Position numbers and translations under genes: made by a program
The notes under the pieces: model-generated
Seen by the model: the letters and a program-made list of their open reading frames with translations, nothing else
Told to the model about the DNA's origin: nothing
The model's database searches: none
In this document: positions 1 through 64,000 of the stretch, in pieces
Position numbering within the stretch: the stretch's first letter is position 1
How the letters are laid out: the number at the start of each line of letters is the position of its first letter
DNA from: a virus
Lineage: Duplodnaviria; Heunggongvirae; Uroviricota; Caudoviricetes
Length of the DNA stretch: 64,000 nucleotides
Strand: one strand, 5' to 3'
Virus record (IMG/VR): IMGVR_UViG_2878480445_000013

Positions 1-547
1 TTTGTCCCCTCTTTCTTGTTGAGGTGACCAATCAATACAACTGCACAGTCATACGCAGATGCCCACATTCCAAGACGCTGCATCAGCTTTCTCGCCCTGC
101 CTGCAATCTGAAGGTCAGAATCACTCCCCAGATATGCCTGTATCGGGTCAATGACCACCAACCTTGGACGAAATTGTATAATCGCCTTTCTGATACGTTC
201 ATCATCCAGCGTCAAGCCACTGTTCATTTCTTCATTTATAAAAGCTACATTCCTACAATCTGCTCCACACGTTTCCAATCTCGGCTTGATGGTGTCTGAA
301 GCATCATCTTCCGAACACTGGTAAATAACTTTCTGGGGCATTCCAATAGACTTTCCATCCGGCATAGTTCCACCCTTTGATAATTCTGCAATCAGATTCA
401 TCATCATGGTAGACTTTCCGTCGCCGGGGTCGCCTTGCAGCAATGTGATCTTCCCGACTGCAATGAACGGATACCACAGCCAGCGAACAGCTGTTGCTTC
501 TACATCACTATATAATGTGAAAATTCCTGTTTCCTCTTTGCCTGTCA
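1..547 (-). CDS. AAA_25/RecA-like P-loop ATPase (RepA-like), 5' part; gene continues past window start
   Basis: Minus-strand translation from ATG at 547 reads MTGKEETGIFTLYSDVEATAVRWLWYPFIAVGKITLLQGDPGDGKSTMMMNLIAELSKGG, with Walker A GDPGDGKST. The frame stays open to position 1. It is absent from the ORF track because it is truncated. Confidence 0.6.
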
Positions 548-615
548 TTCCCTTTACCTTTCATTTGCAGTCTTTTCCTACATTTATATTATAAGAGCTG
601 CATGACATTTTGACT

Positions 616-663
616 GCTACCTATCATGTAGCACGTTCCATGTTTTGCTACATAGTAGGTAGC
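616..663. promoter_or_regulatory. Operator-like inverted repeat between the divergent ATPase and XRE genes
   Basis: Arms GCTACCTATCATGTAGCA (616-633) and TGCTACATAGTAGGTAGC (646-663) are near-perfect reverse complements with a 12-bp spacer. This position is typical of a CI/Cro-type switch operator. Confidence 0.5.
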
Positions 664-800
664 AAAATGGCCTTAGACCACACAGCAGATAGGGGTGTGG
701 CATTTTGCGGTCTTAAAAATCTCTCATATTCAGTTGCTATGTATTTTTCTCTGCGGGATAATCGTACCAGCCTTATGCGGGAAAACATAAGGAGGAACAC

Positions 801-1142
801 ATGGCTATTGACTATGAAGCCTTGGGCAAGCGTATTTCAAATGCCCGCAAACAAATTGGTATCACACAGGAGGCGCTCGGTGAACAACTTAACATGACCC
901 GTAAACACATCAGTGTTATCGAAACTGCTATCAACCGTCCCAGCCTGGATACCCTGGTTGATATCGCAAATGCACTGAATGTATCTGCAGATGACCTTCT
1001 CGTAGACAGTCTGACGCACTCGGCATCTACTGCAGATTCTGAGATTCACCGTCTGCTTTTAGACTGCAATACAACGGAACAGGAAATTCTTACCCGCACC
1101 GTAAAGGAACTGAAAGCAATTTTGTATGGTTTAGGAATCTGA
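801..1142 (+). CDS. XRE-family HTH transcriptional regulator (Cro/CI-like)
   Basis: ORF MAIDYEALGKRISNARKQIGITQEALGEQLNMTRKHISVIETAINRPSLDTLVDIANALNVSADDLLV is a classic HTH_3 helix-turn-helix. An AGGAGG RBS sits 6 nt upstream. Confidence 0.8.
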   Translation: MAIDYEALGKRISNARKQIGITQEALGEQLNMTRKHISVIETAINRPSLDTLVDIANALNVSADDLLVDSLTHSASTADSEIHRLLLDCNTTEQEILTRTVKELKAILYGLGI

Positions 1143-1306
1143 TTTTGTAACTCATTGACCACATAACAAAAGGCCCGCATAAGCCACAGCTGCACTTCGG
1201 CTCACTCCGGGGTGCTGTCTGTGGTTCATGCGGGCAGGAGTAAAAAAGAAGCCCGCCAGCGTTCCATGTAGGATTCTACACAGTGCGCCAGCGGGCAGTC
1301 ATTTAC

Positions 1307-1639
1307 TTACTTTTTCGGCTTAAACTTTGCGCTATAAGCATTTACTGCTGCATCGTGGATAAGCCATCCAAATTTTCTCAAAAAATCCAATCGCTCTTCA
1401 TCAGTCATCCATTTTGCAAGTGTATGAAGAACTCCCTCGTATCGTTCATTTTCTTTTCCGTTAAAAAACTTACCTCCGGGTCCCTGCTTAAATCTGACTG
1501 GAATCCCATTTTTAATTATCGTCCAGACAGTTGAACCACCATCTGTCTGAAACATGTCCCCGACCATGCCGTCCAGTTCTCCGGCATCCATTCTTTTCAG
1601 CAGTTCTCTTTCCTCACTCGTCATCTTCATCACCCCCAC
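1307..1639 (-). CDS. hypothetical protein (110 aa)
   Basis: Intact ORF in the operon direction. No recognisable domain. Confidence 0.45.
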   Translation of the reverse strand: MGVMKMTSEERELLKRMDAGELDGMVGDMFQTDGGSTVWTIIKNGIPVRFKQGPGGKFFNGKENERYEGVLHTLAKWMTDEERLDFLRKFGWLIHDAAVNAYSAKFKPKK

Positions 1640-2312
1640 AATCCTCTACTTTTATATCTTCCGAATCATACGCTCCCATTGGGTATTCTCGAATCCAGCC
1701 TTCGATTTTTAATGTGTGGCCACATTCTGGACATTCATAGCAATCTTCAGAATTAAAGCTGTACACAAGATCCGGTCCCATACCATTTTCTTTTTCGTAA
1801 GAGCTTTCATCATACATGAAGTCCTCAAGGTCAACATTTTCTTCATGACCGCAATGAGGACATTTGACTGCTCTTTCCAGAGAAACCGGTCGATATCCAT
1901 ACATATCCTCGATATCGATAAATTCCTCGCCTGCCGCTTCTTTTTCGCTGATGATGTCCCAATAATGCTGCGTCTGGAAAGTTTCAAATTCTGCGCTGTC
2001 ATCCAGAAGGTTATCCAGCATTTTTAAGGCATTCCTCTTTCGTTCAAGTTCATCATTGATATACTGTTTCCGTTCACGGATTGCCTGTTCAAGATCAATT
2101 TCTCCTGCTTGAAGTTTTTTTATATCTCCACAGGTTAAGCCAGATTTTGTAAGGACAACAATCCTCTGCAGGTTTTTGAAATCTGCTTCCGTATAATCCG
2201 TTGCCTTGTTTCCCACCGGCGGATGTTCTGGTTTGAAGATGCCCTCACGCTTAAAGAGTTTTATGCGCTCTGCATCAATGCCTAATTTTTCTTGTATTTC
2301 TTTTGGTCTCAT
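1614..2312 (-). CDS. MerR-type HTH regulator with C-terminal CxxC...CxxC zinc ribbon
   Basis: N-terminus MRPKEIQEKLGIDAERIKLFKREGIF resembles a MerR HTH. C-terminus has CPHCGH...CPECGH. ATG at 2312 is preceded by GAAAGGAGG. The track start at 2348 uses an upstream alternative start. Confidence 0.6.
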   Translation of the reverse strand: MRPKEIQEKLGIDAERIKLFKREGIFKPEHPPVGNKATDYTEADFKNLQRIVVLTKSGLTCGDIKKLQAGEIDLEQAIRERKQYINDELERKRNALKMLDNLLDDSAEFETFQTQHYWDIISEKEAAGEEFIDIEDMYGYRPVSLERAVKCPHCGHEENVDLEDFMYDESSYEKENGMGPDLVYSFNSEDCYECPECGHTLKIEGWIREYPMGAYDSEDIKVEDCGGDEDDE

Positions 2313-2422
2313 AACATTCGACCTCCTTTCTGAAACCGAGTATAGCACATAGGGACTTTGTCCCCGTCAAGCCCTAAATATCATTTTTTCTAATTTTAAG
2401 GATACTCGATTCCAGTTTTATT

Positions 2423-2836
2423 TCAAGGCTTTTCTAAATGATTTGTATATTTCAGGCTTCGATACGCATCTCCAATGAATCCTACAAATTCCGGACTCAT
2501 TGTCTCCACCACACTCTTTCCCTCTACATTCTGCAAAACAGCAATACTGACTCCGGACATATCATCTTCCCTCACTTCCAGTTCTCGTATCGAATCCGCC
2601 ACGGCCTCATCGATGAACGCAGCAAACTTTGCCCCATCAACATGGCTTTGCACTGGCATCGGTGCGCCACTTTCACCGAACAGCTGGATTATCTTTGGTT
2701 CAATGATACTCTCCACCTTTTTCAAGGCTTCTTCCTCTGACATCCGCCTCAGATAGCCTTTCATTGCACTTGCCACAATGATTTCCATCACTGTTGTTCC
2801 ATAATCCTCAACGGACAGCCAAGCTAACTTTTTCAT
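2423..2836 (-). CDS. hypothetical protein
   Basis: ORF starts at MKKLAWLSVEDYG (ATG at 2836). No domain recognised. Confidence 0.45.
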   Translation of the reverse strand: MKKLAWLSVEDYGTTVMEIIVASAMKGYLRRMSEEEALKKVESIIEPKIIQLFGESGAPMPVQSHVDGAKFAAFIDEAVADSIRELEVREDDMSGVSIAVLQNVEGKSVVETMSPEFVGFIGDAYRSLKYTNHLEKP

Positions 2837-2924
2837 GTCAATCACTCCTGCTATGTGTATTTCTGTATCCTCACCATATACCAAAACTCTGCACATAGCA
2901 ATATGTACGATAAAAAATCCGTAC

Positions 2925-2975
2925 AAAGCAAAAAGGGCCCTGCCGGTATGCATTTCCATACATCCGACAGGGCAT
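2925..2975 (-). terminator. rho-independent terminator after the recombinase operon
   Basis: Hairpin GGGCCCTGCCGG (2935-2946) pairs with CCGACAGGGC (2964-2973). On the minus strand it is followed by a U-run (complement of the A-run at 2926-2934). Confidence 0.5.
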
Positions 2976-2983
2976 CCTTTCCT

Positions 2984-5280
2984 TTATACAGCCTGCTCTC
3001 GTTTTGCTTTACTTCTCAGATATCTTCGGTACTGAACCGTATTGTCATACACCCGGTACGGGGCATCGACCAGCGTCACCAGCCCATCAAGGCTGCATTT
3101 CTTAAATCCCAGAAAACTGGTCAGTGTCCTCTGATTTCCACAGGTGGGCAGCGTTACACCAAAATTCGTTTCATAAAGTACGATATCGCCTTTCACCGTT
3201 CCCTTTTTCATAAAGGCGCAGTAGATACCTTTTTCAAAATGGAGCAGATCCGGTGCTTCCGCGATCCTCTCCGGCGTTATCTTCAATCGTCCTCGTTTCA
3301 GACTGGCGACCGCACCATCAACCGGCTCTCCATCCACATCCCGAAACAGGCTGCCCTGCACATCCAGCCCGTTCACCTTCAGCGGCATACCGGCGGCATT
3401 CTGTTCCGGCAGTTCTTTCAGGCAGGCAATGAAAAGGTCAAAATTTTTCTTCATAACCATAAGGGTTCCCTGTTCCTGGCTCAGCGTTTCTTTTTCCTTT
3501 CGGAAACTCTCAATTCGCTGCCGGATATCCTTTGCCAGACTTGCATAGGCTTCGATTTCAGACCCTTCTTCATAGTCAGCATGGTAGAAGCTCGTACCAA
3601 TATCATTTCCCGTCAGCCCATTTCGGATATCACTGTCAATCTCGTCCAATGTGATGTTGCCCTCCGCCAGTGATTCATTCAGTTCCAAATTCTGCTCCAG
3701 CACCGCATCCCGCATGGCCGTAACCTGACGGCCGATCGTCTCCTGCAGTTTTTCTTCCAGCTCCTTGATCTGGGCCTCCAGCGTTTCCAGTCTTTCCAAC
3801 GATACGCTGTTTCCTTTCATCTGCTGATACATCTGTTCACAGGCTTTATGAAAAAGTGTGCTGATTTCCGAAGCTTCATGGTTTTTCTCGTAATCCCGTT
3901 TCAGGCGGTACAGCATTTCCATAAAACTCTGTTCCAAGGCACATTCATGGATGCTTTCCGAAGGGCATCTTTCATTGGCTGCTTTTCTCTCGGCATCCGA
4001 CAATCTCCCGTGTTTTTCCCTGCAGTACAGCTTCTGATCCGGTGTGCCATTCTGTCTGGCTTTTCGCCCTCACGCTTTCCCATCTTCTGTTTACACCGCC
4101 ACACGGGATAAGCATATGCGTATTTTTCAAGGTAGATATCCATATCGCCACCAGTTGCTGCAAGGCTTCGGTCATCCGTGTACCCGGTTGCCACACCTGT
4201 ATAGGTCACACGGAAGAATCCCTCACCGCATTCTTTTCCGGCTCTTTCTCCATGTTCAAGAACCGCACCGCAGACCAGATTTCCAAATGGCGAGCCGGTG
4301 TATCCTCTCTTCTTCTTTTGAGCCGGTACCGAATCTCCAACCTTGCTGGGCTTTTCATAAAGCATCGTCTGAGCCTTGTCCCATGTACTGCGGTCAATGA
4401 TGCCAACATGATGGTTTTCTACATAATAGCGAGGTGCCTCACCTTTGTTGATCGTGGACCGATGGGTCAGGAAATCCTTTGTGATGGTCTTCTGCATCTC
4501 AATGTCACCCACATATTTTTCATTCCGAAGAACTGTGAGCACAGAACTTGCCGACCAGTTCTTTTTGTTCACCGTCTTTCTGCCAAGTTCATTCAGCTCC
4601 TTTGCAATACGGTTTGCCGTCTGTCCACATACATACCGTTCAAAAATATAACGAACCGTTTTTGCCTGTTCCGGATTGATCACCCATTCACCATTTTCAC
4701 CCTTGTCATACCCAAGCATCCGGTTCAGATCAATCTTCGGCTTTCCAGCCTGGAAATTTTTCTGGATCGACCAGCGGATATTGTCCGAAATGGACCGGCT
4801 CTCATCCTGCGCCAGTGCGGAAAGAATAGTCAAGATCAATTCACCGGTCGCATCCAGCGTATCGATGTTCTCTTTTTCAAAGTAAACACCAACCGGAGGA
4901 TTCTGCTGCCGAAGCTGGCGGACACAATTCAGGGTGTCCACCGTGTTTCGGGCAAATCGTGAAATCGACTTGGTCACGATATAATCCAGCTTTCCGTCCA
5001 GGGCATCTGCCATCATGCGGTTGAAATCCTCACGATGTTCCCTGCTGGTTCCTGATTTTGCCTCATCTGCGTAAATGCCTGCAAATCTCCATCCGGGTTT
5101 GTTCGTGATCAGATTTGTGTAAAACGCTTTCTGTGTGGTGTAGGAAGTCTGCTGGCTTTCATCCCCTGTGGAGACTCGACAGTATGCCGCCACACGGATA
5201 TTGCTCTGCACCTTCAGCTGACCACCGTTATGCACCGACCGCTTTGTAGCCGGTATCACTTCTACTTTTTTCTGTGTCAT
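2984..5280 (-). CDS. large serine recombinase 1 (resolvase + recombinase + zinc-ribbon domains), frame break near 3975-4000
   Basis: The 3901..5280 ORF has the resolvase catalytic region VAAYCRVSTGDESQQTSYTTQ...KSISRFARNTVDTL. The 2984..4003 ORF continues the C-terminal coiled-coil (ALEQSFMEMLYRLKRDYEKNHE), homologous to recombinase 2 residues AIEQGFMEMLYRLKRDYEENKE. The two parts are in different frames. Confidence 0.7.
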
Positions 5281-5299
5281 ATACTCTCCTCCGTTTCCT

Positions 5300-7291
5300 T
5301 CATATCTTTTTTCCGTTCCGACGCTTTCTATACTCTACCTGAACCGATTCTCCAAGGATCTCTGCTTCATTTTCCGCAAACTTTGGTTTTCCATCTTTGT
5401 CGTATACCCGATAATCCTTGAAGTCCTTTATAGTCCTTCTGGCTCCGAAAGCAGTAAATTCCATTCCGTAAATGGTCCGGTAATGGATCACATCTCCGTC
5501 CACTCTGCCAGATTCAATATTTACGGCATACATTTCCCGGCTGAAGGTTAGCATATCCGGTGTACTCAAGAACACACCCGATTCCGTCCACTGCGGTTCT
5601 TTATCATCCAGACCATGCACCACCAGCTTCTGTCCATAGCGGTTTTGCTCCGGCAGGGCCAGCAGTTCCTCCAGAAAATATTCGTACCTCTTTTTCAGGA
5701 TGATGCCGCCTTCACTGCTTTCTTCCAAAATGTGAAGTTCGTTTTCCAGTTCTTCTTTCCGCTTCAGAATATCCTTCAGCAGTTCATTGTACATTGCCTC
5801 GGCACTTCCAGCCGCAGGTGTGTAAACACCATCCACACGCTGTTGATCCATCCCCTCCATAATAGCGTCCATCTGAATGCTCCCATCCCGAATGGACTCC
5901 TGTAAGCTCTCCTGCAGGAAAACCCGTTCCTGCTCTGCCATTTTCTTCTGTGCTTCCATCTGCTTTTTCATAAGGCGTTTACATTCCTGTTCCAGCTTCT
6001 GAAGCAGTTCCCTGAGTTCCAAAATCCGTCCTGAATGGTCTTCCGGCTCCCTCTGGCATTCACGGTATTTGACCGCCAGCTCCGACTGCTCTTTGTTTTC
6101 CTCGTAATCCCGTTTCAAGCGGTAAAGCATCTCCATAAAGCCTTGTTCAATAGCGACCTCATAAAGCTCCTCTGTGCAGTCTTTATCCGAACAGCGCATC
6201 TTCCCAACACCATAAAGCGGAAGTCCCTGCCGTTCCTTTGTATCTTCAATGGACTCTGCATCCACCCAGTATGCGGCAATCTTTCTCCTCTTGTGGACCA
6301 TCGTCTTTCCGCACGCTGGACACGAAAGGTTTACATAGCAGATATTGAGAGGATCACGGCTTAGTAGCGGCGGCCTCCGTTTCATTTCACTTTGCACGAT
6401 CAACCAGGTTGCCCGGTCGACGATCGGTGCGTGGTGGTCCCTGATGTAATACTTTGGAAGCTGCCCTCTGTTCGGAACCGCCTTATGGGAAAGAAAATTG
6501 CTGGTCACATATTTCTGCATCTCCAAATCGCCCACATACTTCTCATTTAGGATCACATTCGAGAAGCTGCTGGGGTTCCAGTCCGTGCCAGATACCGTTT
6601 TCCAGCCTCGCTCGTTCATCTCGTTAATGATCGTTGCACGGCCGGCTCCGCAGGCATATCTCCGAAAAAGGTAACGCACCGGTTCCGCCTGCTCTTCATT
6701 GATGATCCATTCTCCGTTTTCCCCTTTGTCATATCCGATCATCCGGCTTAGATGAACCATCGGCTTCCCTTCCTGGAACCGCTTCTGATAAGACCAGTGG
6801 ATGTTATCCGAAATGGAATGGCTTTCTTCCTGAGCAAGTGCGGAGTAAATGGTCAGGATCACCTCACTGGTGGAATCCAGAGTGTTGATGTTTTCCTTTT
6901 CAAAAAAGATTCCCACAGGAGGTGTCAGCTGTTTCAGCTGTCTTGCGCAGTCGAGGGTATCCACGGTATTCCTTGCGAATCTCGATATGGATTTTGTGAC
7001 TATTAAATCGATTTTCCCATTTCTCGCATCCTCCAGCATCTGGTTGAACTCATCCCTATGCAGGCGGCTTGTTCCGGTGATTCCCTCATCTGCATAAATT
7101 CCTGCGAATGTCCAGCCCGGATGCCGCTGTATCATATCCGTGTAGAATGCCTTCTGGGTCCGGTAGGACGTTTTCTGTTCATCTGAATCTGTGGACACTC
7201 TGCAGTAAGCTGCCACCCTTAACCCCTTCGGCTTTTCCTGGGCAGCCTTTTGAGCCGCCGCTTCCTTTATCAATCGTAAAACCTCTGACAT
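5300..7291 (-). CDS. large serine recombinase 2 (intact, 663 aa)
   Basis: Contains LRVAAYCRVSTDSDEQKTSYRTQ, KSISRFARNTVDTL, a recombinase domain, and a CPACG zinc ribbon with a C-terminal coiled-coil. Confidence 0.85.
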   Translation of the reverse strand: MSEVLRLIKEAAAQKAAQEKPKGLRVAAYCRVSTDSDEQKTSYRTQKAFYTDMIQRHPGWTFAGIYADEGITGTSRLHRDEFNQMLEDARNGKIDLIVTKSISRFARNTVDTLDCARQLKQLTPPVGIFFEKENINTLDSTSEVILTIYSALAQEESHSISDNIHWSYQKRFQEGKPMVHLSRMIGYDKGENGEWIINEEQAEPVRYLFRRYACGAGRATIINEMNERGWKTVSGTDWNPSSFSNVILNEKYVGDLEMQKYVTSNFLSHKAVPNRGQLPKYYIRDHHAPIVDRATWLIVQSEMKRRPPLLSRDPLNICYVNLSCPACGKTMVHKRRKIAAYWVDAESIEDTKERQGLPLYGVGKMRCSDKDCTEELYEVAIEQGFMEMLYRLKRDYEENKEQSELAVKYRECQREPEDHSGRILELRELLQKLEQECKRLMKKQMEAQKKMAEQERVFLQESLQESIRDGSIQMDAIMEGMDQQRVDGVYTPAAGSAEAMYNELLKDILKRKEELENELHILEESSEGGIILKKRYEYFLEELLALPEQNRYGQKLVVHGLDDKEPQWTESGVFLSTPDMLTFSREMYAVNIESGRVDGDVIHYRTIYGMEFTAFGARRTIKDFKDYRVYDKDGKPKFAENEAEILGESVQVEYRKRRNGKKI

Positions 7292-7297
7292 TTTTCC

Positions 7298-9726
7298 TCA
7301 CCCTTTCTTTACATATTTTTTCCGGTAGCAGTTATCCCGCATGGCCTGTCCGTCAAAATAAGATGCCGTATACCGGTAATCTTCTATATTACTGTACATG
7401 ACAACCTCTGTCCTTGTGTCATCATACCAGTGAACCGTATAGTTCAACGGGGAATGGACCGTAATAGAAAGGACAAATGCCTTGCAGTAATCTGAGGTCA
7501 CTCCATTCAAAAACTGCACCACGCCATCCCTTCCTTTCGGAAGTTCCTTCATCCATTCAATTGCCCGTTCTCTTCTCTTGTGGTCATTCTCCAAATCCTC
7601 CCAGTATCCTTCCAGATACTCCAACCGTTCTTCCAGATGCTTTTTCTCATCCATATCCCGGTCAAGTTTTTCTTTCAACCTTCTGATTTTCTCAGCATTG
7701 CTCTGAATGACTGCCTCGTCGATGCTCTCATCTCCCAGCAGTTTGCGTCTGGTCTGCATCACATCGTTCTGGCTTTCCAGAAGACGCAGTTTTTTCCCGC
7801 TGCTTTCCATTCCAATCTGAAGGGTGGCAATCTGCCGTTTGTAAAAAGCACGGTCCCGTTCCATAAAGTCGGTATGCTGGATGTTTTCCAGCCTTTTGAT
7901 CATCTGTGGAACAAAGTCATCAGCTTCCTTTGTAAAACCTTCAAACTGCTCTCCGTAACGGCCGCTCATGATGTCCGCCACTTCCACATTATCGTGGATG
8001 GGCTGTGCGCTCAGCCGGAACCGCTCAATGATCGCCTTGCGGAAAGCCCTCACAATCTGCTCTTCATAAACTCTCTCGGTGTGGCAGATTCTCTTTCCAT
8101 TGTAGATTTCCGCTGTTGGACAAAACCAGACCGGATAGTACTTGGAATTTCTCACACGGAAAAACCTGCCGCATTCCCCACACAAAATCCTTCCTGAGAA
8201 TGGCTTTGATCCTTTCTTTACTCCCTTCTCTTTTTTGGCGGCATTGGCTCTGCGGATTTCCTGAACAGTTTCAAACAGTTCTTCGTCAATGATCGCCGGA
8301 TGGTGGTTCTTCACCAATACTGCGGAAGTTCTCCATTATTCCGCTGGATGTTATGGTTCAGAAAGTCCACGGTGTATTTTTTCTGGATCAGGACAGCTCC
8401 TGTATATCGTTCCCTTTGTATCATCTGAGAAATAATCCTTCCAGTCCATCCTTCTTCCAGATCACTGTTCAGCTGTCCTTTCTTTGAGTTCTTTTTTCTG
8501 GCTTTGACCGCCACGGTCTCAGGAGCTGGAATCCGGTCATAATTCAAACCTCTGGCAACATCTGTATAGGCAGTACCCTCTGCCACTTCCTGAAAAATCC
8601 GGCGCACGATTTTTGCTTCTTCTTCCACAATTTCGATATCCCTATACTGATATCCACTTTCTGTCGTGACCATCTTTCCATTGTAGCGATACCCATATAT
8701 GACCATGTTCTTTACCTCACCTCTCGGATAGCGCATCTTATTTCCAAGATTGATGTTTCTGGAAATACTCCGGCTTTCTTCCTGGGCAATCGCCGCAAGT
8801 GTCGTTAGAATAAAATCACTGGTCGGATCAGCTGTGTCCAGATTTTCTTTCTCAAAAAGGATCGTCACATTGTTGTCATGCAAAGTATTAAGGGCGGTCA
8901 TAAAATCCGCCGTATTTCTGGAGAAACGGGAAATCGACTTGCATACAATACGGTCTATTTTCCCTTCCCTGCAGTGCCGCAGAAGTCTTTTGAATCCAAC
9001 ACGCTTATCCTTGACCGTTCCTGAAATTCCATAATCGGAGTAAACCCCGATTGGATTCCAGTCTGGATTGTTTTCGATCAGCTGATGAAAATACCGTTCC
9101 TGCGTTTCGTAGGAGTTTTCCTGGTCACTGGAATCAGTGGAAACTCGAATGTAAGCGGCTACGTTCAGATGCCCTTCCTTTTCCTTTGTCCTGCGAAAAG
9201 AAGCTGTGGAAATAAATTCATTTTCTTCTTTCATTGCTTCTGCCTGTGGCTGGAAGACCGCCTCGAACTCGCTTCTCAACCCACCGACCCGTTCCATAAC
9301 AGGAACTGCCTGCTGCATTTTCTCCTTTGCAGCCAACGCCTTCTGGATCAGGGAAGCAATTCCGGCATCTCCGTTTTCCTTGGATTCGGATAACGGCAAC
9401 TTTGTCTTTTTCTCTTTTTGTTGGGTAGACATCTCTTGGCGCACAACGCTTTCCTGCAAAAAAGAAGATGCAGCCGCCTTCTTTTCAGAGAGGTCAGCTG
9501 CACCACTTTTTTCTTTCACCGCTTCATAGGATTTCTTTTCCTGCACAGGCATCTGAGTCACAGATGTGGTTTCCGGCAGAACTGATTCGCCCTGTCCGGT
9601 CGCTGCCATCAACATCTTTGAAAGCTCGGCTGCTGAAGCATTCGGGCGGCTTTTCTGTTTCTGCTGTACGGTACTTTTGACCGTTGCGCTCTGCAGTTTC
9701 TGCAAAAAATCATTTGCTGTACTCAT
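7298..9726 (-). CDS. large serine recombinase 3, single frame break at 8311-8317; possible internal start near 9234
   Basis: The 8311..9726 ORF has NVAAYIRVSTDSSDQENSYETQ...KSISRFSRNTADFM and ends ...GELPQYW*. The 7298..8317 ORF begins VKNHHPAIIDEELF. Together they give the canonical LPQYYVxNHHxxIID motif if one base is restored. The first 164 residues are a low-complexity K/E/Q/S-rich extension. Confidence 0.7.
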
Positions 9727-9810
9727 CTTGTTCTCTCCTTTCCGCCCATCTGCTTTTCTCTTCGGGCAGTCACATATTCCCTCTACTGCGTGATATTATC
9801 AAGTAAATTC

Positions 9811-9860
9811 GGTGCAGAAAGACGGAGAATAATCCACCCGATTATTGTCCTATCTGCACC
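9811..9860. other. 50-bp imperfect palindrome, candidate attP (or attL/attR) site for the adjacent serine recombinases
   Basis: Sequence is GGTGCAGAaagacGGAGAATAATCcacccGATTATTGTCCtaTCTGCACC. The outer 8-bp arms are perfect and the inner 11-bp arms have 1 mismatch. Size and quasi-symmetry match serine-integrase att sites. It lies just upstream of recombinase 3. Confidence 0.35.
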
Positions 9861-9905
9861 ATCCAATATGTAAAGGCCCTGCCTGAAAAGACAGAGCCGT
9901 ATCTC

Positions 9906-11384
9906 TTACAATTTCTTGGCAAAATCAAGGCTGATCCAGCCATTACGCTTACCGGCATAGGCCTTCAGCAGACCCCAACGGGTTGCTCCCTCACCGTCTG
10001 CTTCCTCTACAATTGTAAATACGCCTTTTCCAGTGTACTGCCCGGTCTTAGCATAGTTCGTACCAGGTCCCTTACGGATATTAAGGTCACTGATTGAAAC
10101 GCGTACCGCATACGGGCAGTTTGCCTTAACTTCCGGGTAGACTGCCTTACCCGCCGGGTCATAAACGAAATAGCCCGGATTGACATCCGCACACTGCTTT
10201 GCGTAAGCCAAGTCATGGAAAGCACCCTTCTGAGAAGCCGCATTCTGCCAGCTTTTGCGGACACGGTACCAGCCGGAGATAACCGTACCCTCAGAAGCCT
10301 TTGCCACATCATACTGCGTAAGGTTCCAACGCTCGATGATACTGCAAAGATTCTGTACATAAGTGTGGCTGGTCGCATAACCACCATCTTTGATCAGCTG
10401 TACCGCTTTCTTGTAATCCGTGCAGCCGGCCAAACCTTCATAGCGTTTCTTACTGCCGTTCATCGCACCGAGCAGATATGCGGCATGGTCGGTAATGGAA
10501 TCCTCCACACAACTGTACTTTCGGAAGTCGGCTGTAATCGTGACCATCGAGCCATCATCATTCTGCTCCTGTGTTTTCTTGGTATAGACAGACTTGCCAT
10601 CCCAACTGCTGCCGCTCCAGCTGTTCCCGGAAAGCGAAGTCTTCATGCCAAAGCAGTTATTAGCATTCTGTGCCAGCTCAGATTTACCGTAGCCGGACTC
10701 AAGAATGAACTGAGCCATTGACACGCAAGCAAGAATGCCAGTGGTTTTCTGGTTCGCAGTAAACAGCGGACCGATCTTTGCAACTGCTTCTGCTTCCGAG
10801 AGATTTTTCAGTGAAGAAGCCTGCATGCCAGATGAGGATGAACCGCCCAGTGCTGCAGTCACCTTCACGGCCAGATCACCAAGACGGGCATACAGCCAGT
10901 TTCCAGGGCAGCTTTTGTTTGCAAACCAGCGGTGAACTGTCAGAACCATCTCGTCTGCGGCAGGTACATAATTGAGAGTTTTATTCTTATCTCCCAGCCA
11001 CAGAAGTTTTTTCTTGCCGTTTCGTCGGCAGATATCGGTACAGAGCTTAATGAGTGAACTGTACACCGCACTGTTCATGGCATACGGCTCATTCATATCA
11101 CTGGCACATTCGATGGTGACCGCCCTCTGGTCATTGGCATTGCTGGACGAACACCAGCTGCGGTTCTTTTCCTCGACACAAAGCGACACACGGCCATCTG
11201 TACCGATACCGTAGTTGCAACTTGCCTGACGGCTCGTACTGGTAAAACAGCCGCAGATGCTTTCCGCAGAAAGCTGACCGACCACACAATGCGGCGTAAT
11301 GCGGTCGATGCTGTGTGTCCTCTGACCGGAATGGTTCGGAGAGAGCTTGGTGTAAACAACGAGTGGACTATTGGTATATCCCAT
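9906..11384 (-). CDS. endolysin: N-acetylmuramoyl-L-alanine amidase + glucosaminidase + C-terminal SH3-like repeats
   Basis: N-terminal amidase_2/PGRP motifs (MGYTNSPLVVYTKLSPNHSG...HCVVG...NYGIG). Central LytD-like glucosaminidase (ILACVSMAQFILESGYGKSELAQNANNCFGMK). C-terminal repeats GWYRVRKSWQN... and GVFTIVEEADG... are SH3b-like. Confidence 0.8.
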   Translation of the reverse strand: MGYTNSPLVVYTKLSPNHSGQRTHSIDRITPHCVVGQLSAESICGCFTSTSRQASCNYGIGTDGRVSLCVEEKNRSWCSSSNANDQRAVTIECASDMNEPYAMNSAVYSSLIKLCTDICRRNGKKKLLWLGDKNKTLNYVPAADEMVLTVHRWFANKSCPGNWLYARLGDLAVKVTAALGGSSSSGMQASSLKNLSEAEAVAKIGPLFTANQKTTGILACVSMAQFILESGYGKSELAQNANNCFGMKTSLSGNSWSGSSWDGKSVYTKKTQEQNDDGSMVTITADFRKYSCVEDSITDHAAYLLGAMNGSKKRYEGLAGCTDYKKAVQLIKDGGYATSHTYVQNLCSIIERWNLTQYDVAKASEGTVISGWYRVRKSWQNAASQKGAFHDLAYAKQCADVNPGYFVYDPAGKAVYPEVKANCPYAVRVSISDLNIRKGPGTNYAKTGQYTGKGVFTIVEEADGEGATRWGLLKAYAGKRNGWISLDFAKKL

Positions 11385-11455
11385 AATGATTTCCTCCTTC
11401 TAAAAAAAATTGAGGCCCAGATCACTCTGAACCTCGTGCTGTGGTTATTTGGTTG

Positions 11456-12160
11456 TTACGGAATCAGCAGTTTCATGCCGACCCGGATAGCGTTGGAAGT
11501 CAGCCCATTCAGCACACGGAGATCTGCACAGCGGCTGCCACTCCCCAGTTCCCTTTCTGCGATCTTCCAGAGATTATCACCGGGAACCACAGTATAGATC
11601 TTGCTGGCTGTGAAGGCATAGGTATCCGCACTGTTAAGAACGTAGGCCAAACCACTCACCGCTTCCGGGCACTTTATTTTCAGCCAGCCCGCACAGAATT
11701 CCACGATTTCAATCAGTGTGTTCCTTTTGTAAACGGTCACGACTTCTGCGCCAGTGTCCGGCATCTCCCGAATATTCATGAGGGTCTTGAGTTTGCCGTA
11801 GGCAATGGTTGCCGGAAGCTCCTCTGCAGTCGGGAACTCGTTCTCATCCACTTCAGCCTCTGCTTCTTTCTCCGCTGGGGTATCTTCCACAGGGACTGTG
11901 GTTTCTGGCTTTTCTTCCGGGATATCGTCCACGACTGCTTTCTCTTCACTCTCATCTGCACCAGTATCTGGTACAGCCTCTTCCGGATAAATCACGTTGC
12001 CGTCATTGTCGAACACACGGCTGCCGGGGTTTTCATCACACTTGGCTTTTGCATTCGCCAGCAGACGGTACGCTCCCAACTGGGATGCCTCATCTTCCCA
12101 GACTTCACGCACACGATAATAGCCGTTTGTCAGCTTTGCGGGATACTCTTTCTTACTCAT
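11456..12160 (-). CDS. LysM-domain cell-wall-binding protein (SH3-like N-terminus, acidic linker, C-terminal LysM)
   Basis: C-terminus YTVVPGDNLWKIAERELGSGSRCADLRVLNGLTSNAIRVGMKLLIP is a LysM motif. N-terminus YYRVREVWEDEASQLGAYRLLANAK resembles the endolysin SH3-like repeat. Confidence 0.6.
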   Translation of the reverse strand: MSKKEYPAKLTNGYYRVREVWEDEASQLGAYRLLANAKAKCDENPGSRVFDNDGNVIYPEEAVPDTGADESEEKAVVDDIPEEKPETTVPVEDTPAEKEAEAEVDENEFPTAEELPATIAYGKLKTLMNIREMPDTGAEVVTVYKRNTLIEIVEFCAGWLKIKCPEAVSGLAYVLNSADTYAFTASKIYTVVPGDNLWKIAERELGSGSRCADLRVLNGLTSNAIRVGMKLLIP

Positions 12161-12213
12161 ATTGCTTTCCTCCTACTAATGAGGGAGAGACTCATCACCT
12201 CTCCCCGTTTTCC

Positions 12214-12632
12214 TTACTCTTTGTTCTGCTTGTCGCTCGTTTCTTCCTTCAGCTGTGCCAGCATCTCCTTCAGCTTATCCGGCACCGGAAGGCCAATGAC
12301 AGCCGCATTTTCGAGGCAGCTCAGACCTTCATTTGCCAAATAGAAAAACACAACAGCAGTCTGATAGCTGCGCCATTCTGAAGAATCTGCGTATCAATGA
12401 TGTTGGCAATGCCAACCAGTACGAAGATACACACCTTCTTGGCAATACCCTTAAAGCCAACTTCAGAAGAAAGTTCATGCTTGATGGCTGCTGCCAACAC
12501 CCCGGTGAAGTAGTCGCAGACCACAAACACCACCAGTGCATAAAGGAAGCCATCAAATCCGCCGAAGAACCAGCCCAGGAAACCACCCAGACCTGCGAAC
12601 ATCCACTCAATCTTATCGATCACATTCTGCAT
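12214..12632 (-). CDS. holin, phage_holin_4_1 family; frame break near 12335-12345
   Basis: ORF 12321..12662 reads MQNVIDKIEWMFAGLGGFLGWFFGG...GIANIIDTQILQNGAAIR then LLLCFSIWQMKV*. The +2 frame continues AVVFFYLANEGLSCLENAAVIGLPVPDKLKEMLAQLKEETSDKQNKE* to a stop at 12214, which is the canonical holin C-terminus. Confidence 0.7.
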
Positions 12633-12768
12633 AATCTTGTCCTTTCCAGCCCTTTTGGGCATAAAAAACAGGCGGTATCTCTGCCGCCCTTACGAAAAAA
12701 TACTCCTTCTATAATGAACACTGTTTCACAGCAAATAACAGACACTTTGCGTGAAAATCAGTGGAAAT

Positions 12769-15417
12769 TTATTTTCCGAATGCACGGATTACAGATCCTA
12801 CCACACATTCTCCGATTCTGGCGTAGCCTTCCGTACTGCAATGGAGCTGGTCGCCATTAAACGGATACGGCGAAGATCCCGTATATTTTTCCAGAATAAT
12901 GCTGCCATTCCGCTTCTGATAATAGGACTGTCCGTTCACATACCGCTGTGGTACACTTCCAACCACCCTGCCGGATGCATCTAGCTGATATTTGGCATAC
13001 TGCTCGTTCACAGCATTCTTCTGTGCGCCAAAGACACTCCAAGTCCTGCGGTTGATCCCACTCTCATGCCAGAGATCACAGACTGCCACATTATTTACCT
13101 GCGCCACAGCCTTGATCGTATCTGACAGTTTTTCCATTGTCTGGCCAGTTCCGGTCGGATATTCTTCGTATCCGTCTGCATCCACATACGGATATTTGCC
13201 CGCACAATGCGGCGTTGCCACCAGCACATGACAGAGCAGATTCCCGGCATCCTCCAGTTCTTCATAGATGCGGTTTAAAAGATACTGGATTCGACCACAG
13301 ATAGTCTCCTTTTCCGGGTAGCAGTCTCCTACCGAACCGAGTACCGTTGCTCTTTCGTTGTAGGCCGGCAGCACAATGATCAGGCTGACACCTTCTACGT
13401 CAGCGGCCATCAGCGGCCGCAGGACACCATTCTTATCCGTTTCTGCATTGTACGTTCCATCCAGACCGTTGTCACCGTCCGTCATCCGAAGGATTCCGAT
13501 ACCGCCCTTTGCATGGGTAGCAACATTCATACCGAGCAATTCTTCCAGCTTCTTCTGCCATTTTCCAGCCGCCGTAATGCTGTCACCAATGACCAGAGCC
13601 TTCTTCCCTTTCCAGCTACCGGACAGTTCCGCATATCCGGCAGCAACAGCTTTCTCTGCGGTATCAGATGCCACTGCATGATCTGCCTTTTTCGCTGTCT
13701 CCGCTTTTTCAGCATGATCCGCTTTTACTGCCACTTCCGCTTTTTCTGTAAGAATGGCGTGTGTCGCATTCTTCACAGCGGAGGCACGTTCCGTTATGCT
13801 GCTGTGACTGAGTGCCTCAATCTCCTCATTGGAAAGCCCAGTCACGTTCAGCACCCACATGGTCACAACAAAGGAAGTGTAATTGGAACCCGTCAACTGC
13901 ACCGCAAAATTCAGATTATCCTTTCCACCAGCATATTCGTAAACCAGATTCATTTGAAACGGAAGCGTTGCTTTGTTCAGTGTTCCACACGGCACACGTT
14001 TTGCCCAGTTTGGAATACCCGGTTCGATGATGCCAATGGATACCTCTCCCAGCTGTGTGTCATCCGTTTCTACAGATTCCACCCTGCCAAAGACAAGATA
14101 CTTCCCGGCAGCCAGACCACTCAGCCGTACTCCGCCGAACACGCCCCAGTCTTCGTTGCGGGTCACGGCAGCCTTTGCCCACGCATACATTGTGTCCTTT
14201 TCCTGAAACTTGCTGGAGAAAGGAATCATTTCAGAAAAGACAGGGCATCCATATGCTACATTGCCCAGCATTTCCCGTGTCTGGTCTGAAATGCCGGTTC
14301 TGTCTGCATACGGAACGCTCATGACTTTTCCGGCAATGCCCCATGTGTCATAATACTGAAGGATGCTGTCCTCAACCGGACTGCTGCTGATCAGTGACAG
14401 AACTTTCTGCAGTTCATCATCACTCTGTCCCGTCACATCCAGTAGGACACATCTGCCGTCACACTCCACTACAGCATCATTCCTTGCAACACACGGAGAA
14501 ATATCCAGCCTGTATGCATTCTCCAGAATCTCTCCGAAAAATACCACATAGATTTCATTTCCGTGAGCAACTCTTACCACCTTCGTCACATGAGTATTCA
14601 GATTTGCACCTTTGGAATCATACTGGTAGCAGCTCACACCGGCACAGGAGCCGGAAATTTCCCGGATCTTGGAGATGAACAGATATTTTCGGAATTTGCC
14701 CATCAGCATATTGGTAAAGCGATGGTAGAACTGACCGTAATCCGTAGTTCCCGTGATCCGGTAATCCAGAAATTCTCCTGCTTCACATTTAGCCCCCAGC
14801 AGAGCCGGCATCGCAGCCTTTGGGAACACCTCACCCAGATTACCATTGGAACCGGCAAGTGCCAGCTTTGCTCCGGTGATCCCATTCTCCACAGCCAGAC
14901 TGTACTGCCCACGGATTGCTTCACCAGCGGACGGATACACCGTTCCATCCTGCCCAACCCGGACATCAACCAGTTCCGCCGCATAATCTGCCTTAACGTC
15001 TGTAGAAGCTGTCACGTTTGCATCCAGCCGCTTGTTCATCTGTTCCACAGCTGTGTTCATGGCATCTTCTGTTTTCTGCATGGCAGACTGTGCATCGGAT
15101 ACTTTGGTGTTTACCCGGCTCTCTGCTTCCGATACTTCTTTGCTCATGGATGCTTTCGTTTCCGAAAGATCCTTGTGCATTCCTTCCACATCTTCTGCAA
15201 CATCCGTTTCCAGTCTGTACATCTGGGCGTTGAAATGACTGCACAGGCTCCAATAATCCGTATCGGACAGCACTGTACCTGCAGGGACTGGCTTTCTGGA
15301 AATATAACCATCCCCACTTTCCGCGTCCAGAACGATTGTCAGTTCCTCATATTCCTTTTTCTGATTCCATACGCCATCGTGTTTCGGAATGATCCGCTTA
15401 CCCTTAAAAGTTCCCAT
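12769..15417 (-). CDS. tail fibre / receptor-binding protein with C-terminal SGNH (GDSL-like) esterase domain, 882 aa
   Basis: The N-terminal 170 aa is 60-65% identical to the 17916..19226 protein. An ADHAEKAETAKKADHA linker precedes KKALVIGDSITAAGKW (SGNH block I), with further SGNH blocks downstream. Confidence 0.7.
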   Translation of the reverse strand: MGTFKGKRIIPKHDGVWNQKKEYEELTIVLDAESGDGYISRKPVPAGTVLSDTDYWSLCSHFNAQMYRLETDVAEDVEGMHKDLSETKASMSKEVSEAESRVNTKVSDAQSAMQKTEDAMNTAVEQMNKRLDANVTASTDVKADYAAELVDVRVGQDGTVYPSAGEAIRGQYSLAVENGITGAKLALAGSNGNLGEVFPKAAMPALLGAKCEAGEFLDYRITGTTDYGQFYHRFTNMLMGKFRKYLFISKIREISGSCAGVSCYQYDSKGANLNTHVTKVVRVAHGNEIYVVFFGEILENAYRLDISPCVARNDAVVECDGRCVLLDVTGQSDDELQKVLSLISSSPVEDSILQYYDTWGIAGKVMSVPYADRTGISDQTREMLGNVAYGCPVFSEMIPFSSKFQEKDTMYAWAKAAVTRNEDWGVFGGVRLSGLAAGKYLVFGRVESVETDDTQLGEVSIGIIEPGIPNWAKRVPCGTLNKATLPFQMNLVYEYAGGKDNLNFAVQLTGSNYTSFVVTMWVLNVTGLSNEEIEALSHSSITERASAVKNATHAILTEKAEVAVKADHAEKAETAKKADHAVASDTAEKAVAAGYAELSGSWKGKKALVIGDSITAAGKWQKKLEELLGMNVATHAKGGIGILRMTDGDNGLDGTYNAETDKNGVLRPLMAADVEGVSLIIVLPAYNERATVLGSVGDCYPEKETICGRIQYLLNRIYEELEDAGNLLCHVLVATPHCAGKYPYVDADGYEEYPTGTGQTMEKLSDTIKAVAQVNNVAVCDLWHESGINRRTWSVFGAQKNAVNEQYAKYQLDASGRVVGSVPQRYVNGQSYYQKRNGSIILEKYTGSSPYPFNGDQLHCSTEGYARIGECVVGSVIRAFGK

Positions 15418-15578
15418 AAAAAATCTCCTTCCTGCCGGTGTTTATCCGGCTGTCCTCATAACAGTTTCGGATAGTCACCCGGTCAGGGAGGAGTTCTTTT
15501 CTTATGGCGGTCAGGTTTTACCCCCCCTCGAACATTTTTTCGATATACCGCTTTTTCTTCATTTTAGTGTCCTTTCTC

Positions 15579-17931
15579 TTACTGTTCCAAAATTCCAAGT
15601 TCGATCATCTTCTTATACAGCATAGTTCCGATGACCGTCTTGGTTGCAGCTGTGTAATGAACGGAATCTGCCAACAGTGTCTGCGGAACCTGTCCCTGTT
15701 TGATACGCTCGATGTCCGCATCCGTGGGATCAAGGCCTGCATCGTCCAGACCATAGCAGCTGATGACCGTCTTGCCATCCGTGTCATACACCGGATGCGC
15801 CAGATACTCTCTGAGACTGACGAAACGTCTGCCAAACGCCTGCTTCATCTGCTTTTCATATTCTGCACGCTGGCTTTCCGTTCCAGACGAAAGGCCCAGC
15901 ACCAGATATTCCTTTCCCTTGAAGTGCTAATCATCTGCTGATGCATCCGGATCAGGTCTGTAAGGTCTGCATATCCTCCGTTCTGGCCTATGAAAAGGAT
16001 CATCACCTCGGAAGCCTGATTGTGCAGCCGGTCAAATGCAGTACGGACCGCAGTCGGACGCTTGATTGTGACAGCTTCACCAGCGACAGAACGTGTAAAC
16101 GTCCAGATGCCGTTGGTATCTGCATAGTTTGTGCCAGTCCAGCGGAGTGTGCCTTCTACCTCGCCAATCTTGACCGGATTGACGTGAGCTCCACCCTGCA
16201 AAAGCGGTGTTACCTTGTAGCCTTCTTCTGTCAGGATACCGGAATCCGTTTTTCGCACAGCAAGCGTCACTGGCTCACAAGCAGCCGGAATGGTAATGTT
16301 GTTGACCAGCATCACATCGGCTCCCTGACGGGCAGCAATCGTTCTGGCATTCTCGCCACCGGTACCGCCGTTGTAGACCGGAATCCCGGACAGCTTCTGA
16401 AGAGTGGACGTCCATCCACCTCCTGCGGTAAGAGAATCGCCCCAACAGACAATACCCGTCAGCACAGTCGCTTCTCCAGATTTTTTATTCGTGCTTCCTG
16501 CCCATTCAGTCTTTCTTCTGCCTTCTCCGCACCGGATTTCAGCTGTTCCAACGAAGCATCCACCTCTGCAAAGCGTTCTTTCAGCTTTCCGTGGTTCACA
16601 TAGGAACACCAGTAGGTGTATTTACTCTGGAAGAAGGTTGCCATATCTTCATTGGAAAAACTGTCATCCGCAAAAGCATAATCCTGCCAGTACCATTTCG
16701 GAGTCCATACAACAGGCTCCTCTCCGGAATACTTCCGGGTGTTCCAGATGCCAAACCAGCTGGCACTGAATGTTCCTGCTTCTTTCTGTACTCGGATTAC
16801 TTCCAGTATTTCCTGCGTAAAAGCAAACCGCCAGACATACATCTTTCGTTTTCCGTAAATGGTACGCTTCAGCACTGGTGAAACATTGATTGGATTCGTG
16901 AACTTACCATCCAGATAATAAGCAATCAACAGCCGGTTATCATACGCACCACCCTGAACACCTTCCGGACAGTTCTCGAATTCCTCGACCTCACAGAGAT
17001 AACAATACTGATAGCCTTCTTCAAACTTCCGGAGCATCTCGTCAAAGGACATCATGCCGCTCAGCTGCTTGGCATATCCCTGGTTATGCGGCTGATCGGA
17101 TTCTTTGCTCAGACCGATGCTGAACTCGACCACCTGGTCAAAACCTGTACCGCTGATCTTTGCACTTGCCCGGTTGCCGGTACTCTGGAATCCAAAACGG
17201 TAGGCATATGGATACTTCTCCGGGTACGCCAGCGTATCCAGCCCAAACGAATAACGCACTCCCGGATGATTCAGCAGTTCCTCCGCCGGGACGAGGAAGA
17301 AGTTATCTGCAATGACCGCACTCCCTGCGCTTCCGGCATACCCGGCTTCCTCTGCACTCTCAGCCTCCTTTGCATGGGTAGCACTTCCGGCTTCGTTAGC
17401 AAATGTCGCTGTTTCTGCATGGTCTGCACGGCTTATAAACCGTGACCGGGCAATGAAGGACTGCTGGTTTACAATAGAGGTTGTCAACTGGATCTGTCCC
17501 AGATTTTCTACGATTTTGTCATTCAGAAAACTGCCTGCGAAAACGATATACAGCGGTTTCCCCAGTGCAATGACTTTTTCCACCATCTCCTGTTCCAGAG
17601 GGTAAAATATCCGGGAACCGACCGTAACGGATGTGGTAATGATCGGGGTGACCGTGGATGCCCAGCTTCCAATACTGTTGACATAAAAGCGAACTTTCAC
17701 TTCTGCCCCTTCAAGCTCCTTGTTTCCTTCCGGTCCGATGCCCTCCAGAGTCAGTTCCAAATACAGCCGGTCCAGCCGTTTCAGCTTCATCATCTGTTCA
17801 TAGGAAATGCAGTAAGCAAAATGCAGAGATGACCATTGGGGCTTTTCATACTGTGTCACATAGGCAGCATGGTCAAACTTGAATACCACATTCTGACCAT
17901 CCACCTCTGCTCCCGTCACACCTTTTGACAA
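15579..17931 (-). CDS. tail fibre protein 2 with C-terminal GDSL/SGNH hydrolase domain; two frame breaks
   Basis: ORF 16459..17931 (490 aa) has an ADHAETATFANEAGSATHAKEAESAEEAGYAGSAG linker like the 882-aa fibre. It ends ...EARIKNLEKRLC* inside a T6/A6 homopolymer at 16471-16476. One extra A gives ...EARIKKSGEATVLTGIVCWGDSLTAGGGW (GDSL block I) in the 15845..16609 ORF. A second break near 15850-15900 joins the 15579..15902 ORF, which is the SGNH C-terminus. Confidence 0.6.
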
Positions 17932-19226
17932 TGCGCCATTTGTGTTGTCCTCGGCCCAAAATAATAAGATACCGGCAGCCTTGGTGCTGCCATTGCATCG
18001 ATCAGTTTCAAACGCTCAGCCAGGCTGTCATATTCCACACCTGCAGAGTCTGTATGACAGTCCGTCACCTCTTTCAGGATTGCCTCGTGCGCCCGCAAAA
18101 GCTGTGGTAGGGATGCCTCTCCGGCTCTGGCATTGATGATTTCCTGCTCCAGAATCCGCAGACAGTCATGCTCAGAAACATATTTCCATCCAAGATCTTT
18201 GACAGCTGTTGTTTCATACGCATACACATAAAACTCACTGTCCTGTGCAGCAGCTTTTTCCCTGCGGATACAGAAATAGAGTTTTCTGGATGCCGTGTAC
18301 TTCGTCACAAACTCTTCCCAGCGGCTTTCGGAAAAATCCAGATCAAACGCTGCCAGATAGCCGTTTTCCTCATTCAGCTTTACTGCACTGAGGGGCACAC
18401 AGCCAACTTTTCCATTATCACTGCCCCATGCATTCGGGGAGTTCGTAATGATAGCCTGTCCTTCATACGGCACCTGATTACTCAGAATAACGATCCGGAA
18501 CGACTTTTCTTTGCACTCTTCATAGGAACCGAAGAAACCAAGAAAGGTTCCCGTGTAACCAGAAACATGATGAACCAGGCAGCGGACAGCTGCACCTTCC
18601 ATACTATTCTGAACAGTATTCTCATTCCGGTATGCAGTTCCCATTTCTACCGGAACGATTTTTCGTAGCAGGCCTGCTGTAATACTGCGCATGGCTTCCC
18701 CGGCACTCGGATAGGTAGTCCCTTCACTGTCCACTCTGGTATCCACCAGTTCTGCGGCATAGTCCGCCTTGCTGTCCGTGGATGCCGTCACATTTGCATC
18801 CAGACGTTTATTCATCTGGGCAACTGCCGCATCCATGCCATTCTGAGTACTCTGCATTGCTTTTGTCGCCGCGTTGACATTTGACGTTACACGATTCTCC
18901 GTTTCGGACAGTTCTTCCGCCATTTTCTGATGAGTCTGCGAAAGTTCCTCACTCATCGCAGACTTCGTATTGGCAAGGTCTGTGTGCATTCCTTCCACAT
19001 CTTCTGCCACATCCGTTTCCAGACGGTGCATCTGGGCATTGAAATGGCTGCACCTTGCCCAGTAGTGCTCGTTTGTGAGTAGCGTACCGGCGGGAACATC
19101 ATACCGGCTGATATAGCCATCCCCCGTTTCCGGGTCAAGAACGATCATCAGCGGTTCATAACTTCTCGCCTTGTCCCAGTCTCCCTCATGCCGGGGAATG
19201 ACTCTCTTTCCAAGAAATTCTCCCAT
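17916..19226 (-). CDS. tail fibre N-terminal module protein (paralog of the N-terminus of the 12769..15417 protein)
   Basis: MGEFLGKRVIPRHEGDWDKARSYEPLMIVLDPETGDGYISRYDVPAGT...CSHFNAQMHRLETDVAEDVEGMH...AQMNKRLDANVTASTD..YPSAGEAMR aligns with the 882-aa protein N-terminus. ATG at 19226. Confidence 0.65.
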   Translation of the reverse strand: MGEFLGKRVIPRHEGDWDKARSYEPLMIVLDPETGDGYISRYDVPAGTLLTNEHYWARCSHFNAQMHRLETDVAEDVEGMHTDLANTKSAMSEELSQTHQKMAEELSETENRVTSNVNAATKAMQSTQNGMDAAVAQMNKRLDANVTASTDSKADYAAELVDTRVDSEGTTYPSAGEAMRSITAGLLRKIVPVEMGTAYRNENTVQNSMEGAAVRCLVHHVSGYTGTFLGFFGSYEECKEKSFRIVILSNQVPYEGQAIITNSPNAWGSDNGKVGCVPLSAVKLNEENGYLAAFDLDFSESRWEEFVTKYTASRKLYFCIRREKAAAQDSEFYVYAYETTAVKDLGWKYVSEHDCLRILEQEIINARAGEASLPQLLRAHEAILKEVTDCHTDSAGVEYDSLAERLKLIDAMAAPRLPVSYYFGPRTTQMAHCQKV

Positions 19227-19255
19227 TGTATCTCCTTCCTGCCGGATCTCCGGCA

Positions 19256-20017
19256 TCATTGTTCTTTTTCTTCTCCATACTGGATGACCAGTTGTGATTC
19301 TTCATCCAAAGAAAACACCAGACCCAGATCATCCCAGGACTGAAAATTCAGATAGCCGTTTCCGTCAATGGAGCTGTTGACCATCTTGTCATACACATCT
19401 GCTGCCACCTTTTCCATCGTACTGGAATAAGATCCTTTCATCAGCCCCAGTTCATCGTCCGACTCCATGACGAGATATCCATCCTCGGAAATATAGAAGC
19501 CCTGAATGCCAGACATCGTTGCATCCACGCACTGCTTATAAGTCAGCGTTGCGATCTTCCGGTTCGTGATCGCCGCCCGTGCCACATTCAACGTCAGGTT
19601 GAACATTCCCAGCACATCCCCCTCATCAGAAAGAAGGTAAATGTCGATGGGAAAACGACCATATACTTCCGTCATAAAAGAAGTGACGGTCAGGATGATC
19701 GTACCGGAATCCACAAACACAAGCTCCGGTCTGGATTCGCTGGAATACTGGAACACCGCTCCATCTGGCCTTGTACCCGAATAACTGACGATGGTACCTT
19801 CCTGCACAACATATTCCACCGAATTCTGATATAGTCGGCATCTGACTTTTCGTGCCTGATTGTCAAACTGTTTGACTGGGATCTGGACAGGGATCAGATT
19901 TTCCGTGAAAGACAGTTCAATCTCCTGAAAGATCCGGACTGGTTTCACTGTTGTTACTGCCGTCTCCTGTGCTTCCTGTGTCTGTATTTCCACTATTTGT
20001 TTCCTCCTTACTGCCAT
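19256..20017 (-). CDS. tail/baseplate-associated structural protein (hypothetical)
   Basis: Intact 253-aa ORF between Tal and the fibre genes. GGAGGAGG RBS before the ATG at 20017. An alternative GTG start at about 19993 follows AAGGAGG. Confidence 0.5.
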   Translation of the reverse strand: MAVRRKQIVEIQTQEAQETAVTTVKPVRIFQEIELSFTENLIPVQIPVKQFDNQARKVRCRLYQNSVEYVVQEGTIVSYSGTRPDGAVFQYSSESRPELVFVDSGTIILTVTSFMTEVYGRFPIDIYLLSDEGDVLGMFNLTLNVARAAITNRKIATLTYKQCVDATMSGIQGFYISEDGYLVMESDDELGLMKGSYSSTMEKVAADVYDKMVNSSIDGNGYLNFQSWDDLGLVFSLDEESQLVIQYGEEKEQ

Positions 20018-21920
20018 CGCTTTCGCCTCCTCCCTGCCCGGTGTTGTCCGGTTCTTCTGGCTCTACTGGTTTCTCTGGTTCTTTTGGGTCTTCTGGCTCA
20101 TATCCAACAGTTCGCCAGTTTTCTCCATCCCACAGTTTCAGCCGCAGATTCTTCTTATCGACCCACAATGCATCGTTCCCCGGCTCCTCTGGTGCGGTTT
20201 CCGATACTGGGATACTCGGCTGATACTTTTTATCCAGTTCTTTTTCGACATCTTCCGACAACTTCTTTGCCACGCTGTATCTCTCATCCAATTCCTTTTG
20301 CAGTGCTTCCGAAAGTGTCGTGACATTTCCATACCGGCTGTCCAATTCCTCAGCCAGTTCTTTGGATAACTTCTTTGCAGTTTCATACCGCTGATCCAGC
20401 TGCTCTTGGAGTTCGGAAGAAAGCGCTGTTGCCGTCTTATACCGATCATCCAGTTCTTTCAGCAATTCCTCGGAAAGCTCCGTAGCTTTCTTGTAGCGGT
20501 CATCCAGTTCCTTGAGGGTCTGTTCCAGCAGGATTGCTGTCTTGACTGCGGTGTCATCCGACTCCCAACCATAACCCCACGTCTTACCGCCATCCGTGGA
20601 TACAAACAACCCGGCAGAGCTGTTCTTCCATGCGACCGTTGACTGTTTCAAGGCTGCAGCATTGAATGCATACCGGACCGTATTGCCTTTGCTGTCCGTC
20701 TCATTCTTATAATGAAGGCCAAACAGTGCGGCAAAAAGCGCACCGTCATAAATGATGGATGCTGTGATTCCACCGACCTGCTCCCCCACTGCTGTCTCCG
20801 CACGGACCGCTGTATCGTAGGCAATCGTTGCTGTATTCCGGATGCTGTTGAGTGAACCAGTCAGGGAGGAATTCCGGCTGCTAACCGTGGAGTTTGAAAG
20901 CGTGATGCTGTTATAGCGTTCCAGCAGCGTGTCATACTCGGTTTCGGTGACTTTGGAACTGACTTCGATTCCCAGCTTTGAGATAAACACATGGACCGTA
21001 TCGCAAAGGGAAACACGCTCTGCTTCCACAATGTCCTCATACCCCGGCGTATTCCAGAGCTGCAAAAAGTCGATCTTGATATCGATCTCCGGCTCTGTTA
21101 AGTCCGTGGTGTCGATATAGTTCTGTGCGTATTCCCGAAGTGCCGCTTCACTCGGCTTTTCCTGAAAATTGCTGGTACAATCCAGCACGGTGATCTTCTG
21201 GTAGGGGATCGACCGTTTGCTTTGCAGCACCACCTTCTCCGGCAGTTCCATGACTGCCTGCGTTTCGTTGTCTACCCAGTACGGATGCACCCCTGTAATC
21301 GTGTTCTCGATGGACTTTTCCATCTTGAAATCCGTCAGGTTCTTACCGTAGATGATGTGGACGTTATGGTCGGCACCTCTGGCCTTATGGAACTTGACCG
21401 TATACCGGTCCCACTCGAACTCACCGCCAAAAACATCCAGAACTGACCCGGCCATACCTCCAAGGCAGTTTCGGAAGGAGGATGGAACTCCCAACGTAAA
21501 GGTTGCACTGGATTCCACATCCGCCCAGACATTAAACGGACAGTCAGAAGCCGCATGGCTTTTCAGCCCCCGCATTGCCCCGACACAGCCGGTCACTGAA
21601 AACGGCGATACCGTGATAAAGTTGAGCTGGTAGGAAATATGCCGTGCCTGCACTTCCAGCTTGCCATCAATCGGGGTTGTGATCTTGTAGATTCGGAACG
21701 GCTGAGACTGCATGGTATCGGATGGCTTGGCAAGGATGATATTCCCCTCCTCCAGCATCTCTGCATGGATACCTTCCGCCGGGCAGATGAGCTTCAGCTC
21801 ATAGCTTCCGTTTCTCTTTTCCGTTACGGTACAGGACTGTGCATCTGCCAGCTTTCCGATGCCGTTATGGTCAAATTTCATTTCTCTGGAATCATATAAA
21901 CATGGGATCACTGGCTGCAC
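19917..21920 (-). CDS. tail-associated lysin / prophage tail endopeptidase (Tal), with coiled-coil repeat region and acidic G/S-rich C-terminus
   Basis: The N-terminal about 350 aa resembles the siphovirus prophage endopeptidase tail family (PCLYDSREMKFDHNGIGKL...). Tandem 14-aa repeats of the form ELDxRYxxAxxLSxEL sit at about residues 465-560. Confidence 0.7.
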   Translation of the reverse strand: MQPVIPCLYDSREMKFDHNGIGKLADAQSCTVTEKRNGSYELKLICPAEGIHAEMLEEGNIILAKPSDTMQSQPFRIYKITTPIDGKLEVQARHISYQLNFITVSPFSVTGCVGAMRGLKSHAASDCPFNVWADVESSATFTLGVPSSFRNCLGGMAGSVLDVFGGEFEWDRYTVKFHKARGADHNVHIIYGKNLTDFKMEKSIENTITGVHPYWVDNETQAVMELPEKVVLQSKRSIPYQKITVLDCTSNFQEKPSEAALREYAQNYIDTTDLTEPEIDIKIDFLQLWNTPGYEDIVEAERVSLCDTVHVFISKLGIEVSSKVTETEYDTLLERYNSITLSNSTVSSRNSSLTGSLNSIRNTATIAYDTAVRAETAVGEQVGGITASIIYDGALFAALFGLHYKNETDSKGNTVRYAFNAAALKQSTVAWKNSSAGLFVSTDGGKTWGYGWESDDTAVKTAILLEQTLKELDDRYKKATELSEELLKELDDRYKTATALSSELQEQLDQRYETAKKLSKELAEELDSRYGNVTTLSEALQKELDERYSVAKKLSEDVEKELDKKYQPSIPVSETAPEEPGNDALWVDKKNLRLKLWDGENWRTVGYEPEDPKEPEKPVEPEEPDNTGQGGGESDGSKEETNSGNTDTGSTGDGSNNSETSPDLSGD
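20225..20530. repeat. about 42-bp tandem repeats (6-7 copies) encoding coiled-coil heptad-like repeats in Tal
   Basis: Protein repeats are LKELDDRYKKATELSEEL / LKELDDRYKTATALSSEL / QEQLDQRYETAKKLSKEL / AEELDSRYGNVTTLSEAL / QKELDERYSVAKKLSEDV / EKELDKKY. Confidence 0.6.
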
Positions 21921-21927
21921 CTCCCTC

Positions 21928-22710
21928 TTACAGCGTCCACCAGCGAGGAGTCACCTCCACCGCCGTGATACCGCCTGTCCATGTGATCTGCGTCTTTCCC
22001 TCCGGCAGTTCCGGGAAGTCATCCGAAAGGATGGTCTCATTGCAAAAGCCGGAAGCGTTGTAAGCGTTGTGCGTCTCACAGTTGAGCAGCACGTAGTCCT
22101 TGATGCTGTGGATGGTGATTTTCTCCTCACCCACATACAGCTCACCACCCGAATCTCCGTAGACCTTGAAGATGGGCTGTGCCGGGAAAGCAAAAGGATT
22201 CTTTAAGGTCGACCTGCCATCCAGCCGGATCACCCTCTGCCCATCCATACTCCAGCGCTGGGGCTTACAATTGAAGGTCAGTTCCATCTCAGCGGCTTTC
22301 TGGGCTGTCACATCGAATTCCAGAGCATCCTTGCAGACTGCCATCCGGAAGAAATCCGGATCGTAGGTGTCCTGCAATTTCTGATACCCGATCGGAGATA
22401 ACAGCCATGCCTTGACCGCCGCTGTCTTGGCTGGCAGACCGTTGAAGAAAAATGCCTTGTACTTGATATCCACGTTCTGGTATCTTCTTCTGCCTGCCTT
22501 CGCATTCTCGGAGAGGATGTCCCCATTCCTGCCGGGTACAGAGGTACTCTCCACATCCGCTGCCGGGGAATCATACACACCAGGACCAGACAAATATAAA
22601 AGGAAGTCTTTGCTGGACTTCCCGGCAAAGGACAGATACTGTCTGGCATATCTGCCTTTTAACTGAAACTGTGATACCGTCTGCTTTGGGGTGTTATAGC
22701 CCATACGCAT
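21928..22710 (-). CDS. distal tail protein (Dit / siphovirus tail component)
   Basis: A 260-aa ORF directly downstream of the tape measure gene and upstream of Tal. This is the conserved Dit position, and the protein is beta-rich. Confidence 0.55.
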   Translation of the reverse strand: MRMGYNTPKQTVSQFQLKGRYARQYLSFAGKSSKDFLLYLSGPGVYDSPAADVESTSVPGRNGDILSENAKAGRRRYQNVDIKYKAFFFNGLPAKTAAVKAWLLSPIGYQKLQDTYDPDFFRMAVCKDALEFDVTAQKAAEMELTFNCKPQRWSMDGQRVIRLDGRSTLKNPFAFPAQPIFKVYGDSGGELYVGEEKITIHSIKDYVLLNCETHNAYNASGFCNETILSDDFPELPEGKTQITWTGGITAVEVTPRWWTL

Positions 22711-22719
22711 CTACCTCCT

Positions 22720-25700
22720 TTACTTGAAGACCGAATCATCCTCGTGGATCATGCCGTTGATCTTATCGGCAACGGTCTGTGCCAGTTCGTCATCGTTCCG
22801 CACGTTATAGCCGTTGACTGTGATATACACACCGCCAAGGTTGGTCGTCCGGGTCGTACCGCCTCCGGCCAGAGCTGCCTGTGGGAAGTTCCATCCAGAG
22901 CCATCGAAGTGCGGCAGGGTCAGTTCCGGCAGGCTGAAAGAACTGATGCCCTCCATTCCCTGCTGTACCTTTGCTGCCATCGACTTGATCTGGCTGATCA
23001 GTCCACCCTCGCCTTTCTTGATGCCGCCAGTCAGCAGCTTCATGAAATCTGGCATATAGGTATCGGCATCAGACAAAGGACCCTCGTCCGGCACCGAGAA
23101 GTGCAGGAACGAGCGGATGCCCTTCGCCACACTTTTGACTGCGCTGCCGACCCAGCTCACGCCCTTTTTGATGCCTCCTGCGATACCGCCAACGATGTCC
23201 TTGCCCCAGCTGACTGCCGAGGAAGCCACGTTCTTGATACCGCCCCAAATGGACGAAGCCACGTTGCCAATAGCAGAAGCCGCATTGGAGATACCGTTCT
23301 TGATGGCCGACACACCCTTAGAGAACACCGACGTGACCTTGTTCCAGATATTTGTGACACCCTCACGGAAGCCATCACAGTTTTTCCAGAGTGCTCTCAA
23401 CCCAAGGCCAATTCCACCTACCGCTGCCACTGCGATACCTGCGGGACCCGCCAAGCCAGCAAGTGCTGTGCCTGCGGATGCGAGGAAACCACCTGCGGAG
23501 CTTGCTACGCCTGCAAGGGCCGTACCCGCACCTGCCGCCAAACCAGATACGGTCGTACCGACAGAACCGAGCAGACCGGAAAGCGTTGTGCCGACTGTCC
23601 CGGCAATACCGCCCAGCGAAGAACCGATAGACGATACAATACCGGAAAGACTGCCGCCTAAACCGCCGATCTTCGACACTACACCGGAAAGCAGCCCGCC
23701 CAGATTCGACAGGATTCCCCCACCGCTGGAGCCAAGGCTTCCCAGCTTCGAGATGATGCCGGAGATTCCCTCTCCCAGACCACCCATTTTGGAAGTCAGC
23801 CCAGAGATCAGGTTGCCAAAGTTCGACACGATCTGACCGCCATCTGCACTGCCGATCTTCGACAGGAAACTGCCGATGTTTGACAGCAGACCGCCTCCGT
23901 TCTCTGTACCGAGGACGTTGCCAAGGTTCTGCATCGTGCTTCCAAGGTTTCCGATGGTGTTCTTCATGGAGCCGAGCTTGTCCACAAGACCGGTGACCGT
24001 ATTGACCGTGTCACCGACTTTGCTGATGCCGCTTCCCAGGCTCTTTAGGAAATCCGAGTTGAGGGTATCGCCAAGGCTGCGGATCGCATTTCCAAGGGAA
24101 CTGGTCTGAGAACTCAGCTCCCCAATGGAATCCTTCATATCCGTAAAGCCCTGCTTCACTTCATCGCTCATACTGCCGACTGCGGTTTTGGTGATGACCT
24201 GCAGGTCAGCCCAGAGCTGCTGGAACTGTGTTTTCAGCCCGGAAAGTCCGGAAATCAGCTGGGTCTGGATACCGCTTCCCACATCCCTTGCAGCACTACC
24301 GATACCACTCTGACTTCTCTTGATCGTAGTGGCAAAACTGCCGATCACAGAATCCATCCAGCCACCCAGAGAATCCACAGGAGTTGTGAGGTTGCTGCTC
24401 ATAGACCCGGCAAGCCCCTGCACAGCCTTCACTACCGACTTGACATTTTTCTTAATGCCGGTCGCCAGCAGCTTCATGAAGTCGGGCATATAGGTATCTG
24501 CATCGGACAGAGGGCCTTCATCTGGCACGGAGAAATGCAGCAGGCTTCTGACCCTGCTTGCGACATTTTCTGCCGCTGCGATCACGGAACCGGCTGCTGC
24601 CCGGACACCTGCCGCCATCTGGGAACAGATATCTGCACCCCAGCGGTATGCCGAAGAAGCAATCGAACCGAGCGAGTTAAAGCTGCTCCTGATATTTGCA
24701 ACACCTGAGGAAACCGTGCTGCGCAGGCTGGACATTGCCGAAGACACCGTGGACTTGATGCTATTGAAAGCAGAGGTCGTGGTAGATTTCAGTGTGTTCC
24801 AGCCGCTTGTGACCGTACTGCGAACTGCGGATACAGAGGAAGTTGTAAGAGACTTGATACTGTTCCACGCTGTCGTGATGACTGTTTTGATACCATTCCA
24901 GCTTGTGTTCGTCAGAGTTTTCACTGCGTTCCATGCGCTTGTCATGGACGATTTTACAGAAGCAGTCGCCGAAGTAGTCAGAGACTTGATTCCGTTCCAT
25001 GCTGTGGTGATAACGCTCTTGATGCCGTTCCAGCTGGTCGTTGTCAGCGACTTCACGGCATTCCATGCACTGGTCATGGAAGATTTGACTGCCGCTGTTG
25101 CAGAGGTCACATTGGATTTCACCGCCGAGAAGCTGTTCTGGATACTGGACTTGATGGTATTCCATGTGCTGGCGGTACTGGTCGTAATGGAACTCCATGC
25201 AGATTTCATCGCGGCACTTACACCTGCCGTTCCGTTTCTTACCGTCTGGCTGATGGCCGCCCAGCTCTTACTGTATGCCTGCTCCACACCTCTCATGGAG
25301 TTGGTGATGGAGGTAGACAGCGTGGTGGACAGGTTTTCTGCCGCCGCAGTTACAAGGCTGGTGTTGGTCGTGATGCCGTTTGCCAGACCCTGCATAAAGT
25401 CCGGCATCCAGCTTTCCATATCAGCCAACGGGCCTTCGTCCGGCACGGAGAAGTGCAGGAAGGAACGGATACGGTCCGCCACTCCCGATACGGCATTTGC
25501 CACATCCTGAATCCTCGACTGGATACCGGACACAATGTTGCCGATCATGTCTGAACCCCACGAGAATGCCTGACCAGCCAGACCCTTGATAAAGGAAACC
25601 GCACTGTTAAAACCGTTCGTGATGGTGGTCTTAATACCGGAAATCGTAGAGGAAATCCCGGATTTCATCGAGTTAAAAGCTGTGGCCGCTGCACTCTTGA

Positions 25701-28639
25701 TGCTGTTACTGAGGGACGATACCGTGGATTTCATAGCATTCCAGCCGGAAGAAACTACCGATTTGATGCCATCTACCACCCCGGAGATCTTGCTGCTGAT
25801 GGCAGTCCAGATAGAAGAAACCGTGGACCGGATCGCAGAAAGGACAGTCGAAATGACCATCTTGATCGCATTCCATGCCGTACTCATCCGGGTCTGGATG
25901 CCAGTCAACAACGGAGACAGGAAGGATACAATCGCATTCCACACCGTTGTCACTGCTGTCTGGATCGCAGTCAGTACAGTAGAAACAGCTGTCTGGATCG
26001 CGGACCAAACCGTAGAGAAAGTCGTCTGCAACTCAGTCAGCAGCGGAGTCACAAAGGCGACGATGGCGTTCCAGATAGAAGTGATCTTCGTCTGGATTGC
26101 GGTCAGTGCTGCGCCGATCAGGATCTGAATCGCCTGCCAGATGGTCTCAAACAGATATTTGAACGCATCCAGCAGAGGCTTTATGGTGTTATAGATGCCA
26201 TTCCACACCGAAGTGATCGTCGTGCTGATGGTGTTCATGACCGTAGAGATCGCGGTCGAGATCGCCGTCCACACAGTTGTCACCGTGGTATGGATCGTAT
26301 TTATTACAGAAGAAACTGCTGTGGAAATAGCAGTCCAGATGGTACTGAAGGTCGTCTGGATACTCGTAAGAACAGTCGTAAAGAAGCTCGAAACTGCTGT
26401 AAATACAGTCGTTGCCACTGACTGGATAGCAGAAACTGTGTTTGAAAAGAAGCTGCTGATTCCACCCCACACGGTCTCGAAAAAGCTCTTGATACTGCCC
26501 CAGACAGTCTGCCAGTCTGTCCCGAACAGACCAAAGAACACATCCAGTGCGCTCTTTAATGCGGTAAGAGTCGTAGAGAATACAGACTTCACACCTTCCC
26601 AGATGCTGGAGAAGATTCCCTTTACCGCTTCCCATGCGCCGCTCCAGTTGCCGGAGAACACATTGGAAAAGACATCGAACAGACCCAGTAAGGTATCCAG
26701 AACGACACCGAGGATAGTCGAAATATTCTGGAATGCTCCCTCAAACAACGGTGCAAGCACTTGACAAAAGCCATCCCAGACTGCTTTCAGTACCTCGGTG
26801 ACATCCTTAAAGTCGAAGCCCAGCCCGTTGATCCGCTGTGTCAGCTGGTCGCAGAAGCCTTTCACCTTGGAAACAATGTCGTTCCAGATGCCGGTAATGG
26901 CAGTACGGAACTCTTCATTGGTGTTCCAGAGATTCATGAATGCTGCCACCAGCGTACCGATGACCGCCACCACTGCTACGACCGGCCCGGATAGACCACC
27001 CAGAACCACACCCAGCTTGCTGAACACACCGCTGGCACTGCCCACATGGGTGATGAGAAGCCGGACACCCTTTGCAAGAGAACTGAACCCCCGCATCGCT
27101 GTGCCAACCGTTGATATGGTCTTGCCAAGCACAATGAGCAGCGGACCAATGGATGCTGCCAGTAGTCCGATCTTGATGATCGTTTCCCTAGTACTTTCAT
27201 CCATACTGTTGAGCTTGTCCACGAACTGCTGCACGGCAGATACGATCTTACGGATGGTCGGCATCAGGATATCGCCAAAAGAAATAGCCAGCTCTTCCAA
27301 CTGAGATTTCAGGATGGTGAGCTGACCATTTAAGTTGTCCTGCATGGTTTCTGCCATGCTCTCTGATGCGCCGTCACAGTTTTCAATGGCACCACGCAGT
27401 TTGTTGATGTCCGTTTCACTGGAATTCATCAGGCAAGGAAACCGGACATGGCATTCTTGCCGACCAGTGCTTCTGCATTGGCTGCTTTCTCAGATTCCGA
27501 CAGCCCAGAAAATGCCACACGGCAATCCGCAAGGATATCGTTCAGGCTTCTCATGCTGCCATCCGCGTTGCTGGTCGCAATCGTGACCTCACCGATGTTC
27601 TTGCCCACAAAGGTCACTTCACCGGAAAGGTTGTTCATGATGGTACGAAGGGACGTACCTGCCTGCGAAGCCTTGATACCACTGTTTGCCATCAGACCGA
27701 TGGCTTCTGCGGTATCCTCTGCCGAGAACCCCAGTGCACCGGCGATAGGTGCGCAGTACTTGAACGTCTCGCCCATCATGGAGACATTGGTATTCGCATT
27801 GGAAGAAGCGGCTGCAAGGATATCTGCAAAATGCCCGGAATCTGCCGCAGACAAGCCGAAAGCTGTGAGGGCATCCGTAACGATATCCGAAGTCGTGGCG
27901 AGGTCTTCACCGGATGCCGCCGCGAGGTTCATGATACCCTCGATGCCGTTCAGCATGTCAGAAGTCTTCCATCCGGCCATGGCCATGTATTCCATCGCCG
28001 AAGCAGCCTCGGATGCGGAGAACTTTGTCTTTGCACCCATCTCACGGGCTTTTGCACGAAGCTGGTCGAAGTCATCCCCAGTCGCACCGGAAATAGCAGA
28101 AACCTTGCTCATCTCGGAATCGAAGTCGGCTGCCGTCTTCACTGCGGCAGTGCCAAGACCCGTTACAGCGGCAGTCACCGGCAGGAACTTCTTGCCGACA
28201 TTCTCCACAGAAGATCCGATGTTCTGAAGCTTTTCTCCGGCTTCATCGATCTTGGCAAGCGTCGCATTTGTAGTGGCCGCCTGGTCCTGTAAGGATCGCA
28301 GATTCTGTTCAGTCTCCACGATCTCACGCTGGAGGGCATCATACTGCTGCTGGGTGATCTCACCGTTGGCAAGCTGCTCATTGGCCTGCTGAGCCGCAGT
28401 CTTCAGCGTTGCCAGCTTTTCCTTGGTAGCTCAATGGCATCCTTCAGCATCTTCTGCTTCTGAACGACCAGTTCTGTATTGGAAGGGTCCAGTTTCAGGA
28501 GTTTGTTGACATCCTTCAGTCCGGACTGCGTCCCCTTGATTGACTTGTTTACACTTTCCAGTGCTTTGGAGAGCTTGGTGGTATCGCCGCCGATCTCAAC
28601 GGTGATGCCCTGGATTCTGGATGCCATGTGGATGACCAC
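22720..28639 (-). CDS. tail tape measure protein (TP901-family N-terminus), about 1970 aa, interrupted twice
   Basis: The three ORFs 28403..28639 (MASRIQGITVEIGGDTTKLSKALESVNKSIK...), 27429..28319 and 22720..27429 are contiguous pieces. At about 28410-28420, MLKDAIE continues as TKEKLATLKTAAQQANEQ in the next frame. A TGATGA junction at 27424-27432 sits between ...SGFLA and MNSSETDINKL. The 1569-aa part has periodic W/F repeats typical of tape measure proteins. Confidence 0.8.
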
Positions 28640-28844
28640 CTCCTTTTGGGCATGAAAAAAGCCCGACTTGCTTTGTCACAAGTGGGGCAAAATTAAAATA
28701 CGAAATGATAAACTTGAAATTTCTAGAGTAATTTCGCTTTAGCAATTTCACAAAAAGCCATTTTCTTGAAATTGCTAAGCAAAACAGGCCACGAATTTTC
28801 ATTTTCCGATGATTTTCTACCTATTGGAGGTAATGTCCGAAAAA

Positions 28845-28887
28845 TTGATATAAAAATACCCCTGTCAGATTTCTCCGACAAGGGTGT
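28845..28887 (-). terminator. rho-independent terminator closing the AbiE-like insertion
   Basis: Hairpin ACCCCTGTCAGATTTCTCCGACAAGGGTGT (28858-28887). On the minus strand it is followed by UAUUUUUAUAU. Confidence 0.55.
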
Positions 28888-28891
28888 ATTA

Positions 28892-29611
28892 TCAGTTGTT
28901 ATTCTTTTCTTTTTTTGCTTTGGCTGCTTTTAGGATATCCACAAGATTATCTCCGTTTAGAACATCCGGATAATCCTCCTGAAACTCCAACAAAATATCC
29001 TTATTCTGCATTTCATCTTCACGAATTTTCTCATACAGTGCCGAAAGATCCGGATTCTGGTAAACTGCCTCGATGAAAGTTCTCGATGATTCCGGTAAGT
29101 TCTCATACCCCTCATACAATTCATCAGCAGCTCGTTTGATGCTATCTAAACTAATTTCTTTTTTAGCATTCTTTTGCTCAATAAGAATTCCTACAACATC
29201 TGACAGATCATTTTTATACTGTCTGCCTGCCATTAACTTCATTACAACCAAATATTCTGCTGATACAGTCCGGATTCTTAAAACATTTGAGAATGTCTTA
29301 TAATACTGCGAATACTGGATCAATTTAGGCGTATAAGATGCTGTCTTCATGAAGTCTGTGTTTAACCATCCATTTGGAAGGCCCATCCGGTCTCCAACAT
29401 GGTTAATGGCATCTTTCATAGAGGATGATGCCTGTATAATTGCATCCATATCGTATGTCATCTCACGAAAGCCATAATTGATGAGTACCGCTGCACCACC
29501 AATCAAAATAATTTCAGCGGGCATTCGTGATCCATTCATTTTCCTAAATTCTTTTGATAATTCTTTCAGATACCCATCCAAATTATCTTTTGTAAATGGT
29601 ACTTCAGACAA
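28892..29611 (-). CDS. nucleotidyltransferase, AbiEii/DUF1814-like toxin family (putative)
   Basis: Pol-beta NTase signature IILIGGAAVLINYGFREMTYDMDAI (hGG-x14-DhD). N-terminus LKELSKEFRKM...IGGAAV resembles the AbiEii LKGGTAL block. Low GC. Confidence 0.5.
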   Translation of the reverse strand: MSEVPFTKDNLDGYLKELSKEFRKMNGSRMPAEIILIGGAAVLINYGFREMTYDMDAIIQASSSMKDAINHVGDRMGLPNGWLNTDFMKTASYTPKLIQYSQYYKTFSNVLRIRTVSAEYLVVMKLMAGRQYKNDLSDVVGILIEQKNAKKEISLDSIKRAADELYEGYENLPESSRTFIEAVYQNPDLSALYEKIREDEMQNKDILLEFQEDYPDVLNGDNLVDILKAAKAKKEKNNN

Positions 29612-29677
29612 GGTTTCTTACCTCGCTTTCTACAATATTAAACCTCATAAACTCAGGAATTGCCCTTTTTCTTGCCT

Positions 29678-30193
29678 CTATTTTACAGTCTCACTATGCA
29701 TAACCGCAGCCTGAATCAGCACACTTGAAGGATACACCACCTGTGCCAATTTATGTCTACGGATATCGTTATAATTCGTACACATAGGAAGGTCATTAAT
29801 CTTCGACAAATAATCAATCATTCCCAGCAAGTACAAAGATTCTGGATACCACATTTTTTTATAAAGGCTTCGGATTGTATCATTTTCCAAAGTATTAATA
29901 ATAAAATCAATATCACCCATATCCTTTACATGATGGCAAGTGTTGCTTTTGAACGTTTCAAAAGAACTACGGTATTCTGCATTTTGTGCCATTTCCTGCT
30001 CATCTGCTTCCAATAAAGCATCAACTGTAACATTCAATGCTTTTGCTATTTTATATAGTGTTCCAGCTGAACATTTTTCCATTGAAGTTTTTCCACTGCA
30101 AATGTCCGATATTGTGGCTTGTGCAACACCACTTGTTTTACTCAACTTATACCGACTCATTTTGGCTTCCCTAAGAAGTTCATCAATAATCAT
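29678..30193 (-). CDS. XRE-family HTH protein with about 110-aa C-terminal domain of unknown function
   Basis: N-terminus MSRYKLSKTSGVAQATISDICSGKTSMEKCSAGTLYKIAKALNVTVDALLE is an HTH_3 fold. It lies between the AbiEi-like and NTase genes. Confidence 0.6.
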   Translation of the reverse strand: MIIDELLREAKMSRYKLSKTSGVAQATISDICSGKTSMEKCSAGTLYKIAKALNVTVDALLEADEQEMAQNAEYRSSFETFKSNTCHHVKDMGDIDFIINTLENDTIRSLYKKMWYPESLYLLGMIDYLSKINDLPMCTNYNDIRRHKLAQVVYPSSVLIQAAVMHSETVK

Positions 30194-30253
30194 GTATCAT
30201 CAACTCCTTTCTCTTATATTATATCGGCACACCGAAGTATAGTCAAGGATATT

Positions 30254-30838
30254 TTACAAAAGAACTTCCATATATCTGCGGATCACATTATCAACCCGAA
30301 ATAGCTTTGCATACTCCATGAGTCGATTCAGGTCCTTGTCTCGTCTGGAAACATATGTCTTCAGAATGGAATTGAAATCCTGTGCTTCAATACTGCTCCG
30401 GCTTCTCATCAGGTCACAAATCGTCCGTTCCAGGTCATACATCGGAATCATATTCCCGTCATTGTCTTTCACAATGATCTTTCCGACATCCAGTAATTCT
30501 CGTTTTACCGTATATACTTTACAACTTCCATCCGCTGTAAGCCGATGCGCATTGTAACCGCTGTATATGGTAAGTGTGTGGACAAACGGTTCTCTGTCTG
30601 TCAGGCCATGATAATAAAAAGCCTCGTCATGTGAAAAAACAACATTTGCACATCTTTTATGAAGCACATACAGTTCATCTACCCAATCCGATCCCGTTGA
30701 ATAAACGCCCCGGCTGACCGACTCCAATCCGTTCTCTCGGACATATTTGTAAAACTTAAATTTTGAAATTCCAGATTCTTCCGCAATTTTCGGTGTAATA
30801 TAATCATAATTTTGAACCAATCTTGTCATCTCATCCAC
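30254..30838 (-). CDS. AbiEi-family type IV antitoxin / transcriptional regulator (putative)
   Basis: 194 aa. Core ...VFSHDEAFYYHGLTDREPF...MIPMYDLERTICDLMRSRSSIE...YVSRRDKDLNRLMEYAKLFRVDNVIRRYMEVLL matches the AbiEi pattern (HETAL.LHGL.D..P, ERTICD, KD.N.L..YAK..RV). Judged from memory of the family, not by HMM. Confidence 0.55.
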   Translation of the reverse strand: MDEMTRLVQNYDYITPKIAEESGISKFKFYKYVRENGLESVSRGVYSTGSDWVDELYVLHKRCANVVFSHDEAFYYHGLTDREPFVHTLTIYSGYNAHRLTADGSCKVYTVKRELLDVGKIIVKDNDGNMIPMYDLERTICDLMRSRSSIEAQDFNSILKTYVSRRDKDLNRLMEYAKLFRVDNVIRRYMEVLL

Positions 30839-30850
30839 AGAATCACCATC

Positions 30851-30888
30851 CTTCCGTGCTTATATTGTAATCGAAATAAGCACGGAAG
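30851..30888. promoter_or_regulatory. perfect 13-bp inverted repeat overlapping a -10 (TACAAT) upstream of the AbiEi gene; probable autoregulatory operator/promoter
   Basis: CTTCCGTGCTTAT-attgtaatcgaa-ATAAGCACGGAAG. In gene orientation a -35-like TCGACT lies 17 nt before TACAAT. AbiEi antitoxins are known to repress their own promoters via inverted repeats. Confidence 0.5.
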
Positions 30889-30903
30889 TCGAGCTTTATT
30901 CTG

Positions 30904-31469
30904 TTAAAAGACATCCATGTCATGTTGAGATGCCAGCTCTTTGTACGGATAGTCGTCGTTCTGCCGCTCTGTGAACATATCATTGACCAACCCGATGGTC
31001 AGCAGGTCGAGGTCGGCGATGCTGATACCGAGCTGTACACAGCGCAGCAGAAAGAGCGGGGTGGTCATTTCCCGCTCACTTTTGCGAGGTTTTTTCTGGA
31101 TTCCACCTCGGTCTGCACATTCAGACCCCACAGTTCGATCAGCTGGGGCAGGATCTGATAAATGGAGAAGGTGTTGAACTGGTCCAGGAACTCCTCCGGG
31201 CTGTCCGGCACCTTTGCCGGGTCTGCATGACGGGCCATCAGCCATGCCAGGTCCTCGAACATTTCCAGACTGAACAGGTCGAGGTTGGAATTATCCTCGT
31301 CGTTCTCTCCTACGCTCTTTTCCAGCTGGCGCAGATCCTTGTAGATGTCGCGGCCGAACTTTATCCGGTACAGGCGAGGCACAGCGGCACTTGCCTTAAA
31401 GGTTACTTCCTTGCCATCGATCTCGATTTTCTTTGTAACTGCCATAATCGTAATCCTCCAAAATTTCAT
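30904..31469 (-). CDS. tail assembly chaperone G (31065..31469) and G-T fusion made by a programmed -1 ribosomal frameshift
   Basis: G frame ends ...VESRKNLAKVSGK*. The slippery heptamer A_AAA_AAC (plus-strand T-run at about 31090-31096) sits 9 codons before the stop. A -1 shift reads KKPRKSEREMTTPLFLLRCVQLGISIADLDLLTIGLVNDM... to 30904. The position between major tail and tape measure genes is canonical. Confidence 0.75.
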
Positions 31470-31478
31470 GTAAAATTA

Positions 31479-31496
31479 GCAGAGCCGAAGCCCTGC
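31479..31496 (-). repeat. copy A of the direct repeat GCAGAGCCGAAGCCCTGC; on the transcribed strand it forms GCAGGGC-UUCG-GCUCUGC, a UUCG tetraloop hairpin
   Basis: Identical 18-mer at 31479-31496 and 32368-32385, with about 25 bp including flanks. It lies directly after the SPFH stop and directly after the major tail protein stop. Confidence 0.6.
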
Positions 31497-31511
31497 CGTA
31501 TATCGTGTTTC

Positions 31512-32349
31512 TTACTCTGCCGAGTCAATGCTGACCAGTGCATTACCGCCGCTCACAGTCGGCAGCTTTCCATCCCACTTCTGGATCTTCTGGTAATCAA
31601 TCAGCGTATCGGACAGACTTTCTGCCAGTTTGCGGTTTGCCTCTGCCTGTGCATCTGCGGCAATGGAAGTTTTCTGGGCATCCGCCTCTGCATTGGTGAT
31701 CGCCACCTGCTTATCCGCTTCTGCCTTGGCAATGGCGGCTTCATTCTCGATCTTCTGCTTATCTGCATTCTGCTGTGCAATGGACTTCTGCTGGATGGCT
31801 TCGTTATAGGCATCCTCGAAATTCATGTCGTTGATGACGACTTTGTTTACGAACACAACGTCCTCACCATATTTCTGCACAAGAGATTCTGCCAGCTTCT
31901 GCTGCGCCAGAGGCTCGATCCTGGTGCGGTTCGTTACCTCATTGGGACCAAGTTCAGCCATCGCAGACTTGATGGCAGATGCCACCAGCTCATCACCGAC
32001 CAGATTCTTGATGTCGGACACATTCGCATACAGCCAGGCACTCTTCTCAGGAAGCACCTGATAGGTCACGATGACATCAGCAGCATACACCGGAGTCTTG
32101 TCAGAGGCTTCGCCCCAGACCTGCGCCTCGATGTGTTTATCCTGCTGCTTGTTGTTGACCTTGTGAATGCTCTGCACAAAGGGAATGCAAAAGTTGAGCT
32201 TGCCGCTCTGGATGGTGGTCTCCTGGATCTGGCCAAAGCTGGTCTTCACGCCCGTGTATCCGGTGGGGATGATGTGAAACGAACAGACAGCCAGCACCAG
32301 AACGATAATCACTGCGAACAAAGGAAAAATCTTCTTCATAGTCATATAC
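31512..32349 (-). CDS. SPFH/band-7 (prohibitin/HflC-like) membrane protein
   Basis: True start MKKIFPLFAVIIVLVLAV (N-terminal TM helix, AAGAGG RBS). The SPFH core (GYTGVKTSFGQIQ...VYAADVIVTYQV...) is followed by an A/E/K/Q-rich coiled-coil. The upstream part of the track ORF is an alternative-start artefact. Confidence 0.7.
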
Positions 32350-32367
32350 CTCTTTATAATAATGTAA

Positions 32368-32385
32368 GCAGAGCCGAAGCCCTGC
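32368..32385 (-). repeat. copy B of the direct repeat / UUCG hairpin (see 31479-31496)
   Basis: Identical 18-mer GCAGAGCCGAAGCCCTGC located 17 nt after the major tail protein stop codon. Confidence 0.6.
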
Positions 32386-32401
32386 TGTGTGTGTCGGTCA
32401 C

Positions 32402-33016
32402 TTAGCCCTGCGGCTCCTCGGTGTGACTGGTGTCTTCGGTGTCCACAGCTTCCGCCTGCGGCTCGTAGACCGCATCGTACCACTTGTTATAGACATCATC
32501 GGTGGTGTTAGTACCGGTCTTGGCCTTGACATAACCGTTTGCCAGAGGGGTTGCCTGCAGGTTCAGGGTGTCTGTCTTGACTTCCTTGCTGTCCTCGTTG
32601 GTCTCACCCTCGATGGACGGACGGCTTGCCACACAGTTGTACAGCACATGGCGGATGTGACGCTGGTCACCATCGAACTCGAACAGGAAGGCGAAATGTT
32701 CCAGTTCCACATTGGCGTTCTCAGCAAGCACGCCGTTACCATCCAGTTCCTCGTGCATGATGTCCGTGAGGAAGCTCTCCGGGATCAGCGCGATCTCCAG
32801 ATCGCCCTCGTAGCCGGAGTTGTTATTCACAACATAGTAGGCGATATTGTCCGCATAGAACGGCTCGATCTCGCCATTGGCATCCATAGAAAGACTGACG
32901 GCACCGGGGATACGGACCGGCTTTGCATAGGTGACACTGCCATCTTCGTCAAAGGTTGCCTTTGCATAGTGGCAGTTTTTCAGGCCAAATTTGACCTTAT
33001 TGCTTTTCTTCGACAT
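32402..33016 (-). CDS. major tail protein (siphovirus, TP901-1/phi13-like)
   Basis: MSKKSNKVKFGLKNCHYAKATFDEDGSVTYAKPVRIPGAVSLSMDANGE... has the typical length (204 aa). The position is head-tail genes -> major tail protein -> tail assembly chaperone G/GT. Confidence 0.7.
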   Translation of the reverse strand: MSKKSNKVKFGLKNCHYAKATFDEDGSVTYAKPVRIPGAVSLSMDANGEIEPFYADNIAYYVVNNNSGYEGDLEIALIPESFLTDIMHEELDGNGVLAENANVELEHFAFLFEFDGDQRHIRHVLYNCVASRPSIEGETNEDSKEVKTDTLNLQATPLANGYVKAKTGTNTTDDVYNKWYDAVYEPQAEAVDTEDTSHTEEPQG

Positions 33017-33050
33017 AGTGTTCCTCCCATAAAAATATCCTGCATGAGCA

Positions 33051-33368
33051 TCACACAGTCAGCTCATACAGGACTTCATACATCTTTTCGGTTTCGATCC
33101 AGACCTCGCTTTTCTCATAGTAGAGTTCGTGTGCGGTCAGGACTTCTTCAATATTTGCTTCCATATCCGGGTCTTTGTAATCGGTGTAGACCTCAATGTC
33201 CAGCCGGTTGAAATGGTGGTACACAAGATTATCCGCGCCAAAGTTCTCAGCTTTCGGATACAGGAAGCAGATAAACGGTGGATCAGGGCTCTCCCCTTCT
33301 GCGAAATGGTCATACGCATAAGGAAGCCCCATCTCCTCCACCAGAGCCTTTACTTCTTCGTGGGTCAT
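33051..33368 (-). CDS. putative tail terminator / tail completion protein (positional call)
   Basis: A 105-aa ORF between the HK97 gp10-like gene and the major tail protein gene. Confidence 0.4.
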   Translation of the reverse strand: MTHEEVKALVEEMGLPYAYDHFAEGESPDPPFICFLYPKAENFGADNLVYHHFNRLDIEVYTDYKDPDMEANIEEVLTAHELYYEKSEVWIETEKMYEVLYELTV

Positions 33369-33378
33369 TGGTTCCTCC

Positions 33379-33756
33379 TTACTTTAGTGCCTTTTCGATA
33401 AGGGACTGGAGCTGCTCGATACCTGCCTGTTCAGCCGGAGCGATATGCGGTCTTCCTGCCACACGACCGCCGCCACGCTTGGCATGACCTTTTTCCAGAA
33501 GATGCGCCAGCTGGTAGCGGTTCTTGGAATGCACCACCATCTGAAGACTCTGACTGGATTCGGACTGCTTGGTCGCTACCCAGCTTCCCTTGTATGCGCC
33601 CGTCCGGGACGGTGCATTGGCCGAAATCTGGTCTTTGACCGTTTTCGCAGATTTGCGGACTGCCTTCTTAACCTCGGTGGAGGCAAGGGTCGCATATTCT
33701 TTTAAGCCCTCGTTGATGGCATCTGCCATCTCATCGATGCTGACAGTTCTGCTCAT
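33379..33756 (-). CDS. HK97 gp10-family head-tail joining protein
   Basis: MSRTVSIDEMADAINEGLKEYATLASTEVKKAVRKSAKTVKDQISANAPSRTGAYKGSW fits the HK97_gp10 pattern. Confidence 0.6.
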   Translation of the reverse strand: MSRTVSIDEMADAINEGLKEYATLASTEVKKAVRKSAKTVKDQISANAPSRTGAYKGSWVATKQSESSQSLQMVVHSKNRYQLAHLLEKGHAKRGGGRVAGRPHIAPAEQAGIEQLQSLIEKALK

Positions 33757-34087
33757 CCGGCTGCCTCCTTTCCAGTCTGCAATGGATCTTCAGGATCTTC
33801 TTCTGATAGTTCATCGGGTCAACGGATTCGATATTGTAAAGCTGCTCCCGGAAGCGGATGCGGAAACCGGTGGAAGTCAGGCATCTCGTCTCACTGCACC
33901 AGCGAACCGTAAACACCACGCTCTTCTGTTCGGCTGTGACCTCACCCTCTTCTTCCTGCGCCTGATAGGTCGAGGCGTAGGCAAAGCAGGTGAAATATTC
34001 CTCCCATGTGTTCCGATGGTTTCCGACCTTATCGGTCACGACCGTGCTTTTCTCGATCGTGATCCGCTCATTCAGCTTTTCGATCAT
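33731..34087 (-). CDS. phage head closure protein (head-tail adaptor, gp7/SPP1 gp16-like)
   Basis: A 118-aa ORF in the conserved position after the connector gene. The ATG overlaps the upstream stop (TGATG). Confidence 0.55.
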   Translation of the reverse strand: MIEKLNERITIEKSTVVTDKVGNHRNTWEEYFTCFAYASTYQAQEEEGEVTAEQKSVVFTVRWCSETRCLTSTGFRIRFREQLYNIESVDPMNYQKKILKIHCRLERRQPDEQNCQHR

Positions 34088-34424
34088 CAGAACACCCCCT
34101 CCCTCACAGCAAACAGAATGGAACGAAGCGTCAGCATCAGCTGCTTATGGTCAGCTTCGTCCCGGTGCTCATAGAGATACCCCAGCGCATACAGAATCGC
34201 CACACGGCAGGTGCTGCGCAGGCTCCCAGTTCCCTTGTAGGCTGTACTCCGTTCTCGGCATCCCGGTCAGCGGCATTGACTGCCTCCCACTGGTCTTCCG
34301 ATAAACGGCCCACATCCTTGCACATCTGCTCCGCAGAAGATAAAAGGATGCCGATCAGGGCATCCTCATCGCTGCTGTCCACGCGGAGATAGGTCTTCGC
34401 TTCGTAAAGCGGAATCAGTGCCAT
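34087..34424 (-). CDS. head-tail connector protein (gp6-like), frame break near 34230
   Basis: N-terminus MALIPLYEAKTYLRVDSSDEDALIGILLSSAEQ is gp6-like. The listed ORF ends aberrantly. The adjacent frame reads ...RVAILYALGYLYEHRDEADHKQLMLTLRSILFAVREGVF* to a stop at 34087, which is the canonical C-terminus. Confidence 0.55.
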
Positions 34425-34450
34425 AACCGGCTCCTCCTTTCCAGACTTTC

Positions 34451-35655
34451 TTAGCCCTGCGGTGCCATCTGCAGAAGCTGTACGGCTTCGGGCAGGATCA
34501 GCTTGCCATCCACACGCTGGGTGGTCAGGAAACCGACCTGATCAGTACGGGCATACAGCTCGTTCAGACGGCGGAAGGTGCGGTTCTGGCGGTCAGCCAC
34601 CCAGTAGTAGCTGTAATCGCCAAAGGCCATGACCTTGCTTCCACCCTTGATCTCCGGCATGAAGGCGGAAGTCTTCAGCGGACGGTTCAGCAGGGTATCC
34701 GGCTTGCCGATCTCCAGACCCGGCTTCCAGATATAGTTGCCGTTGTTATCCTTGATGGTCATCAACTGCAGCACCAGGCTTCGTTGCAGAGGAACTGTGC
34801 CTTCTTGCGGTACGGAGCCTTCAGTGCATAGTAGAGCTTGAAGATCTCATCGAAGGTAACGGCATCCTTCTGGGCAGCGGTCACACCGACCTTGGCACCG
34901 CCGGTCTCTGCCAGCAGACCCAGAGGCTTGCCCACACCGTCGCCGGTGATAAAGGCACGCTCCTCTGCGTTGCCCATACGCACACCGAAACGGCGGGCAA
35001 TATAGGTGGCAAGGTCAAAAGCGGAATCGTTCAGGAGTTCGTTGGAGATCTTGATCATGGTGCCCAGCTTGTATGCAGACAGCATGGTCTGGCCGAAGGT
35101 AGTATCGCTCTCCGGGATCTCCTCACCCTCATCGATCCAGCTTGCCTCACCGGTATCCTCTGCGATGGGGATCTTACGGGTGCCGGAGCTGGTGCGGATG
35201 ACCGTTGCCAGACCACGGAAGATGTTGTTCTCCTCCAGTGCCTCCACCAGCTTCTTCTCGAACTCATCGGGAACGGTAAAGCCGCCCTCGGTGTCCTCAC
35301 CCACAGACAGGGCATTGCGGACCTCGCCGTAATGGCCACGGTTGCGGATCATGTTCCAGAAGTTCTCGGCATACTCGGCAGTGGCGGTCGGCTTGACATC
35401 CTTCTTGGCACCGTTCTTCGGGTCAGCGTGGACAGGACTGGAAGTCGGTGCGGACAGCTGTGCCTCGATCTGTGCCTGCTGCTCCAGACGCTCGATCTCT
35501 GCACCCAGGTCCTTGACCTCCTGTGCCATCTTGTTGTACTGCTCCACGGCCTCAGCCTTTACCAGACCGTTCTCGCCGCGGTTCTTCTCCAGAAAGTCCT
35601 TGGTCTGCTCCCAGAGAGTGTTGCGCTTGGTGCGCAGTTCCAGAATCTTACTCAT
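34451..35655 (-). CDS. major capsid protein, HK97 family; frame break near 34770-34790
   Basis: ORF 34762..35655 has an N-terminal delta domain and the capsid core (...GGFTVPDEFEKKLVEAL...NELLNDSAFDLATYI...) and ends KAQFLCNEAWCCS*. ORF 34451..34774 continues ...LQLMTIKDNNGNYIWKPGLEIGKPDTLLNRPLKTSAFMPEI..FGDYSYYWVADRQNRTFRRLNELYA, which is canonical HK97 capsid C-terminus. Confidence 0.75.
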
Positions 35656-35712
35656 AGTGTTTGTCCTCCATAGATTGATTTGTGGTGATATAAAAAACAG
35701 CCTGAATGCACA

Positions 35713-36612
35713 TCACTTCATGCACTCAAGCTGTTTCATCAGGATATTGTAGGGGATGCTGCCATCCTCGGTCTTGCCGTCCAGATCAAGGACAGGGCCG
35801 GAATTGGCAGGTGGTTCGGCCGGAGGGGTCGGCTCTGCGGACGGTTTCGGGTCAGCAGGCGGCTCCTTCGGCTCAGTGTGCTTCTGACCTACGTCTTCCG
35901 GCTTCACCCCCAGACGGTTCAGGACGATTAGATCCATCTGACGGCTGGAGAAAAGGTGCCCTGCCGTATCCTTCTGGAACGGCTTCTTTTCTTCGCCCTC
36001 GCCCGGTTCACTGTCAGGGTCTTCTTCCGGTTTCTCCGGGTCTGCCGGGTCACTGTTCGGCTCCTCCTCTTTCTTTGCAAAGAGGATCTCGTCTGCGAAG
36101 CCCAGCTCCACAGCCTTCTTCGCATTCATCCAGGTCTCGTTGCTCATGAGGTTTGCAATACGGGCATGGCTGAGTCCGCTCTTTGCAGCATAGGCGTTGA
36201 TGATGCTCTCCTTGACTTCGGTCAGCACCTCGATGGCCTTTTCCATGTCCTTGGTATTGCCCATTGCAACCGTGCTGGGGTCATGGATCATCAGCATGGC
36301 AACAGGACTCATCTGAACAGTATCACCGGCCATTGCCACAACAGATGCAGCAGATGCCGCAATTGCATCGATCTTGACCGTGATGCTGCCCTTGTAGTCC
36401 TTAAGCATGGTATAGATCTCGGCAGCGGCGAACACATTTCCGCCCGGACTGTTGATCCAGACGGTCACATTCCCCTCGCCGGATTCCAGCTCATCCCGAA
36501 ACATCTGCGGCGTGATCTCATCACCCCAGAATGATTCCTCATCGATGGGACCTTCCAGCCGGAGGATTCTGGTGTCGTCACTGTTTTTGATCCAGTTCCA
36601 GAATTTCTTCAT
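35713..36612 (-). CDS. prohead maturation protease, ClpP/S14 family
   Basis: ILRLEGPIDEE...VWINSPGGNVFAAAEIYTMLKDYKGSITVKIDAIAASAASVVAMAGD are ClpP-like motifs. The acidic/Pro-rich C-terminal tail is typical. Confidence 0.8.
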   Translation of the reverse strand: MKKFWNWIKNSDDTRILRLEGPIDEESFWGDEITPQMFRDELESGEGNVTVWINSPGGNVFAAAEIYTMLKDYKGSITVKIDAIAASAASVVAMAGDTVQMSPVAMLMIHDPSTVAMGNTKDMEKAIEVLTEVKESIINAYAAKSGLSHARIANLMSNETWMNAKKAVELGFADEILFAKKEEEPNSDPADPEKPEEDPDSEPGEGEEKKPFQKDTAGHLFSSRQMDLIVLNRLGVKPEDVGQKHTEPKEPPADPKPSAEPTPPAEPPANSGPVLDLDGKTEDGSIPYNILMKQLECMK

Positions 36613-38017
36613 CGGGTTCTCCTTCTTTCATTCTTTCGTGGCTTACTCTCACTCAGCCGATTTTCGCTGTCAGGTTCTTCTTCCGGGTCTTGTTCCTCTG
36701 GCTGTGTCTGTTTGGGCTGATTCTGCTGGACTGCGGCAGCTTTATTCTGCTGCGCCACCCCTGCATCTTTCAGCTTCACATAGCCGCCGTTCAGGTAGTA
36801 GTCATCTCCGCCCTCCTCTGCCGGGATGAGATCCATGTTCTCCAGACGATGCACATCATTCGGAGAGAGGAAGCCGTTGCTGATGCCGGTCGCATAACCG
36901 TTCATCCGGCTCTGGTAGTCGCCACGGAGCAGACCGTCCACATTGAATTTTGGAAAGTAGGTATCCTGCTCCTCTTCCAGCAGAAGATCCTTGATGATGC
37001 CCTGCTCGATGCGGACAAGCCACGGAGTCAGGGAGTGCATCACGAAGTTCAGCGACTGGTATTCAATGTTGGAGAATGTGGCTCTGGACAGATCGGCTAC
37101 CAGATGCGGAGGCACACGGAAGATGCGGCAGATCTCCGTCACGGAAAACTGCTTCGTTTCCAAAAACTGGCTGTCTTCCGGCGGCAGGGAGATCGGTTTG
37201 TAGGCCATGCCCTCTTCCAGCACTGCCACACGATGGGCGTTCGCTGCGCCACCATAAGCCGCTTCCCAGCTATCGCGGATACGGTTCGGGTCTTTCACAA
37301 CGCCGGGATGCTCCAGCACACCACTGGGCTGTGCGCCGTTCTTGAAGAAAGAGGAACCGTATTTATCTACCGCAATGGAAGTACCGAGGCTGTTCTTCAT
37401 CATGGCGATTGGCGAGAAACCGATCAGACCATTAAAGCCAAGCCCCGGCACATGAAAGATCTCGTCCCGGCGGAAGTAGATGTCCTTGTTCTGCTCTCCC
37501 GGAACTTCATCCGTGTATGCGTGGTAGATATAGTAGAGCTCGCCACTTTCATCTCGGTCAACTTCGACATTTTCCGGCAAAAGCGGATACAGACCCAGCA
37601 CCGTGTTCTTGCCATCCCGGACGATCTGTGCGTAGCGTTGCCCCAGAGAAGCAGATGGGTCATCAGCGTTTCCCAGAAGACAAAGGATGTCATCTCCGGG
37701 TTGGGCTGGCGATACAGGATCTTATACAGCGGATGATCCCTCGCCTTTTCCTTGTTGCCGTTGTCGTCTGTCATCCGGTACAGATGCAGCGGCAGTGCCG
37801 CAATGGACTCTGCCAGCAGACGGACACAGGCGTACACAGTCGGGATCTGCATGGCTGCTTTCTCATCCACCTGCTCCCCGGCATTGGAGCGACCAAACAC
37901 AAAGGTCTGCCCGGAATCGCGGACGTTATCCGTGACCTTCGGCAGACCTTCTTTTGGCTGTTCTGTTTTGGGAGAATCCCTTGGATTCTCAAACCCCATC
38001 CATTCCCAGAATCCCAT
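36609..38017 (-). CDS. portal protein, HK97 family; single frame break at about 37640
   Basis: ORF 37424..38017 ends ...ETLMTHLLLWGNATHRSS. The adjacent frame reads YAQIVRDGKNTVLGLYPLLPENVEV, which runs into ORF 36609..37601 (MLGLYPLLPENVEVDRDESGELYYIYHAY...). Inserting one base after GGCAACGC joins them. Confidence 0.75.
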
Positions 38018-38232
38018 TAAGCCTTATCCCCCTTTTCCAGTTCCGGCAGACCGGCAAGGCTGGTACCGAGGGACGCAACACCCGCCACGATCACTGCACT
38101 GCCAACTGCCATCCAGTCCACAGTTCCGCCAGGCATCTGGGTCACGACCAGAGCCGCGCCGGTCTGGAACATCGTCTTTGCAGCACGGATGCCGGCTGCC
38201 TTCCACCATTCTGCACTCATCAGATACTTCAT
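38017..38232 (-). CDS. small membrane protein, LL-H holin-like (putative)
   Basis: MKYLMSAEWWKAAGIRAAKTMFQTGAALVVTQMPGGTVDWMAVGSAVIVAGVASLGTSLAGLPELEKGDKA has two predicted TM helices and resembles Holin_LLH proteins. It lies between the portal and large terminase genes. Confidence 0.4.
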   Translation of the reverse strand: MKYLMSAEWWKAAGIRAAKTMFQTGAALVVTQMPGGTVDWMAVGSAVIVAGVASLGTSLAGLPELEKGDKA

Positions 38233-38256
38233 TGTGTTTTCCTCCAAATCTTCATA

Positions 38257-39885
38257 TCAAAAAACGATCATGTCACGTTCGTCATAGACGCTTCCCTGCT
38301 GCTGTCCTTCGTTTCGGATGCAGCGGTCCAGTGCCATGATCGCAGCGACGATACCATCGATCTTCTCCGGCGATTTTGCCTTTGTCGGCTTGATATTGCC
38401 TGCCGGGTCGGTATCCACGACCACATTCCCCGCCATCCATGCCATGACCGGGTTGCCGCCGTGAGTAATACGCCCTTCCATCAGGAGCTTGTAGAACTCT
38501 TTGGTAGGCGGGCTCATATCTTTAAAGCCCTGACCGAAAGGCACGACCGTAAATCCCATCCCCTCAAGGTTCTGGGTCATCTGCACCGCACCCCATCGGT
38601 CAAAGGCAATCTCCAGAATGTGATAGGTCTTGCCCAGCTCCTCAATGACTTTTTCGATAAATCCGTAGTGGATGACATTGCCCTCGGTCGCCATCAGGTA
38701 GCCCTGCTGATACCAGACATCATACGGAACGGATGCCCTGCGCACACGCTGGGGGATCGTATCCTCCGGTATCCAGAAAAACGGAAGCATGATGTACTTC
38801 TCCTCTGGAACTCTGGGCGGGAACATCAGCACAAAAGCCGTGATGTCTCCAGTGCTGGACAAGTCCAGTCCTCCATAACAGTCACGGCCTTTAAGTGCTT
38901 CCATATCGATTGGCTGATTGCCGAGGTCATAGATGTGTTCCGGGATAAACCGGGTCAGCGAGGACACCCACATGTTCAGACGAAGCTGCTTGAACACATT
39001 CTCCTCTGCCGGGTTATCCAGTGCTTCCTGATATGCATCCCGGACACGCTGGATCTGAATGGTCTGCCCCAATGAGGGATTTGCCTTATACCAGTTGGCT
39101 TCATCATGCCAGTCATCCTCATCTGTCAGTCCATAGACCACAGGATAAAAGGTGTGGTCGATCTTACGTCCAGCCAGCAGGTCAAGGGCTTTCATGTGGA
39201 GCTCGTAGCAGATGCTCTCCTTATCCGTACCGGCCGTGGTGATCAGGAAGAACAACGGCTGCTCACGGGCATCACCGGAACCTTTGGTAAGGACATCGTA
39301 GAGTTTTCGGTTTGGCTGGGCATGAACCTCATCCAGCACCAGACCTGACACGTTCAAACCGTGCTTCGTACCAACTTCGGCAGACAGAACCTGATAAAAT
39401 CCTGCGTTCCCGTAGTTCACGATGCGCTTGGTGGCTGCCATGATCTTGCACCGTTTCAAAAGTGCCGGGGTCATCTGCACCATCTGGTGGGCAACATCAA
39501 AAACAATGGATGCCTGCTGGCGGTCAGCCGCCGCACCATAGACTTCGGCAGATGGCTCATTATCGGCAAAAAGCAGATACAAGGCCACCGCAGCGGCAAG
39601 TTCGGACTTGCCGTTCTTCTTACCTATTTCGACATAAGCCGTGCGAAACTGACGTTTTCCCTTTTCATCCACGATGCCGAACACATCCCGGATGATCTGC
39701 TCCTGCCAAGGAAGCAGCCAGAACCGCTTGCCCGCCCACTTGCCTTTGGTATGACGCAGGTTTTCGATAAAAGTCACTGCCCGGTCTGCTTTTGCGGCAT
39801 CGTAATGGCAGGTCGGAAGCATGAACCGGCTGGGTTTGTAGTCCTTCAGTTTCGGATAGTTTTGGGGTCTGCACTCTGCCATCAA
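38257..39885 (-). CDS. terL: terminase large subunit
   Basis: 542-aa intact ORF. Walker A-like VEIGKKNGKSELAAAVALY, an ATPase domain and a C-terminal nuclease domain. Typical Terminase_1 architecture. Confidence 0.85.
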   Translation of the reverse strand: MMAECRPQNYPKLKDYKPSRFMLPTCHYDAAKADRAVTFIENLRHTKGKWAGKRFWLLPWQEQIIRDVFGIVDEKGKRQFRTAYVEIGKKNGKSELAAAVALYLLFADNEPSAEVYGAAADRQQASIVFDVAHQMVQMTPALLKRCKIMAATKRIVNYGNAGFYQVLSAEVGTKHGLNVSGLVLDEVHAQPNRKLYDVLTKGSGDAREQPLFFLITTAGTDKESICYELHMKALDLLAGRKIDHTFYPVVYGLTDEDDWHDEANWYKANPSLGQTIQIQRVRDAYQEALDNPAEENVFKQLRLNMWVSSLTRFIPEHIYDLGNQPIDMEALKGRDCYGGLDLSSTGDITAFVLMFPPRVPEEKYIMLPFFWIPEDTIPQRVRRASVPYDVWYQQGYLMATEGNVIHYGFIEKVIEELGKTYHILEIAFDRWGAVQMTQNLEGMGFTVVPFGQGFKDMSPPTKEFYKLLMEGRITHGGNPVMAWMAGNVVVDTDPAGNIKPTKAKSPEKIDGIVAAIMALDRCIRNEGQQQGSVYDERDMIVF

Positions 39886-40364
39886 CTTCCACCTCCTCCC
39901 AGCAGATTCTCCATCTCATCAGCTGCATCCGCAGGACCGCCGTCCGAAGCAATGATCCGGCTTCGGGAGGACGGGGTCAGACCGAACTGCTCTGCAAACT
40001 TGTTCATGATCTTCAGATAGGTCTGGGCGATGGAAACCTGCGGCACCTGCTGCCAGTACCCAGATGGGGTCTTGACAATGGTGCCGTGCTGGGTGATAAA
40101 TTCCTCAGCCTCTTTCCATCGGGCATACGCCTGACAGTAACCAGCGAAAGCAGCCATATCCACTTCGGTCAGGATGCCGATGGCTTCCATCTGCTTTGCA
40201 AGTCTGCGCCACTCTTTCTTTGCTTCCGGCTCCAGCCACTTCGGACAGGCCGGTGCTTTCTTGTTGGGCTTCGGTTCGCTGGTGTTCAGCGGATGCTTGC
40301 CCGGATTACCTTCCAGTTCCTTCATGGCGGTCGGCTTTGGTTTTCTGCCTCTGGTAGCCATTGG
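39882..40364 (-). CDS. terS: terminase small subunit, P27 family
   Basis: MPMATRGRKPKPTAMKELEGNPGKHPLNTSEPKP...AFAGYCQAYARWKEAEEFITQHGTIVKTPSGYWQQ is the P27-family signature. The track ORF is over-extended upstream (232 aa). Confidence 0.8.
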   Translation of the reverse strand, partial: PMATRGRKPKPTAMKELEGNPGKHPLNTSEPKPNKKAPACPKWLEPEAKKEWRRLAKQMEAIGILTEVDMAAFAGYCQAYARWKEAEEFITQHGTIVKTPSGYWQQVPQVSIAQTYLKIMNKFAEQFGLTPSSRSRIIASDGGPADAADEMENLLGGGGS

Positions 40365-40552
40365 CATCTCCTCCTTTCTGCAAAAATGGGTAAAGAAAAA
40401 GGACCTCCAAAGAAGTCCTCGAAATATCATTTTCCTAAACAGGAAACTTTTCTGTATAACTAACAAATAGTTTCCCATTTCGGCAACTTTATATAAAACA
40501 CATCGGATACGAGGCACAGCCCCTTTTCGGGGCGTGTACCTTTCGGGTGCTG

Positions 40553-40929
40553 TTAGGCGTTGGGGTTGGCTTCCTTCCAAGCCTCGTATTCATCGACCAG
40601 CTCCGCTTCCTCGATGACCTGCCAGACGCTGCAGAAGCGGCTTCTCTGCTGCTCGATCTCCGCTTCCGTCCAGTCTTCCGGCTTGCGGCTCATGTCGTGG
40701 TAGGCATCCATCTCCGCTTTCGTCCGGAAGAAAAGAATCTGCTTCAGCTTCAGCGTTTCCTCGTTATTCCGCAGGCTGTACCGCCTGTCTTCTGCCGCCC
40801 TGCAAAGGCTTCCGAGATCGTTGCAGCTGAGGGTCATGTCCTGCTTGAAGGCGATCTCGATGCCGATCAGCTTCTTCTCGGTGTCAGCTTCCTGAATGTT
40901 CTTAAGGTAGGTTTTTGCTTTGTTCGTCA
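40553..40929 (-). CDS. hypothetical protein (first cassette gene of the small-gene array)
   Basis: Start MTNKAKTYLKNIQEADTEKKLIGIEIAF... at ATG 40929. Preceded by promoter-leader repeat copy 1. Confidence 0.5.
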
Positions 40930-40942
40930 TGGTCTGTATCCT

Positions 40943-41034
40943 CCGTGTGTTTTGTTTTCCGTAGGGCTTTTCCCTTCGTTGTGACTGTATATTACCGTCA
41001 CTGCCCGGACATAGCAAGCGGCTATGCTGCACGA
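40943..41034 (-). promoter_or_regulatory. promoter-leader repeat copy 1
   Basis: Minus-strand consensus: GATCGTGTACTTTAGCCGCTTGATAGT-(N)-TGACGGTAATATACAGC..ACCGAAAGGGGAAAAC..GGAGG-ATG. It has -35 TTGATA, a 17-nt spacer and -10 TAATAT. Plus-strand landmarks are tatattaccgtca and tagcaagcggcta. Confidence 0.55.
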
Positions 41035-41129
41035 TCATACACACCTCTTTTTGTCGGATTTATGTGTATTTCCACACTGGAAGAATCCGCCACTACGAGC
41101 AAAAGCCCCCGAAGGAGCTCTGCCCTTTT

Positions 41130-41414
41130 TCAGTGTGCGTTCTTGATGCACCACTCGATCGCGTGACCGGCATCCGTGTAGGTCTCATCGGAAATCTTCA
41201 GAAGCTCCAGTCGGCACTCAATCGGTGACCAGCCTTCCTCTGGGTCTTCCACAAATCCGTATACCGCTCCCTCCAGCATGCCGTTCCAGTTCATCTGGGC
41301 AACCAAAACCCGGTCGCCGAACTGCATGATGCTGTCGTAGCAAGGTCTGAGTCGGTCGTAGAAACTCTCAATGCTGATGTTGTTTTCTGGGAAATTAATC
41401 AAATGCTTTTTCAT
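41130..41414 (-). CDS. hypothetical protein (94 aa)
   Basis: Intact ORF MKKHLINFPENNISIESFYDRLRPCYDSI... behind repeat copy 2. Confidence 0.5.
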   Translation of the reverse strand: MKKHLINFPENNISIESFYDRLRPCYDSIMQFGDRVLVAQMNWNGMLEGAVYGFVEDPEEGWSPIECRLELLKISDETYTDAGHAIEWCIKNAH

Positions 41415-41429
41415 GGTGAATTCCTCCGT

Positions 41430-41520
41430 GTTTTCGTTTTTCCCTTGGGGCTTTCCCCTTTCGGTATGTGCATATTACCGTCAGATGCAAAGGATAGCAA
41501 GCGGCTAAAGTACACGATCT
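41430..41520 (-). promoter_or_regulatory. promoter-leader repeat copy 2
   Basis: Plus strand reads ttcccctttcggtatgtgcatattaccgtcagatgcaaaggatagcaagcggctaaagtacacgatc. Confidence 0.55.
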
Positions 41521-41549
41521 TCCGCCCGGAATACCAGGCAGAATGTACA

Positions 41550-41756
41550 TCACTCTGCGTCCTGCTCCATGAGTTTCACTATGGTGTCGTAGAAGAACTG
41601 CGGGTCATATGCCAGCGGCTCCCGTCCGGCTTCCTTATCCATCCTGATCTGGTCTTCCACCATATCCTCGGCAGCCTCCAGCGTGAAGGCATCCTTATCG
41701 CTGTCATCCATGTGGTTGTAGATTTCCACGATGACATCCATCATCCGTTCTTCCAT
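41550..41756 (-). CDS. hypothetical acidic protein (68 aa from ATG 41756)
   Basis: MEERMMDVIVEIYNHMDDSDKDAFTLEAAEDMVEDQIRMDKEAGREPLAYDPQFFYDTIVKLMEQDAE. The upstream part of the track ORF is an alternative-start extension. Confidence 0.4.
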   Translation of the reverse strand: MEERMMDVIVEIYNHMDDSDKDAFTLEAAEDMVEDQIRMDKEAGREPLAYDPQFFYDTIVKLMEQDAE

Positions 41757-41879
41757 GTGTGCTTTCCCTTCCTCCACGCCGCCACATCTGCCCCTGTCTG
41801 GGGCGTTGTCGGTTCCTTCGGATTGTTTTGCCACCCGTGGCACAAGCCCCTGTGTGGGGCTGTGTCGGGGGCTGTCGGT

Positions 41880-42071
41880 TTATCTGTTCATCCGTCCCAG
41901 CAGGTAGGCTTCCTCCATTGTTTTCTGGATGCCCCAGACCGGAACCTCAATGAAGTCCTCGCTGTCATTGTTGCGGGCTTCGAGGTCGCCCCGACTGTCT
42001 ACCGCTGCCATCAGGCGCTTGGCGATCTCCAGCAGGGCTTTTTCTTCTTCCTTGGTAATGTTCTTCTTCAT
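41880..42071 (-). CDS. hypothetical protein (63 aa)
   Basis: MKKNITKEEEKALLEIAKRLMAAVDSRGDLEARNNDSEDFIEVPVWGIQKTMEEAYLLGRMNR behind repeat copy 3. Confidence 0.45.
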   Translation of the reverse strand: MKKNITKEEEKALLEIAKRLMAAVDSRGDLEARNNDSEDFIEVPVWGIQKTMEEAYLLGRMNR

Positions 42072-42084
42072 GGTGGTTTCCTCC

Positions 42085-42165
42085 GTTTTTCTTGGTTTTC
42101 CGTTTCGGTATGTGCATATTACCGTCTATGTCACACACTATCAAGCGGCCATACTACACAAAGAT
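42085..42165 (-). promoter_or_regulatory. promoter-leader repeat copy 3
   Basis: Plus strand reads ttttccgtttcggtatgtgcatattaccgtctatgtcacacactatcaagcggccatactacac. Confidence 0.5.
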
Positions 42166-42242
42166 AGCCGTCCGGAACTGTGCGTATTACGGCAGGAGAA
42201 AAGGGCCGCCGTTTCCGGCAAGCCCCACGTGTTTCTCAGGCT

Positions 42243-42696
42243 TAGTAGTCTTCTTCGTCCTCGTAATCTTCCTCTTCGCCCCAGTCATCTTCCTCTTCAT
42301 CCCAGCTGTCATCCTGGTCTTCTTCCTCATCCTTGAAATCCCACATATCTTCGGTCGGCTGGTTTCTAAGGTCTGGGTTCTGCTCGACATAGTCGGCAAC
42401 TGCTCCGCAAAGGATGTCCAGAACCTTTTCATAGGCTTCCTCGCTGTAGACTGCCCAGGCATCCGCAGTCAGCTTTGCGATTTTGTCGTTGCCCTTGACT
42501 CCAAGGAACCGCCCTGCAGGGTTGCAGTTTCCTTGCCGTAGCCGATGCCCAGCTGGTCGCCGTCGTTGTAAAAGCGGTATCCGATGCGGCTCATTGCCCG
42601 TACCAGCTCTCCTGCGAGGCTGTCTGCCTTGCCCGTCTCCGGTACCAGTTCCTTGAAAAGTTTATTGATGCGGTCTTCGTTCTTCGTCATTGTCAT
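42243..42696 (-). CDS. hypothetical protein with poly-acidic C-terminus; frame break near 42530
   Basis: ORF 42469..42747 (MTMTKNEDRINKLFKELVPETGKADSLAGELVRAMSRIGYRFYNDGDQLGIGYGKETA...) continues in the next frame as ...GVKGNDKIAKLTADAWAVYSEEAYEKVLDILCGAVADYVEQNPDLRNQPTEDMWDFKDEEEDQDDSWDEEEDDWGEEEDYEDEEDY* to a stop at about 42243. Confidence 0.5.
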
Positions 42697-42699
42697 ATC

Positions 42700-42785
42700 C
42701 TCCGTTTTTATTGTTTTCCCCTTTCGGTGACTATATATTACCGTCACTCTGGGGCACTATCAAGCGGCTAAACTACACGATCATC
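42700..42785 (-). promoter_or_regulatory. promoter-leader repeat copy 4
   Basis: Plus strand reads ttttcccctttcggtgactatatattaccgtcactctggggcactatcaagcggctaaactacacgatc. Confidence 0.55.
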
Positions 42786-42892
42786 AAACTCTGTAATTGT
42801 CATATTTATGTGCTTTTCATGCCATTTTTCGGAAGACCGACACGAGCAAAAGGCTGGTCATTTCCAGCCCCTTGCGCCTGTCGGTCTTGCCT

Positions 42893-43153
42893 TTAGCGGA
42901 TGATTTCGAGGTAGCTTATGTTACCCCAGCAGTCCGTTCCCTTGAAGCGGATGTGCTTGTCGTTTTCCCTGTCGAGGGTGAATTTCCGCAAGAGCTTCAT
43001 CTTTTGGATGCGGTTCAGAAGGTCCTTGCCGTTCTTCGCATCCTCAACGGCATCCCTGATCTCGACCGCTGCGCTGTCGCTTCCGTACCAGAGGTTGCTG
43101 AATGCCTCCGGAATTCCGTTTGCAAGGTAAAGGTTGATTTTTGTGTAGGTCAT
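42893..43153 (-). CDS. hypothetical protein (86 aa)
   Basis: MTYTKINLYLANGIPEAFSNLWYGSDSAAVEIRDAVEDAKNGKDLLNRIQKMKLLRKF... Translationally coupled to the upstream gene 43169..43375. Confidence 0.45.
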   Translation of the reverse strand: MTYTKINLYLANGIPEAFSNLWYGSDSAAVEIRDAVEDAKNGKDLLNRIQKMKLLRKFTLDRENDKHIRFKGTDCWGNISYLEIIR

Positions 43154-43168
43154 TGTATTTTCCTCCTC

Positions 43169-43375
43169 TCAGAATGTCATCGTTTCCAGAATCTCATCCA
43201 TGCCTGTCTCCCAGTCGTGGCGGCCAAGTTTGATTTTGCTGTACATCTCTGCGCTGTCCGGCTCATCGAAAAGCCGAAAGCATTCTCTTGCCAGCTCCTC
43301 GCTGGTGTGCTGCTGGATTTCATCCGGCTGTCCATCCAGCCGTGTAAATGTGATCTCGTAAGTGTAGCGTTCCAT
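43169..43375 (-). CDS. hypothetical protein (68 aa)
   Basis: MERYTYEITFTRLDGQPDEIQQHTSEELARECFRLFDEPDSAEMYSKIKLGRHDWETGMDEILETMTF behind repeat copy 5. Confidence 0.45.
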   Translation of the reverse strand: MERYTYEITFTRLDGQPDEIQQHTSEELARECFRLFDEPDSAEMYSKIKLGRHDWETGMDEILETMTF

Positions 43376-43377
43376 GT

Positions 43378-43455
43378 TCTTTGCCCCTTTCGTTTTGGTA
43401 GCTGTATATTACCGTCACTGCCGGATACTATCAAGCGGCTAAAGTACACGATCAT
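43378..43455 (-). promoter_or_regulatory. promoter-leader repeat copy 5 (best-defined: -35 TTGATA = rc of 43429-43434; -10 TAATAT = rc of 43406-43411; 17-nt spacer)
   Basis: Plus strand reads cgttttggtagctgtatattaccgtcactgccggatactatcaagcggctaaagtacacgatc. Confidence 0.6.
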
Positions 43456-43514
43456 CTGCACCCTGATCTAGTGGATTTATGTGTTTATCTGGGGAGGTTT
43501 CCCTCCCCGTTTTC

Positions 43515-43691
43515 TTAGCTGAACATCTCTGCCGTGTCATCATCGATCCAAAGGTGCATGCCGTCTGCTTCCATGATCGCGTGGTCTTCATGAACCTCGG
43601 TGATAATCCCTTCCCGGCTTCCGCTTCCGTCGAATTCGTCCCAGTGCCATGTTGTCTTTCTTCCCTTTTTCCATGTTCTCCAATCAGCCAT
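43515..43691 (-). CDS. hypothetical protein (59 aa from ATG 43691)
   Basis: MADWRTWKKGRKTTWHWDEFDGSGSREGIITEVHEDHAIMEADGMHLWIDDDTAEMFS. Followed by a terminator hairpin GGGGAGGTTTCCCTCCCC at about 43488-43505. Confidence 0.4.
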   Translation of the reverse strand: MADWRTWKKGRKTTWHWDEFDGSGSREGIITEVHEDHAIMEADGMHLWIDDDTAEMFS

Positions 43692-43704
43692 TCTGCTGTC
43701 CTCC

Positions 43705-43790
43705 TTTGCTTTTTGTAGCTGTATATTACCGTCACCGCCCTGTGATAGCAAGGCCATAAAACGTCATATTATCACCGATCTTCACCCTTC
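43705..43790 (-). promoter_or_regulatory. promoter-leader repeat copy 6 (diverged)
   Basis: Plus strand reads ttttgtagctgtatattaccgtcaccgccctgtgatagcaaggccataaaacgtcatattatcaccgatc. Confidence 0.45.
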
Positions 43791-43900
43791 ATGTTTGGTA
43801 CATATATGATCCCTGATTGACTTGCTATATATGTGTTTCTGCGGCATTATACACACAACGAAAGCAAAGAAAACCAAACCAAAAACGGAGGACAAAAACC

Positions 43901-44152
43901 ATGAAAAAGACCATTACAGAAGTTGAAACCGCAATCGAAAACCGCATCGCAGAGCTTGAAGAAGAATACGAGCTGGACATTTACGACCGCAACGACATCC
44001 GGGAAGAAGAATACCAGAAAGCCGGATGGCGGCACGACCCTTTCCCAGAGGAGCTTGAGGAAGAAGACGAAGAAGAGGAAGAGGATTGGCACTACCACAG
44101 CATGGAGGAACGACTGAACGAGGTCGGTATGAGCATGAGGGATTTCTTCTAA
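43901..44152 (+). CDS. hypothetical acidic protein (83 aa) on the opposite strand
   Basis: MKKTITEVETAIENRIAELEEEYELDIYDRNDIREEEYQKAGWRHDPFPEELEEEDEEEEEDWHYHSMEERLNEVGMSMRDFF. The leader aaaaacggaggacaaaaaccATG matches the repeat leader motif but on the plus strand. A hairpin terminator follows at about 44165-44200. Confidence 0.5.
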   Translation: MKKTITEVETAIENRIAELEEEYELDIYDRNDIREEEYQKAGWRHDPFPEELEEEDEEEEEDWHYHSMEERLNEVGMSMRDFF

Positions 44153-44351
44153 GGAATCCCCCAGAGGCTCCCCAGCAGAGGCTGGGGCTCTGCCTCGTAT
44201 CCCCGGTTTTGGTTTGGTATGATACACAAAACCGCTGCCAGATGTTTGTGTACATTATGGCGGCGGTTCTCCTTGCTATTGTTGCTTTCCAGAGGTAATA
44301 TACAGTAAACTGGAAGGGGGGTCTCATTCTTTTGAGGCCCCCATTTTCCGT

Positions 44352-44543
44352 CTAATCGGCTGCGCCCTGTATTGCCTGATGCATCACCCTGCGGTTATGC
44401 GCTCTGGCTTTCTTTTTCAGGTCCCTTTTCCATCTGCGAATGGTTACTGCCTTGCAGTGATTTCTCGACCATTCGTATTCATCCAGAATGTATCTGCCGC
44501 CGTGTTCCCTCTCACCATAAGCCGGCATCTTTCTGTGTCCCAT
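44352..44543 (-). CDS. small basic protein (63 aa), hypothetical
   Basis: MGHRKMPAYGEREHGGRYILDEYEWSRNHCKAVTIRRWKRDLKKKARAHNRRVMHQAIQGAAD. An RBS-like GGAGGAGCC sits before the ATG. Confidence 0.4.
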   Translation of the reverse strand: MGHRKMPAYGEREHGGRYILDEYEWSRNHCKAVTIRRWKRDLKKKARAHNRRVMHQAIQGAAD

Positions 44544-44616
44544 AGGCTCCTCCTGTTAAACCAAGCCCTCCCGGTCTTTTCTGGCCGAGAGGGTATTTTT
44601 TTCTGATTGTGGTATC

Positions 44617-44988
44617 TTATTCCGGCTTCGTTCCGTCATCCATCTGGATGACTGCCATCTGCCCGAACATGCTGACGAATGCCTCCGGCACCCAGAAGCG
44701 TTCCCTGAATTTCCGGATCAGGTCTTGGGGCAACTCTGCGAAATCTTCCTCTCCCAGTCCACAGATGAAGAAGTTTCCCTTGATGGGCTGCTCCAGCTCC
44801 GGGATGTATCTGCTGAATGACTTCTCGGTGAACAGCCCGTTGTCATCGGTGACCAGGGCAGCGCGTTCTTCCCAAGGGTATGTGGCTGTGATGCAGTCGC
44901 AGTCGAGGATGCAGTAGAACTCTTCCAGGGAGTTTTCGATGTCCACCACCTGCGGATGCTCCATCGGTTTGATCAGAAGGACTTTCAT
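44617..44988 (-). CDS. DUF3846-family protein
   Basis: MKVLLIKPMEHPQVVDIENSLEEFYCILDCDCITATYPWEERAALVTDDNGLFTEKSF...KGNFFICGLGEEDFAELPQD matches the DUF3846 pattern seen in phages and conjugative elements (MKVLVIEPGK...EV.EI...LE..Q..VGG.IE..YPF.D..VALICNEEGK...FFICG). Confidence 0.55.
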   Translation of the reverse strand: MKVLLIKPMEHPQVVDIENSLEEFYCILDCDCITATYPWEERAALVTDDNGLFTEKSFSRYIPELEQPIKGNFFICGLGEEDFAELPQDLIRKFRERFWVPEAFVSMFGQMAVIQMDDGTKPE

Positions 44989-45452
44989 TCGACCCAGCCC
45001 CCTTTCACGATTGCCCAGTCTGCAAGATGCATCTTCTGCTGTCCGCCCCATGCAATGTCCTCTAACGCTTCCTCAGTTCCGCAGCGGTTGCAAATCAGAA
45101 TGTCCGCCCTTCGGCTGAGTGCCTGCTGCTGATGGTCGTAGCAGTCAGGATTTGCTCCGCACCTGGGGCAACGTGGGCCGGTCTGTCGCGTTTTTCCAAG
45201 CCGGTCGAGCGACACCTTGACCTCGGCTTCTGAAGCCACACGGTGGCAACTGTCCGCACCGTAGGAAATGTTCAGATGGCTTCCGGTGTCCCAGCTCACT
45301 AAGATGTTTCCGGCATCATCAACCCCGTTGCAGGTTCCCTGCGTTCCGATGGGCGGTGCCTGCCTGTCATCCATCTCATCGAGGATGATCCGGCATCCGA
45401 CCGGGAATTCTGCCCGAAGGCGTTTGACTGTCTTTTCGTCTGCGAAATTCAT
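44985..45452 (-). CDS. DUF4314-domain protein with C-terminal CxxC zinc ribbon
   Basis: EFPVGCRIILDEMDDRQAPPIGTQGTCNGVDDAGNILVSWDTGSHLNISYGADS is DUF4314-like. The C-terminus has CPRCGANPDC...CNRCG. Confidence 0.5.
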   Translation of the reverse strand: MNFADEKTVKRLRAEFPVGCRIILDEMDDRQAPPIGTQGTCNGVDDAGNILVSWDTGSHLNISYGADSCHRVASEAEVKVSLDRLGKTRQTGPRCPRCGANPDCYDHQQQALSRRADILICNRCGTEEALEDIAWGGQQKMHLADWAIVKGGWVE

Positions 45453-45928
45453 GCCTGCACCTCCTCGATCATCCGCTGGGCGGCGTCCTTATCCATGCAT
45501 TCTTTCAGCGCACCTTCGAGGATGTGCATCGGGAAGTGGAATGCCTTGTAGCCGTCATGCAGGACTTTGTAGTAATACCGGCTCGGTGCGCGGTGTCCGA
45601 AGTCGTTCTCCATGATGTAGACCATTGCGGTCACCCTCTCCGGCTCTGCCCCTTCCCGGAGCAGTTCGAGGTTCAGGTCTTCCTTGCGGTAGTAGTTCGG
45701 GTAGCCCTCATAGAGGTCGAGGTTTTCTTCGTCCCTTTCCGAGATTTCCCACACCAGAACCGGCGTGTTCTTCTTCGGGTTCGGTGCGATGGTGGCGCAG
45801 CCCCGGAATAAAAGCTCCCAGCCGGTCAGCACCGCCTGCCCTGCAATTTTTGCATCCGGGCATCGGTCTGACATCTGCTCCACCGACAGGTTGCTGCCGT
45901 AGGCGATGTAATATTTCTTGTTCTTCAT
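45449..45928 (-). CDS. gamma-glutamyl cyclotransferase-like (AIG2/GGCT family) protein 1
   Basis: From ATG 45928: MKNKKYYIAYGSNLSVEQMSDRCPDAKIAGQAVLTGWELLFRG.. carries the YxAYGSNL..M..R.P motif of AIG2/GGACT enzymes. RBS GGAGAG. Confidence 0.65.
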   Translation of the reverse strand: MKNKKYYIAYGSNLSVEQMSDRCPDAKIAGQAVLTGWELLFRGCATIAPNPKKNTPVLVWEISERDEENLDLYEGYPNYYRKEDLNLELLREGAEPERVTAMVYIMENDFGHRAPSRYYYKVLHDGYKAFHFPMHILEGALKECMDKDAAQRMIEEVQA

Positions 45929-45934
45929 TTGAAT

Positions 45935-46020
45935 CTCTCCCTTCGGTTTTCTCCGCTCTTGTCTGGCGGTATGGTATATATCACTCTTTTGCCCTGATTT
46001 ATCAAGGCCGATGAGCATCA
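45935..46020 (-). promoter_or_regulatory. promoter-leader repeat copy 7 (diverged variant)
   Basis: Plus strand reads ggcggtatggtatatatcactcttttgccctgatttatcaaggccgatgagcatcatatactgcac. It shares the tatatatcactc and tatcaag blocks with the copy at 49185-49275. Confidence 0.4.
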
Positions 46021-46058
46021 TATACTGCACAATGTTTTTTCCCTGTGATCGTGTACTC

Positions 46059-46580
46059 TTACATCATCTGCCGCTTCTTCAGATACCGGACGGCTTCCGT
46101 CCTTCCGATACTGGCGGAAAGCCCACGCTTCAGTGTGTCCAGTGGAAATTCCCAGTCGCTGTATCCGCCGCGCAGCAGTTCAAAATACTCGGCATCCGGG
46201 CAGCCAAGCCGCCGGTCCTCGTGCATCACATAAGCGATGCAAGGCTTTGCCTTTTTCATGCGGTTCCCGTTCAGGTTCCAGACCGGAAGCTGGAACTGCT
46301 TCTTATAGTAGTATTTTGGGCAGCCCTCGTATCGGTCCAGCAGGAGCTCATCGTATTCTGAGAGTTTCCAGACCACTGCCGGTACGCTTTCATTGGCATC
46401 CTGCTCAATGGTGGCATAGCAACCGGTCTTGCTCTTTTTGAACAGGAGCCGGTAGCCCTTGATCTCGGTCGTGCCGACCACCACAGCGTAGGGGCATCTC
46501 TTTCCCATCCGCTCCATGTCGAGGTTGCTTCCGTAGGCAAGGTAATATCTGGATGGGACTCGGCTGATCAATTCAAACAT
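46059..46580 (-). CDS. gamma-glutamyl cyclotransferase-like (AIG2/GGCT family) protein 2
   Basis: From ATG 46580: MFELISRVPSRYYLAYGSNLDMERMGKRCPYAVVVGTTEIKGYRLLFK... is a paralog of protein 1. The track ORF start at 46643 is a TTG alternative start. Confidence 0.65.
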   Translation of the reverse strand: MFELISRVPSRYYLAYGSNLDMERMGKRCPYAVVVGTTEIKGYRLLFKKSKTGCYATIEQDANESVPAVVWKLSEYDELLLDRYEGCPKYYYKKQFQLPVWNLNGNRMKKAKPCIAYVMHEDRRLGCPDAEYFELLRGGYSDWEFPLDTLKRGLSASIGRTEAVRYLKKRQMM

Positions 46581-46809
46581 CCGCCTCACCGTCCTCCCTG
46601 CCAGTGAATTCCACGCCCTGGAAATCATCTGTCCCAAGCTCAATCTGGCTGTCCTGCCACCAGTCCTCTGCCACTCGCTGGGCTTCCTCCACGGTCGGCT
46701 CTTTCATTTCGGATTCATAAATGGTCACCGTTCTCTGGTAGGTCTCGGTGATGGTCACCTTAAAGGTCCTGCCGCCCGGTGTGCTTTCATTTTTTAACGT
46801 GCTTTTCAT
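46573..46809 (-). CDS. hypothetical protein (78 aa)
   Basis: MKSTLKNESTPGGRTFKVTITETYQRTVTIYESEMKEPTVEEAQRVAEDWWQDSQIELGTDDFQGVEFTGREDGEADV. AGGAGG lies 9 nt before the ATG at 46809. It sits between the amidoligase and GGCT gene 2. Confidence 0.5.
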   Translation of the reverse strand: MKSTLKNESTPGGRTFKVTITETYQRTVTIYESEMKEPTVEEAQRVAEDWWQDSQIELGTDDFQGVEFTGREDGEADV

Positions 46810-46876
46810 AAACCTGCACCTCCTTCTACCGCCTCAAGGGCGGTTGCCCGCCCAAAAGGTGCCCGTGCATCCTGGC

Positions 46877-47812
46877 TTATTTGTTTCGCCAGGATGCGTT
46901 GCCCTCCATGTTCCGCAGAAGGATCTCCCTTGCCGTTGCAAATTCATCCCCGATGAATCCCAGCCTCAGCATCCAGCACCGCATCGCGTACTTTTCGTTG
47001 TCGGTCTGCTGGGGCTTCGGGCTTGCCGTTCTGACCATCTTGGCAAGCTGGCTCATTGCGAGGCAAAGCTGGATGTAGGCTTTCATCTCTCCAGCGTGCA
47101 GTCCGTTGCGCTTTCCGTCCGCTGGGTCTGCAAATTGGAAAAGGCGGAATTCAATGGTTCCTTTTGTAAAGGTGGCATGAAGGTTCAGCATATGGTACCG
47201 GCTTGAATTGTAGTGGGCATTCCGGTTTTCCCAGCTGGAACCGTTGCCTTCGTACCAGATGTCTTCCAGCTTGCGCATGGTGGTCGGCTTCTCGCGGTTC
47301 AGCCGGTCGAGGAAGCGGTGGTCGACTACCCGGCAATATTGTCCGGTGCGCCCTGCGTCGATCCGGATGGCTCTGCCGATCTGCTGTTCGTGTGCCGCCA
47401 TGATGTTCACAAGGTTGCGGATGGTCTTTGCGGTGTGGTCGCCTTTGCCGATGTGGATGTGGACCCCACATCCGCGACTTGGGCCGCTCTTTGCGCCTGC
47501 CTTGCGGAGCAGCCGGATGATTTCCTGCAGGGGTTCGATGTCATCGTAGGTGAGGATCGGGGTGACCAGTTCGCATTTTTCTGCGTCCGGTCCGTAGATG
47601 CTCACATCCCTCTGGAATTTCCAAACCCTGCCCAGCTGGTCCTTGCAAGCCCAGCTGTAATATCCGTACTCGCCGGCGGCGTTCCATGCTCTGGTTCCGA
47701 AGTACTCGGCAACCTTTCTTGCCGCTTTTTCTCTGGTGATGTTGTTCATCTCGATCTCAACTCCGATGGTCTGGTTCTTCATGGCTTCAATCTGCTCTCT
47801 TGTTTTATCGTT
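46877..47812 (-). CDS. amidoligase (Amidoligase_2 / glutamine-synthetase-like COOH-NH2 ligase family)
   Basis: From MNDKTREQIEAMKNQTIGVEIEMNNITREKAARKVAEYFG...WKFQRDVSI...ELVTPILTYDD...GCGVHIHIG.. The IGVEIE, xDxSI, ELVSP and HVHI motifs match the phage/plasmid amidoligase family defined by Iyer and Aravind. Behind repeat copy 8. Confidence 0.65.
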   Translation of the reverse strand, partial: NDKTREQIEAMKNQTIGVEIEMNNITREKAARKVAEYFGTRAWNAAGEYGYYSWACKDQLGRVWKFQRDVSIYGPDAEKCELVTPILTYDDIEPLQEIIRLLRKAGAKSGPSRGCGVHIHIGKGDHTAKTIRNLVNIMAAHEQQIGRAIRIDAGRTGQYCRVVDHRFLDRLNREKPTTMRKLEDIWYEGNGSSWENRNAHYNSSRYHMLNLHATFTKGTIEFRLFQFADPADGKRNGLHAGEMKAYIQLCLAMSQLAKMVRTASPKPQQTDNEKYAMRCWMLRLGFIGDEFATAREILLRNMEGNASWRNK

Positions 47813-47834
47813 CATGGTATGTTCTCCTTTGTTT

Positions 47835-47905
47835 TTTCCTTGTTTTCCCTTTCGGTATGTGCATATTACCGTCAGGTGCGGATAATAGCAAGGATATAAA
47901 AGAAC
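47835..47905 (-). promoter_or_regulatory. promoter-leader repeat copy 8 (drives the amidoligase gene)
   Basis: Plus strand reads ttccctttcggtatgtgcatattaccgtcaggtgcggataatagcaaggatataaaag. Confidence 0.5.
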
Positions 47906-47929
47906 ATATATTCGACAAATATGAGCCAG

Positions 47930-47995
47930 AATGATCGTGTACATTTCTGTGGTTTATCCGCTTGATAATGTACATTTTCAGAGTTAATATCGGTA
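47930..47995 (+). promoter_or_regulatory. inverted (plus-strand) copy of the promoter element, back-to-back with copy 8
   Basis: GATCGTGTACatttctgtggtttatCCGCTTGATAatgtacattttcagagTTAATATcgg has -35 TTGATA and -10 TAATAT 17 nt apart, firing rightwards, antisense to the 3' end of the 48048..49174 gene. The plus-strand ORF 47962..48372 looks non-coding. Confidence 0.45.
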
Positions 47996-48047
47996 CAATG
48001 GAAGAGGATCTCGCATTTTTTCCGGCCCACATTGGGGGCTTGGGAGC

Positions 48048-49174
48048 TTACGCTCCCGCCTCCAGCATCTGCGCCGTGTCTGCCCCACCGCCGGGCTGTG
48101 TCGGCTCGGCATCTGCTGATGCGATTGTTTCCCCAGCGGAGGCACTACCTTCCTGTGCTGCCTGTTTCGCGGCTTTCAGGGCATCCCGCTTTGCCTTTTC
48201 CCTTGCAAGGAACTTCTGTGCTTCCTCATCCGTGCGGAAAGCCGCATGGCCGGAAAGGTTCTCCATCAAGATCTTTCTGGTCTGCTTGAAGTCCGGGCCA
48301 TTCATGCCAAGGCGCAGAAGCCAAGTTCGCAAAGCGTATTTCTCATTTGAATCGTTCACCTCTTTTGCCTGAATCCGCTTCTGGCTGATAGCCTGCTGAT
48401 TCATCAGGATCGCAAGGTGTCCGAATGCAGTCAGGTGGTCATAATCCGGTGCCGTCGGGAAACCTGTAAAGGTAACTTTCTCATCTGTGATCGTCAAGCC
48501 TTCCAGGGAAGCACCATGCTGTTCTTCATATTCTTTGACCGCATGAATGAAATTTGCTACCGCATAAGTGCAGCTGTCATCTTTCAAGGCATCCACCAAC
48601 CCCTTATCGGCAAGGAAAATGCCGTCCGTTGCCTTGCTGATGAGTTCCCCTCTGCTGTAGATCAGATTGACCAGGTTGCGAAGCGATACGCCGTTATGCT
48701 GACTGATTGGAAAAGAAAAATCCGCATCCAGAGGGATTGCTTCTTCTGACACAGGCTGTTCCGTGCCTTCTTCCGATGGGATTTGCTCTGCACTCTCCAT
48801 TTCGGATTCCCCATCTTCCTCGGCTTCTTCTGGATCTCCGTCACAGGTCTCCTGCCCATTTGGATGTACTGCCGGGATCATCTGGACACCCTCGGCAAGG
48901 TCTACCGCAGGCTGTTCGTCTGCAGTTTCCTGCAAAGTCTCTGCATCCACATCCTCGCCGCCGCGGATCAGGCCTTCATTCATCAGCGTAGTCAGCAATT
49001 CCAGATCTGCATTTTCCGCCTCAACCAGCAGGTTGCCATCCCGGTCAATGGTATAATCTCCGATGTCATACGCATACCGAGGCGCCTTGGTGTAGTAGGA
49101 TGGATGCCTGTCAACTCCTCCATCCGCTTTGCCAGTGTTTTGCGCTCCTCTACATTTAGTTCAAATTTCAACAT
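48048..49174 (-). CDS. acidic hypothetical protein sharing a C-terminal helical module with the amidoligase; frame break near 49095
   Basis: ORF 48992..49174 (MLKFELNVEERKTLAKRMEELTG...) joins ORF 48048..48998 in the adjacent frame (...YAYDIGDYTIDRDGNLLVEAENADLELLTTLMNEGL...). C-terminus ...NEKYALRTWLLRLGMNGPDFKQTRKILMENLSGHAAFR parallels amidoligase ...NEKYAMRCWMLRLGFIGDEFATAREILLRNMEGNASWR. A long D/E-rich linker sits in the middle. Confidence 0.5.
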
Positions 49175-49184
49175 AATTCATCGC

Positions 49185-49275
49185 TCCTTTTTCATTATTT
49201 TGTTTTTGTACATCCCGATGTTTTTTTCGGTAGCACATATATCACTCTGAACCGGGCAAATAGCAAGTCCATTTC
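49185..49275 (-). promoter_or_regulatory. promoter-leader repeat copy 9 (diverged variant)
   Basis: Plus strand reads cggtagcacatatatcactctgaaccgggcaaatagcaagtccatttccgaataatc. Confidence 0.4.
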
Positions 49276-49397
49276 CGAATAATCTTTATGTTCGACCCTT
49301 TACACAATGAGGTGCAAACTCATTTGTGTAAATAGCCCCGATATGTAAGCCGCCATATCACTGGGTGACTGTCTACCTAGTAATATAGCGGGCCAGT

Positions 49398-51522
49398 TTA
49401 TTCTTCCAGACCTGCGCACCATGCGATGCCGGCCAGAACAAAAAATGCGTTGGCTAAGCATATGCCGTTGCCCCAGATACGGTACTCTGCCGAATCCGTA
49501 TACGGGTCAGCCAGCCATTTTCGGATCTGCTTCTCCGTTTTCGGCTTCTTGGCATGGGTCACGATCTTACGGTGCGTTTCAAACACCTCCGTCCAGAACG
49601 CCAGCTCTTCTTCGGTCGGATCTTCCGTTCCGAGATCTCTGCACCACCAGTCCGGGAAACCCTGCAGTCTGGCACACTCGGTCGGTGTCAAACGGCGGAC
49701 GGTATAAGTCACAGGTGCGGGCTGTGCTTCCGGGTTGTCGATGACCAGACGGTCATTAAAAGCATCCTGCCCGTTGAAGCCGCTGGGATGCGCCCCTGTT
49801 GCCACCGTTCCCATGACACCCTCGTTCAGATGCGGTGCCGGTGCGATGGTGGTCGGGTCTTTGTAATCCCGTGCCATCAGGGTCGGTGCGACTTCTTTTG
49901 CCACCTGCATATAGGAGCCGGTGGTCATGGCATACACATCCTCCGGTGCGCAGACTGCATGACGGTCAGTGGCATCCAGTGTAAAGCAGACATCCTCATT
50001 GACGCCATCGCCCTGCGGACCGTTCTCATCCTTGCGGCCGATCATGTTGCCCTGCAAGACGAAGGTCTGCTGCTTCATCCCTAGCTCTGCTGCAAGTGCT
50101 GCTGACTTCTCTCCCAGATCCCGGACTTCATCCCTCTGATTCTGTGTAAAAGCAACCGGCTCTACTACACAGATGCCGCCCTGGTTACAGGTCGGGTCTC
50201 CACCACTGCGGTCAAGAGTCCGGGATGTATCTGCTTCATAAAAACCGCTATGCGGATTATCGGACATCATGGAATGACTGGCTTTGGAGCAGACACCGTA
50301 GCATTTCGGAACGAACAGCGTCTGGTCGTTGTTGCAGCCGAGGGTGGCTGACTTTTCTTCCTGCCAGATGGCTCCCTTGCCGCCGCCCTCACATCCGGAG
50401 CGGATCTTCAATGTGACTGCCGGGGAGTTCTCAACATCTTTCACCGGGCTTTCCACCGACTTTTCAACACCATCCATGACCAGTGGAACATTGCCGCCAC
50501 CCGTACCACACCGGCTGGTCAGGGTCTGCACCTTGCCATCCTCGGAAATCTTCACCCGGCTGTCTGCAGGATGGTTTTCCAAAGCAATAGCGGCAGGCAC
50601 AACACCAGCCCGGAGAGTTGGTGACCGTTCCTCTTCATACCCGATGCTTCTTGCGTTGGCAGAGTGTTCCGTGCAGAAACCGGCTGCTTCCAGAACACAC
50701 GGAGGATGGTGTGCTTCTGCTCGAAGCGTTGATGTCGCTTCCTTTGTCACATCCATTCTCTCCCCACCCTGATCATTCAGGCAGATTCTTCCTGTGCCGC
50801 CTGCCTTTCCAGTGCTGCTTTCAACACAGGTGGCAGCTCTTTGCCACGCACGGAAGCTCTCCGCAGAATACCGAGACACGCCTCGGACTCAAATAATACT
50901 TTTGGGGCACTCTGTCTGCAAAATCTGCGACAAGGAAGATTCGTTTTCTACGCTGGGGCACGCCCCACCACTGTGCATCAAGGACTCGATACGCGACACT
51001 CCATCCGTCTCCCAAATAGTAGTCAGCATCCGGCCATCCCTTTTTCTCAGGCGCAGGCACCTGGGCGGACGGTTCTTTAACACCGATGACGGCTTCGAGA
51101 ACTGCCTTGAAGTCCTGTCCTTTGTTTGAGGAGAAGGCCCCTGGCACATTCTCCCACACGATAAATCTTGGTTTTTCTCCATTGGTCTTACACCTCATTT
51201 CCTTCACGATTCGGATTGCTTCGTAAAACAGGCTGGACCGTGAACCATCCAGACCGTCCCGCTTACCGGCGATAGACATATCCTGACAGGGACTTCCAAA
51301 AGTAATGATGTCAACAGGCGGCAAGTCCGCACCGCTGATGGCAGACACATCACCATAGTGCCTCACCCACGGCAGGCGCTTGGTCGTGACTCGGATGGCA
51401 AAGGGCTCCACCTCGCTGCTCCACAGCGGAGTGATCTGCCCGGTCAAAAGTCCACCCAACGGGAAACCCCCGGAACCATCAAAGAGGCTGCCGAGTGTCA
51501 GCTGTTTATTCTCCATCGGCAT
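49398..51522 (-). CDS. DNA (cytosine-5)-methyltransferase, long TRD; at least two frame breaks near 50800-50900
   Basis: ORF 50821..51522 has motif I LTLGSLFDGSGGF, motif IV GSPCQDMS, ENV and QRRKRIFLVA. The third frame continues YYLSPR-CLGILRRASVRGKELPPVLKAALE. ORF 49398..50879 ends with motif X TVRRLTPTECARLQGFPDWW. Confidence 0.75.
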
Positions 51523-52801
51523 CCTCGCTTTCCGGCTCGAAGGTTGCCACTTCCTCGAACTTCAGCTTCTGACCGTCGCGGATAACAAACACATCATCGT
51601 AGTGGCCTTCGCTGTGTTCGATGTACCGCTTCACGATAACATCCACGAACTTCGGGTCCAGCTCGATGCCCCGGCACACACGGTCTGTTTCCTCACAGGC
51701 GATCAGTGTCGAGCCACTGCCGAGGAACGGATCAAGCACGATGCCGTTGGTCATAGTGGAATTGCGGATCGGATAGCTCATCAGACCGATGGGCTTCATG
51801 GTCGGATGGTCCTTGTTGGACTTCGGCCGGTCATACTCCCATATGGTCGTCTGCTTCCGGTCGGAATACCACTGGTGCTTCCCCTTCTGCTTCCAGCCGT
51901 AAAGACACGGTTCGTGCTGCCACTGGTAAGGACTGCGGCCCAGCACCAGCGCATTCTTCTTCCAGATACAGCACCCGGACAGGTAGAACCCGGCATCCTT
52001 GAATGCCTTTCTAAAGTTCAGCCCTTCCGTATCTGCATGGAAGATGTAGATGGAACCGTCGTCTGCCAGATGGCCGTGCATCTGCTGGAACGCTGCCAGA
52101 AGGAACTGGTAGAATTCCGAATCTCCCATGTTGTCATTCATGATCTTACCGGCAGTCTCTTCCACATCCACGTTATAAGGGGGATCGGAAAGGACCAGAT
52201 TTGCCTTGGTTCCGTCCATCAGGGTGTCGTAGCATTCCGCTTTGGTAGAATCCCCGCACAGAACGATGTGCTTTCCCAGATGCCAGAGATCACCCTCTTT
52301 GGAGAAGCATGGCTGCTTCAGCTCGGATTCCACATCGAAGTCATCTTCCTTGACCTCTTTGCTGTGGACCTTGTTGAACAGCGTCTCGATCTCAGGCGGG
52401 TCAAAGCCTGTCTTACCGAGGTCGAAGTTGGAATCTTCGATGTCCTTGAGCAGGTCAGCCAGCAGAGAATCATCCCATGCACCCGTGATCTTGTTGAGTG
52501 CAATGTTCAGGGCTTTCTCTCTGGTCTTGTCGATGTCCACCACCGCACAAGGCACTTCTGTGTATCCCAGTTCCATTGCAACAGTCAGTCTCTGATGGCC
52601 GCCGATGATCGTCATGTCGGCATTGACCACCAAAGGATCTGCGAAGCCGAACTCCGTGATGGAGTTCTTGATTTTCTTGTACTCTTTATCCCCCGGCTTC
52701 AACTTTTTCCGGGGATTGTATGCAGCCGGCTTGAGTACGGACACCGGCAGCATCTTTAGTTCAGCAGTCGCTTCATGTAAGCCCTCCCGTTTTAGATTCA
52801 C
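51506..52801 (-). CDS. ParB-like nuclease domain fused to beta-class N6-adenine/N4-cytosine DNA methyltransferase (DPPY)
   Basis: N-terminus LPVSVLKPAAYNPRK...IIGGHQRLTVAMELG is a ParB/Srx fold. The C-terminus has LVLSDPPYNVDV and an FLGSGSTLIACE SAM-binding motif. This architecture is common in phages and conjugative elements as a protective orphan methylase. Confidence 0.8.
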   Translation of the reverse strand: MNLKREGLHEATAELKMLPVSVLKPAAYNPRKKLKPGDKEYKKIKNSITEFGFADPLVVNADMTIIGGHQRLTVAMELGYTEVPCAVVDIDKTREKALNIALNKITGAWDDSLLADLLKDIEDSNFDLGKTGFDPPEIETLFNKVHSKEVKEDDFDVESELKQPCFSKEGDLWHLGKHIVLCGDSTKAECYDTLMDGTKANLVLSDPPYNVDVEETAGKIMNDNMGDSEFYQFLLAAFQQMHGHLADDGSIYIFHADTEGLNFRKAFKDAGFYLSGCCIWKKNALVLGRSPYQWQHEPCLYGWKQKGKHQWYSDRKQTTIWEYDRPKSNKDHPTMKPIGLMSYPIRNSTMTNGIVLDPFLGSGSTLIACEETDRVCRGIELDPKFVDVIVKRYIEHSEGHYDDVFVIRDGQKLKFEEVATFEPESEDADGE

Positions 52802-53025
52802 ATGCGTATGACCCCGGAAAACGGCACGAAAAAGGAGCCGAACAAAAAGCCCGACTCCATTTCACTGCCATCTTCTTCTGGCTGCGGTTTCTCTGCCATC
52901 TCGCACCATTCCGGTTTTTCCCCGTTCACAGATGCCAGGACCTTATCTTCCGCATAGTCGATTGCATGTACACAAATACCCCCGGTGTTGAACAACGGGT
53001 ACACACCGATCACCTTTTCACTCAT
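52798..53025 (-). CDS. hypothetical protein (75 aa)
   Basis: ORF translationally coupled between the Zn-ribbon and ParB-methyltransferase genes. Confidence 0.35.
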   Translation of the reverse strand: MSEKVIGVYPLFNTGGICVHAIDYAEDKVLASVNGEKPEWCEMAEKPQPEEDGSEMESGFLFGSFFVPFSGVIRM

Positions 53026-53521
53026 GCTCCTTCGCCTCCTTCAGTCCATATCGAAATTCAAAATAACAATTTCTGCTGCAGAACATCCGCTGACTCCTGC
53101 TTTCGCAGATTGCCGTAAACGGACGGCCACAGTTCTGACAGAATGCTACCCTGCCAGCCTTTTCCCGTTTATAATTCCTTCGTTCATATTCAGCATAGCA
53201 CTCATCCGAACAATATTTTCTCGGCGCACCTCTTCCACTCTGCCCGATGATTCTTCCACAGACTGGACATCTGCGTTCTTTCACTCTGCCCGGCGGCACC
53301 AGATGGCAGCTTCCTATTTCCGGCAATCCCAGTTCTCGGCAGTAATCCATCACCTGTTCCACAGGCATTCCCGTCTGCTCTGCGATCTGAGAAAGTTTCG
53401 TTCCAGAAAGCCGCAGCGTCCTCACCTGCTCCCTGGCAGCATCAAACGCCGTTCCTTCAAAAACACAATCCATACGGATGCCATTTCTTCTGACATCCCG
53501 TTCAATACTCAACGGCTGCAT
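53018..53521 (-). CDS. sigma-70 region-4-like HTH + multiple CxxC zinc-ribbon protein
   Basis: From MQPLSIERDV...VRTLRLSGTKLSQIAEQTGMPVEQVMDYCREL (region-4-like HTH), then CPVCG...CSDEC...CQNCG..CSRNC. May be one gene with 53502..53810 if a frame break is present. Confidence 0.45.
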   Translation of the reverse strand: MQPLSIERDVRRNGIRMDCVFEGTAFDAAREQVRTLRLSGTKLSQIAEQTGMPVEQVMDYCRELGLPEIGSCHLVPPGRVKERRCPVCGRIIGQSGRGAPRKYCSDECYAEYERRNYKREKAGRVAFCQNCGRPFTAICESRSQRMFCSRNCYFEFRYGLKEAKEHE

Positions 53522-53810
53522 CTTTTGCCTCCTTTCCTCTGCCCCGGTTAGCACAAGCCCGGCTGCAATATTTTCGTTCCAACCCGTACTGATGCCGGTA
53601 GGAAAACTCCCTGCCGCACACCGGGCAGATCTTCGACCGCACGGTCTTCCAGTTCTCCGGCTTCGGGTGGGTGTTGTTCCACCGTGACCGGCATTCCGGT
53701 GAGCAGAACTTTCTCGGTCTGCCTTTATGATTCGGTACAATGGCTGTACCGCACTGAGGACAGAAGGAAAACGCCATGTCCCTTATCATCTCAGCCGTGT
53801 AATCTTCCAT
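53502..53810 (-). CDS. zinc-ribbon protein (CPQCG/CSPEC/CPVCG/CSRAC)
   Basis: 102-aa ORF with four CxxC pairs. Its repeat architecture matches the C-terminus of the 53018..53521 protein. Confidence 0.45.
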   Translation of the reverse strand: MEDYTAEMIRDMAFSFCPQCGTAIVPNHKGRPRKFCSPECRSRWNNTHPKPENWKTVRSKICPVCGREFSYRHQYGLERKYCSRACANRGRGKEAKDAAVEY

Positions 53811-54212
53811 CTGCCCTCACCCCACTCTCATTTTTCGCCGTTTCTTCGGCGGTTTCTTAGAAAAATCTCATAATTCATACGAAAAGCGGCGAAGTGGAAA
53901 TCGGCACCGCCCCGCCAGGTTGGATCGTTGTTGCGACGTCCGATTCCCGCTCGCCCTCGCTCCTCCCGGAACAAGCTAAAATGTGCGAAAGCTCCCTGTT
54001 TACGAGAGGTTTTCACACACTTTGGTTCATTTCGGGGAAAAAGAATGGCACCGGAACCGAAGCTCCGATGCCTGTACATTTCTCCTGTTTCATTTTGCGC
54101 CGTTATTCCTCTGACCCCCGGCCTATGAATTTTGCGGTTTTTCACGCAAAAGGGGCCACCGGTCTCCGTGTGACTTCACCGTAGAGAAGTGACCCCGGCC
54201 CCGGCGGGGGTG

Positions 54213-54571
54213 TCAGTAGGTGTAGGTCGGGTTGATGTCCTCGGTCAGCGTCTTTTTATCGTGGCAGCTCTTGCAGAGAGCCTGCCAGTTGTTCTGGTCC
54301 CAGAAAAGTTTCTGTCACCACGGTGCGGAATGATATGATCCACCACCGTTGCCCGGACGTACTTGCCCTGCTTGGCGCACTGCTCACAGAGCGGATGGGC
54401 TTCCAGATACGACTTTCTTGCTTTCTGCCACCGTCTGTTGTATCCACGCTTTGCTGCCGGGCGGGTGACTTCTGGATGGAGAGGCAGGTGCTTCTCACAG
54501 TAGAGCCGACCGGCTTCCACCAGCTCCGGGCAGCCGGGATGATGGCATGGTGTCTTTGGTCTGTACGGCAT
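54213..54571 (-). CDS. HNH endonuclease; frame break near 54300
   Basis: HPLCEQCAKQGKYVRATVVDHIIPHRGD is an HNH motif. The adjacent frame continues LFWDQNNWQALCKSCHDKKTLTEDINPTYTY* to a stop at about 54213. Confidence 0.65.
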
Positions 54572-54589
54572 TTTACTTTTCCTTTTCTA

Positions 54590-54618
54590 TTGAAATCTGA
54601 TAGCATTTATGCTATCAT
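54590..54618 (+). promoter_or_regulatory. promoter (TTGAAA-17-TATCAT) with embedded perfect palindrome TGATAGCATTTATGCTATCA (54598-54617): operator for the HigBA-like operon
   Basis: The -35 is at 54590-54595 and the -10 at 54613-54618. The 20-bp palindrome spans the spacer and -10. This is a typical toxin-antitoxin autoregulation site. Confidence 0.55.
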
Positions 54619-54662
54619 TATGTTGAACAAATGAATAAGATAACTTAGGAGACCATACACTA

Positions 54663-55046
54663 ATGAGCGACGCTAAATATGAAATTGCGTTCTATCAAAC
54701 AAGAGACGGTGAATGTCAGGTTTGGGACTTCCTCGAAGGATTACGCATTAAAGCCTCTACCAACAAGGATGCCCGCATCCAACATAAGCAAGCCAGCTTA
54801 TACATTGAGTTGCTCTCACTAAACGGGACCAACATGAATGAAAACATCACAAAGCATTTGGAAGAAGACATCTGGGAATTACGTCCCGGTAACAACCGCG
54901 TTTTTTATTTCTTCGTCCAAAAAGACACCTTTGTTCTACTCCATCAATTCCGTAAAAAGTCTCAGAAGACTCCTCGCAGGGAAATTGAGAAAGCAAAGCG
55001 TGAACGTGATGACTATCTGTCCAGAAAGGAGAACGGTGAATTATGA
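54663..55046 (+). CDS. type II toxin, RelE/ParE superfamily (phage Gp49/HigB-like)
   Basis: ...EDIWELRPGNNRVFYFFVQKDTFVLLHQFRKKSQKTPRREIEKAKRERDDY matches the Gp49-like (DUF891) pattern ELR....R..YF......IVLLH.F.KK.QKTP..EI..A. Confidence 0.7.
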   Translation: MSDAKYEIAFYQTRDGECQVWDFLEGLRIKASTNKDARIQHKQASLYIELLSLNGTNMNENITKHLEEDIWELRPGNNRVFYFFVQKDTFVLLHQFRKKSQKTPRREIEKAKRERDDYLSRKENGEL

Positions 55047-55330
55047 AAACTTGGAACGATTACAAAGAACACGTAAAAACAGTCGATCCTGTCATTGCAA
55101 AAGACATGGAAGAAACTGAAGAAATCGCAGCCATCGTAACCGCAATGGTCGAGCAGCGAAACGCACTTGGCTTAAGCCAGCGTGATCTTGCTGCTATGTG
55201 TGGCATTCCTCAGTCCTCTGTTGCAAGAATTGAATCTTGCAAAACAACTCCTAATCTTGGAACTTTGTTAAACATTTTCCAGCATCTTGGACTGACTCTT
55301 ACCGTTTCCCAAGCTAGACCAATGGCATGA
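55043..55330 (+). CDS. XRE-family HTH antitoxin (HigA-like)
   Basis: ALGLSQRDLAAMCGIPQSSVARIESCKTTPNLGTLLNIFQHLGLTL is an HTH_3 fold. A 4-nt overlap with the toxin gene (ATGA) is typical of Gp49/XRE pairs. Confidence 0.7.
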   Translation: MKTWNDYKEHVKTVDPVIAKDMEETEEIAAIVTAMVEQRNALGLSQRDLAAMCGIPQSSVARIESCKTTPNLGTLLNIFQHLGLTLTVSQARPMA

Positions 55331-55387
55331 TGTTTAATCCTCCGGGAGTGACGGGGAGCCTTACGGCGTAGAATATCACTCACTTTG

Positions 55388-55418
55388 AGAGCTTATCCTC
55401 GGATAGGCTCTTTTTTAT
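55388..55418 (+). terminator. rho-independent terminator of the HigBA operon (hairpin + T6), convergent with the metK end
   Basis: GAGAGCTTATCCTCGGATAGGCTCTTTTTTATTT. Confidence 0.55.
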
Positions 55419-56482
55419 TTCTCCCACGGAAGACCAGCCTTACCGAAATGACCGTAAGCACTGACCTTGTTGTAATCTACATCCAACAGACCCAGCCGCT
55501 TGATGATACCCTGCGGAGTCAGGTCGTAGCTGTCATGAACGTAGGCTTCGATGAAGTCCAACGACTGGTGTTCCGTACCGAAGCACTCCACCGACACACC
55601 CACTGGCTGTACCACGCCGATGGCGTAGGCCAGCTGGACTTCGCACTTGTCTGCGTAGCCGGCCTGCACGATGTCCTTTGCAATCTTTCGTGCCATGTAT
55701 GCTGCGGAGCGATCCACCTTGGTGGGGTCTTTACCGCTCAGAGCACCGCCACCCATGCGACCAATGCCGCCGTAGGTATCGCACGCCAGCTTCCGACCAG
55801 TCACACCACAATCGGCGTAGCTGCCACCCAGCACAAAACGGCCGGTCGGATTGACCAGCTTCGTGAAGTCCCCATCCAACCCATACTCACAGGCGGCCAG
55901 TACCATCATGGATTCGATGATGTGCCTGAAGTCGCCGACCTCCACATCCGGGCTGTGCTGCACGGAGCAGAGGAATGTGGTGATGCGTCCGGTGTCGTAA
56001 TCGTAGCTGATCTGCGCCTTGGCATCTGCACGGAACATCTTGGACGGATGGTTCTTCAGCAGCTGCAGGAACTTGGTGGCGACCATGTACGGGATCGGCA
56101 TCTGCTCTGCCGTCTCGTTGGTGGCGTAGCCATACATGATTCCCTGGTCACCGGCACCGCCCTTATCCACGCCGAGCGCAATGTCCGGTGACTGCTTGTC
56201 CACCAGAATGCCGATACGAAGAAGCTCAGTCAGGTTCCAGCCCAGCTTTTCAGCACCGATGCGGTTGAACACATCGTGAACGATCTGGTTGTAGTTTGGC
56301 CGATAATCGGTAGTGACTTCGCCGGCAATAAAAAGCTGGCTCTTTTTCAGCAGACACTCGATTGCCACACGGGCGTTCCTGTCATGCTGGAGAATGTCGG
56401 TCACGATGGCATCTGCGATCTGGTCACAGATCTTATCGGGATGACCATTGCTGACCTGTTCACATGTAATAATCTTACTCAT
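55415..56482 (-). CDS. metK: S-adenosylmethionine synthetase (methionine adenosyltransferase), compact phage-encoded form
   Basis: 355-aa intact ORF with MetK hallmarks: GHPDK (N-terminus), GAGDQG, NPTGRFV, DTYGG, SGKDPTKVDRSAAYMAR. Confidence 0.85.
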   Translation of the reverse strand: MSKIITCEQVSNGHPDKICDQIADAIVTDILQHDRNARVAIECLLKKSQLFIAGEVTTDYRPNYNQIVHDVFNRIGAEKLGWNLTELLRIGILVDKQSPDIALGVDKGGAGDQGIMYGYATNETAEQMPIPYMVATKFLQLLKNHPSKMFRADAKAQISYDYDTGRITTFLCSVQHSPDVEVGDFRHIIESMMVLAACEYGLDGDFTKLVNPTGRFVLGGSYADCGVTGRKLACDTYGGIGRMGGGALSGKDPTKVDRSAAYMARKIAKDIVQAGYADKCEVQLAYAIGVVQPVGVSVECFGTEHQSLDFIEAYVHDSYDLTPQGIIKRLGLLDVDYNKVSAYGHFGKAGLPWEK

Positions 56483-56700
56483 GTTCTGTCCTCTCTTTCA
56501 TGTATCACAAAGCAGGCCGCCTTTGCCCATGCCCACAAATAGGCTCCCACAAAGACTGCCTGCTCTGTCTCGGTTAAATATTTCGGTTAAAAGAACCACG
56601 TTCTGTCTCTCACAAAATGGGGCTGTTCAAAAAGCCGGGCCACCCAGATGAAAAGCAGACCTCAAATTCTCTTATTTGCTTTTCTTCTTTTCAACTCATG

Positions 56701-56733
56701 TAGCACGTAGCAACTATGTAGCTGAATTTTATA
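56701..56733. promoter_or_regulatory. operator-like motif TCATGTAGCACG + CTATGTAGC in the AT-rich region upstream of metK
   Basis: The 12-mer TCATGTAGCACG (56707-56718) is identical to 624-635 inside the 616-663 inverted repeat. CTATGTAGC (56724-56732) matches the other arm of that repeat. Confidence 0.35.
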
Positions 56734-56833
56734 TAAGAAAGCTATAAAAGAAAGTAATAATAAAAAGGGGTATGAAATCTCGGCTACAAACCTGCTACTC
56801 GCTACAACGCAGCCCGAAATCCACGAAAAAAGT

Positions 56834-59286
56834 TTATAGAAGGCTGTCTTTGGGCTTGTAAGCATCCTGCACAGTCTGATCCTCTGCCCCTTCTTCCACT
56901 TCCTTGAATTTACAGCCGAGAATCAGCGTCGTTTGGCCGCCACCGCCTTTGGGCCGTTTTCGAGCCACTGTAAAATGCACGCCGAGGGCATTTTTGAAGT
57001 TCTTCTGGTTTTCCGAAGAATAACCATTCTCCTCACACCACTTTGTGTACAACTGGTATGCTGCAGCGGTCCGAAGTTCAGCCTCATTATCTTTTTCCAG
57101 CCACGCTTCGATAAACTGTCCGATTCGATCAGAATCATCCTTGTAATCTTCCGTAGCTTTTGTGACAGCCTGCGGAAGTTCCAGACCTCGCTGGCAATAT
57201 TTCTTGTACCCTTCCAAGCACCAGTTGAAAATACCTGACAGGTTCTCCGGCTTCGCAAACTGCCCCTTCAGCCCCTGGTCCTGTTCTCCCTCTTCAAAGT
57301 GACGGTTGAACGGTATGATTTTCAGTCGGCCGGATTGGAACAGGGTCATATCATTAACATTGGGCAGGTAGTTCGTATTGATAAAAATCTTGAACACTGG
57401 CACAAAATCAAAGCTGTTCTCATTCAGGAATCGGGCGTTGATGGTATCGTTGCCGGTCATTCTTTTTACGAGAGCTGCATTGAATGTGATCTTCTTCTCC
57501 GGCTCAGAGATATTTACGAATCTGGAACCGACCAGACGAGCCACTTCTTCCGAGGTCCGCCTGTGTTCCCACCACGGAATTTAGCTGCCAACATATCCGG
57601 ATTTGATGTCTTTCCGTAGTCGCCCATGATCTTCAGGAATGTTTCCATTGCAGTACCTTTTCCGTTTCGGGAAGTGGCACCGTAAAGGATAAACATACAC
57701 TCCTGAGAGGTGTCTCCTGTCAGGGCGTATCCCAAAGAACGCTGAAGGAAGTCTGCCAGATCTGCATCCCCGCACATGACTTCCTTGATAAACGAGTGCC
57801 AGCGTTGGCAGTCTGCATCCGGGTCATAGGTAATACCGGATTCCATTGTGAGATAATCCTCCGGCCGATGCTCCCTGAATTCCAGTGTCCGCATATCCAG
57901 CGTTCCATTTTTGCAATTAAAGAAATACTTGTTCCTGTCGAATGCCTGCATGGAGATCGGATACACGGACATGGCATCTTTCAGCATCGTTTCCCGGTTC
58001 TTACGCAGTTGCAGCTTTCGGACACGGTCGATGAACCGCTTCCTGGCATCCTCTTCAGTGATCGTCAGGGCAAACACATACAGCTTGTCAGCCAGCAGCT
58101 TTGCCAGTTCCGACACCTTGAGATTGCCTTTGTCCGGCCGCCAGACAGAGCCGTCATAGACATACCAGCCTTTACGCTCACTGTTGTACCGGGCGATCTG
58201 CTTGAAATAATCCGCAAACATATTGCCCATACCGATCTCATTTCTTCCATACCGGGCATTTGTATGCGGAGCCATTTCTTCCAGAGTAACTGTGATCTTG
58301 GTGAGATCCGGCTGAAACTCGATATAATCATCCTCATCCAGCTTGGAAAATTCCTCATCGACAATGTCCTGCGCATTGACCGGCATATAGACAGCCGAAC
58401 AGGTATTGACGGTATTGCGGATGGAAATCGCACCGTAGGTCGAACCAGCCTGCTTGCGATCCCACTTATCACGCATCAAGCCCGATGTACGGAAGATGCG
58501 ATCCATCTGCTCCTCATCGCAGCCACACCAGAATGCCAAAATGGACAGTAACGCCATATCTGCATCCGACTGGCTGCCATAGAGATCTTCCCAGTCACCG
58601 GCAAAGAGTTTTTTGAATTTATCACTGTTGCTGGCTTCATTGGCGTGTGCGATAACTGCCTCATCATCCAGATACGAATGGTGCTGGAAATGGGTCTGCT
58701 GCACCTGCTTGTTTCGCTTCATCAGCGTGTCCAGCAGTGTTGTCATTGCCGTTTCATCGTTTGGGATCTCACCTGTGCGGTAAACATCTCCCGTTACGGT
58801 GACGAAGCGGTTCGTCGCACCGGGCATATACACTTCCAGACCTTTGCTGCGGTTGTTGATGTAGTAGACCGTCTTGTCATAGACGTAGTCTTCCGGCACA
58901 CAAAAGAAACCTCGCAACCCTTTGCCGGACGGTGATTTTTCCACGTAAGCTGTAGGAAAGATAGAAAGGACGGTGTCCGCTGTATCGTTCAGCGTGCCAT
59001 CCTCCCGGATACAGTGGTCGATATCAAAAGCACCGATTCCGTTGCCAACTGCAATACCGATACCGTCATAACCACCCATTGCATAAGTGACGAGGGTATT
59101 CTTGAAATCTGAGAATGTACGCAGGTCATTGATCTTTGCCCGTTCTCCCGTTGCCGGATTAAACGGCATCTTGGTCTTCTGGCCATTGCGCTTTTCAAAC
59201 TTCCAGACACAGAAGCTGCAGGTCGTTTTCAGCTTGCCCGGAATGTTCTTGATGTCCATCATGCCTGCGCCTCCCTTCCCGTACAA
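56834..59286 (-). CDS. bifunctional primase-polymerase / D5-P4-family primase-helicase (SF3 NTPase); frame break near 57520-57560
   Basis: ORF 57514..59286 has N-terminal prim-pol and PriCT-like regions and a Walker A ILYGATSRNGKGTAMETF. ORF 56834..57544 continues the P4-family C-terminal domain (ARLVGSRFVNISEPEKKITFNAALVKRMTGNDTINARFL...IPFNRHF). Confidence 0.7.
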
Positions 59287-59828
59287 GCCTGCATCGCAAA
59301 CTGCTTTTTAACCGCAGCTTCGATCTCCTGCTTTTTCCTGGCCGAGGTCACACGGCAGAGCCGGCTGCACAGAACCATCTTGTCAATGGTCGTGATCTGC
59401 TCCACCAGCAGAATGGATTCTTCCAGACACTCATCCCGGAGCATTTCACAGTCTTTCTCGGTGACCGGAATGTGTACCGGCAGCTCCAGCTTCTTCAGCT
59501 TAGAACTCATCGGGATCGCCGTGATGATCGGGGAATTGCGGTTTGCCATATCGTTGCTGATAACCAGCACCGGACGGTTTCCGCTCTGAACCGAAGTGCC
59601 ATAATGATTTCCCAATTCTGCAAACCAGATTTCATACTGCTTCGGTATCTTTGTTGCCGGCCACTGATCTGCTGGCAACTCGTGAAACTGAGGTTCTTTC
59701 GATGTCAGTTTACAAGATGCCTCTGATCTGCGGTGCGGCTTTGTTTTTCCACGCTGATTGATGTATTTATTGACATGGATCTTGCGGCCGCGCTCTACCG
59801 GCCGGGCATTACTTTTCTTTCGTCCCAT
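59259..59828 (-). CDS. MazF/PemK-family endoribonuclease toxin-like protein with about 60-aa basic N-terminal extension (start uncertain)
   Basis: Core YEIWFAELGNHYGTSVQSGNRPVLVISNDMANRNSPIITAIPMSS...LPVHIPV...SILLVEQITTIDKMVL matches the PemK/MazF growth-inhibitor pattern. Confidence 0.55.
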   Translation of the reverse strand: MGRKKSNARPVERGRKIHVNKYINQRGKTKPHRRSEASCKLTSKEPQFHELPADQWPATKIPKQYEIWFAELGNHYGTSVQSGNRPVLVISNDMANRNSPIITAIPMSSKLKKLELPVHIPVTEKDCEMLRDECLEESILLVEQITTIDKMVLCSRLCRVTSARKKQEIEAAVKKQFAMQACTGREAQA

Positions 59829-60055
59829 CAGGATATCACCTCCATGTTGATAGCAAAAAGGCCGCCCAAGTTCACACTTTTAGGCGGCACAAAATGTAAA
59901 AAGGCGTAAAAAATACCGGACAGCATCTTCTGCTCCCGGATTTTCTGCGCCTTCGTTTCTCCTATTTTCCTAGTTTAAAGTATAGCAAAAAGCCAATGTA
60001 CGGTAAACTGGAAAAATGTTCATCTGCGTTCATTTAAGACCGCATCATGTTCAAA

Positions 60056-60508
60056 TCACAAAGAATTTTCCAGAATCTCCTCCAGCTTCTTCAAGTCGGC
60101 CTCAACAGGAGAAATATTGTCAGCCAGTTTTTGGATTCCGATTTTCTTATACTTTGTTGCCGTCGTTCTGGACATATACCGGTTCCGTCCTCCACGAATA
60201 GATTTGAGCGGTTTTCCCTCAACAAAATGCTGTATCAAAACCTGCTCGGCTTCATAAGGCAAAACCATTCTCATAGCTCTGTCTACTATTTTCAGCCATT
60301 TAATCGAAGCCTTGAATCCAGTCAGAGCTTTGTCTGCATATTCCTCATACATTTCGGTTTCTTTTGGATATTTGGCATCCGCAGCCATATCCAGATTATA
60401 CTTCCATACCTCCTCTGCCTTTTTTCCATCGGCCTTGATACGATTGTACTTTTTACAGACCTCCATTGCTGAAGCAATTTTCTTCTCCATAATTTCTTCT
60501 GCCTGCAT
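60056..60508 (-). CDS. sigma-70 region-4-type phage transcriptional regulator (ArpU/RinA-like late activator)
   Basis: C-terminus KPLKSIRGGRNRYMSRTTATKYKKIGIQKLA is a region-4-like HTH. This is the typical position upstream of the packaging module. Confidence 0.5.
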   Translation of the reverse strand: MQAEEIMEKKIASAMEVCKKYNRIKADGKKAEEVWKYNLDMAADAKYPKETEMYEEYADKALTGFKASIKWLKIVDRAMRMVLPYEAEQVLIQHFVEGKPLKSIRGGRNRYMSRTTATKYKKIGIQKLADNISPVEADLKKLEEILENSL

Positions 60509-60509
60509 A

Positions 60510-61027
60510 TTATGCCCCCTCCCTTCTCCAGCGAATCACAGCCGCAATTCCCTGCAAAGCATTTTCTTTTTCCCGGACTACGTTTCGACGGGTCAGATTG
60601 TTTCCATCTGCCCCTGTGATCTCCGACTGCTTCTTCCCATCTACAAACAGTTGCTCTGCCACAAGCCGGGTCTGTCCGCGCAGACTACGAAGTCCTATCT
60701 CGAAGAGTTCAATCTGTTCACAGACTTCATAGTAAGGTTCCAGAAACTGCTCAGTGCGCTGGGTCTGTACTTCCCGGTTCATGGATGCCAGCACCTTGTC
60801 ACAGTTCAGCACGGTGCGTTCCACCGGATTTGATGTACCACTGGTCTGTACGCGCTCGGATTCCTCATGTGCGCCCTGCGACAGCTATAGATGATCTCGT
60901 CCTTAGTATAAAACCAGGACCGGGAATCCTCGTACTGTTGCCGGAGCAGATCACGCCTGTGAACCAGAAGCCGATAGGAATCGGCCAGTTCCTTTGCCTG
61001 TGCCATATAATCCATCTCGTCTGCCAT
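60510..61027 (-). CDS. DUF1492-like sigma region-4 HTH phage regulator; frame break near 60830-60870
   Basis: ORF 60806..61027 (MADEMDYMAQAKELADSYRLLVHRRDLLRQQYEDSR...) continues in ORF 60510..60824 (...LVAEQLFVDGKKQSEITGADGNNLTRRNVVREKENALQGIAAV). Confidence 0.45.
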
Positions 61028-61066
61028 ACTGCACCTCCTGTTCTGGTCTGTTTATTTTTATCACGC

Positions 61067-61440
61067 AATGTCACCTAACGCCCGGATGTTCTCCGGAGTC
61101 AGAGCGGCACCGGCTTCCGTGAGCAGCTTCACGAGCTTTTTCATCTCGCGCTCCGCTTTCCGGTGCAGGTTTTCTGCCCTCCTCTTTCTACGCTCCACAG
61201 CTTCAACCTCACTCTTGCCTGCACACCAGAAATAAGTGTGCAGGCATCCAGATCCGTCAGCGTGTTGTACCAGTTGGAGTGAAAGAAACCTTCCAGCCTC
61301 TTTTTCTCAAACTGCGCATCCCGGTTGTTCGGATGGTCCTCCAGACGGAACAGTACGGTTTTGTAGTCCTTGACAGCCTGCAGGATGATTGCATTCGCCA
61401 GATTCTCGTAGCATTCCAGATTGTCTGCTGCCATTCCCAT
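61067..61440 (-). CDS. hypothetical phage protein; frame break near 61150-61200
   Basis: ORF 61141..61440 (MGMAADNLECYENLANAIILQAVKDYKTVLFRLEDHPNNRDAQFEKKRLEGFFHSNWYNTLTDLD...) continues in the adjacent frame as ...AENLHRKAEREMKKLVKLLTEAGAALTPENIRALGDIA* to about 61067. Confidence 0.4.
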
Positions 61441-62207
61441 CAGTCGTTCACCCTGCCCTTTCCTGAATCATGCGCTTTCGTGTCGTACCATGGTGCCGGC
61501 ACCTTCTGTCTATCCAATCCATACTTGAACATATAGATGGAATCCCATGCCGCCTCGTACATGCAGTCGATCAGTTTGCGGTTCGGCTCCGGCATCAGAG
61601 CTGCATTCCGCACAAACAGGTCAACAAAGTTTTCTTTTTCTTCCCTGTCTGTCACCAGACGGTGTTCCTTCGCGTCAATCAGGATCTCAGCAAAGCGATA
61701 GCATTTTCTCTTGTTCTGCTGAATCCAATCGAAACGCCAGGTAACCGCATCCAAAATCGTCTGTCTGGTATCCTCCGCTGTCAGCTTCGGTGCATCCGGG
61801 TGTTTTCCTGCTACCACTGCTTTCGCATAGCATTCCTCCGCACGGTCTTCCGCACAGAAACGCTTGTGGAACTGAAGCTCGTAAGATTTTGCCTGACACA
61901 TGAGCAGTTCGATCTCATGCTCATAGGCTTCCTTCGCCAGCATATCCTGTGTGACTCGCAGGTCAGAGGTCTTACGGGCAGGTGTTTCCCCGAAGATCGC
62001 ACACAACAGCCCGGTGCCACTGTACGGACGGAACATCGCATACGGTGTGAAAAATCCATCTCTGTTGCGCTTCCGCTTGCTGGTCTGCACATGCGGTGCA
62101 GTCATGTAGTGATATCGGTCGGTATCCAGAATGCCGTGAGAGTTCTTTCTCTCAGAGGCACGATCCTTTGCATTCAGAAACTTGTAATTGGTCGTATTCT
62201 TTTCCAT
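61440..62207 (-). CDS. hypothetical phage protein (255 aa)
   Basis: Intact ORF in the replication module. No domain recognised. Confidence 0.45.
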   Translation of the reverse strand: MEKNTTNYKFLNAKDRASERKNSHGILDTDRYHYMTAPHVQTSKRKRNRDGFFTPYAMFRPYSGTGLLCAIFGETPARKTSDLRVTQDMLAKEAYEHEIELLMCQAKSYELQFHKRFCAEDRAEECYAKAVVAGKHPDAPKLTAEDTRQTILDAVTWRFDWIQQNKRKCYRFAEILIDAKEHRLVTDREEKENFVDLFVRNAALMPEPNRKLIDCMYEAAWDSIYMFKYGLDRQKVPAPWYDTKAHDSGKGRVND

Positions 62208-62216
62208 AATCTTCTC

Positions 62217-63599
62217 CTATCTCCCCAGCTGCGCCTTGACTGCTGAGATCAGTTTTTCCTGTGTCATATCTTTCTGCTCCAAAGCGGCCATGACATCCTC
62301 GTCCACGGTGTCCTTGGTGATGATATGGTGAATCGTGACCACATCCGTCTGCCCCTGCCGCCAAAGTCTGGCATTGGTCTGCTGGTACAGTTCCAGACTC
62401 CATGTCAGTCCAAACCAGATCAGAATGTGTCCGCCCTGCTGGATATTCAGACCATGTCCAGCCGATGCCGGATGGATCAGAGCGACCGGGATATTCCCGG
62501 CATTCCAGTCCTTGATGTCGGTGCTGCTCTTGATATCCCGGACTTTGATTTTCAGCTTCGACAGATGGTTGATGATACGCTCCCGGTCATGCTTGAACCA
62601 GTATGCCACCAGCACCGGCTGTCCGTTGGCCGCTTCGATCAGGTCTTCGAGAGCTTCCAGCTTGTGGTCATGGATGACTCGTGCTTTGCCGTTCTCGTCA
62701 TAGACCGCGCCATTGCTCATCTGCAACAGCTTCCCTGTCAGTGATGCGGCATTGGCAGCATCTATGTCACCGTCTTTGAGCGGGATCAGCAAGTCCTTTC
62801 GGAGCATATCGTAGAGTTCCCGCTCCGGTGCGCTCATCTCCACCTCATACCGGCTTGGAATACAGTCCGGCATATGGAGATAATCCAGTGCTTTCATGGA
62901 GATTGTGATATCCGAGATCCTCTGGTAGATCAGCTCCTCTGCTCCTTCTCTGGGCTTGTATTGGAACACAACACCGGTGGATGGATTCATGGAAGAGGCC
63001 TTGAAATAAGCCTCCCTGTACCGGCCGATGAATTTACCGAGCCGCTCCCCTCCATCCAGAATCCCGATCTCCGCCCAAAGATCCATAAGACCATTGGAAG
63101 AAGGGGTACCGGTCAGCCCGACCCACCGCTTCACAAACGGTCGCACCTTTCGCAGAAACTTAAAACGCTGGGACTGGTAGTTCTTGAACGATGACAGCTC
63201 ATCGATCACAACCATGCCAAAATCCCAGCGCATTCCATTTTTCTCGTAATACTCCACCAGCCACTTGATGTTCTCCCGGTTGACGATGTAGATCATCGCC
63301 GGGTGGTGGACTGCCGCGATCCGGGTCTTGACATCTCCAACGATGACGGAAATGTCCAGCCCTTTCAGATGATCCCACTTTTCGATCTCTGCCGGCCATG
63401 TATCACGGGCCACACGCAGCGGCGCAATGATCAGGACCTTGCTGACCTCGAAGGTCTCCAGCATAAGGTCTTTGATGGCCGTCAATGTGATAACGGTCTT
63501 TCCTTAACCCAAGCCCATATCCAGAAAAAGGGCTGCGACCGGGTGTGTTTTGATATATTCTGTACAGTAGCTCTGATAATCATGTGGAATGAACTTCAT
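62217..63599 (-). CDS. SNF2-family DEAD/DEAH helicase; frame break near 63490-63510
   Basis: Start is MKFIPHDYQSYCTEYIKTHPVAALFLDMGLG (in ORF 63504..63887). It continues (K)TVITLTAIKDLM...VVIDELSSFKN...GLTGTP...HPASAGHGLNIQ...RLWRQGQTD in ORF 62217..63485. Confidence 0.7.
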
Positions 63600-64000
63600 T
63601 TGGGCATCACCTCCTCCCCGACATCCTGAGCCCGTGTTTCCGGCTCCTCGCTTTGTGTATTTCCCTGCGGCAGCGTAACTTCCGGCATCTCCGGGATCTT
63701 TGCACCGATTCCCTGGGGGATAGGCTCGCCCGTTTTCCAGCGAAGCAACGCATGAATAGCAGGCTGGATCTGTTCCGGGCGGTCTACGCAAAATACCGGA
63801 AAGCCCAGCGCCTCCAGCTGCTGTCTGCGTTTTCTCTGAAGGATACGCATCTGCTTTCCGGGTGCTTTCAGTTCCACAAACGCACACTTGCCGCCGAGCA
63901 ACAAAACCAGTCGATCCGGCACACCGTTCATGCTCTGGCTGGTAAATTTAAGGGCCTGCCCACCGGCGGCCCTGACTGCTTCCACAAACTGCTTTTCGAC
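63596..64000 (-). CDS. VRR-NUC domain nuclease (3' part; gene start lies beyond window end)
   Basis: GVPDRLVLLLGGKCAFVELKAPGKQMRILQRKRRQQLEALGFPVFCV is a VRR-NUC PD-(D/E)xK motif. The frame is open to position 64000. Confidence 0.6.
   Translation of the reverse strand, partial: VEKQFVEAVRAAGGQALKFTSQSMNGVPDRLVLLLGGKCAFVELKAPGKQMRILQRKRRQQLEALGFPVFCVDRPEQIQPAIHALLRWKTGEPIPQGIGAKIPEMPEVTLPQGNTQSEEPETRAQDVGEEVMPK

Follow-up and report, generated by a model that had tools for sequence, protein, structure and literature searches.

The three large serine recombinase (LSR) genes that directly follow the endolysin gene, LSR-A, LSR-B and LSR-C, are best explained jointly with their surroundings as the LSR operon of an integrated siphovirus of ~80 kb. 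Under this explanation, which we favor with slightly better than even confidence, A-B-C would be the integrase set, the 50-bp palindrome preceding the operon would be an operator, and the cassette of a fourth recombinase, LSR4, would be a swap-in module. The window (the whole stretch of DNA analyzed, 64,000 nucleotides) contains the trio, whereas LSR4 itself lies past the window start.

The recombinase operon and its frameshifts

The paralogous LSR-A, -B and -C genes are arranged head-to-tail on the minus strand with tight spacing, 6 nt between A and B and 19 nt between B and C. They share one conserved promoter and make up an operon that follows the lysis genes (Table 1). The promoter, absent from the consensus-scan list, was found by eye and by its conservation, which extends to relatives with LSR-A at only 52-64% identity. 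Gene order and Pfam matches agree with the sequence-only reading that a multi-recombinase cassette closes the late operon.

Table 1. Features of the recombinase region and its neighborhood (window positions)
Feature	Position	Strand	Remarks
AAA_25 ATPase, first 182 codons	1..548	-	remainder of LSR4 cassette past window start
Operator-like inverted repeat	615..664		two 19-nt arms, 89% complementary, between HTH_3 and AAA_25 genes
HTH_3 (XRE-type) repressor-like gene	801..1142	+	divergent from AAA_25 gene; start of LSR4 cassette
MerR_1-type HTH protein, 232 aa	1614..2312	-	Cys-rich C-terminal part; candidate DNA-binding accessory/regulatory factor
178-aa protein of unknown function	2423..2959	-	after LSR operon in most relatives surveyed (43-100% identity)
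LSR-C	2984..5280	-	765 aa when intact; broken by 1-nt deletion (CCC to CC) at 4060
LSR-B	5300..7291	-	663 aa, intact; C-type paralogue; start 6 nt past LSR-A stop
LSR-A	7298..9726	-	809 aa when intact; ~185-aa N-terminal extension, then Resolvase, Recombinase, Zn ribbon; broken by 1-nt deletion (TTT to TT) at 8318
Sigma-70-like LSR-operon promoter	9774..9802	-	TTGATA (9802-9797), 17 nt, GAATAT (9779-9774)
50-bp quasi-palindrome	9811..9860		arms 21 + 24 nt, center 5 nt; proposed operator or hairpin
Hairpin just after endolysin stop	9875..9898	-	GGCUCUGUC/GGCAGGGCC, then UUUACAUA; likely intrinsic terminator (sequence and alignment)
Endolysin (Amidase_2 + Glucosaminidase + SH3_3)	9906..11384	-	Pfam; last late gene before LSR operon; gene order same in all relatives

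All four recombinases, LSR4 included, match the catalytic domain PF00239 and carry an invariant R-V-S-T motif. In the trio, Pfam places the Recombinase domain (PF07508) after the catalytic (Resolvase) domain, and a zinc ribbon (Zn_ribbon_recom, PF13408) is matched in LSR-A. The AlphaFold model of LSR-B shows a catalytic part, a recombinase part and a part resembling a zinc ribbon, as well as a long hairpin of helices, with the ribbon strands at 330-377 and the long helices at 378-544, and matches the full-length serine integrases 9y66, 9dxh and 9rah over ~560-580 alignment columns. LSR-C can be aligned to LSR-B along its full length, yet has no Pfam ribbon match. The LSRs also match the catalytic domains of 3G13 and TP901-1. 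The closest solved catalytic domain is PDB 3G13, from a Clostridioides difficile conjugative-transposon recombinase (E = 7.6e-42 to LSR-C; 44-51% identity to the LSR-B model); there, the catalytic domain alone has been solved, and the element is conjugative rather than viral. Thus, the domain architecture proposed from the sequence alone is borne out by Pfam for the resolvase and recombinase domains, by Pfam (A) and modeling (B) for the zinc ribbon, and by modeling of LSR-B for the coiled coil.

The N-terminal extension assigned earlier to the third recombinase is present, since the catalytic motif VAAYIRVS of LSR-A begins at residue 189, but its owner is third only by coordinate and is the first to be transcribed. 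The extensions of LSR-A homologues measure 125-230 aa and contain conserved islands. A comparison of the three paralogues, as proposed in the sequence-only reading, places their orthologues in groups according to position in the array. LSR-B and LSR-C share ~40% identity over the full length, and LSR-B has its own orthologues at 64-72% identity; both observations rule out LSR-B as a recent duplicate of LSR-C.

The sequence-only reading described three proteins of ~660-810 aa. These sizes hold in near-identical contigs, where LSR-A and LSR-C are intact, but in the window only LSR-B is an intact open reading frame: LSR-A is split into 471 and 339 aa, and LSR-C into 459 and 339 aa. Both frameshifts had been overlooked, as had the fourth LSR. 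Compared over 17.3 kb with two independent assemblies, L002 and L010, the window differs by six homopolymer deletions and no substitutions, and the same defects disrupt tail, holin and primase genes. The frameshifts are therefore probably assembly errors, matching the homopolymer-error pattern. That they are genuine, so that LSR-A and LSR-C would be pseudogenes of a decaying, locked-in prophage, seems improbable. The deposited NCBI assembly does have the same split genes, and deletions or truncations are frequent among relatives (L001, L016, L019, L090, L166 and L174). However, decay would be expected to leave substitutions too, whereas all six differences are homopolymer deletions, unrelated genes included, and more genes elsewhere on the same contig are broken in the same pattern. 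We also considered whether the truncated LSR-C genes of L001 and L019 mark a site-specific break; the breakpoints differ (codons 92, 138, 216, 227 and 89) and therefore represent ordinary rearrangements.

Integration and the conserved A-C pair

The window lies in the interior of a 146-kb bacterial contig, which matches it with 100% identity, and the phage/host junctions of relatives lie 3.97 kb past the window start and ~12.6 kb past the window end. The phage is therefore integrated, contrary to the earlier suggestion of an excised or circular genome. The element is a tailed phage, with terminase, portal, capsid, tape-measure and lysis genes. The window covers part of this temperate siphovirus, which is ~80 kb long and occupies a polysaccharide locus in a Blautia-like Clostridia genome from the human gut.

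The junctions, located with a precision of a few bases, have a common ATGT(A) core. At the right junction, at least four different flanks follow ...GGTGGTGGAATGT. On the left, the junction falls in the loop of a terminator that follows a DUF6809 gene; L047/L048 have this locus without any phage. An alternative placement at the start codon of a 271-aa gene was dropped, because L047/L048 carry that gene and the DUF6809 gene without the phage. Past the window start lie LSR4, a 233-aa and a 160-169-aa protein, iterons and the right att junction. The distance to this junction is 1.7 kb for LSR4 and 7 kb for LSR-C, and the trio in the window's lineage occupies the interval 7-14 kb from it. Two predicted circular attP junctions gave no match in IMG/VR and four in the JGI metagenomes, all of them unrelated chance matches. 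The window contains no tRNA that could serve as an att target, positions 1-12000 have no Rfam match, and positions 2400-10000 have no megablast match among INPHARED phages.

An A-C pair or an A-B-C trio follows the endolysin in >100 loci, and A-B-C is kept in a lineage with B at only 64% identity. Gene content across these loci shows the A + C pair as the conserved core of the phage family, with B as a third, C-type paralogue maintained in a sublineage. The relatives L195-L197 and L198-L199 have the same right-end architecture and carry A-C only, with no other recombinase gene in the DNA recovered. For L195, L196 and L198, in which the host junction could be read, the insertion is at the same codon position of ugd, just before SRIIVGTD. 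The occurrence of these A-C-only phages at one ugd codon therefore points to A-C as a working integrase set, and the pair would suffice for integration in relatives with no other recombinase gene in the recovered DNA.

We suggest that the ancestral integrase set of the family is A-C, represented here by A-B-C, and that it probably works as a hetero-oligomer, as do CcrA and CcrB; both A and C would then be needed. It would recombine attP, formed from the joined prophage ends, with targets in surface-polysaccharide loci.

The palindrome upstream of the operon

The imperfect palindrome noted earlier upstream of the trio was confirmed. It consists of two nested 11-nt inverted repeats, each 91% complementary, occurs in a single copy in the window, and is located 8 nt upstream of the conserved -35 box of the LSR-A promoter. 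In 68 loci from integrated prophages we observed 12 distinct versions, with nearly invariant arms and a hypervariable center, where each of the five positions shows three or four different bases. The arms keep their primary sequence, including a conserved 3-nt asymmetry. Other LSR lineages have a different quasi-palindrome of ~50 bp at the same spot. In 11 loci, a 1.2-kb insertion ends exactly at the left edge of the palindrome. As RNA, the palindrome would fold with -24.3 kcal/mol (z = -5.0), and none of 200 shuffled sequences was as stable; the stem has no U-run after it, and a terminator scan made no call. The separate hairpin between the palindrome and the endolysin stop is kept in relatives with a different sequence, and the simple terminator scan made no call there either.

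Nearly invariant arms, a hypervariable center and an abutting -35 box fit an operator or a hairpin rather than a crossover site, and the palindrome is thus more likely a regulatory site before the LSR operon than attP. Its position directly before the -35 box and its conservation suggest that it may be an operator to which a protein binds, or else a structured element, either of which would control the recombinase operon in the lysogen. The sequence-only reading had taken the palindrome for the attP of the trio in an excised or circular phage genome. Its size, its imperfect dyad symmetry and its place beside the first recombinase gene do resemble known serine-integrase attP sites, and the palindrome found here differs from one LSR lineage to the next. 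However, an attachment site would be split in a prophage, while the palindrome is whole in 68 of 68 loci. Of the 32 loci retrieved by the right half only, none has a different left half beside it. The variable central 5 nt are hard to square with a crossover dinucleotide that has to match attB. The window is inside a 146-kb contig with host junctions elsewhere, and in phages with A-C as the only recombinases the junction is 3.5 kb downstream of LSR-C, with the palindrome still internal. The attP interpretation is already contradicted for the sampled integration events, and we regard it as very improbable overall. An RNA element with no protein bound, either a second terminator or a stabilizing 3' hairpin of the late transcript, is less far-fetched but still unlikely. 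The stability of the hairpin, the loop-like variability of its center and its location after the late operon are in line with such a role. On the other hand, no U-tract follows the stem, and a separate terminator-like hairpin already stands ahead of it. The changes in that hairpin are compensatory, while in the palindrome the arm sequences themselves are conserved. Besides, where the 1.2-kb insert parts the palindrome from the endolysin, it stays with the LSR promoter. The possibility that the arms resemble the att P arm, as expected for a shared binding protein, was dropped, since local alignments were no better than those of shuffled sequences (best p ~0.03, uncorrected).

The LSR4 cassette and known multi-recombinase systems

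The LSR4 cassette, located between the trio and the right junction, comprises HTH_3, AAA_25, LSR4 (610 aa), p233 (233 aa) and p169 (160-169 aa). Between two phages with A 91% and C 93% identical, it constitutes a 5-kb replacement of a PBECR4 cassette. Such an exchange is consistent with a swap-in module that may supply or retarget integration in this lineage. No direct repeat bounding a nested LSR4 element was found, and the cassette boundaries in L018 versus L198 have no obvious att-like repeat. L016 and L174, initially candidates for free-standing LSR4 elements, proved to be heavily deleted prophage remnants.

A different assignment of roles is possible, though we consider it doubtful: the integrase behind this insertion would be LSR4 with its conserved neighbor p233, able also to reverse it, and A-B-C would be accessory in this lineage, for example a second system for other targets (ugd among them) or a relic retained for a different function. 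Of the recombinases, LSR4 is closest to the right junction, and it stands beside a repressor/operator pair. Its cassette shows 65-99% conservation across 72 viral loci, while the LSR genes after the lysis genes number from none to three and belong to different LSR lineages. Pairs of LSR4 and p233 at 43-47% identity occur widely in Clostridia. Moreover, L018, which has LSR4, and L198, which does not, have A and C that are 91-93% identical but different targets, which fits LSR4 choosing the target. However, the junction ends a P arm and iteron region that is apparently homologous in phages without LSR4. The cassette of L018 is positioned between terminator X and the iterons, and is therefore internal and not at the phage end. 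Furthermore, types I-III share ~90% identical LSR4, yet the junction and target of type III differ.

The earlier likening to multi-recombinase mobile elements is apt. Staphylococcal SCCmec encodes two co-transcribed LSRs, CcrA and CcrB, that act together on the target rlmH. The phage operon is similar in arrangement: adjacent paralogues share one orientation, and the conserved A + C pair occupies one end of the element, which is integrative. A-C is the only recombinase set found in relatives without LSR4. The differences are that the element here is a tailed phage and not an SCC cassette, that LSR-A has the N-terminal extension, that a third paralogue and the cassette of a fourth LSR are added, and that the targets are polysaccharide-locus genes instead of rlmH. 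The phage serine integrases phiC31, Bxb1, LI/A118 and SPbeta SprA are encoded by one integrase gene, usually with attP adjacent. They share with the phage family the catalytic and recombinase domains, the zinc ribbon, the coiled coil and the temperate lifestyle, whereas here two to four LSR genes are present and the junction-forming site is kilobases off, behind an iteron array.

Triplets of serine integrases have been described in Streptococcus ICEs (Ambroset et al., 2016; PMC4701971). By description, they too consist of three consecutive LSR genes in one orientation, with paralogues grouping by array position, and their integration likewise disrupts or abuts specific genes. In contrast to these conjugative elements, where the array is at the extremity by the target gene, the siphovirus array is separated from the junction by 7-14 kb with another LSR cassette between, and the core of the family is a pair, with the trio in one sublineage. 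The gin element of Bacillus cereus has a girA-girB operon and a distant girC, and only GirC, with the RDF GirX, performs the observed rearrangement (PMC5595907). Because gin likewise unites paralogous LSR genes in an operon with a further LSR elsewhere in the element, it is a direct precedent for LSR4 acting as the integrase. It has no phage genes, however, and in the phage family relatives that lack the separate LSR integrate using only the operon pair.

Such modules are thus known from SCCmec (CcrAB), the streptococcal triplets and gin (GirAB/GirC). The phage family offers natural contrasts, pair versus trio and with or without the fourth LSR cassette, with insertion sites mapped in capsule/EPS loci; thus, the division of labor could be tested with a few cloned genes and att sites. 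As a tentative generalization, which we put forward with low confidence, tailed phages of gut Lachnospiraceae/Faecalibacterium may possess a modular multi-subunit serine-integrase system built on an A-C core in which A bears the special N-terminal extension, with a third, C-type subunit in some cases and an LSR4 + ATPase cassette that can be exchanged. Combinations of these parts would steer insertion to different genes within hypervariable capsule/EPS loci (ugd, glycosyltransferase genes and the terminator after the DUF6809 gene), and recombinases would bind the lineage-specific palindrome as an autoregulatory pseudo-att site. If so, the natural variants (A-C, A-B-C, with or without LSR4) would represent a ready-made dissection of the division of labor among LSR paralogues and of target reprogramming. 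Phages of this family abound in metagenomes from the human gut; for the intact LSR-B sequence alone, the index lists 256 blocks of the collection. The system may also bear on the alteration of surface polysaccharides by lysogeny and on efforts to find new genome-engineering integrases.

Recombinase operon and source assembly

Downstream of the endolysin gene, the minus strand encodes three paralogous large serine recombinases (LSRs), LSR-A, LSR-B, and LSR-C, and a fourth, LSR4, lies beyond the window start. The LSR-A stop and the LSR-B start are 6 nt apart, and the 19-nt gap between LSR-B and LSR-C contains GGAGG. The sequence-only reading, which described three tandem LSRs, is largely borne out, except that it read through breaks in two of the three ORFs. 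All four LSRs retain the catalytic R-V-S-T motif and the Resolvase and Recombinase domains. A Pfam zinc ribbon was found in LSR-A; LSR4 (610 aa) gave no zinc-ribbon match. LSR-B was modelled with AlphaFold from a 30-sequence alignment (mean pLDDT 71); besides the catalytic and recombinase domains, the model contains ribbon strands and a ~165-residue helical hairpin. Foldseek aligned ~560-580 columns of this model with the full-length serine integrases 9y66, 9dxh, phiC31 9rah, and LI 4kis. The nearest solved catalytic domain is 3G13, from a Clostridioides difficile conjugative-transposon recombinase.

The N-terminal extension reported earlier for one LSR is indeed present, ahead of the LSR-A catalytic domain. 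The first residue of the catalytic motif is 189 in LSR-A and 126-232 in its homologues, the extension varying from 125 to 230 aa through its linkers. Between variable linkers lie the islands DFLxxLQK, ASFLP, KSTQQK, an amphipathic xALIxKAL helix, and SEFxxVF, and the motifs that open the extension or lie close to the catalytic domain are kept in homologues of 52-99% identity. The extension is thus more than mere low-complexity sequence.

The window matches NCBI contig QUIO01000005.1 (146 kb; GCA_003480145.1) at 100% identity, over approximately positions 13818-77817 by coordinate arithmetic. Compared over 17.3 kb with two independent metagenome assemblies (L002 and L010), it shows no substitutions and six gaps, at each of which its homopolymer is the shorter one (CC to C twice, G9 to G7, AA to A, TTT to TT, and CCC to CC). 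Defects of the same kind in the contig have cost the holin call and split the tail and primase genes. The public collection indexes the exact LSR-B protein in 256 blocks, and in most contigs that carry it, intact 809-aa and 765-aa proteins flank it. Because real decay would be expected to bring substitutions as well, the LSR-A and LSR-C frameshifts are very probably assembly artefacts. Across GCA_003480145.1, systematic losses of 1-2 nt from homopolymers disrupt the genes for tail proteins, holin, primase-polymerase, and recombinases; gene under-calling is to be expected from any ORF-based reading of QUIO01000005.1.

Features of the window and of related loci (L numbers denote loci fetched from databases)
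Feature	Position	Strand	Detail
Endolysin (Amidase_2 + Glucosaminidase + SH3_3), then three paralogous LSRs	2984-11384	minus	ORFs and domain search
Hairpin after endolysin stop	9898..9875	minus
50-bp quasi-palindrome	9811-9860		follows hairpin; 8 nt before TTGATA
LSR promoter	TTGATA 9802..9797; GAATAT 9779..9774	minus	17-nt spacer; then 5' leader and LSR-A start
LSR-A	9726..8311 and 8317..7298	minus	471 aa + 339 aa, different frame
LSR-A N-terminal extension	residues 1-188 (9726..9163)	minus	alignment of homologues
LSR-A break	8318		TTT to TT
LSR-B	7291..5300	minus	663 aa; sole intact ORF of the trio
LSR-C	5280..3901 and 4003..2984	minus	459 aa + 339 aa
LSR-C break	4060		CCC to CC
Homopolymer deletions in source assembly	16471, 15927, 15528, 12361, 8318, 4060		also L012 vs L011
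LSR4 cassette	1-1142, then past window start		L002 16151-21263
SAM synthetase	55415-56482
ParB-N6/N4 methylase	51506-52801
C5 methylase-like	49398-50879
Amidoligase	46877-47944
SPFH/Band_7	31512-32483
DUF6036 nucleotidyltransferase	28892-29611
Boundary hairpins	L002 15995-16050, about 20830-20890; L018 16591-16662; L195 about 17720-17790
Rearrangements with breakpoints in LSR-C	L001 12287; L019 12400-12867; L166 3184; L058; L067
~1.2-kb insert before palindrome	L128, L134, L137, L142, L145, L146, L149, L151, L153, L155, L156

Prophage ends and hosts

The remainder of the window is a siphovirus genome with genes for an SNF2 helicase, primase-polymerase, methylases, terminase, portal, ClpP protease, capsid, tape measure, and tail proteins. 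The accessory-gene products listed in the table probably have anti-defence or accessory functions. The SPFH/Band_7 gene is situated among the structural genes, and relatives have a called PemK toxin gene.

The phage is integrated, and both of its ends lie outside the window. In relatives, the trio is followed by genes for a 176-178-aa protein, a MerR-like protein, and a 105-aa protein, and then by the LSR4 cassette: a divergent HTH_3 repressor, an operator-like inverted repeat, an AAA_25 ATPase with weak PHROG matches to transposition-protein and DnaB-like families, LSR4, a 233-aa protein (p233), and a 160-169-aa protein. Past this last gene stand variable host genes, including those for AraC, dTDP-sugar isomerase, LicD, Wzz, and glycosyltransferases. 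The common sequence stops at ...AAAGGTGGTGGAATGT, 3.97 kb beyond the window start, and at least four different flanks follow. The left arm terminates in an XRE/ImmA module. A phage-free contig pair (L047/L048) matches the left flank as far as a terminator-hairpin loop downstream of a DUF6809 gene; the empty site reads ...CCCTCACTGTGATGTATGTA followed by TAGC..., and the occupied site ...CCCTCACTGCGGTGTATGTA followed by CACAGTGAGGG... The left junction falls at approximately window coordinate 76,630, giving a prophage of ~80.6 kb by coordinate arithmetic. The predicted circular attP junction had no match in IMG/VR or JGI metagenome contigs; for the type I phage it would read approximately ...AAAGGTGGTGGAATGT(A)CACAGTGAGGG.... 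With host junctions mapped in relatives beyond both window ends, the proposal of an excised or circular phage finds no support.

Hosts among species-representative genomes include Blautia faecis, B. schinkii, other Blautia, Faecalibacterium, Clostridium fessum, and Wujia. In the flanks surveyed (L001-L008, L018, L047, and L195-L198), insertions of the phage family are mostly in surface-polysaccharide loci, and every one seen in a chromosomal contig is. The sites include the interior of ugd, the 5' end of a GT2 gene, GT4 genes, and the position after a DUF6809 gene next to AraC and dTDP-sugar isomerase genes. One viral contig, L015, instead has an SNF2-helicase gene as its flank. Capsule or EPS may be altered by lysogeny.

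The palindrome and the operon control region

The 50-bp palindrome ahead of the LSR-A promoter, earlier taken for a candidate attP, is genuinely present, single-copy in the window, and has a stable fold. It is intact in 68 of 68 loci when all fetched loci are pooled. These include 32 from IMG/VR retrieved with its right half as the sole query, every one of which has the intact palindrome. It exists in 12 different versions; its two arms, of unequal length, hardly vary among them, and each of the five central positions takes three or four different bases. At a serine-integrase crossover site the central dinucleotide must be common to attB; the free-running centre therefore argues against attP, as do the real junctions found elsewhere. 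A variable centre would fit a spacer between two putative protein-binding half-sites, or a hairpin loop.

Promoter and palindrome persist even where LSR-A identity drops to 52-64%; in those relatives the upstream hairpin is altered in sequence and retains its pairing. In 11 viral loci, an insert of ~1.2 kb separates the endolysin gene from the palindrome with its breakpoint exactly at the palindrome's left edge, indicating that the palindrome travels with the LSR promoter. One relative (L090) has lost LSR-A to LSR-C from the LSR-A leader onward and retains both elements, and phage lineages with other LSR types carry a different quasi-palindrome of ~50 bp at the same position. We conclude that the palindrome belongs to the control region of the LSR operon, as a regulatory or a structural element. 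Long imperfect hairpins with T-runs after them, probably strong terminators, recur at right-arm module boundaries; the part inside the window had no Rfam match.

Candidate integrases

In most relatives, A is directly followed by C. The A-B-C order occurs in this lineage and in one other, whose LSR-B is only 64% identical. LSR-B is C-like over its whole length, yet only ~40% identical to LSR-C, whose orthologues share 55-73% identity. The conserved unit, judged from these comparisons, is the A-C pair. Two groups of relatives, L195-197 and L198-199, encode A and C only, with LSR-A 58% and 55% identical to that of the window and A and C 66-73% identical between the groups. A PBECR4 cassette occupies the LSR4-cassette position in both, and they share a right-end layout of palindromic iterons, terminator, and P arm. 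In L195, L196, and L198, whose host junctions were read, the insertion is at one shared ugd site just before codons SRIIVGTD. A-C is the only candidate integrase in the recovered DNA of L195-199, and the palindrome is again internal. The pair alone could thus serve as the integrase.

The LSR4 cassette is 65-99% identical across 72 viral loci, and LSR4-p233 pairs of 43-47% identity are widespread in Clostridia. Comparison of L018, which has LSR4, with L198 delimits the cassette as a 5-kb block between the terminator and the iteron region; their LSR-A and LSR-C are 91% and 93% identical, and L018 is inserted at the 5' end of a GT2 gene, not in ugd. This contrast in target, together with the proximity of LSR4 to the junction, favours the reading that LSR4 may have taken over target choice in the window's lineage. 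Alternatively, LSR-A, LSR-B, and LSR-C would use the ancestral attP at the phage ends. In favour of this second reading, the junction lies in backbone apparently common to phages without LSR4, and targets differ among phage types with ~90% identical LSR4. We offer integration by LSR-A, LSR-B, and LSR-C as a hypothesis of mechanism.

The family represents a multi-LSR integration module of a previously known sort, here in abundant gut phages. In the Bacillus cereus gin element, a documented precedent, recombination is carried out by GirC, an LSR encoded apart from the girAB operon, together with GirX, and girAB itself is dispensable (PMC5595907); for LSR triplets of streptococcal ICEs, joint action is an assumption (PMC4701971). 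The phage family has a conserved control region and occurs naturally with the pair, with the trio, and with or without the LSR4 cassette.

Rearrangements or deletions in several relatives break within the LSR-C gene, at approximately codons 89, 92, 138, 216, and 227, which suggests that the LSR paralogues form a hotspot of exchange, whether illegitimate or homologous. Tandem elements are also observed: in L065 (IMG/VR UViG_3300014919_000032, 1-19800), a second 271-aa/DUF6809 target module lies 4.4 kb after the prophage right end and is joined by the left end of a second prophage, and in L086 one LSR4-type cassette follows another. On the phage side of the right att junction, close to it, there are approximately five palindromic repeats (L002 20900-21080, some 3.6-3.8 kb past the start of the window), with the unit AAGTGA-N6-TCACTT in this lineage and ATGATAnTATCAT in others. 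The array is seen with or without the LSR4 cassette (right ends of L018, L195, and L198) and may provide binding sites for an accessory protein or RDF.

Follow-up and report, generated by a model that had tools for sequence, protein, structure and literature searches.

The 64-kb stretch of phage DNA analysed here (the window) carries a run of reading frames that resemble receptor-binding tail fibres, and it raises the questions of how many fibres the phage encodes, how they are related and how their production might be controlled. An earlier note on this DNA described two paralogous fibre sets, one a single 882-aa protein and the other a set of three genes. Our comparisons with related loci indicate that the fibre genes number two rather than four or five, namely fibre A (1216/1227 aa) and fibre B (882 aa). 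Taken as a whole, the locus is very probably explained by two fibres with SGNH domains in an old tandem layout, the split of fibre A being an assembly artefact.

Two tandem fibre genes at the tail tip

The window is 100% identical to QUIO01000005.1, part of genome GCA_003480145.1, which comes from a human-gut Clostridia isolate. A temperate long-tailed phage is integrated in this isolate, and the locus is its receptor-binding module. Close relatives have been assigned to Blautia. Gene order is TMP, Dit (phrog_33), Tal (PF06605), a 230-aa protein, fibre A, fibre B, holin and endolysin, which places the fibre genes where tail fibres are expected, at the tail tip after TMP, Dit and Tal and ahead of the lysis genes (Table 1). 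The C-terminal parts of the fibres match PHROG families annotated as ‘tail protein’ and ‘tail fiber protein’. Sequence comparison thus supports the assignment of both proteins to the receptor-binding type, with a common N-terminal anchor.

Table 1. Features of the fibre locus (nucleotide positions are those of the window; positions within proteins are residues)
Feature	Position	Strand	Description
Dit	22710-21928	-	Upstream of fibre A
Tal/Prophage_tail	21920-19917	-	664 aa; upstream of fibre A
230-253-aa protein	20017-19256	-	Directly upstream of fibre A
Fibre A	15579..19226	-	1216 aa (1227 aa from upstream ATG at 19259); split by three 1-nt deletions
Fibre A (intact), N-terminal half			Anchor 1-60; coiled coil with two hendecad units 91-112; then unassigned domains; Ala/His linker ~601-632
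Fibre A (intact), C-terminal part			Further domain; coiled coil ~880-920; SGNH esterase domain ~925-1216
Fibre A, catalytic-motif residues			S932, G957, N1083, D1188, H1191
Deletion 1, AA>A	17951	-	Other assemblies CCGAAGGAC, window CCGAGGAC; break between GPK and DNTNG
Deletion 2, CC>C	16470	-	Other assemblies GAGAAGCCGACT, window GAGAAGCGACT; break between NLEK and PTVLTG
Deletion 3, CC>C	15926	-	Other assemblies TTAGCCACTTC, window TTAGCACTTC; break between MIS and HFKGKEY, in SGNH domain
A6 tract	16481..16486	-	In frame in intact gene, not a break point; A6 in all seven loci examined
Leader ORF	15518..15562	-	Own Shine-Dalgarno AGAAAGGA; window reading MKKKRYIEKMFEGG, then stop
Poly-G tract	15521..15527	-	From sequence: G7 in window (possibly under-called), C7 on + strand
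Predicted hairpin	15414..15507	-	Structure prediction: -43 kcal/mol, z -6.6
Fibre B	12769..15417	-	882 aa, intact ORF
Fibre B, N-terminal part			Anchor 1-60; long helix 61-136 (predicted, AF2 monomer)
Fibre B, middle			Two beta-sandwich (CBM-like) domains ~205-327 and ~396-524; Ala/His helical linker 545-599
Fibre B, SGNH esterase domain			600-882: S613, G639, N687, D856, H859

Several features that the earlier note ascribed to the two proteins held up on alignment. The N-terminal regions of the 882-aa protein and of the 447-aa ORF that begins fibre A in the window agree at 114 of 180 residues (63%, E 2e-73) with one 11-residue gap, as expected of a shared domain. The 11-residue internal duplication of the 447-aa protein corresponds to these extra residues, a second hendecad copy (MSEELSQTHQK / MAEELSETENR) identical to the first at 6/11 aa and 17/33 nt; in the relative P0318 the unit is present three times. 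An Ala/His-rich linker motif is likewise common to both fibres (18/37 residues; E 7e-5 uncorrected, 0.012 with composition correction). The anchor recurs on proteins of 725-1316 aa with differing distal parts, the pattern of a conserved attachment module, and its distant matches include annotations ‘tail protein’ (crAss-like) and ‘tail fiber protein’. It would dock both fibres, as trimers, onto the baseplate. The middle region of fibre B, in an AF2 model, gave a Foldseek match to tandem CBM22, these models being of monomers and of low confidence in the anchor and linkers. The middle domains of the fibres may bind cell-wall glycans.

A poly-G tract, leader ORF and predicted hairpin precede fibre B

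Between the fibre genes lies the sole G/C run of at least 7 nt in the window, a poly-G tract whose length ranges from G8 to G11 in 27 closely related loci. Each of the ~55 tandem or partial loci examined, which comprise at least 6 sequence types, has one G7-G12 run 61-155 nt upstream of the second fibre gene. We found no G run upstream of the first fibre genes in tandem loci and no comparable run in ~35 single-fibre loci, 25 of which were inspected directly. Between loci whose ±600-nt flanks are identical, the run varies by as much as 5 nt (G12/G7/G11, G11/G9, G10/G12 and G9/G8), counts to which assembly errors at long G runs may add noise. The tract has two of the features of a contingency locus, being slippable at a conserved position and polymorphic in length among loci with identical flanks.

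The tract sits inside a leader ORF, ahead of a predicted hairpin. With G8 or G11 the leader reads MKKKRYIEKMFEGGVKPDRHKKRTPP before its stop; leaders are 14-46 codons long, and 6 sequence types show the leader with this frame logic. The CU-rich 5' arm of the predicted hairpin (15493-15484) pairs with the fibre B ribosome-binding site GGAAGGAG (15432-15425), and the hairpin base takes in the fibre B AUG. The stop of the long leader frame (15485-15483) falls at the 3' end of the 5' arm and overlaps its last two bases. Tract length sets the leader frame, and one frame only crosses the predicted arm that masks the fibre B ribosome-binding site. Hairpin z-scores range from -1.9 to -6.6 over the types, two of which are weak (~-1.9 to -2.0), and in 4 types none of the 56 control gene starts is as inaccessible as the fibre B initiation region. 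Covariation within types is weak, with one double compensatory change, and the types are not alignable with each other.

This arrangement looks like a phase-variable or slippage-tuned switch. The number of Gs would select one of three leader frames, only one of which would carry ribosomes through the arm masking the fibre B ribosome-binding site. If the G run slipped in the DNA, and possibly at the level of RNA or the ribosome as well, some virions would be made with fibre B and others without it. That fibre B expression is gated in this way, by a poly-G/leader-ORF/hairpin device whose frame is set by G number, is a tentative proposal that falls just short of being probable. Against it speak the weak covariation and the lack of an alignment across types, the two types with weak hairpins, the long leader frame not being enriched, and possible assembly noise in the counts.

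Parts of such a device have counterparts elsewhere. Campylobacter Fletchervirus phages reportedly carry hypermutable polyG tracts in receptor-binding protein genes (Sorensen et al. 2021, Cell Rep 35:109214; cited in PMC12823448 and PMC10877375), and the length of these tracts is said to vary within and between relatives and to alter the fibres made. The window phage resembles them in encoding a poly-G near receptor-binding genes that varies in length among close relatives. It differs in that the Fletchervirus tract lies in coding sequence and frameshifts it directly, whereas the tract described here belongs to a leader ORF of its own, upstream of the second fibre, with a proposed action via a ribosome-binding-site hairpin, and in that these are temperate phages of gut Clostridia. 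Translation unfolds a ribosome-binding-site hairpin in the RNA phage MS2 (coat to replicase) and in leader-peptide attenuators, ermC among them. Here, too, translation of an upstream ORF through a hairpin arm would free a downstream ribosome-binding site, but where MS2 relies on coat translation and ermC on antibiotic-induced stalling, a mutable homopolymer would decide ribosome passage.

The tract might act otherwise than as an ON/OFF switch. It could set a fixed low level of fibre B by transcriptional or ribosomal slippage on the G run, independent of its genomic length, or it could be where fibre cassettes are exchanged, a recombination junction at their boundary. Leader frames are distributed near-randomly, without apparent selection for any of them: the long frame occurs in ~25% of loci (no enrichment over 1/3; 1/15 in the L014 type). 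In locus L042 the junction with a different upstream module falls precisely at the leader. G runs of at least 9 can slip during transcription. Yet a pure junction needs neither a leader ORF with a strong Shine-Dalgarno nor the two early stops and ribosome-binding-site hairpin seen in six unrelated sequence types, and the length differences under identical flanks show that slippage occurs at the DNA level. We regard these non-switch accounts as possible, if doubtful.

The fibres end in SGNH domains of two subfamilies

Both fibres had been read as ending in SGNH/GDSL domains, and this reading stands. Complete Ser/Gly/Asn/Asp-His motifs are found in the family alignments; the catalytic Ser-Asp-His residues are present in both fibres; and AF2 with Foldseek gives SGNH folds for both C-terminal domains.

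Across 20 sequences of the fibre A family, down to 34% identity, there is no variation in GDSLT, GGE, GQN and D..H. Full-length fibre A has no Pfam match, its homologues at 30-50% identity match PF13472/PF00657, and its profile matches SGNH esterases (9otv, 7c2a) and tail-spike PDB entries (9sij/9sim). The AF2 model of its C-terminal domain (pLDDT 87.5) has Ape1 (4k3u, E 5.6e-5) as best Foldseek match, with 4rsh also found, and contains an inserted beta domain, as in Ape1. For fibre B, an alignment of 16 family sequences reaching down to 38% identity shows no change at G611/S613, G639, N687, D856 and H859. The single sequence scores under the Pfam cut-off (PF13472, 21.2 bits vs 32.9), and the family profile matches 4q7q (1.2e-9), 7bxd (2.7e-6) and, weakly, the Tal of phage 80alpha (E 0.0034). 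Foldseek matches of the AF2 domain (pLDDT >90) are 4q7q (5e-10), 3bzw (6.5e-9), CE2 esterases, CJ0610C and PatB. Blocks I, II, III and V, together with profile or fold matches, place both fibres in the SGNH superfamily, in two different subfamilies.

A distal SGNH hydrolase on a fibre or spike is known from E. coli phage G7C gp63.1 and from Klebsiella prophages (PMC13123978). Such receptor-binding proteins are thought, or have been shown, to deacetylate surface polysaccharide, not to depolymerise it. Temperate phages commonly have them, and their build is modular, with N-terminal anchors that can be exchanged (PMC13123978). Fibres A and B share the distal position of the SGNH domain with these proteins, but the window phage has a Gram-positive host from the gut Clostridia and two tandem fibres with different SGNH subfamilies; beyond the fold, we found no sequence similarity to the G7C or Klebsiella proteins. 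A comparable case is Staphylococcus phage 80alpha, also a Gram-positive siphovirus, whose tail-tip protein Tal (gp59; PDB 6v8i) has a C-terminal GDSL/SGNH domain (PMC7048315). 80alpha has this domain fused onto its Tal hub, whereas the window phage has a separate Tal (664 aa) and bears its SGNH domains on two dedicated fibres that also have coiled-coil stalks and CBM-like domains. Neisseria meningitidis Ape1, matched by fibre A with Foldseek probability 1.0, likewise has its beta domain inserted between blocks II and III, but the two share 13% identity with a TM-score of ~0.34, and Ape1 belongs to the bacterial periplasm and is no part of a virion.

The esterases would strip O-acetyl or similar acyl groups off wall polysaccharide or peptidoglycan, and this removal could lead to firm binding or penetration. 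The esterases of the two fibres likely act on two different substrates.

It is also conceivable that the SGNH domains are wall-penetration enzymes rather than receptor-modifying ones, de-O-acetylating peptidoglycan for tail or phage hydrolases. The best folds include the peptidoglycan O-acetylesterase Ape1 (4k3u), CJ0610C (8gr2), PatB and OatA, the inserted beta domain of fibre A mirrors the Ape1 layout, and the SGNH domain of 80alpha Tal is thought to act on the wall (PMC7048315). Similar scores were obtained for carbohydrate esterases (CE2) and generic lipases, however, at identities of 10-16%, and substrate is not predictable from the SGNH fold. The fibre position and CBM-like domains, as in the deacetylating G7C gp63.1 and Klebsiella prophage proteins (PMC13123978), also speak for a receptor-modifying role, and we consider wall penetration the unlikely alternative.

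Fibre A reads as one gene broken by assembly errors

In the window assembly fibre A appears as ORFs of 447 (19259-17916), 490, 254 and 107 aa, from which the earlier note had assembled its three-gene set (447 aa, 490 aa and a GDSL protein). Repair at three positions (A at 17951, C at 16470 and C at 15926) yields one 1216-aa ORF identical to the protein of contig L001; the set is thus one gene. The second break directly precedes the GDS motif and separates the 490-aa ORF from the GDSL ORF. Nor is the 882-aa protein a fused version of the other set, since no similarity between fibres A and B was detectable beyond the anchor, the 37-residue linker and the GDS block, and their SGNH subfamilies differ.

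The same phage is present on six other contigs, with 0-49 mismatches to the window over up to 22.6 kb (0 for L001 and L003, 49 for L002). Three of the six span the whole fibre A gene and encode it as a single 1216/1227-aa ORF; the remaining three (L005-L007) lack the fibre A deletions over the part covered. Relative to L001 and L003, the window differs by seven events in 22.6 kb, all of them base loss on the window side in homopolymers of 2-9 nt: three in fibre A, one in the holin (12360), two in recombinases (8317, 4059) and one in the intergenic poly-G. L005-L007 cover four of the seven. The truncated 447-aa product occurs in this assembly only and the 882-aa protein on 9 contigs, and >60 database clusters of 1216-1234 aa span all four ORF pieces of fibre A. 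By these comparisons, the split of fibre A is due to three single-base deletions peculiar to this assembly, very probably assembly errors. The CGR paper describes ionProton sequencing for part of its genomes; GCA_003480145.1 was not found in its supplements.

Were the frameshifts real, the prophage would be decaying, with fibre A a pseudogene and fibre B the sole working fibre. A prophage in a cultured isolate could indeed be cryptic, several further phage genes are broken too, and a capsid split is also present in two other assemblies. Both of those assemblies, though, are full of 1-nt homopolymer deletions. Decay is further at odds with 0 substitutions against seven deletion events over the 22.6 kb shared with L001/L003, with the loss of homopolymer bases in every event and no insertions, and with the confinement of the truncated product to this assembly; three of the seven events fall in fibre A where ~1.1 would be expected, which is no significant enrichment. 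Real frameshifts are therefore very unlikely.

The tandem layout is old

The earlier note offered dual receptor specificity or a recent host-range switch by module duplication. Dual specificity remains reasonable, but a recent duplication conflicts with the divergence of the two anchors, which are 66% identical in nucleotides and use the same codon at 53% of identical residues, and with the spread of tandem pairs. Two anchors in tandem occur in 9/17 genome loci and in ~30 loci of viral or metagenome origin. Prophages with such pairs have been assigned to Blautia, Faecalibacterium and Lawsonibacter, among others. Across gut Clostridia prophages the anchors of such pairs are 35-50% identical to those of the window, and 8/10 fibres tested from tandem loci have C-terminal GDSL domains. 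Read from these sequences, the tandem layout goes back a long way and has been conserved in prophages of gut Clostridia. Adjacency of the genes and their common 170-residue anchor are what one would see after a duplication in this phage, as a fresh host-range switch; with synonymous codons largely randomised, non-anchor sequence unrelated, the same layout in many divergent prophages and the first slot swapped as a module (827 aa in L012, a different leader in L042), we consider this origin highly improbable.

Least credible is the idea that the 490-aa and GDSL ORFs are joined by slippage at an A6 tract, where the earlier note placed the fusion point of fibre 2: A_AAA_AAT is formally an X_XXY_YYZ heptamer from which a -1 shift would enter the GDSL frame, but no deletion falls in the tract, the missing base lies 11 nt downstream, and six other assemblies keep A6 with an uninterrupted ORF because they have CC where the window has C. 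Intact, the tract is A6 in all assemblies; relatives show one ORF only, and homologues read ...RIKNLEKPTVLTGIVCWGDS without a break. We found neither a slippery heptamer at the three fibre A break points nor the conserved two-ORF layout or tract variation expected of programmed -1 frameshifting or A6/A7 phase variation, which we set aside as having next to no chance of being correct.

Possible consequences of a self-encoded switch

The idea of repeat slippage may be relevant instead at the poly-G between the fibre genes. We suggest, with some reserve, that a widespread group of gut Clostridia prophages could control the second fibre by a poly-G contingency device of its own. Prophages with 97.5% identical fibre loci come from genome records labelled Faecalibacterium and Blautia, a co-occurrence that hints at a link with unusually broad host range. 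If the device works as proposed, a lysogen population would release a mix of one-fibre and two-fibre virions and so hedge its host range.

Fibre A in the window and in related assemblies

The genes from the tape measure to the large serine recombinases are arranged on the minus strand (table), and the remainder of the 64 kb is likewise phage, encoding terminase, portal, capsid, primase, methylases and more. The earlier note interpreted part of this region as a three-gene fibre set. Three-frame translation identified ORFs of 447, 490, 254 and 107 aa that succeed each other with a -1 shift at every junction. Single-chain database homologues of 1216-1234 aa (more than 60 clusters, including a Blautia faecis MAG protein) span all four pieces and are uninterrupted over the three junctions (GPKDNTNG, NLEKPTVLTG and MISHFKGKEY).

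The exact 882-aa fibre B protein is present on nine contigs, one of which – QUIO01000005.1 (GCA_003480145.1) – matches the window at 100% identity and represents its source. Whole fibre A is spanned by three homologous contigs (L001-L003) as a single ORF of 1216 or 1227 aa and is likewise called as 1216 aa in a further locus (L005), while two others (L006 and L007) contain its 3' part only. A base-by-base comparison of the window with L001/L003 revealed no substitutions and seven deletion events over 22,649 nt; in every case it is the window that lacks the base or bases, and every site is a homopolymer. With three bases put back, the window encodes the L001 protein exactly, as an ORF of 1216 aa, and no assembly other than the window's has the truncated 447-aa product. 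The proposed three-gene set is thus instead one 1216/1227-aa gene. Fibre A (3.65 kb of 22.6 kb) holds three of the seven events, which is not a significant excess over a chance expectation of ~1.1.

Coordinates of fibre-locus features in the window and of its differences from L001/L003
Feature	Position	Strand	Remark
Tape measure	27429-22720	minus	
Dit	22710-21928	minus	
Tal/Prophage_tail	21920-19917	minus	
230-253-aa ORF	20017-19256	minus	
ORFs of 447, 490, 254 and 107 aa	19259-15579	minus	fibre A pieces
882-aa ORF	15417-12769	minus	fibre B
Holin, LysM/SH3 protein, amidase-glucosaminidase endolysin, large serine recombinases		minus	after fibre B
Coiled-coil stalk hendecad unit, fibre B	15145-15177		
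Coiled-coil stalk hendecad units, fibre A	18924-18989		
Fibre A deletion	17951		AA>A
Fibre A deletion	16470		CC>C
Fibre A deletion	15926		CC>C
Intergenic poly-G	15527		G9>G7
Holin deletion	12360		AA>A; 139 -> 113 aa
Recombinase deletion	8317		TTT>TT; 809 -> 471+339 aa
Recombinase deletion	4059		CCC>CC; 765 -> 459+312 aa

Deletions only, in homopolymers only and without substitutions, are the signature of homopolymer under-calling, and these alignments indicate that the fibre A split is an artefact of such under-calling in one public genome. We take GCA_003480145.1 to be a CGR project genome; the accession was not found in the CGR supplements searched. The CGR project used ionProton for part of its genomes (PMC6784896).

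Slippage at an A6 tract (16486-16481) had also been proposed. All seven loci have six As at this tract, the C lost at 16470 sits 11 nt downstream of it, and none of the three fibre A break points has a slippery heptamer – observations that refute A6/A7 slippage. Attributing both the split gene and the proposed slippage to homopolymer under-calling removes a false lead. Annotations from GCA_003480145.1 call for caution, as the holin and two recombinases are broken too.

Additional genes look broken by 1-nt losses (window 34220, ~34765, 37634, ~27429 and 57514-57544). The portal is 330 aa, and a D5-type primase is in two pieces (590 + 236 aa), as is the major capsid gene (297 + 103 aa; probably AACCGA>AACGA). 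A CCC>CC loss lies at 34220, and relatives have a tape measure of 1969 aa where the window has one of 1569 aa. The capsid, portal and tape-measure genes are probably broken by the same under-calling. The same capsid split is seen in two further assemblies (DRR runs), which are themselves error-prone and thus unsuitable as references for an error survey. At the prophage end, three large serine recombinase genes lie in a row (2984-9726, minus; 809, 663 and 765 aa in intact relatives), two of which are broken by deletions in the window's assembly. The phage also encodes an S-adenosylmethionine synthetase, a MazF/PemK-like toxin and two DNA methylases (55415-56482, 59259-59828 and 49398-52801, respectively), one methylase being a fusion with a ParB-N domain.

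Shared anchor and C-terminal SGNH domains

Other parts of the earlier description of the fibres hold. The 882-aa and 447-aa proteins have a common N-terminal domain (the anchor), identical at 114 of 180 positions (63%, E 2e-73) in an alignment broken by one 11-residue gap; the duplication reported in the 447-aa protein is a hendecad unit present twice (MSEELSQTHQK / MAEELSETENR); and an Ala/His-rich motif is common to both fibres. Fibre B has one copy of the hendecad unit (xMSxELsxTxx), fibre A has two and a related protein (P0318) has three; the 11-residue difference thus represents copy-number variation in a coiled-coil stalk whose length changes by hendecad steps. Beyond the anchor, linker and GDS block, the fibres are unrelated. 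Profile-profile comparison detected no significant relation between their middle domains, its sole weak signal pairing fibre B's two beta-sandwich domains with each other (hhalign probability 16%).

The small N-terminal anchor domain (15238-15417) has distant relatives at 31-38% identity (phage records BK010471.1 and MW679025.1). Among them are a crAssphage putative tail protein (KP06_gp67), a crAss-like 'tail fiber protein' and, in Eggerthella phage LE1-1, an SGNH/GDSL protein. Against GenBank phages, megablast with the fibre locus returned no match and the anchor protein search returned distant crAss-like and Eggerthella phage matches only, with no cultured close relative.

SGNH-tipped receptor-binding proteins are established, an example being E. 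coli phage G7C gp63.1. Klebsiella prophage SGNH fibres have measured esterase activity (PMC13123978), and the 80alpha Tal protein is another established SGNH-tipped example (PMC7048315). Family profiles were needed to recognize such domains here, since single-sequence PDB searches were near-uninformative; Pfam returned only coiled-coil noise for full-length fibre A. Consistent with the earlier claim that both fibres end in SGNH domains, conserved catalytic motifs and profile and fold matches support this assignment in each case.

Aligning the fibre B family shows that Gly-x-Ser (S613), G639, N687, D856 and H859 are invariant, and the family profile matches GDSL structures (4q7q, 1.2e-9) and the 80alpha Tal protein. 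The fibre B AF2 model (pLDDT 75.5 overall, > 90 for residues 600-882) predicts a long helix (61-136), beta-sandwich domains (205-327 and 396-524), a low-confidence helical Ala/His linker and a C-terminal SGNH domain. Foldseek matches include GDSL lipases, CE2 esterases, esterase CJ0610C and PatB, with tandem CBM22 modules matching the middle region. While this middle part is rare, the SGNH domain is common, occurring C-terminally in proteins of many lengths (532 cluster representatives, E < 1e-10). In the fibre A C-terminal family, GDSLT, GGE, GQN and D..H are invariant down to 34% identity, and distant members contain PF13472. The closest match of the fibre A C-terminal model (pLDDT 87.5) is the peptidoglycan O-acetylesterase Ape1 (4k3u); in both, the SGNH fold is interrupted by an inserted beta domain.

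Age and spread of tandem fibre loci

The earlier note raised a recent host-range switch through module duplication as one of two possibilities. The anchors of fibres A and B have 66% nucleotide identity, with the same codon at only 53% of identical residues. Scanning one genome per species with a 5-sequence anchor alignment identified the anchor in Acetatifactor, Eisenbergiella and Oscillospiraceae MAGs and in genomes whose records name Blautia faecis, Faecalibacterium intestinale and Lawsonibacter. Tandem anchors are present in 9 of 17 full-anchor genome loci and ~30 viral/metagenome loci, and of 10 fibres tested from these loci, 8 have C-terminal GDSL domains. The first fibre slot is exchanged as a module (827 aa in locus L012). 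Loss of 2,538 bp in frame, at a GCTG microhomology, has fused fibre A to the final ~110 fibre B residues on at least 14 contigs; the junction falls right behind the DSVH block. Anchor divergence, wide tandem occurrence, slot swaps and fibre fusion argue for an old modular design rather than a recent duplication. Two esterase-tipped fibres with a common anchor are a conserved design in prophages of abundant gut Firmicutes.

The chimera is a single 1316-aa fibre (8001-11951 in L008-L011; window equivalents ~15650 and ~13110) on contigs whose source gut samples include Hadza and Nepalese ones, and the deletion that forms it takes out the poly-G element described below. Two isolate genome records from different bacterial families, Faecalibacterium intestinale CLA-AA-H281 and Blautia faecis DFI.3.66, have fibre loci that are 97.5% identical over 14.5 kb (poly-G G11 versus G12), which could reflect broad host range, mislabelling or contamination.

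A poly-G element ahead of the second fibre gene

The only two-base event among the seven differences lies in a G run between the fibre genes, the window's sole G/C run of at least 7. In every tandem locus an equivalent G7-G12 run precedes the second fibre gene by 61-155 nt. The first fibre gene never has such a run in front of it, and ~25 single-fibre loci (8-14 kb) lack one altogether. Run length varies within the window's own sequence type (n=27: G7 in 1, G8 in 7, G9 in 13, G10 in 5 and G11 in 1) and within a second type (n=15; G7-G12). Loci with identical +-600-nt flanks differ in run length (G12/G7/G11, G11/G9, G10/G12 and G9/G8), showing that it mutates far more quickly than the sequence around it.

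In six mutually unalignable sequence types, the G run closes a short ORF with its own strong Shine-Dalgarno sequence. In two of three frames this leader ORF stops 3-22 nt past the run; in the third it continues through a CU-rich segment or as far as the fibre AUG. The CU-rich segment forms the 5' arm of a predicted hairpin (z-scores -6.6, -5.6, -3.8, -3.2, -2.0 and -1.9), the 3' arm of which contains the second fibre gene's ribosome-binding site and often its AUG. For six of eight types, the predicted unpaired fraction of the initiation region is 0.12-0.32, versus a mean of ~0.5 and a minimum of 0.24 across 56 control gene starts. Rfam contained no family matching the intergenic element.

Locus L042 has a wholly different leader peptide (MLENRVFGQAGGG..., ~60-105) and upstream fibre, with the poly-G run, hairpin and fibre B unchanged, which puts the module boundary for fibre exchange at the G run or immediately ahead of it. 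MAG contig L021 stops exactly inside a G12 run (6893-6904), right after the first fibre gene. Assemblies seem to break at the element, and tandem loci are therefore probably under-counted in short contigs.

The leader ORF could act as a translational gate on the second fibre gene, with slippage within the run of Gs determining its state. The element is plausibly a new variant of phage contingency switching. The main alternative is a fixed-ratio tuning device operating via RNA or ribosome slippage. Against a switch, the long frame occurs in only ~1/4 of loci, and RNAalifold detected scant covariation within types, where there is too little variation to decide (covariation was assessed within types only, as a cross-type MAFFT alignment misplaced hairpin 5' arms). 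A terminator role for the hairpin was rejected, as a U-run follows the stem in some types only and a terminator scan raised no flag.

To our knowledge, phage-encoded repeat switching of receptor-binding proteins has been shown only in Campylobacter phages, which reportedly encode poly-G phase variation of these proteins. That work (Sorensen 2021) is cited in PMC12823448 and PMC10877375. In Campylobacter phages the tract lies inside coding sequence, whereas here it lies upstream of the second fibre gene, in a leader ORF; a literature search found no description of a poly-G/leader/hairpin arrangement ahead of a second fibre. The poly-G element provides a hypothesis for how temperate gut phages may diversify their adsorption apparatus while leaving protein sequence unchanged.

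Follow-up and report, generated by a model that had tools for sequence, protein, structure and literature searches.

An orphan abiEi gene and a stacked candidate XRE-HTH/DUF6036 nucleotidyltransferase toxin-antitoxin module in a moron slot of a Lachnospiraceae prophage

The AbiE systems of Lactococcus and S. agalactiae, classed as type IV toxin-antitoxin (TA) systems and recently proposed to belong to type VII, are autoregulated from an abiE operator that carries inverted repeats over the -10 element. Their toxin is the nucleotidyltransferase (NTase) AbiEii, a DUF1814 protein (PF08843), and in S. agalactiae the phospho-acceptor residue of this toxin, T65, sits in the active site (bioRxiv 10.64898/2026.01.19.700257). 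The MenAT systems of M. tuberculosis are small operons in which a DUF1814 NTase toxin, MenT, is preceded by a neutralizing protein, and the antitoxins of MenT are diverse and mutually unrelated, which provides a precedent for a new type of antitoxin paired with an NTase. Type II systems with XRE/HigA-type antitoxins, including HigBA, HipBA, and Xre-RES, place the antitoxin gene first and use an RNase, kinase, or ADP-ribosyltransferase as the toxin. Exchangeable cargo is carried by phage morons and defence hot-spots, such as the gp15 moron by the tape-measure gene of HK97, the hot-spots of P2 and P4, and the prophage-encoded defence of mycobacteriophages. Slots of this kind are little described in gut Lachnospiraceae (Wujia-type), the hosts of the phage lineage considered here.

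In the window, meaning the whole 64,000-nucleotide stretch of phage DNA that was analyzed, three minus-strand open reading frames (ORFs) of 194, 171, and 239 aa lie in a region of GC content 0.35-0.42 (28600-30999), with 0.50-0.57 on both flanks (Table 1). A sequence-only reading had described this block as a low-GC three-gene insertion with its own promoter, operator, and terminator, and recomputation bore out the three ORFs, the GC dip, a perfect 13-bp inverted repeat with a 12-nt spacer, and a 12-pair stem (28885-28858) followed by ATTTTTAT; a promoter-like site is likewise present at 30892-30864, although a second, stronger promoter between gene 1 and gene 2 had been overlooked. The proposed location between tail-chaperone and tape-measure genes stands on the tape-measure side, where the gene fragments give PHROG tape-measure matches of 1e-25 and 1e-99, whereas the chaperone side rests on gene position: the small upstream ORFs are in the position of the tail-chaperone genes G/GT, after the major tail protein and ahead of the tape-measure gene. 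The block has its own promoter and terminator, a deviant base composition, a place inside the late operon, and a content that varies among relatives, and like morons and hot-spots it holds alternative defence or TA cargos at one fixed position in collinear phages. It differs from them in that the exchange appears to have taken place inside an operon whose antitoxin gene, upstream of the swapped part, was kept, which leaves an orphan AbiEi. A blastn search of the INPHARED phage collection returned no DNA match for the cassette.

Table 1. Features of the cassette and its flanks, in window coordinates
Feature	Position	Strand	Description
Upstream flank, overlapping small ORFs 31065-31469 and 30904-31245	30904..31469	(-)	phrog_709 and phrog_3033, function not named
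abiEi promoter and putative operator	30851..30892	(-)	-35-like TCGACT at 30892-30887; -10 TACAAT at 30869-30864
Perfect 13-bp inverted repeat bracketing the abiEi -10	30851-30863, 30876-30888	(-)	CTTCCGTGCTTAT / ATAAGCACGGAAG
abiEi (gene 1)	30254..30838	(-)	194 aa, GTG start; AbiEi/COG5340-type antitoxin and autorepressor by sequence
Left junction of payload swap	30247..30253	(-)	blastn break-points
Module promoter TTGACT-17-TATAAT	30218..30246	(-)	11/12 matches; stronger than abiEi promoter; between gene 1 and gene 2
Palindrome TTCGG-TGTG-CCGATA	30222-30236	(-)	in promoter spacer; presumed HTH-protein operator
XRE-HTH gene (gene 2)	29604..30193	(-)	restored frame 196 aa; listed ORF 29678-30193 (171 aa)
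DUF6036 nucleotidyltransferase (gene 3)	28892..29611	(-)	239 aa, TTG start; candidate toxin/effector
Intrinsic terminator	28848..28885	(-)	12-pair stem, 4-nt loop, U-run; slot scaffold, not payload
Structured non-coding spacer	28655..28847	(-)	fold z = -5.65 for 28640-28895
Downstream flank, tape-measure gene	22720..28639	(-)	three ORFs via single-base deletions at ~28432 and ~27434

The product of gene 1 matches the PADLOC AbiEi model PDLC02225 (1.4e-63, residues 3-193) and, over its full length, the S. agalactiae AbiEi in PDB 6Y8Q (5e-18, residues 9-194), with Pfam AbiEi models below threshold (AbiEi_3_N, 14.8 bits vs 26). The description of the 194-aa protein as an AbiEi-like regulator thus holds, and on these profile matches gene 1 is a genuine AbiEi. 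As in the autoregulated abiE operator, inverted repeats lie over the -10 element of its promoter, and they form a putative operator for negative autoregulation. No other perfect inverted repeat of 13 bp or longer with a 3-20 nt loop exists in the whole window, and shuffling the 3-kb region 300 times produced none. The layout of -35, repeat, and -10 recurs before abiEi in 93 related loci, mostly with canonical abiEii. Elsewhere in the window, neither the AbiEi half-site nor the palindrome of the second promoter recurs above chance, so nothing points to control of other phage genes by either regulator.

Comparison of about 100 related loci revealed a slot of constant order, in which promoter and operator are followed by abiEi, a payload, and the terminator. 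Across 101 loci, the payload is AbiEii in ∼79, HTH/DUF6036 in ∼10, and Phd with a ParE/RelE-like toxin in ∼6; where AbiEii follows an abiEi homologue of more than 90% identity (∼79/101), it does so 2 nt later. Sister phages therefore hold a complete AbiEi-AbiEii pair in the slot, with a canonical AbiEii (PF08843, Pfam 8.6e-40). The HTH/DUF6036 payload is found in ∼10 near-identical phages beside the window, and all 10 phage copies keep the three genes intact. The abiEi gene is also retained before the Phd-ParE payload, and its presence is thus independent of the payload. In blastn alignments of the window with canonical AbiEi-AbiEii phages, homology at 91-92% identity extends over 32500-30251 and 28664-26500, and the payload alone differs. 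Homology to the canonical phages stops at 30251 and homology to free-standing HTH/DUF6036 loci starts at 30247; at this junction, TAAAAT is followed by G (completing the abiEii ATG) in canonical phages and by ATCCTTGACT in the window. As judged from these alignments, the HTH/DUF6036 module stands in place of the toxin gene precisely from the abiEii start codon onward, and the stretch common to the window and the free-standing genome loci runs from the promoter to the NTase stop, 30247 to ∼28899.

The terminator is the sole terminator-like site in 28300-31300, and its hairpin, GGAGAAATCTGAC..GGGGTATTTTTATA, is common to AbiEii, Phd-ParE, and HTH/NTase payloads, downstream of each. Beyond it lies the structured spacer, with a long hairpin at ∼28739-28778 and a second one, with a T-run, at 28655-28688, directly before the ribosome-binding site of the tape-measure gene; ∼190 nt of this spacer are exclusive to the HTH/NTase allele in the alignment. 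Compared with Rfam, 28300-31300 yielded no hit above the gathering score, and a match to NsiR1 (E=0.014) was dismissed, as it overlaps the terminator hairpin.

Unlike AbiE, the window has no cognate AbiEii (DUF1814/PF08843), and its abiEi is, by sequence, an orphan. The orphan copies are all intact with low dN/dS, and AbiEi may have retained some role. All three genes have dN/dS values of 0.05-0.09 between the two phage sub-lineages; as proof of selection on the orphan AbiEi this measure was dropped, because dS is 0.24 for abiEi, about twice the 0.12 of the cassette, and part of the divergence and selection signal of abiEi may thus predate the swap.

Gene 2 had been read as encoding a 171-aa XRE-HTH protein with an uncharacterized C-terminal domain, which turned out to be a truncated product. 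Compared with a 97%-identical phage, the window is without one A in the A-run 29681-29684, which leads to a premature TAG. The restored frame ends at 29604, where it overlaps the NTase gene by 8 nt, an overlap also present in the inspected intact copies (e.g., L081, 6646-7236 and 7229-7948; L188); homologues are all 193-196 aa, and the predicted full-length product is 196 aa. Residues 1-63 constitute the HTH and residues ∼75-190 an all-alpha domain; PDB searches with the C-terminal domain (125 residues) gave no match to a known fold. The C-terminal tail of the protein is IPEFMRFNIVESEVRN.

This deletion is one of four in 6 kb relative to the same phage (29681-29684, 28780, 28432, and 27434), and no lesions of other kinds were seen in the compared region. 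That the window copy is a decaying, non-functional prophage remnant with real frameshifts would account for both the truncated HTH gene and the division of the tape-measure gene into three ORFs. All four deletions, however, are of 1 nt, in homopolymers, and on the window side, in a stretch otherwise 97% identical to intact phages, which is the signature of long-read sequencing or assembly error; decay is therefore considered unlikely, and a sequencing error in a homopolymer most probably underlies the frameshift of the HTH gene. If the frameshift were real, the protein would lack its conserved C-terminal 25 residues, translational coupling would go as well, and the window prophage might carry a defective module.

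The product of gene 3 had been called AbiEii-like, an assignment that the profile searches did not sustain. It matches instead Pfam DUF6036 (PF19502) at 47.8 bits (cut-off 23.6, 1.9e-12), a match found in 39/39 diverse homologues, but reaches only 14.2 bits against AbiEii PF08843 (cut-off 22.5), which is touched weakly by 2/39 members of its family; DUF2204, an uncharacterized NTase family, is touched by 13/39. Alignment by hhalign with the AbiEii of the same phage lineage gave E=0.068 over 40 columns, with the catalytic motif alone aligned. The GG...DxD signature itself withstood careful alignment. In the window the core reads LIGGAAV...REMTYDMDA; G39, R49, D54, N84, K125, R130, D135, D138, and E200 are invariant among the 39 homologues, G38 and D56 are kept in 38, and by its hG[GS]...DxD signature the protein is a predicted pol-beta-type NTase. 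Position 52, two residues before D54, carries T in 29 homologues and S in the other 10, and T52 aligns with T67 of the phage AbiEii in the sequence profile alignment (E=0.068).

The predicted enzyme thus shares with AbiEii the pol-beta type and the GG...[ST]xDxD pattern, and with MenT a putative S/T in the active-site strand ahead of DxD. In contrast to both DUF1814 toxins, it belongs to DUF6036, has no sequence match to solved structures, and comes with its own promoter and a partner that is a predicted XRE-HTH repressor with a novel domain, independently of AbiEi. As a single sequence or as a profile, it matched no PDB chain, and it matched no PADLOC defence model, PHROG, or NCBIfam model and no Pfam NTase family other than DUF6036. 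The AlphaFold2 model, built from a shallow alignment (≥76% identity), was poor, with a pLDDT of 57.8. A full-text literature search on DUF6036 returned zero papers and no function.

The co-occurrence of the HTH protein with NTases in other genomes, which the sequence-only reading had proposed to examine, proved extensive and mostly without AbiEi. In ∼62 of 80 Lachnospiraceae genome loci the NTase gene comes after the HTH gene, and an AbiEi-like ORF lies nearby in just three of the 80 (L001, L013, and L061); in two look-ups with NTase homologues at least 81% identical, the HTH gene was directly upstream in 10/10 places. The chromosomal contexts of the pair are mutually unrelated, some being plain metabolic neighbourhoods, and a scan of viral contigs with the NTase returned the same three phages only, which suggests that the module is mainly chromosomal. 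On this comparative evidence, HTH/DUF6036 is a free-standing two-gene module with a TA-like layout of two small genes with overlapping frames, the DNA-binding partner first, and a palindrome, TCGG-N4-CCGA, between -35 and -10 of the promoter in 56/61 free-standing loci, at a distance of 36-43 nt to the start codon. In ∼8 loci the HTH gene is intact and the NTase lost, and no NTase-only loci were seen among close relatives of the window NTase, a bias that would be anticipated were the NTase the harmful one of the two. The module thus resembles HigBA, HipBA, and Xre-RES in the N-terminal XRE HTH of the candidate antitoxin, the order and overlap of the genes, the palindrome inside the promoter, the unrelated contexts, and the orphan antitoxin copies; it differs in its candidate toxin, an NTase, and in the HTH protein, whose C-terminal domain of 125 residues has no PDB match.

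These data bear directly on the reading first put forward, a single three-component AbiE variant. In such a system AbiEi could, for example, be a regulator or induce phosphorylation, with the HTH protein in the role of adaptor and the DUF6036 protein in that of a short AbiEii. The three genes indeed share one orientation and are closely packed, with a single operator upstream of them and a single terminator at the end, they remain together and intact in all 10 phage copies, an S/T precedes DxD by two residues in the NTase as in the phage AbiEii (REMTYDMD against RSTMDID), recalling the active-site phospho-acceptor T65 of S. agalactiae, and AbiEi-AbiEii stands beside HTH-NTase in L013 and L061. 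Against this, about 60 loci have the pair, with its own promoter and putative operator, but no AbiEi, abiEi is equally kept before Phd-ParE, the NTase fails the AbiEii model, and the AbiEi of L013 and L061 has its own AbiEii. A three-gene AbiE variant is thus very unlikely, and the comparative data favour what had been offered as a fallback, namely two stacked systems consisting of an orphan AbiEi and an HTH/NTase pair.

How the pair itself functions leaves two further alternatives. Antibiotic NTases share an architecture of an N-terminal NTase core and a C-terminal helical region, which is also that of DUF6036, and the pair could be a regulator with a small-molecule NTase (antibiotic- or metabolite-modifying, of the KNTase/ANT type) carried as cargo with no TA or defence role, a view with which the DUF2204 matches and the metabolic neighbourhoods agree. 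It is nevertheless quite unlikely, given the lack of NCBIfam and other Pfam NTase matches, the 8-nt start/stop overlap, the putative operator inside the promoter, the allelism of the slot with two bona fide TA payloads, the scatter of the pair over unrelated contexts, and the one-sided loss of the NTase seen among close relatives of the window NTase. In type VII HEPN-MNT systems a minimal NTase serves as the antitoxin, and the roles might likewise be reversed here, so that the NTase would be the antitoxin or modifier and the effector would be the HTH protein's C-terminal domain, which matched no known fold. A toxin, however, would not tolerate deletion of the NTase beside an intact HTH gene, a DNA-binding protein encoded first and a putative operator fit an antitoxin and repressor, and minimal MNT antitoxins are smaller than the 239-aa NTase; reversed roles are the least probable of all the alternatives.

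The reading that we prefer, an orphan AbiEi and a stacked, autonomous candidate NTase-toxin TA or abortive-infection module in a phage moron slot, is assigned a probability of roughly 0.6. The slot scaffold would comprise the AbiEi-controlled promoter and operator, abiEi, the payload position, and the common terminator, with the AbiEii toxin as the ancestral and commonest payload. In the window lineage, abiEii would have been exchanged from its start codon for an imported 1.35-kb module, widespread in Lachnospiraceae chromosomes, that brings its own sigma-70 promoter with TCGG-N4-CCGA, the 196-aa XRE-HTH protein, and the translationally coupled, predicted pol-beta-type NTase. By analogy with the AbiEii/MenT NTase toxins (PMC11375011; bioRxiv 10.64898/2026.01.19.700257), we infer the toxicity of the NTase, its neutralization, its target, and a defence phenotype. 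The HTH protein would bind the palindrome and repress its own operon, and its all-alpha C-terminal domain would keep the NTase inactive. Loss or titration of this labile partner, for example upon infection by another phage, would free the NTase to nucleotidylate a cellular target, by analogy the tRNA 3' end, and growth would stop, with abortive-infection or exclusion-type protection of the lysogen, or addiction, as the outcome. The AbiEi left behind would be an orphan autorepressor and antitoxin outside the HTH/NTase module.

A bolder extension of this preferred reading is tentative and probably wrong in at least some part. It holds that HTH/DUF6036 is an unrecognized, widespread NTase-toxin TA/Abi family of about 1,500 clusters at 50% identity, in which the all-alpha domain may neutralize the toxin through auto-phosphorylation at T/S52 as in MenT/AbiEii, that the site 3' of abiEi is a toxin-cargo exchange point, and that the orphan AbiEi might act as a decoy antitoxin that counters AbiEii toxins encoded by the host or by competing prophages.

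An annotation pipeline that encounters AbiEi beside an NTase would mis-call this locus as a complete AbiE. The present analysis proposes instead a testable role for DUF6036, a large family for which no literature was found, and likewise for the new domain attached to the XRE repressor. As a natural experiment, in which three toxin cargos alternate at one phage position downstream of an abiEi gene that is retained, the slot is informative on the exchange of prophage defence cargo and on the roles of orphan antitoxins, and the module may represent a candidate NTase-toxin TA or defence system common in human-gut Lachnospiraceae.

The three-gene, low-GC block with an operator and a terminator described in the sequence-only reading is confirmed, its three genes being co-oriented on the minus strand and its GC content being 0.35-0.42 (~28600-31000) vs. 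0.50-0.57 on both sides. The perfect 13-bp inverted repeat is present, and no other of this size occurs in the 64 kb of the window (0 in 300 shuffles); the arms of the repeat lie on either side of the -10 hexamer of a promoter-like site. The hairpin is followed by a U-run and is accompanied by no other terminator-like site in the region, while the flanking genes fit the proposed location between the tail-chaperone position and the tape-measure gene. Genes 1 and 2 are 60 nt apart, and a second, near-consensus promoter in this gap had been overlooked. The 323-aa ORF that separates the major tail protein gene from the chaperone genes has a hydrophobic N-terminal segment and may represent a second moron of the tail operon.

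Features of the low-GC block and its flanks in the window
Feature	Position	Strand	Remarks
323-aa ORF	31512-32483	-	PHROG phrog_200 'lipoprotein', 3e-41; overlaps 3' end of major tail protein ORF (32402-33016)
Two small overlapping ORFs	upstream flank	-	after major tail protein; G/GT chaperone position
Promoter-like site	30892-30864		
13-bp inverted repeat	30851-30863 / 30876-30888		
Gene 1, abiEi	30254-30838	-	194 aa, ORF listing
Second promoter	30246-30218		TTGACT-17-TATAAT
Gene 2, XRE-HTH ORF	29678-30193	-	171 aa, ORF listing
Gene 3, DUF6036 NTase	28892-29611	-	239 aa, ORF listing
Terminator hairpin	28885-28858		
Strongly structured non-coding spacer	28655-28847	-	z = -5.65; between common terminator and tape-measure RBS
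Tape-measure gene	downstream flank	-	PHROG matches 1e-25 and 1e-99

By homology, gene 1 is a genuine AbiEi, as had been proposed; it matches the PADLOC AbiEi model (1.4e-63) and, over its full length, the sequence of the S. agalactiae AbiEi crystal structure (6Y8Q, 5e-18), and was not picked up by the Pfam AbiEi models. The description of gene 3 as AbiEii-like holds at the superfamily level and fails for close kinship: the protein scores 47.8 bits against DUF6036 (cut-off 23.6) and 14.2 bits against AbiEii (PF08843, cut-off 22.5), and profile-profile comparison with the AbiEii of sister phages yields an alignment (E = 0.068) of only ~40 columns, those surrounding the catalytic motif. PADLOC, NCBIfam, and PHROG returned no significant family for this nucleotidyltransferase (NTase; best E-values 0.012 and 0.049). 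The family is nonetheless large, comprising 1,527 clusters at E<=1e-3 (phmmer, 1.84 billion cluster representatives). The anticipated hGG...DxD signature is present and conserved among 39 full-length members (33-60% identity), with G39, R49, D54, N84, K125, R130, D135, D138, and E200 invariant, G38 and D56 retained in 38, and position 52 occupied by T or S throughout. DUF6036 is matched by all 39, DUF2204 also by 13, and AbiEii weakly by two. The predicted NTase structure is poor (pLDDT 57.8) because the alignment was limited to close homologues.

Gene 2 opens with an XRE-type HTH domain (HTH_26, 5e-11; HTH_3, 3e-8), and the 171 aa given as its length proved to be a truncation, since its homologues are all 193-196 aa and run 25 residues past the window ORF via a highly conserved IPEFMRFNIVESEVRN tail. 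Relative to L081, a phage 97% identical to the window, one A is missing from the run at 29681-29684; once it is restored, the HTH frame ends at 29604 with an 8-nt overlap with the TTG start of the NTase gene, as in the intact copies examined. Three more positions, 28780, 28432, and 27434, show 1-nt deletions against L081; the four deletions are all in homopolymers and on the window side, and two of them leave the tape-measure gene as three ORFs (28403-28639, 27429-28319, and 22720-27429). They are probably long-read sequencing or assembly errors rather than decay, so that other window ORFs may be hit likewise. The intact 196-aa HTH gene is found in 8/9 loci of the window type not ended by a contig edge, and in L108 the HTH and NTase ORFs are both split. 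At another related locus (L077, 7001-7573), a 190-aa ORF matches both the NTase and the HTH protein, the latter over its N-terminal 70 residues, and appears to be an HTH domain fused to the NTase by in-frame deletion.

The block had been read chiefly as a three-gene AbiE variant and, failing that, as two stacked systems; gene neighborhoods (annotated with phmmer) argue against the former and bear out the latter. Among 80 genome loci sampled via the HTH protein, ~62 carry the HTH gene followed by an overlapping NTase, and just three have an AbiEi-like ORF upstream. One of them, L001, is of the same phage type as the window; in the other two (L013 and L061), AbiEi is accompanied by an AbiEii of its own. 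Sampling via AbiEi yielded 104 viral or metagenome loci, and for homologues at >90% identity a canonical 279-aa AbiEii (PF08843, 8.6e-40) begins 2 nt past the AbiEi stop in ~79/101, many with the order chaperone G, chaperone T, AbiEi, AbiEii, tape measure. The HTH/NTase pair stands alone with its own promoter, and AbiEi, normally paired with AbiEii, lacks it here. The window arrangement is rare (~10 loci: L001, L081, L085, L088, L105-108, L128, and L173). A third payload follows AbiEi in ~6 loci, consisting of a Phd/YefM-like antitoxin and an overlapping 108-aa ParE/RelE-like protein; in L082 this allele also has an inserted gene for a group II intron-type reverse transcriptase/maturase (429 aa, 7968-9257), bringing the payload to 2.8 kb. 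The HTH/NTase position is allelic with two recognized TA payloads. In the bacterial genome loci L013 (5384-8297) and L061 (5094-8318), a complete AbiEi-AbiEii lies directly upstream of the HTH/DUF6036 pair, so both modules can coexist without replacement; this tandem is a possible intermediate toward the phage allele.

The window and canonical phages are homologous at 32500-30251 and 28664-26500 (91-92%, blastn). On the left, the junction coincides with the start codon of abiEii and reads TAAAAT|G in the canonical phages vs. TAAAAT|ATCCTTGACT in the window. The part common to free-standing chromosomal modules, 30247 to ~28899, spans exactly from the -35 box to the NTase stop. The terminator hairpin is common to all three payload types, making it a scaffold element of the slot rather than of the imported module. 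Some 190 nt of the spacer are unique to the HTH/NTase allele, and after them come another hairpin with a T-run and the RBS of the tape-measure gene. Rfam holds no family matching the spacer, and that of L085 has an additional insertion of 43 nt in which TGAAATTTC-like units are repeated.

The module promoter is conserved (TTGACA-17-TATAAT/TATATT), and in 56/61 free-standing loci its spacer contains a TCGG-N4-CCGA palindrome whose distance to the start codon is fixed at 36-43 nt, a textbook arrangement that would suit autorepression by a dimeric HTH protein. The pair occurs in unrelated contexts, including plain metabolic neighborhoods in Marvinbryantia, transposon-rich regions, and a neighborhood with HTH-peptidase genes and a TIR-domain gene. 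HTH-only remnants exist (L015, L016, L018, L038, L041, L054, and L074), and no locus with the NTase alone was seen, including in two look-ups centered on close NTase homologues, where the HTH gene lies upstream at 10/10 places. The module is autonomous, given its operator-bearing promoter, overlapping frames, conserved catalytic core, and spread over unrelated contexts. Nearly all of its loci are from Lachnospiraceae, except L002 and L027 (61-93% identity to the window HTH protein), labelled Bacteroidaceae or Bacteroides MAGs, which reflects either mis-binning or cross-phylum transfer.

AbiEi is intact alongside every payload type, and its promoter and inverted repeat are kept across 93 loci. 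Most canonical loci among those listed have a second, upstream repeat with the same GTGC...GCAC core, recalling the paired inverted repeats to which S. agalactiae AbiEi binds (PMC7319586). Neither this operator motif nor the TCGG-N4-CCGA motif recurs above chance elsewhere in the window. Between the two HTH/NTase phage sub-lineages, abiEi has a dN/dS of 0.09; its dS (0.24) is double the cassette value (0.12-0.13), and part of its divergence may therefore predate the swap. The orphan AbiEi may be a relic retained as the source of the slot's promoter and operator, or may instead serve as a decoy antitoxin directed at AbiEii of other origin. Metagenome contigs L153-L155 carry three AbiEi-like genes in 5 kb (L153: 5134-5727, 6001-6585, and 9230-9814). 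One copy is divergent and lies on the other strand, and beside the first copy no AbiEii was detected.

By analogy, the NTase would be the toxic partner and the HTH protein its repressor and, via its C-terminal domain, its neutralizer; once released, the NTase would nucleotidylate an RNA target and block growth. MenT/AbiEii toxins extend tRNA acceptor ends and are turned off when the antitoxin induces auto-phosphorylation of a T/S in the active site (PMC11375011; bioRxiv 10.64898/2026.01.19.700257). Similar control of the NTase is conceivable at T/S52, two residues before D54, which aligns with T67 of phage AbiEii in the profile-profile comparison (E = 0.068).

The AbiE part is already known biology, and phage hot-spots are expected to exchange cargo. 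The XRE-HTH/DUF6036 pair is an uncharacterized candidate TA/Abi module with an NTase toxin and a new partner domain, and the locus merits follow-up: the three-allele slot is clean, the antitoxin is orphaned, and the candidate role of a large family absent from the literature can be tested directly.
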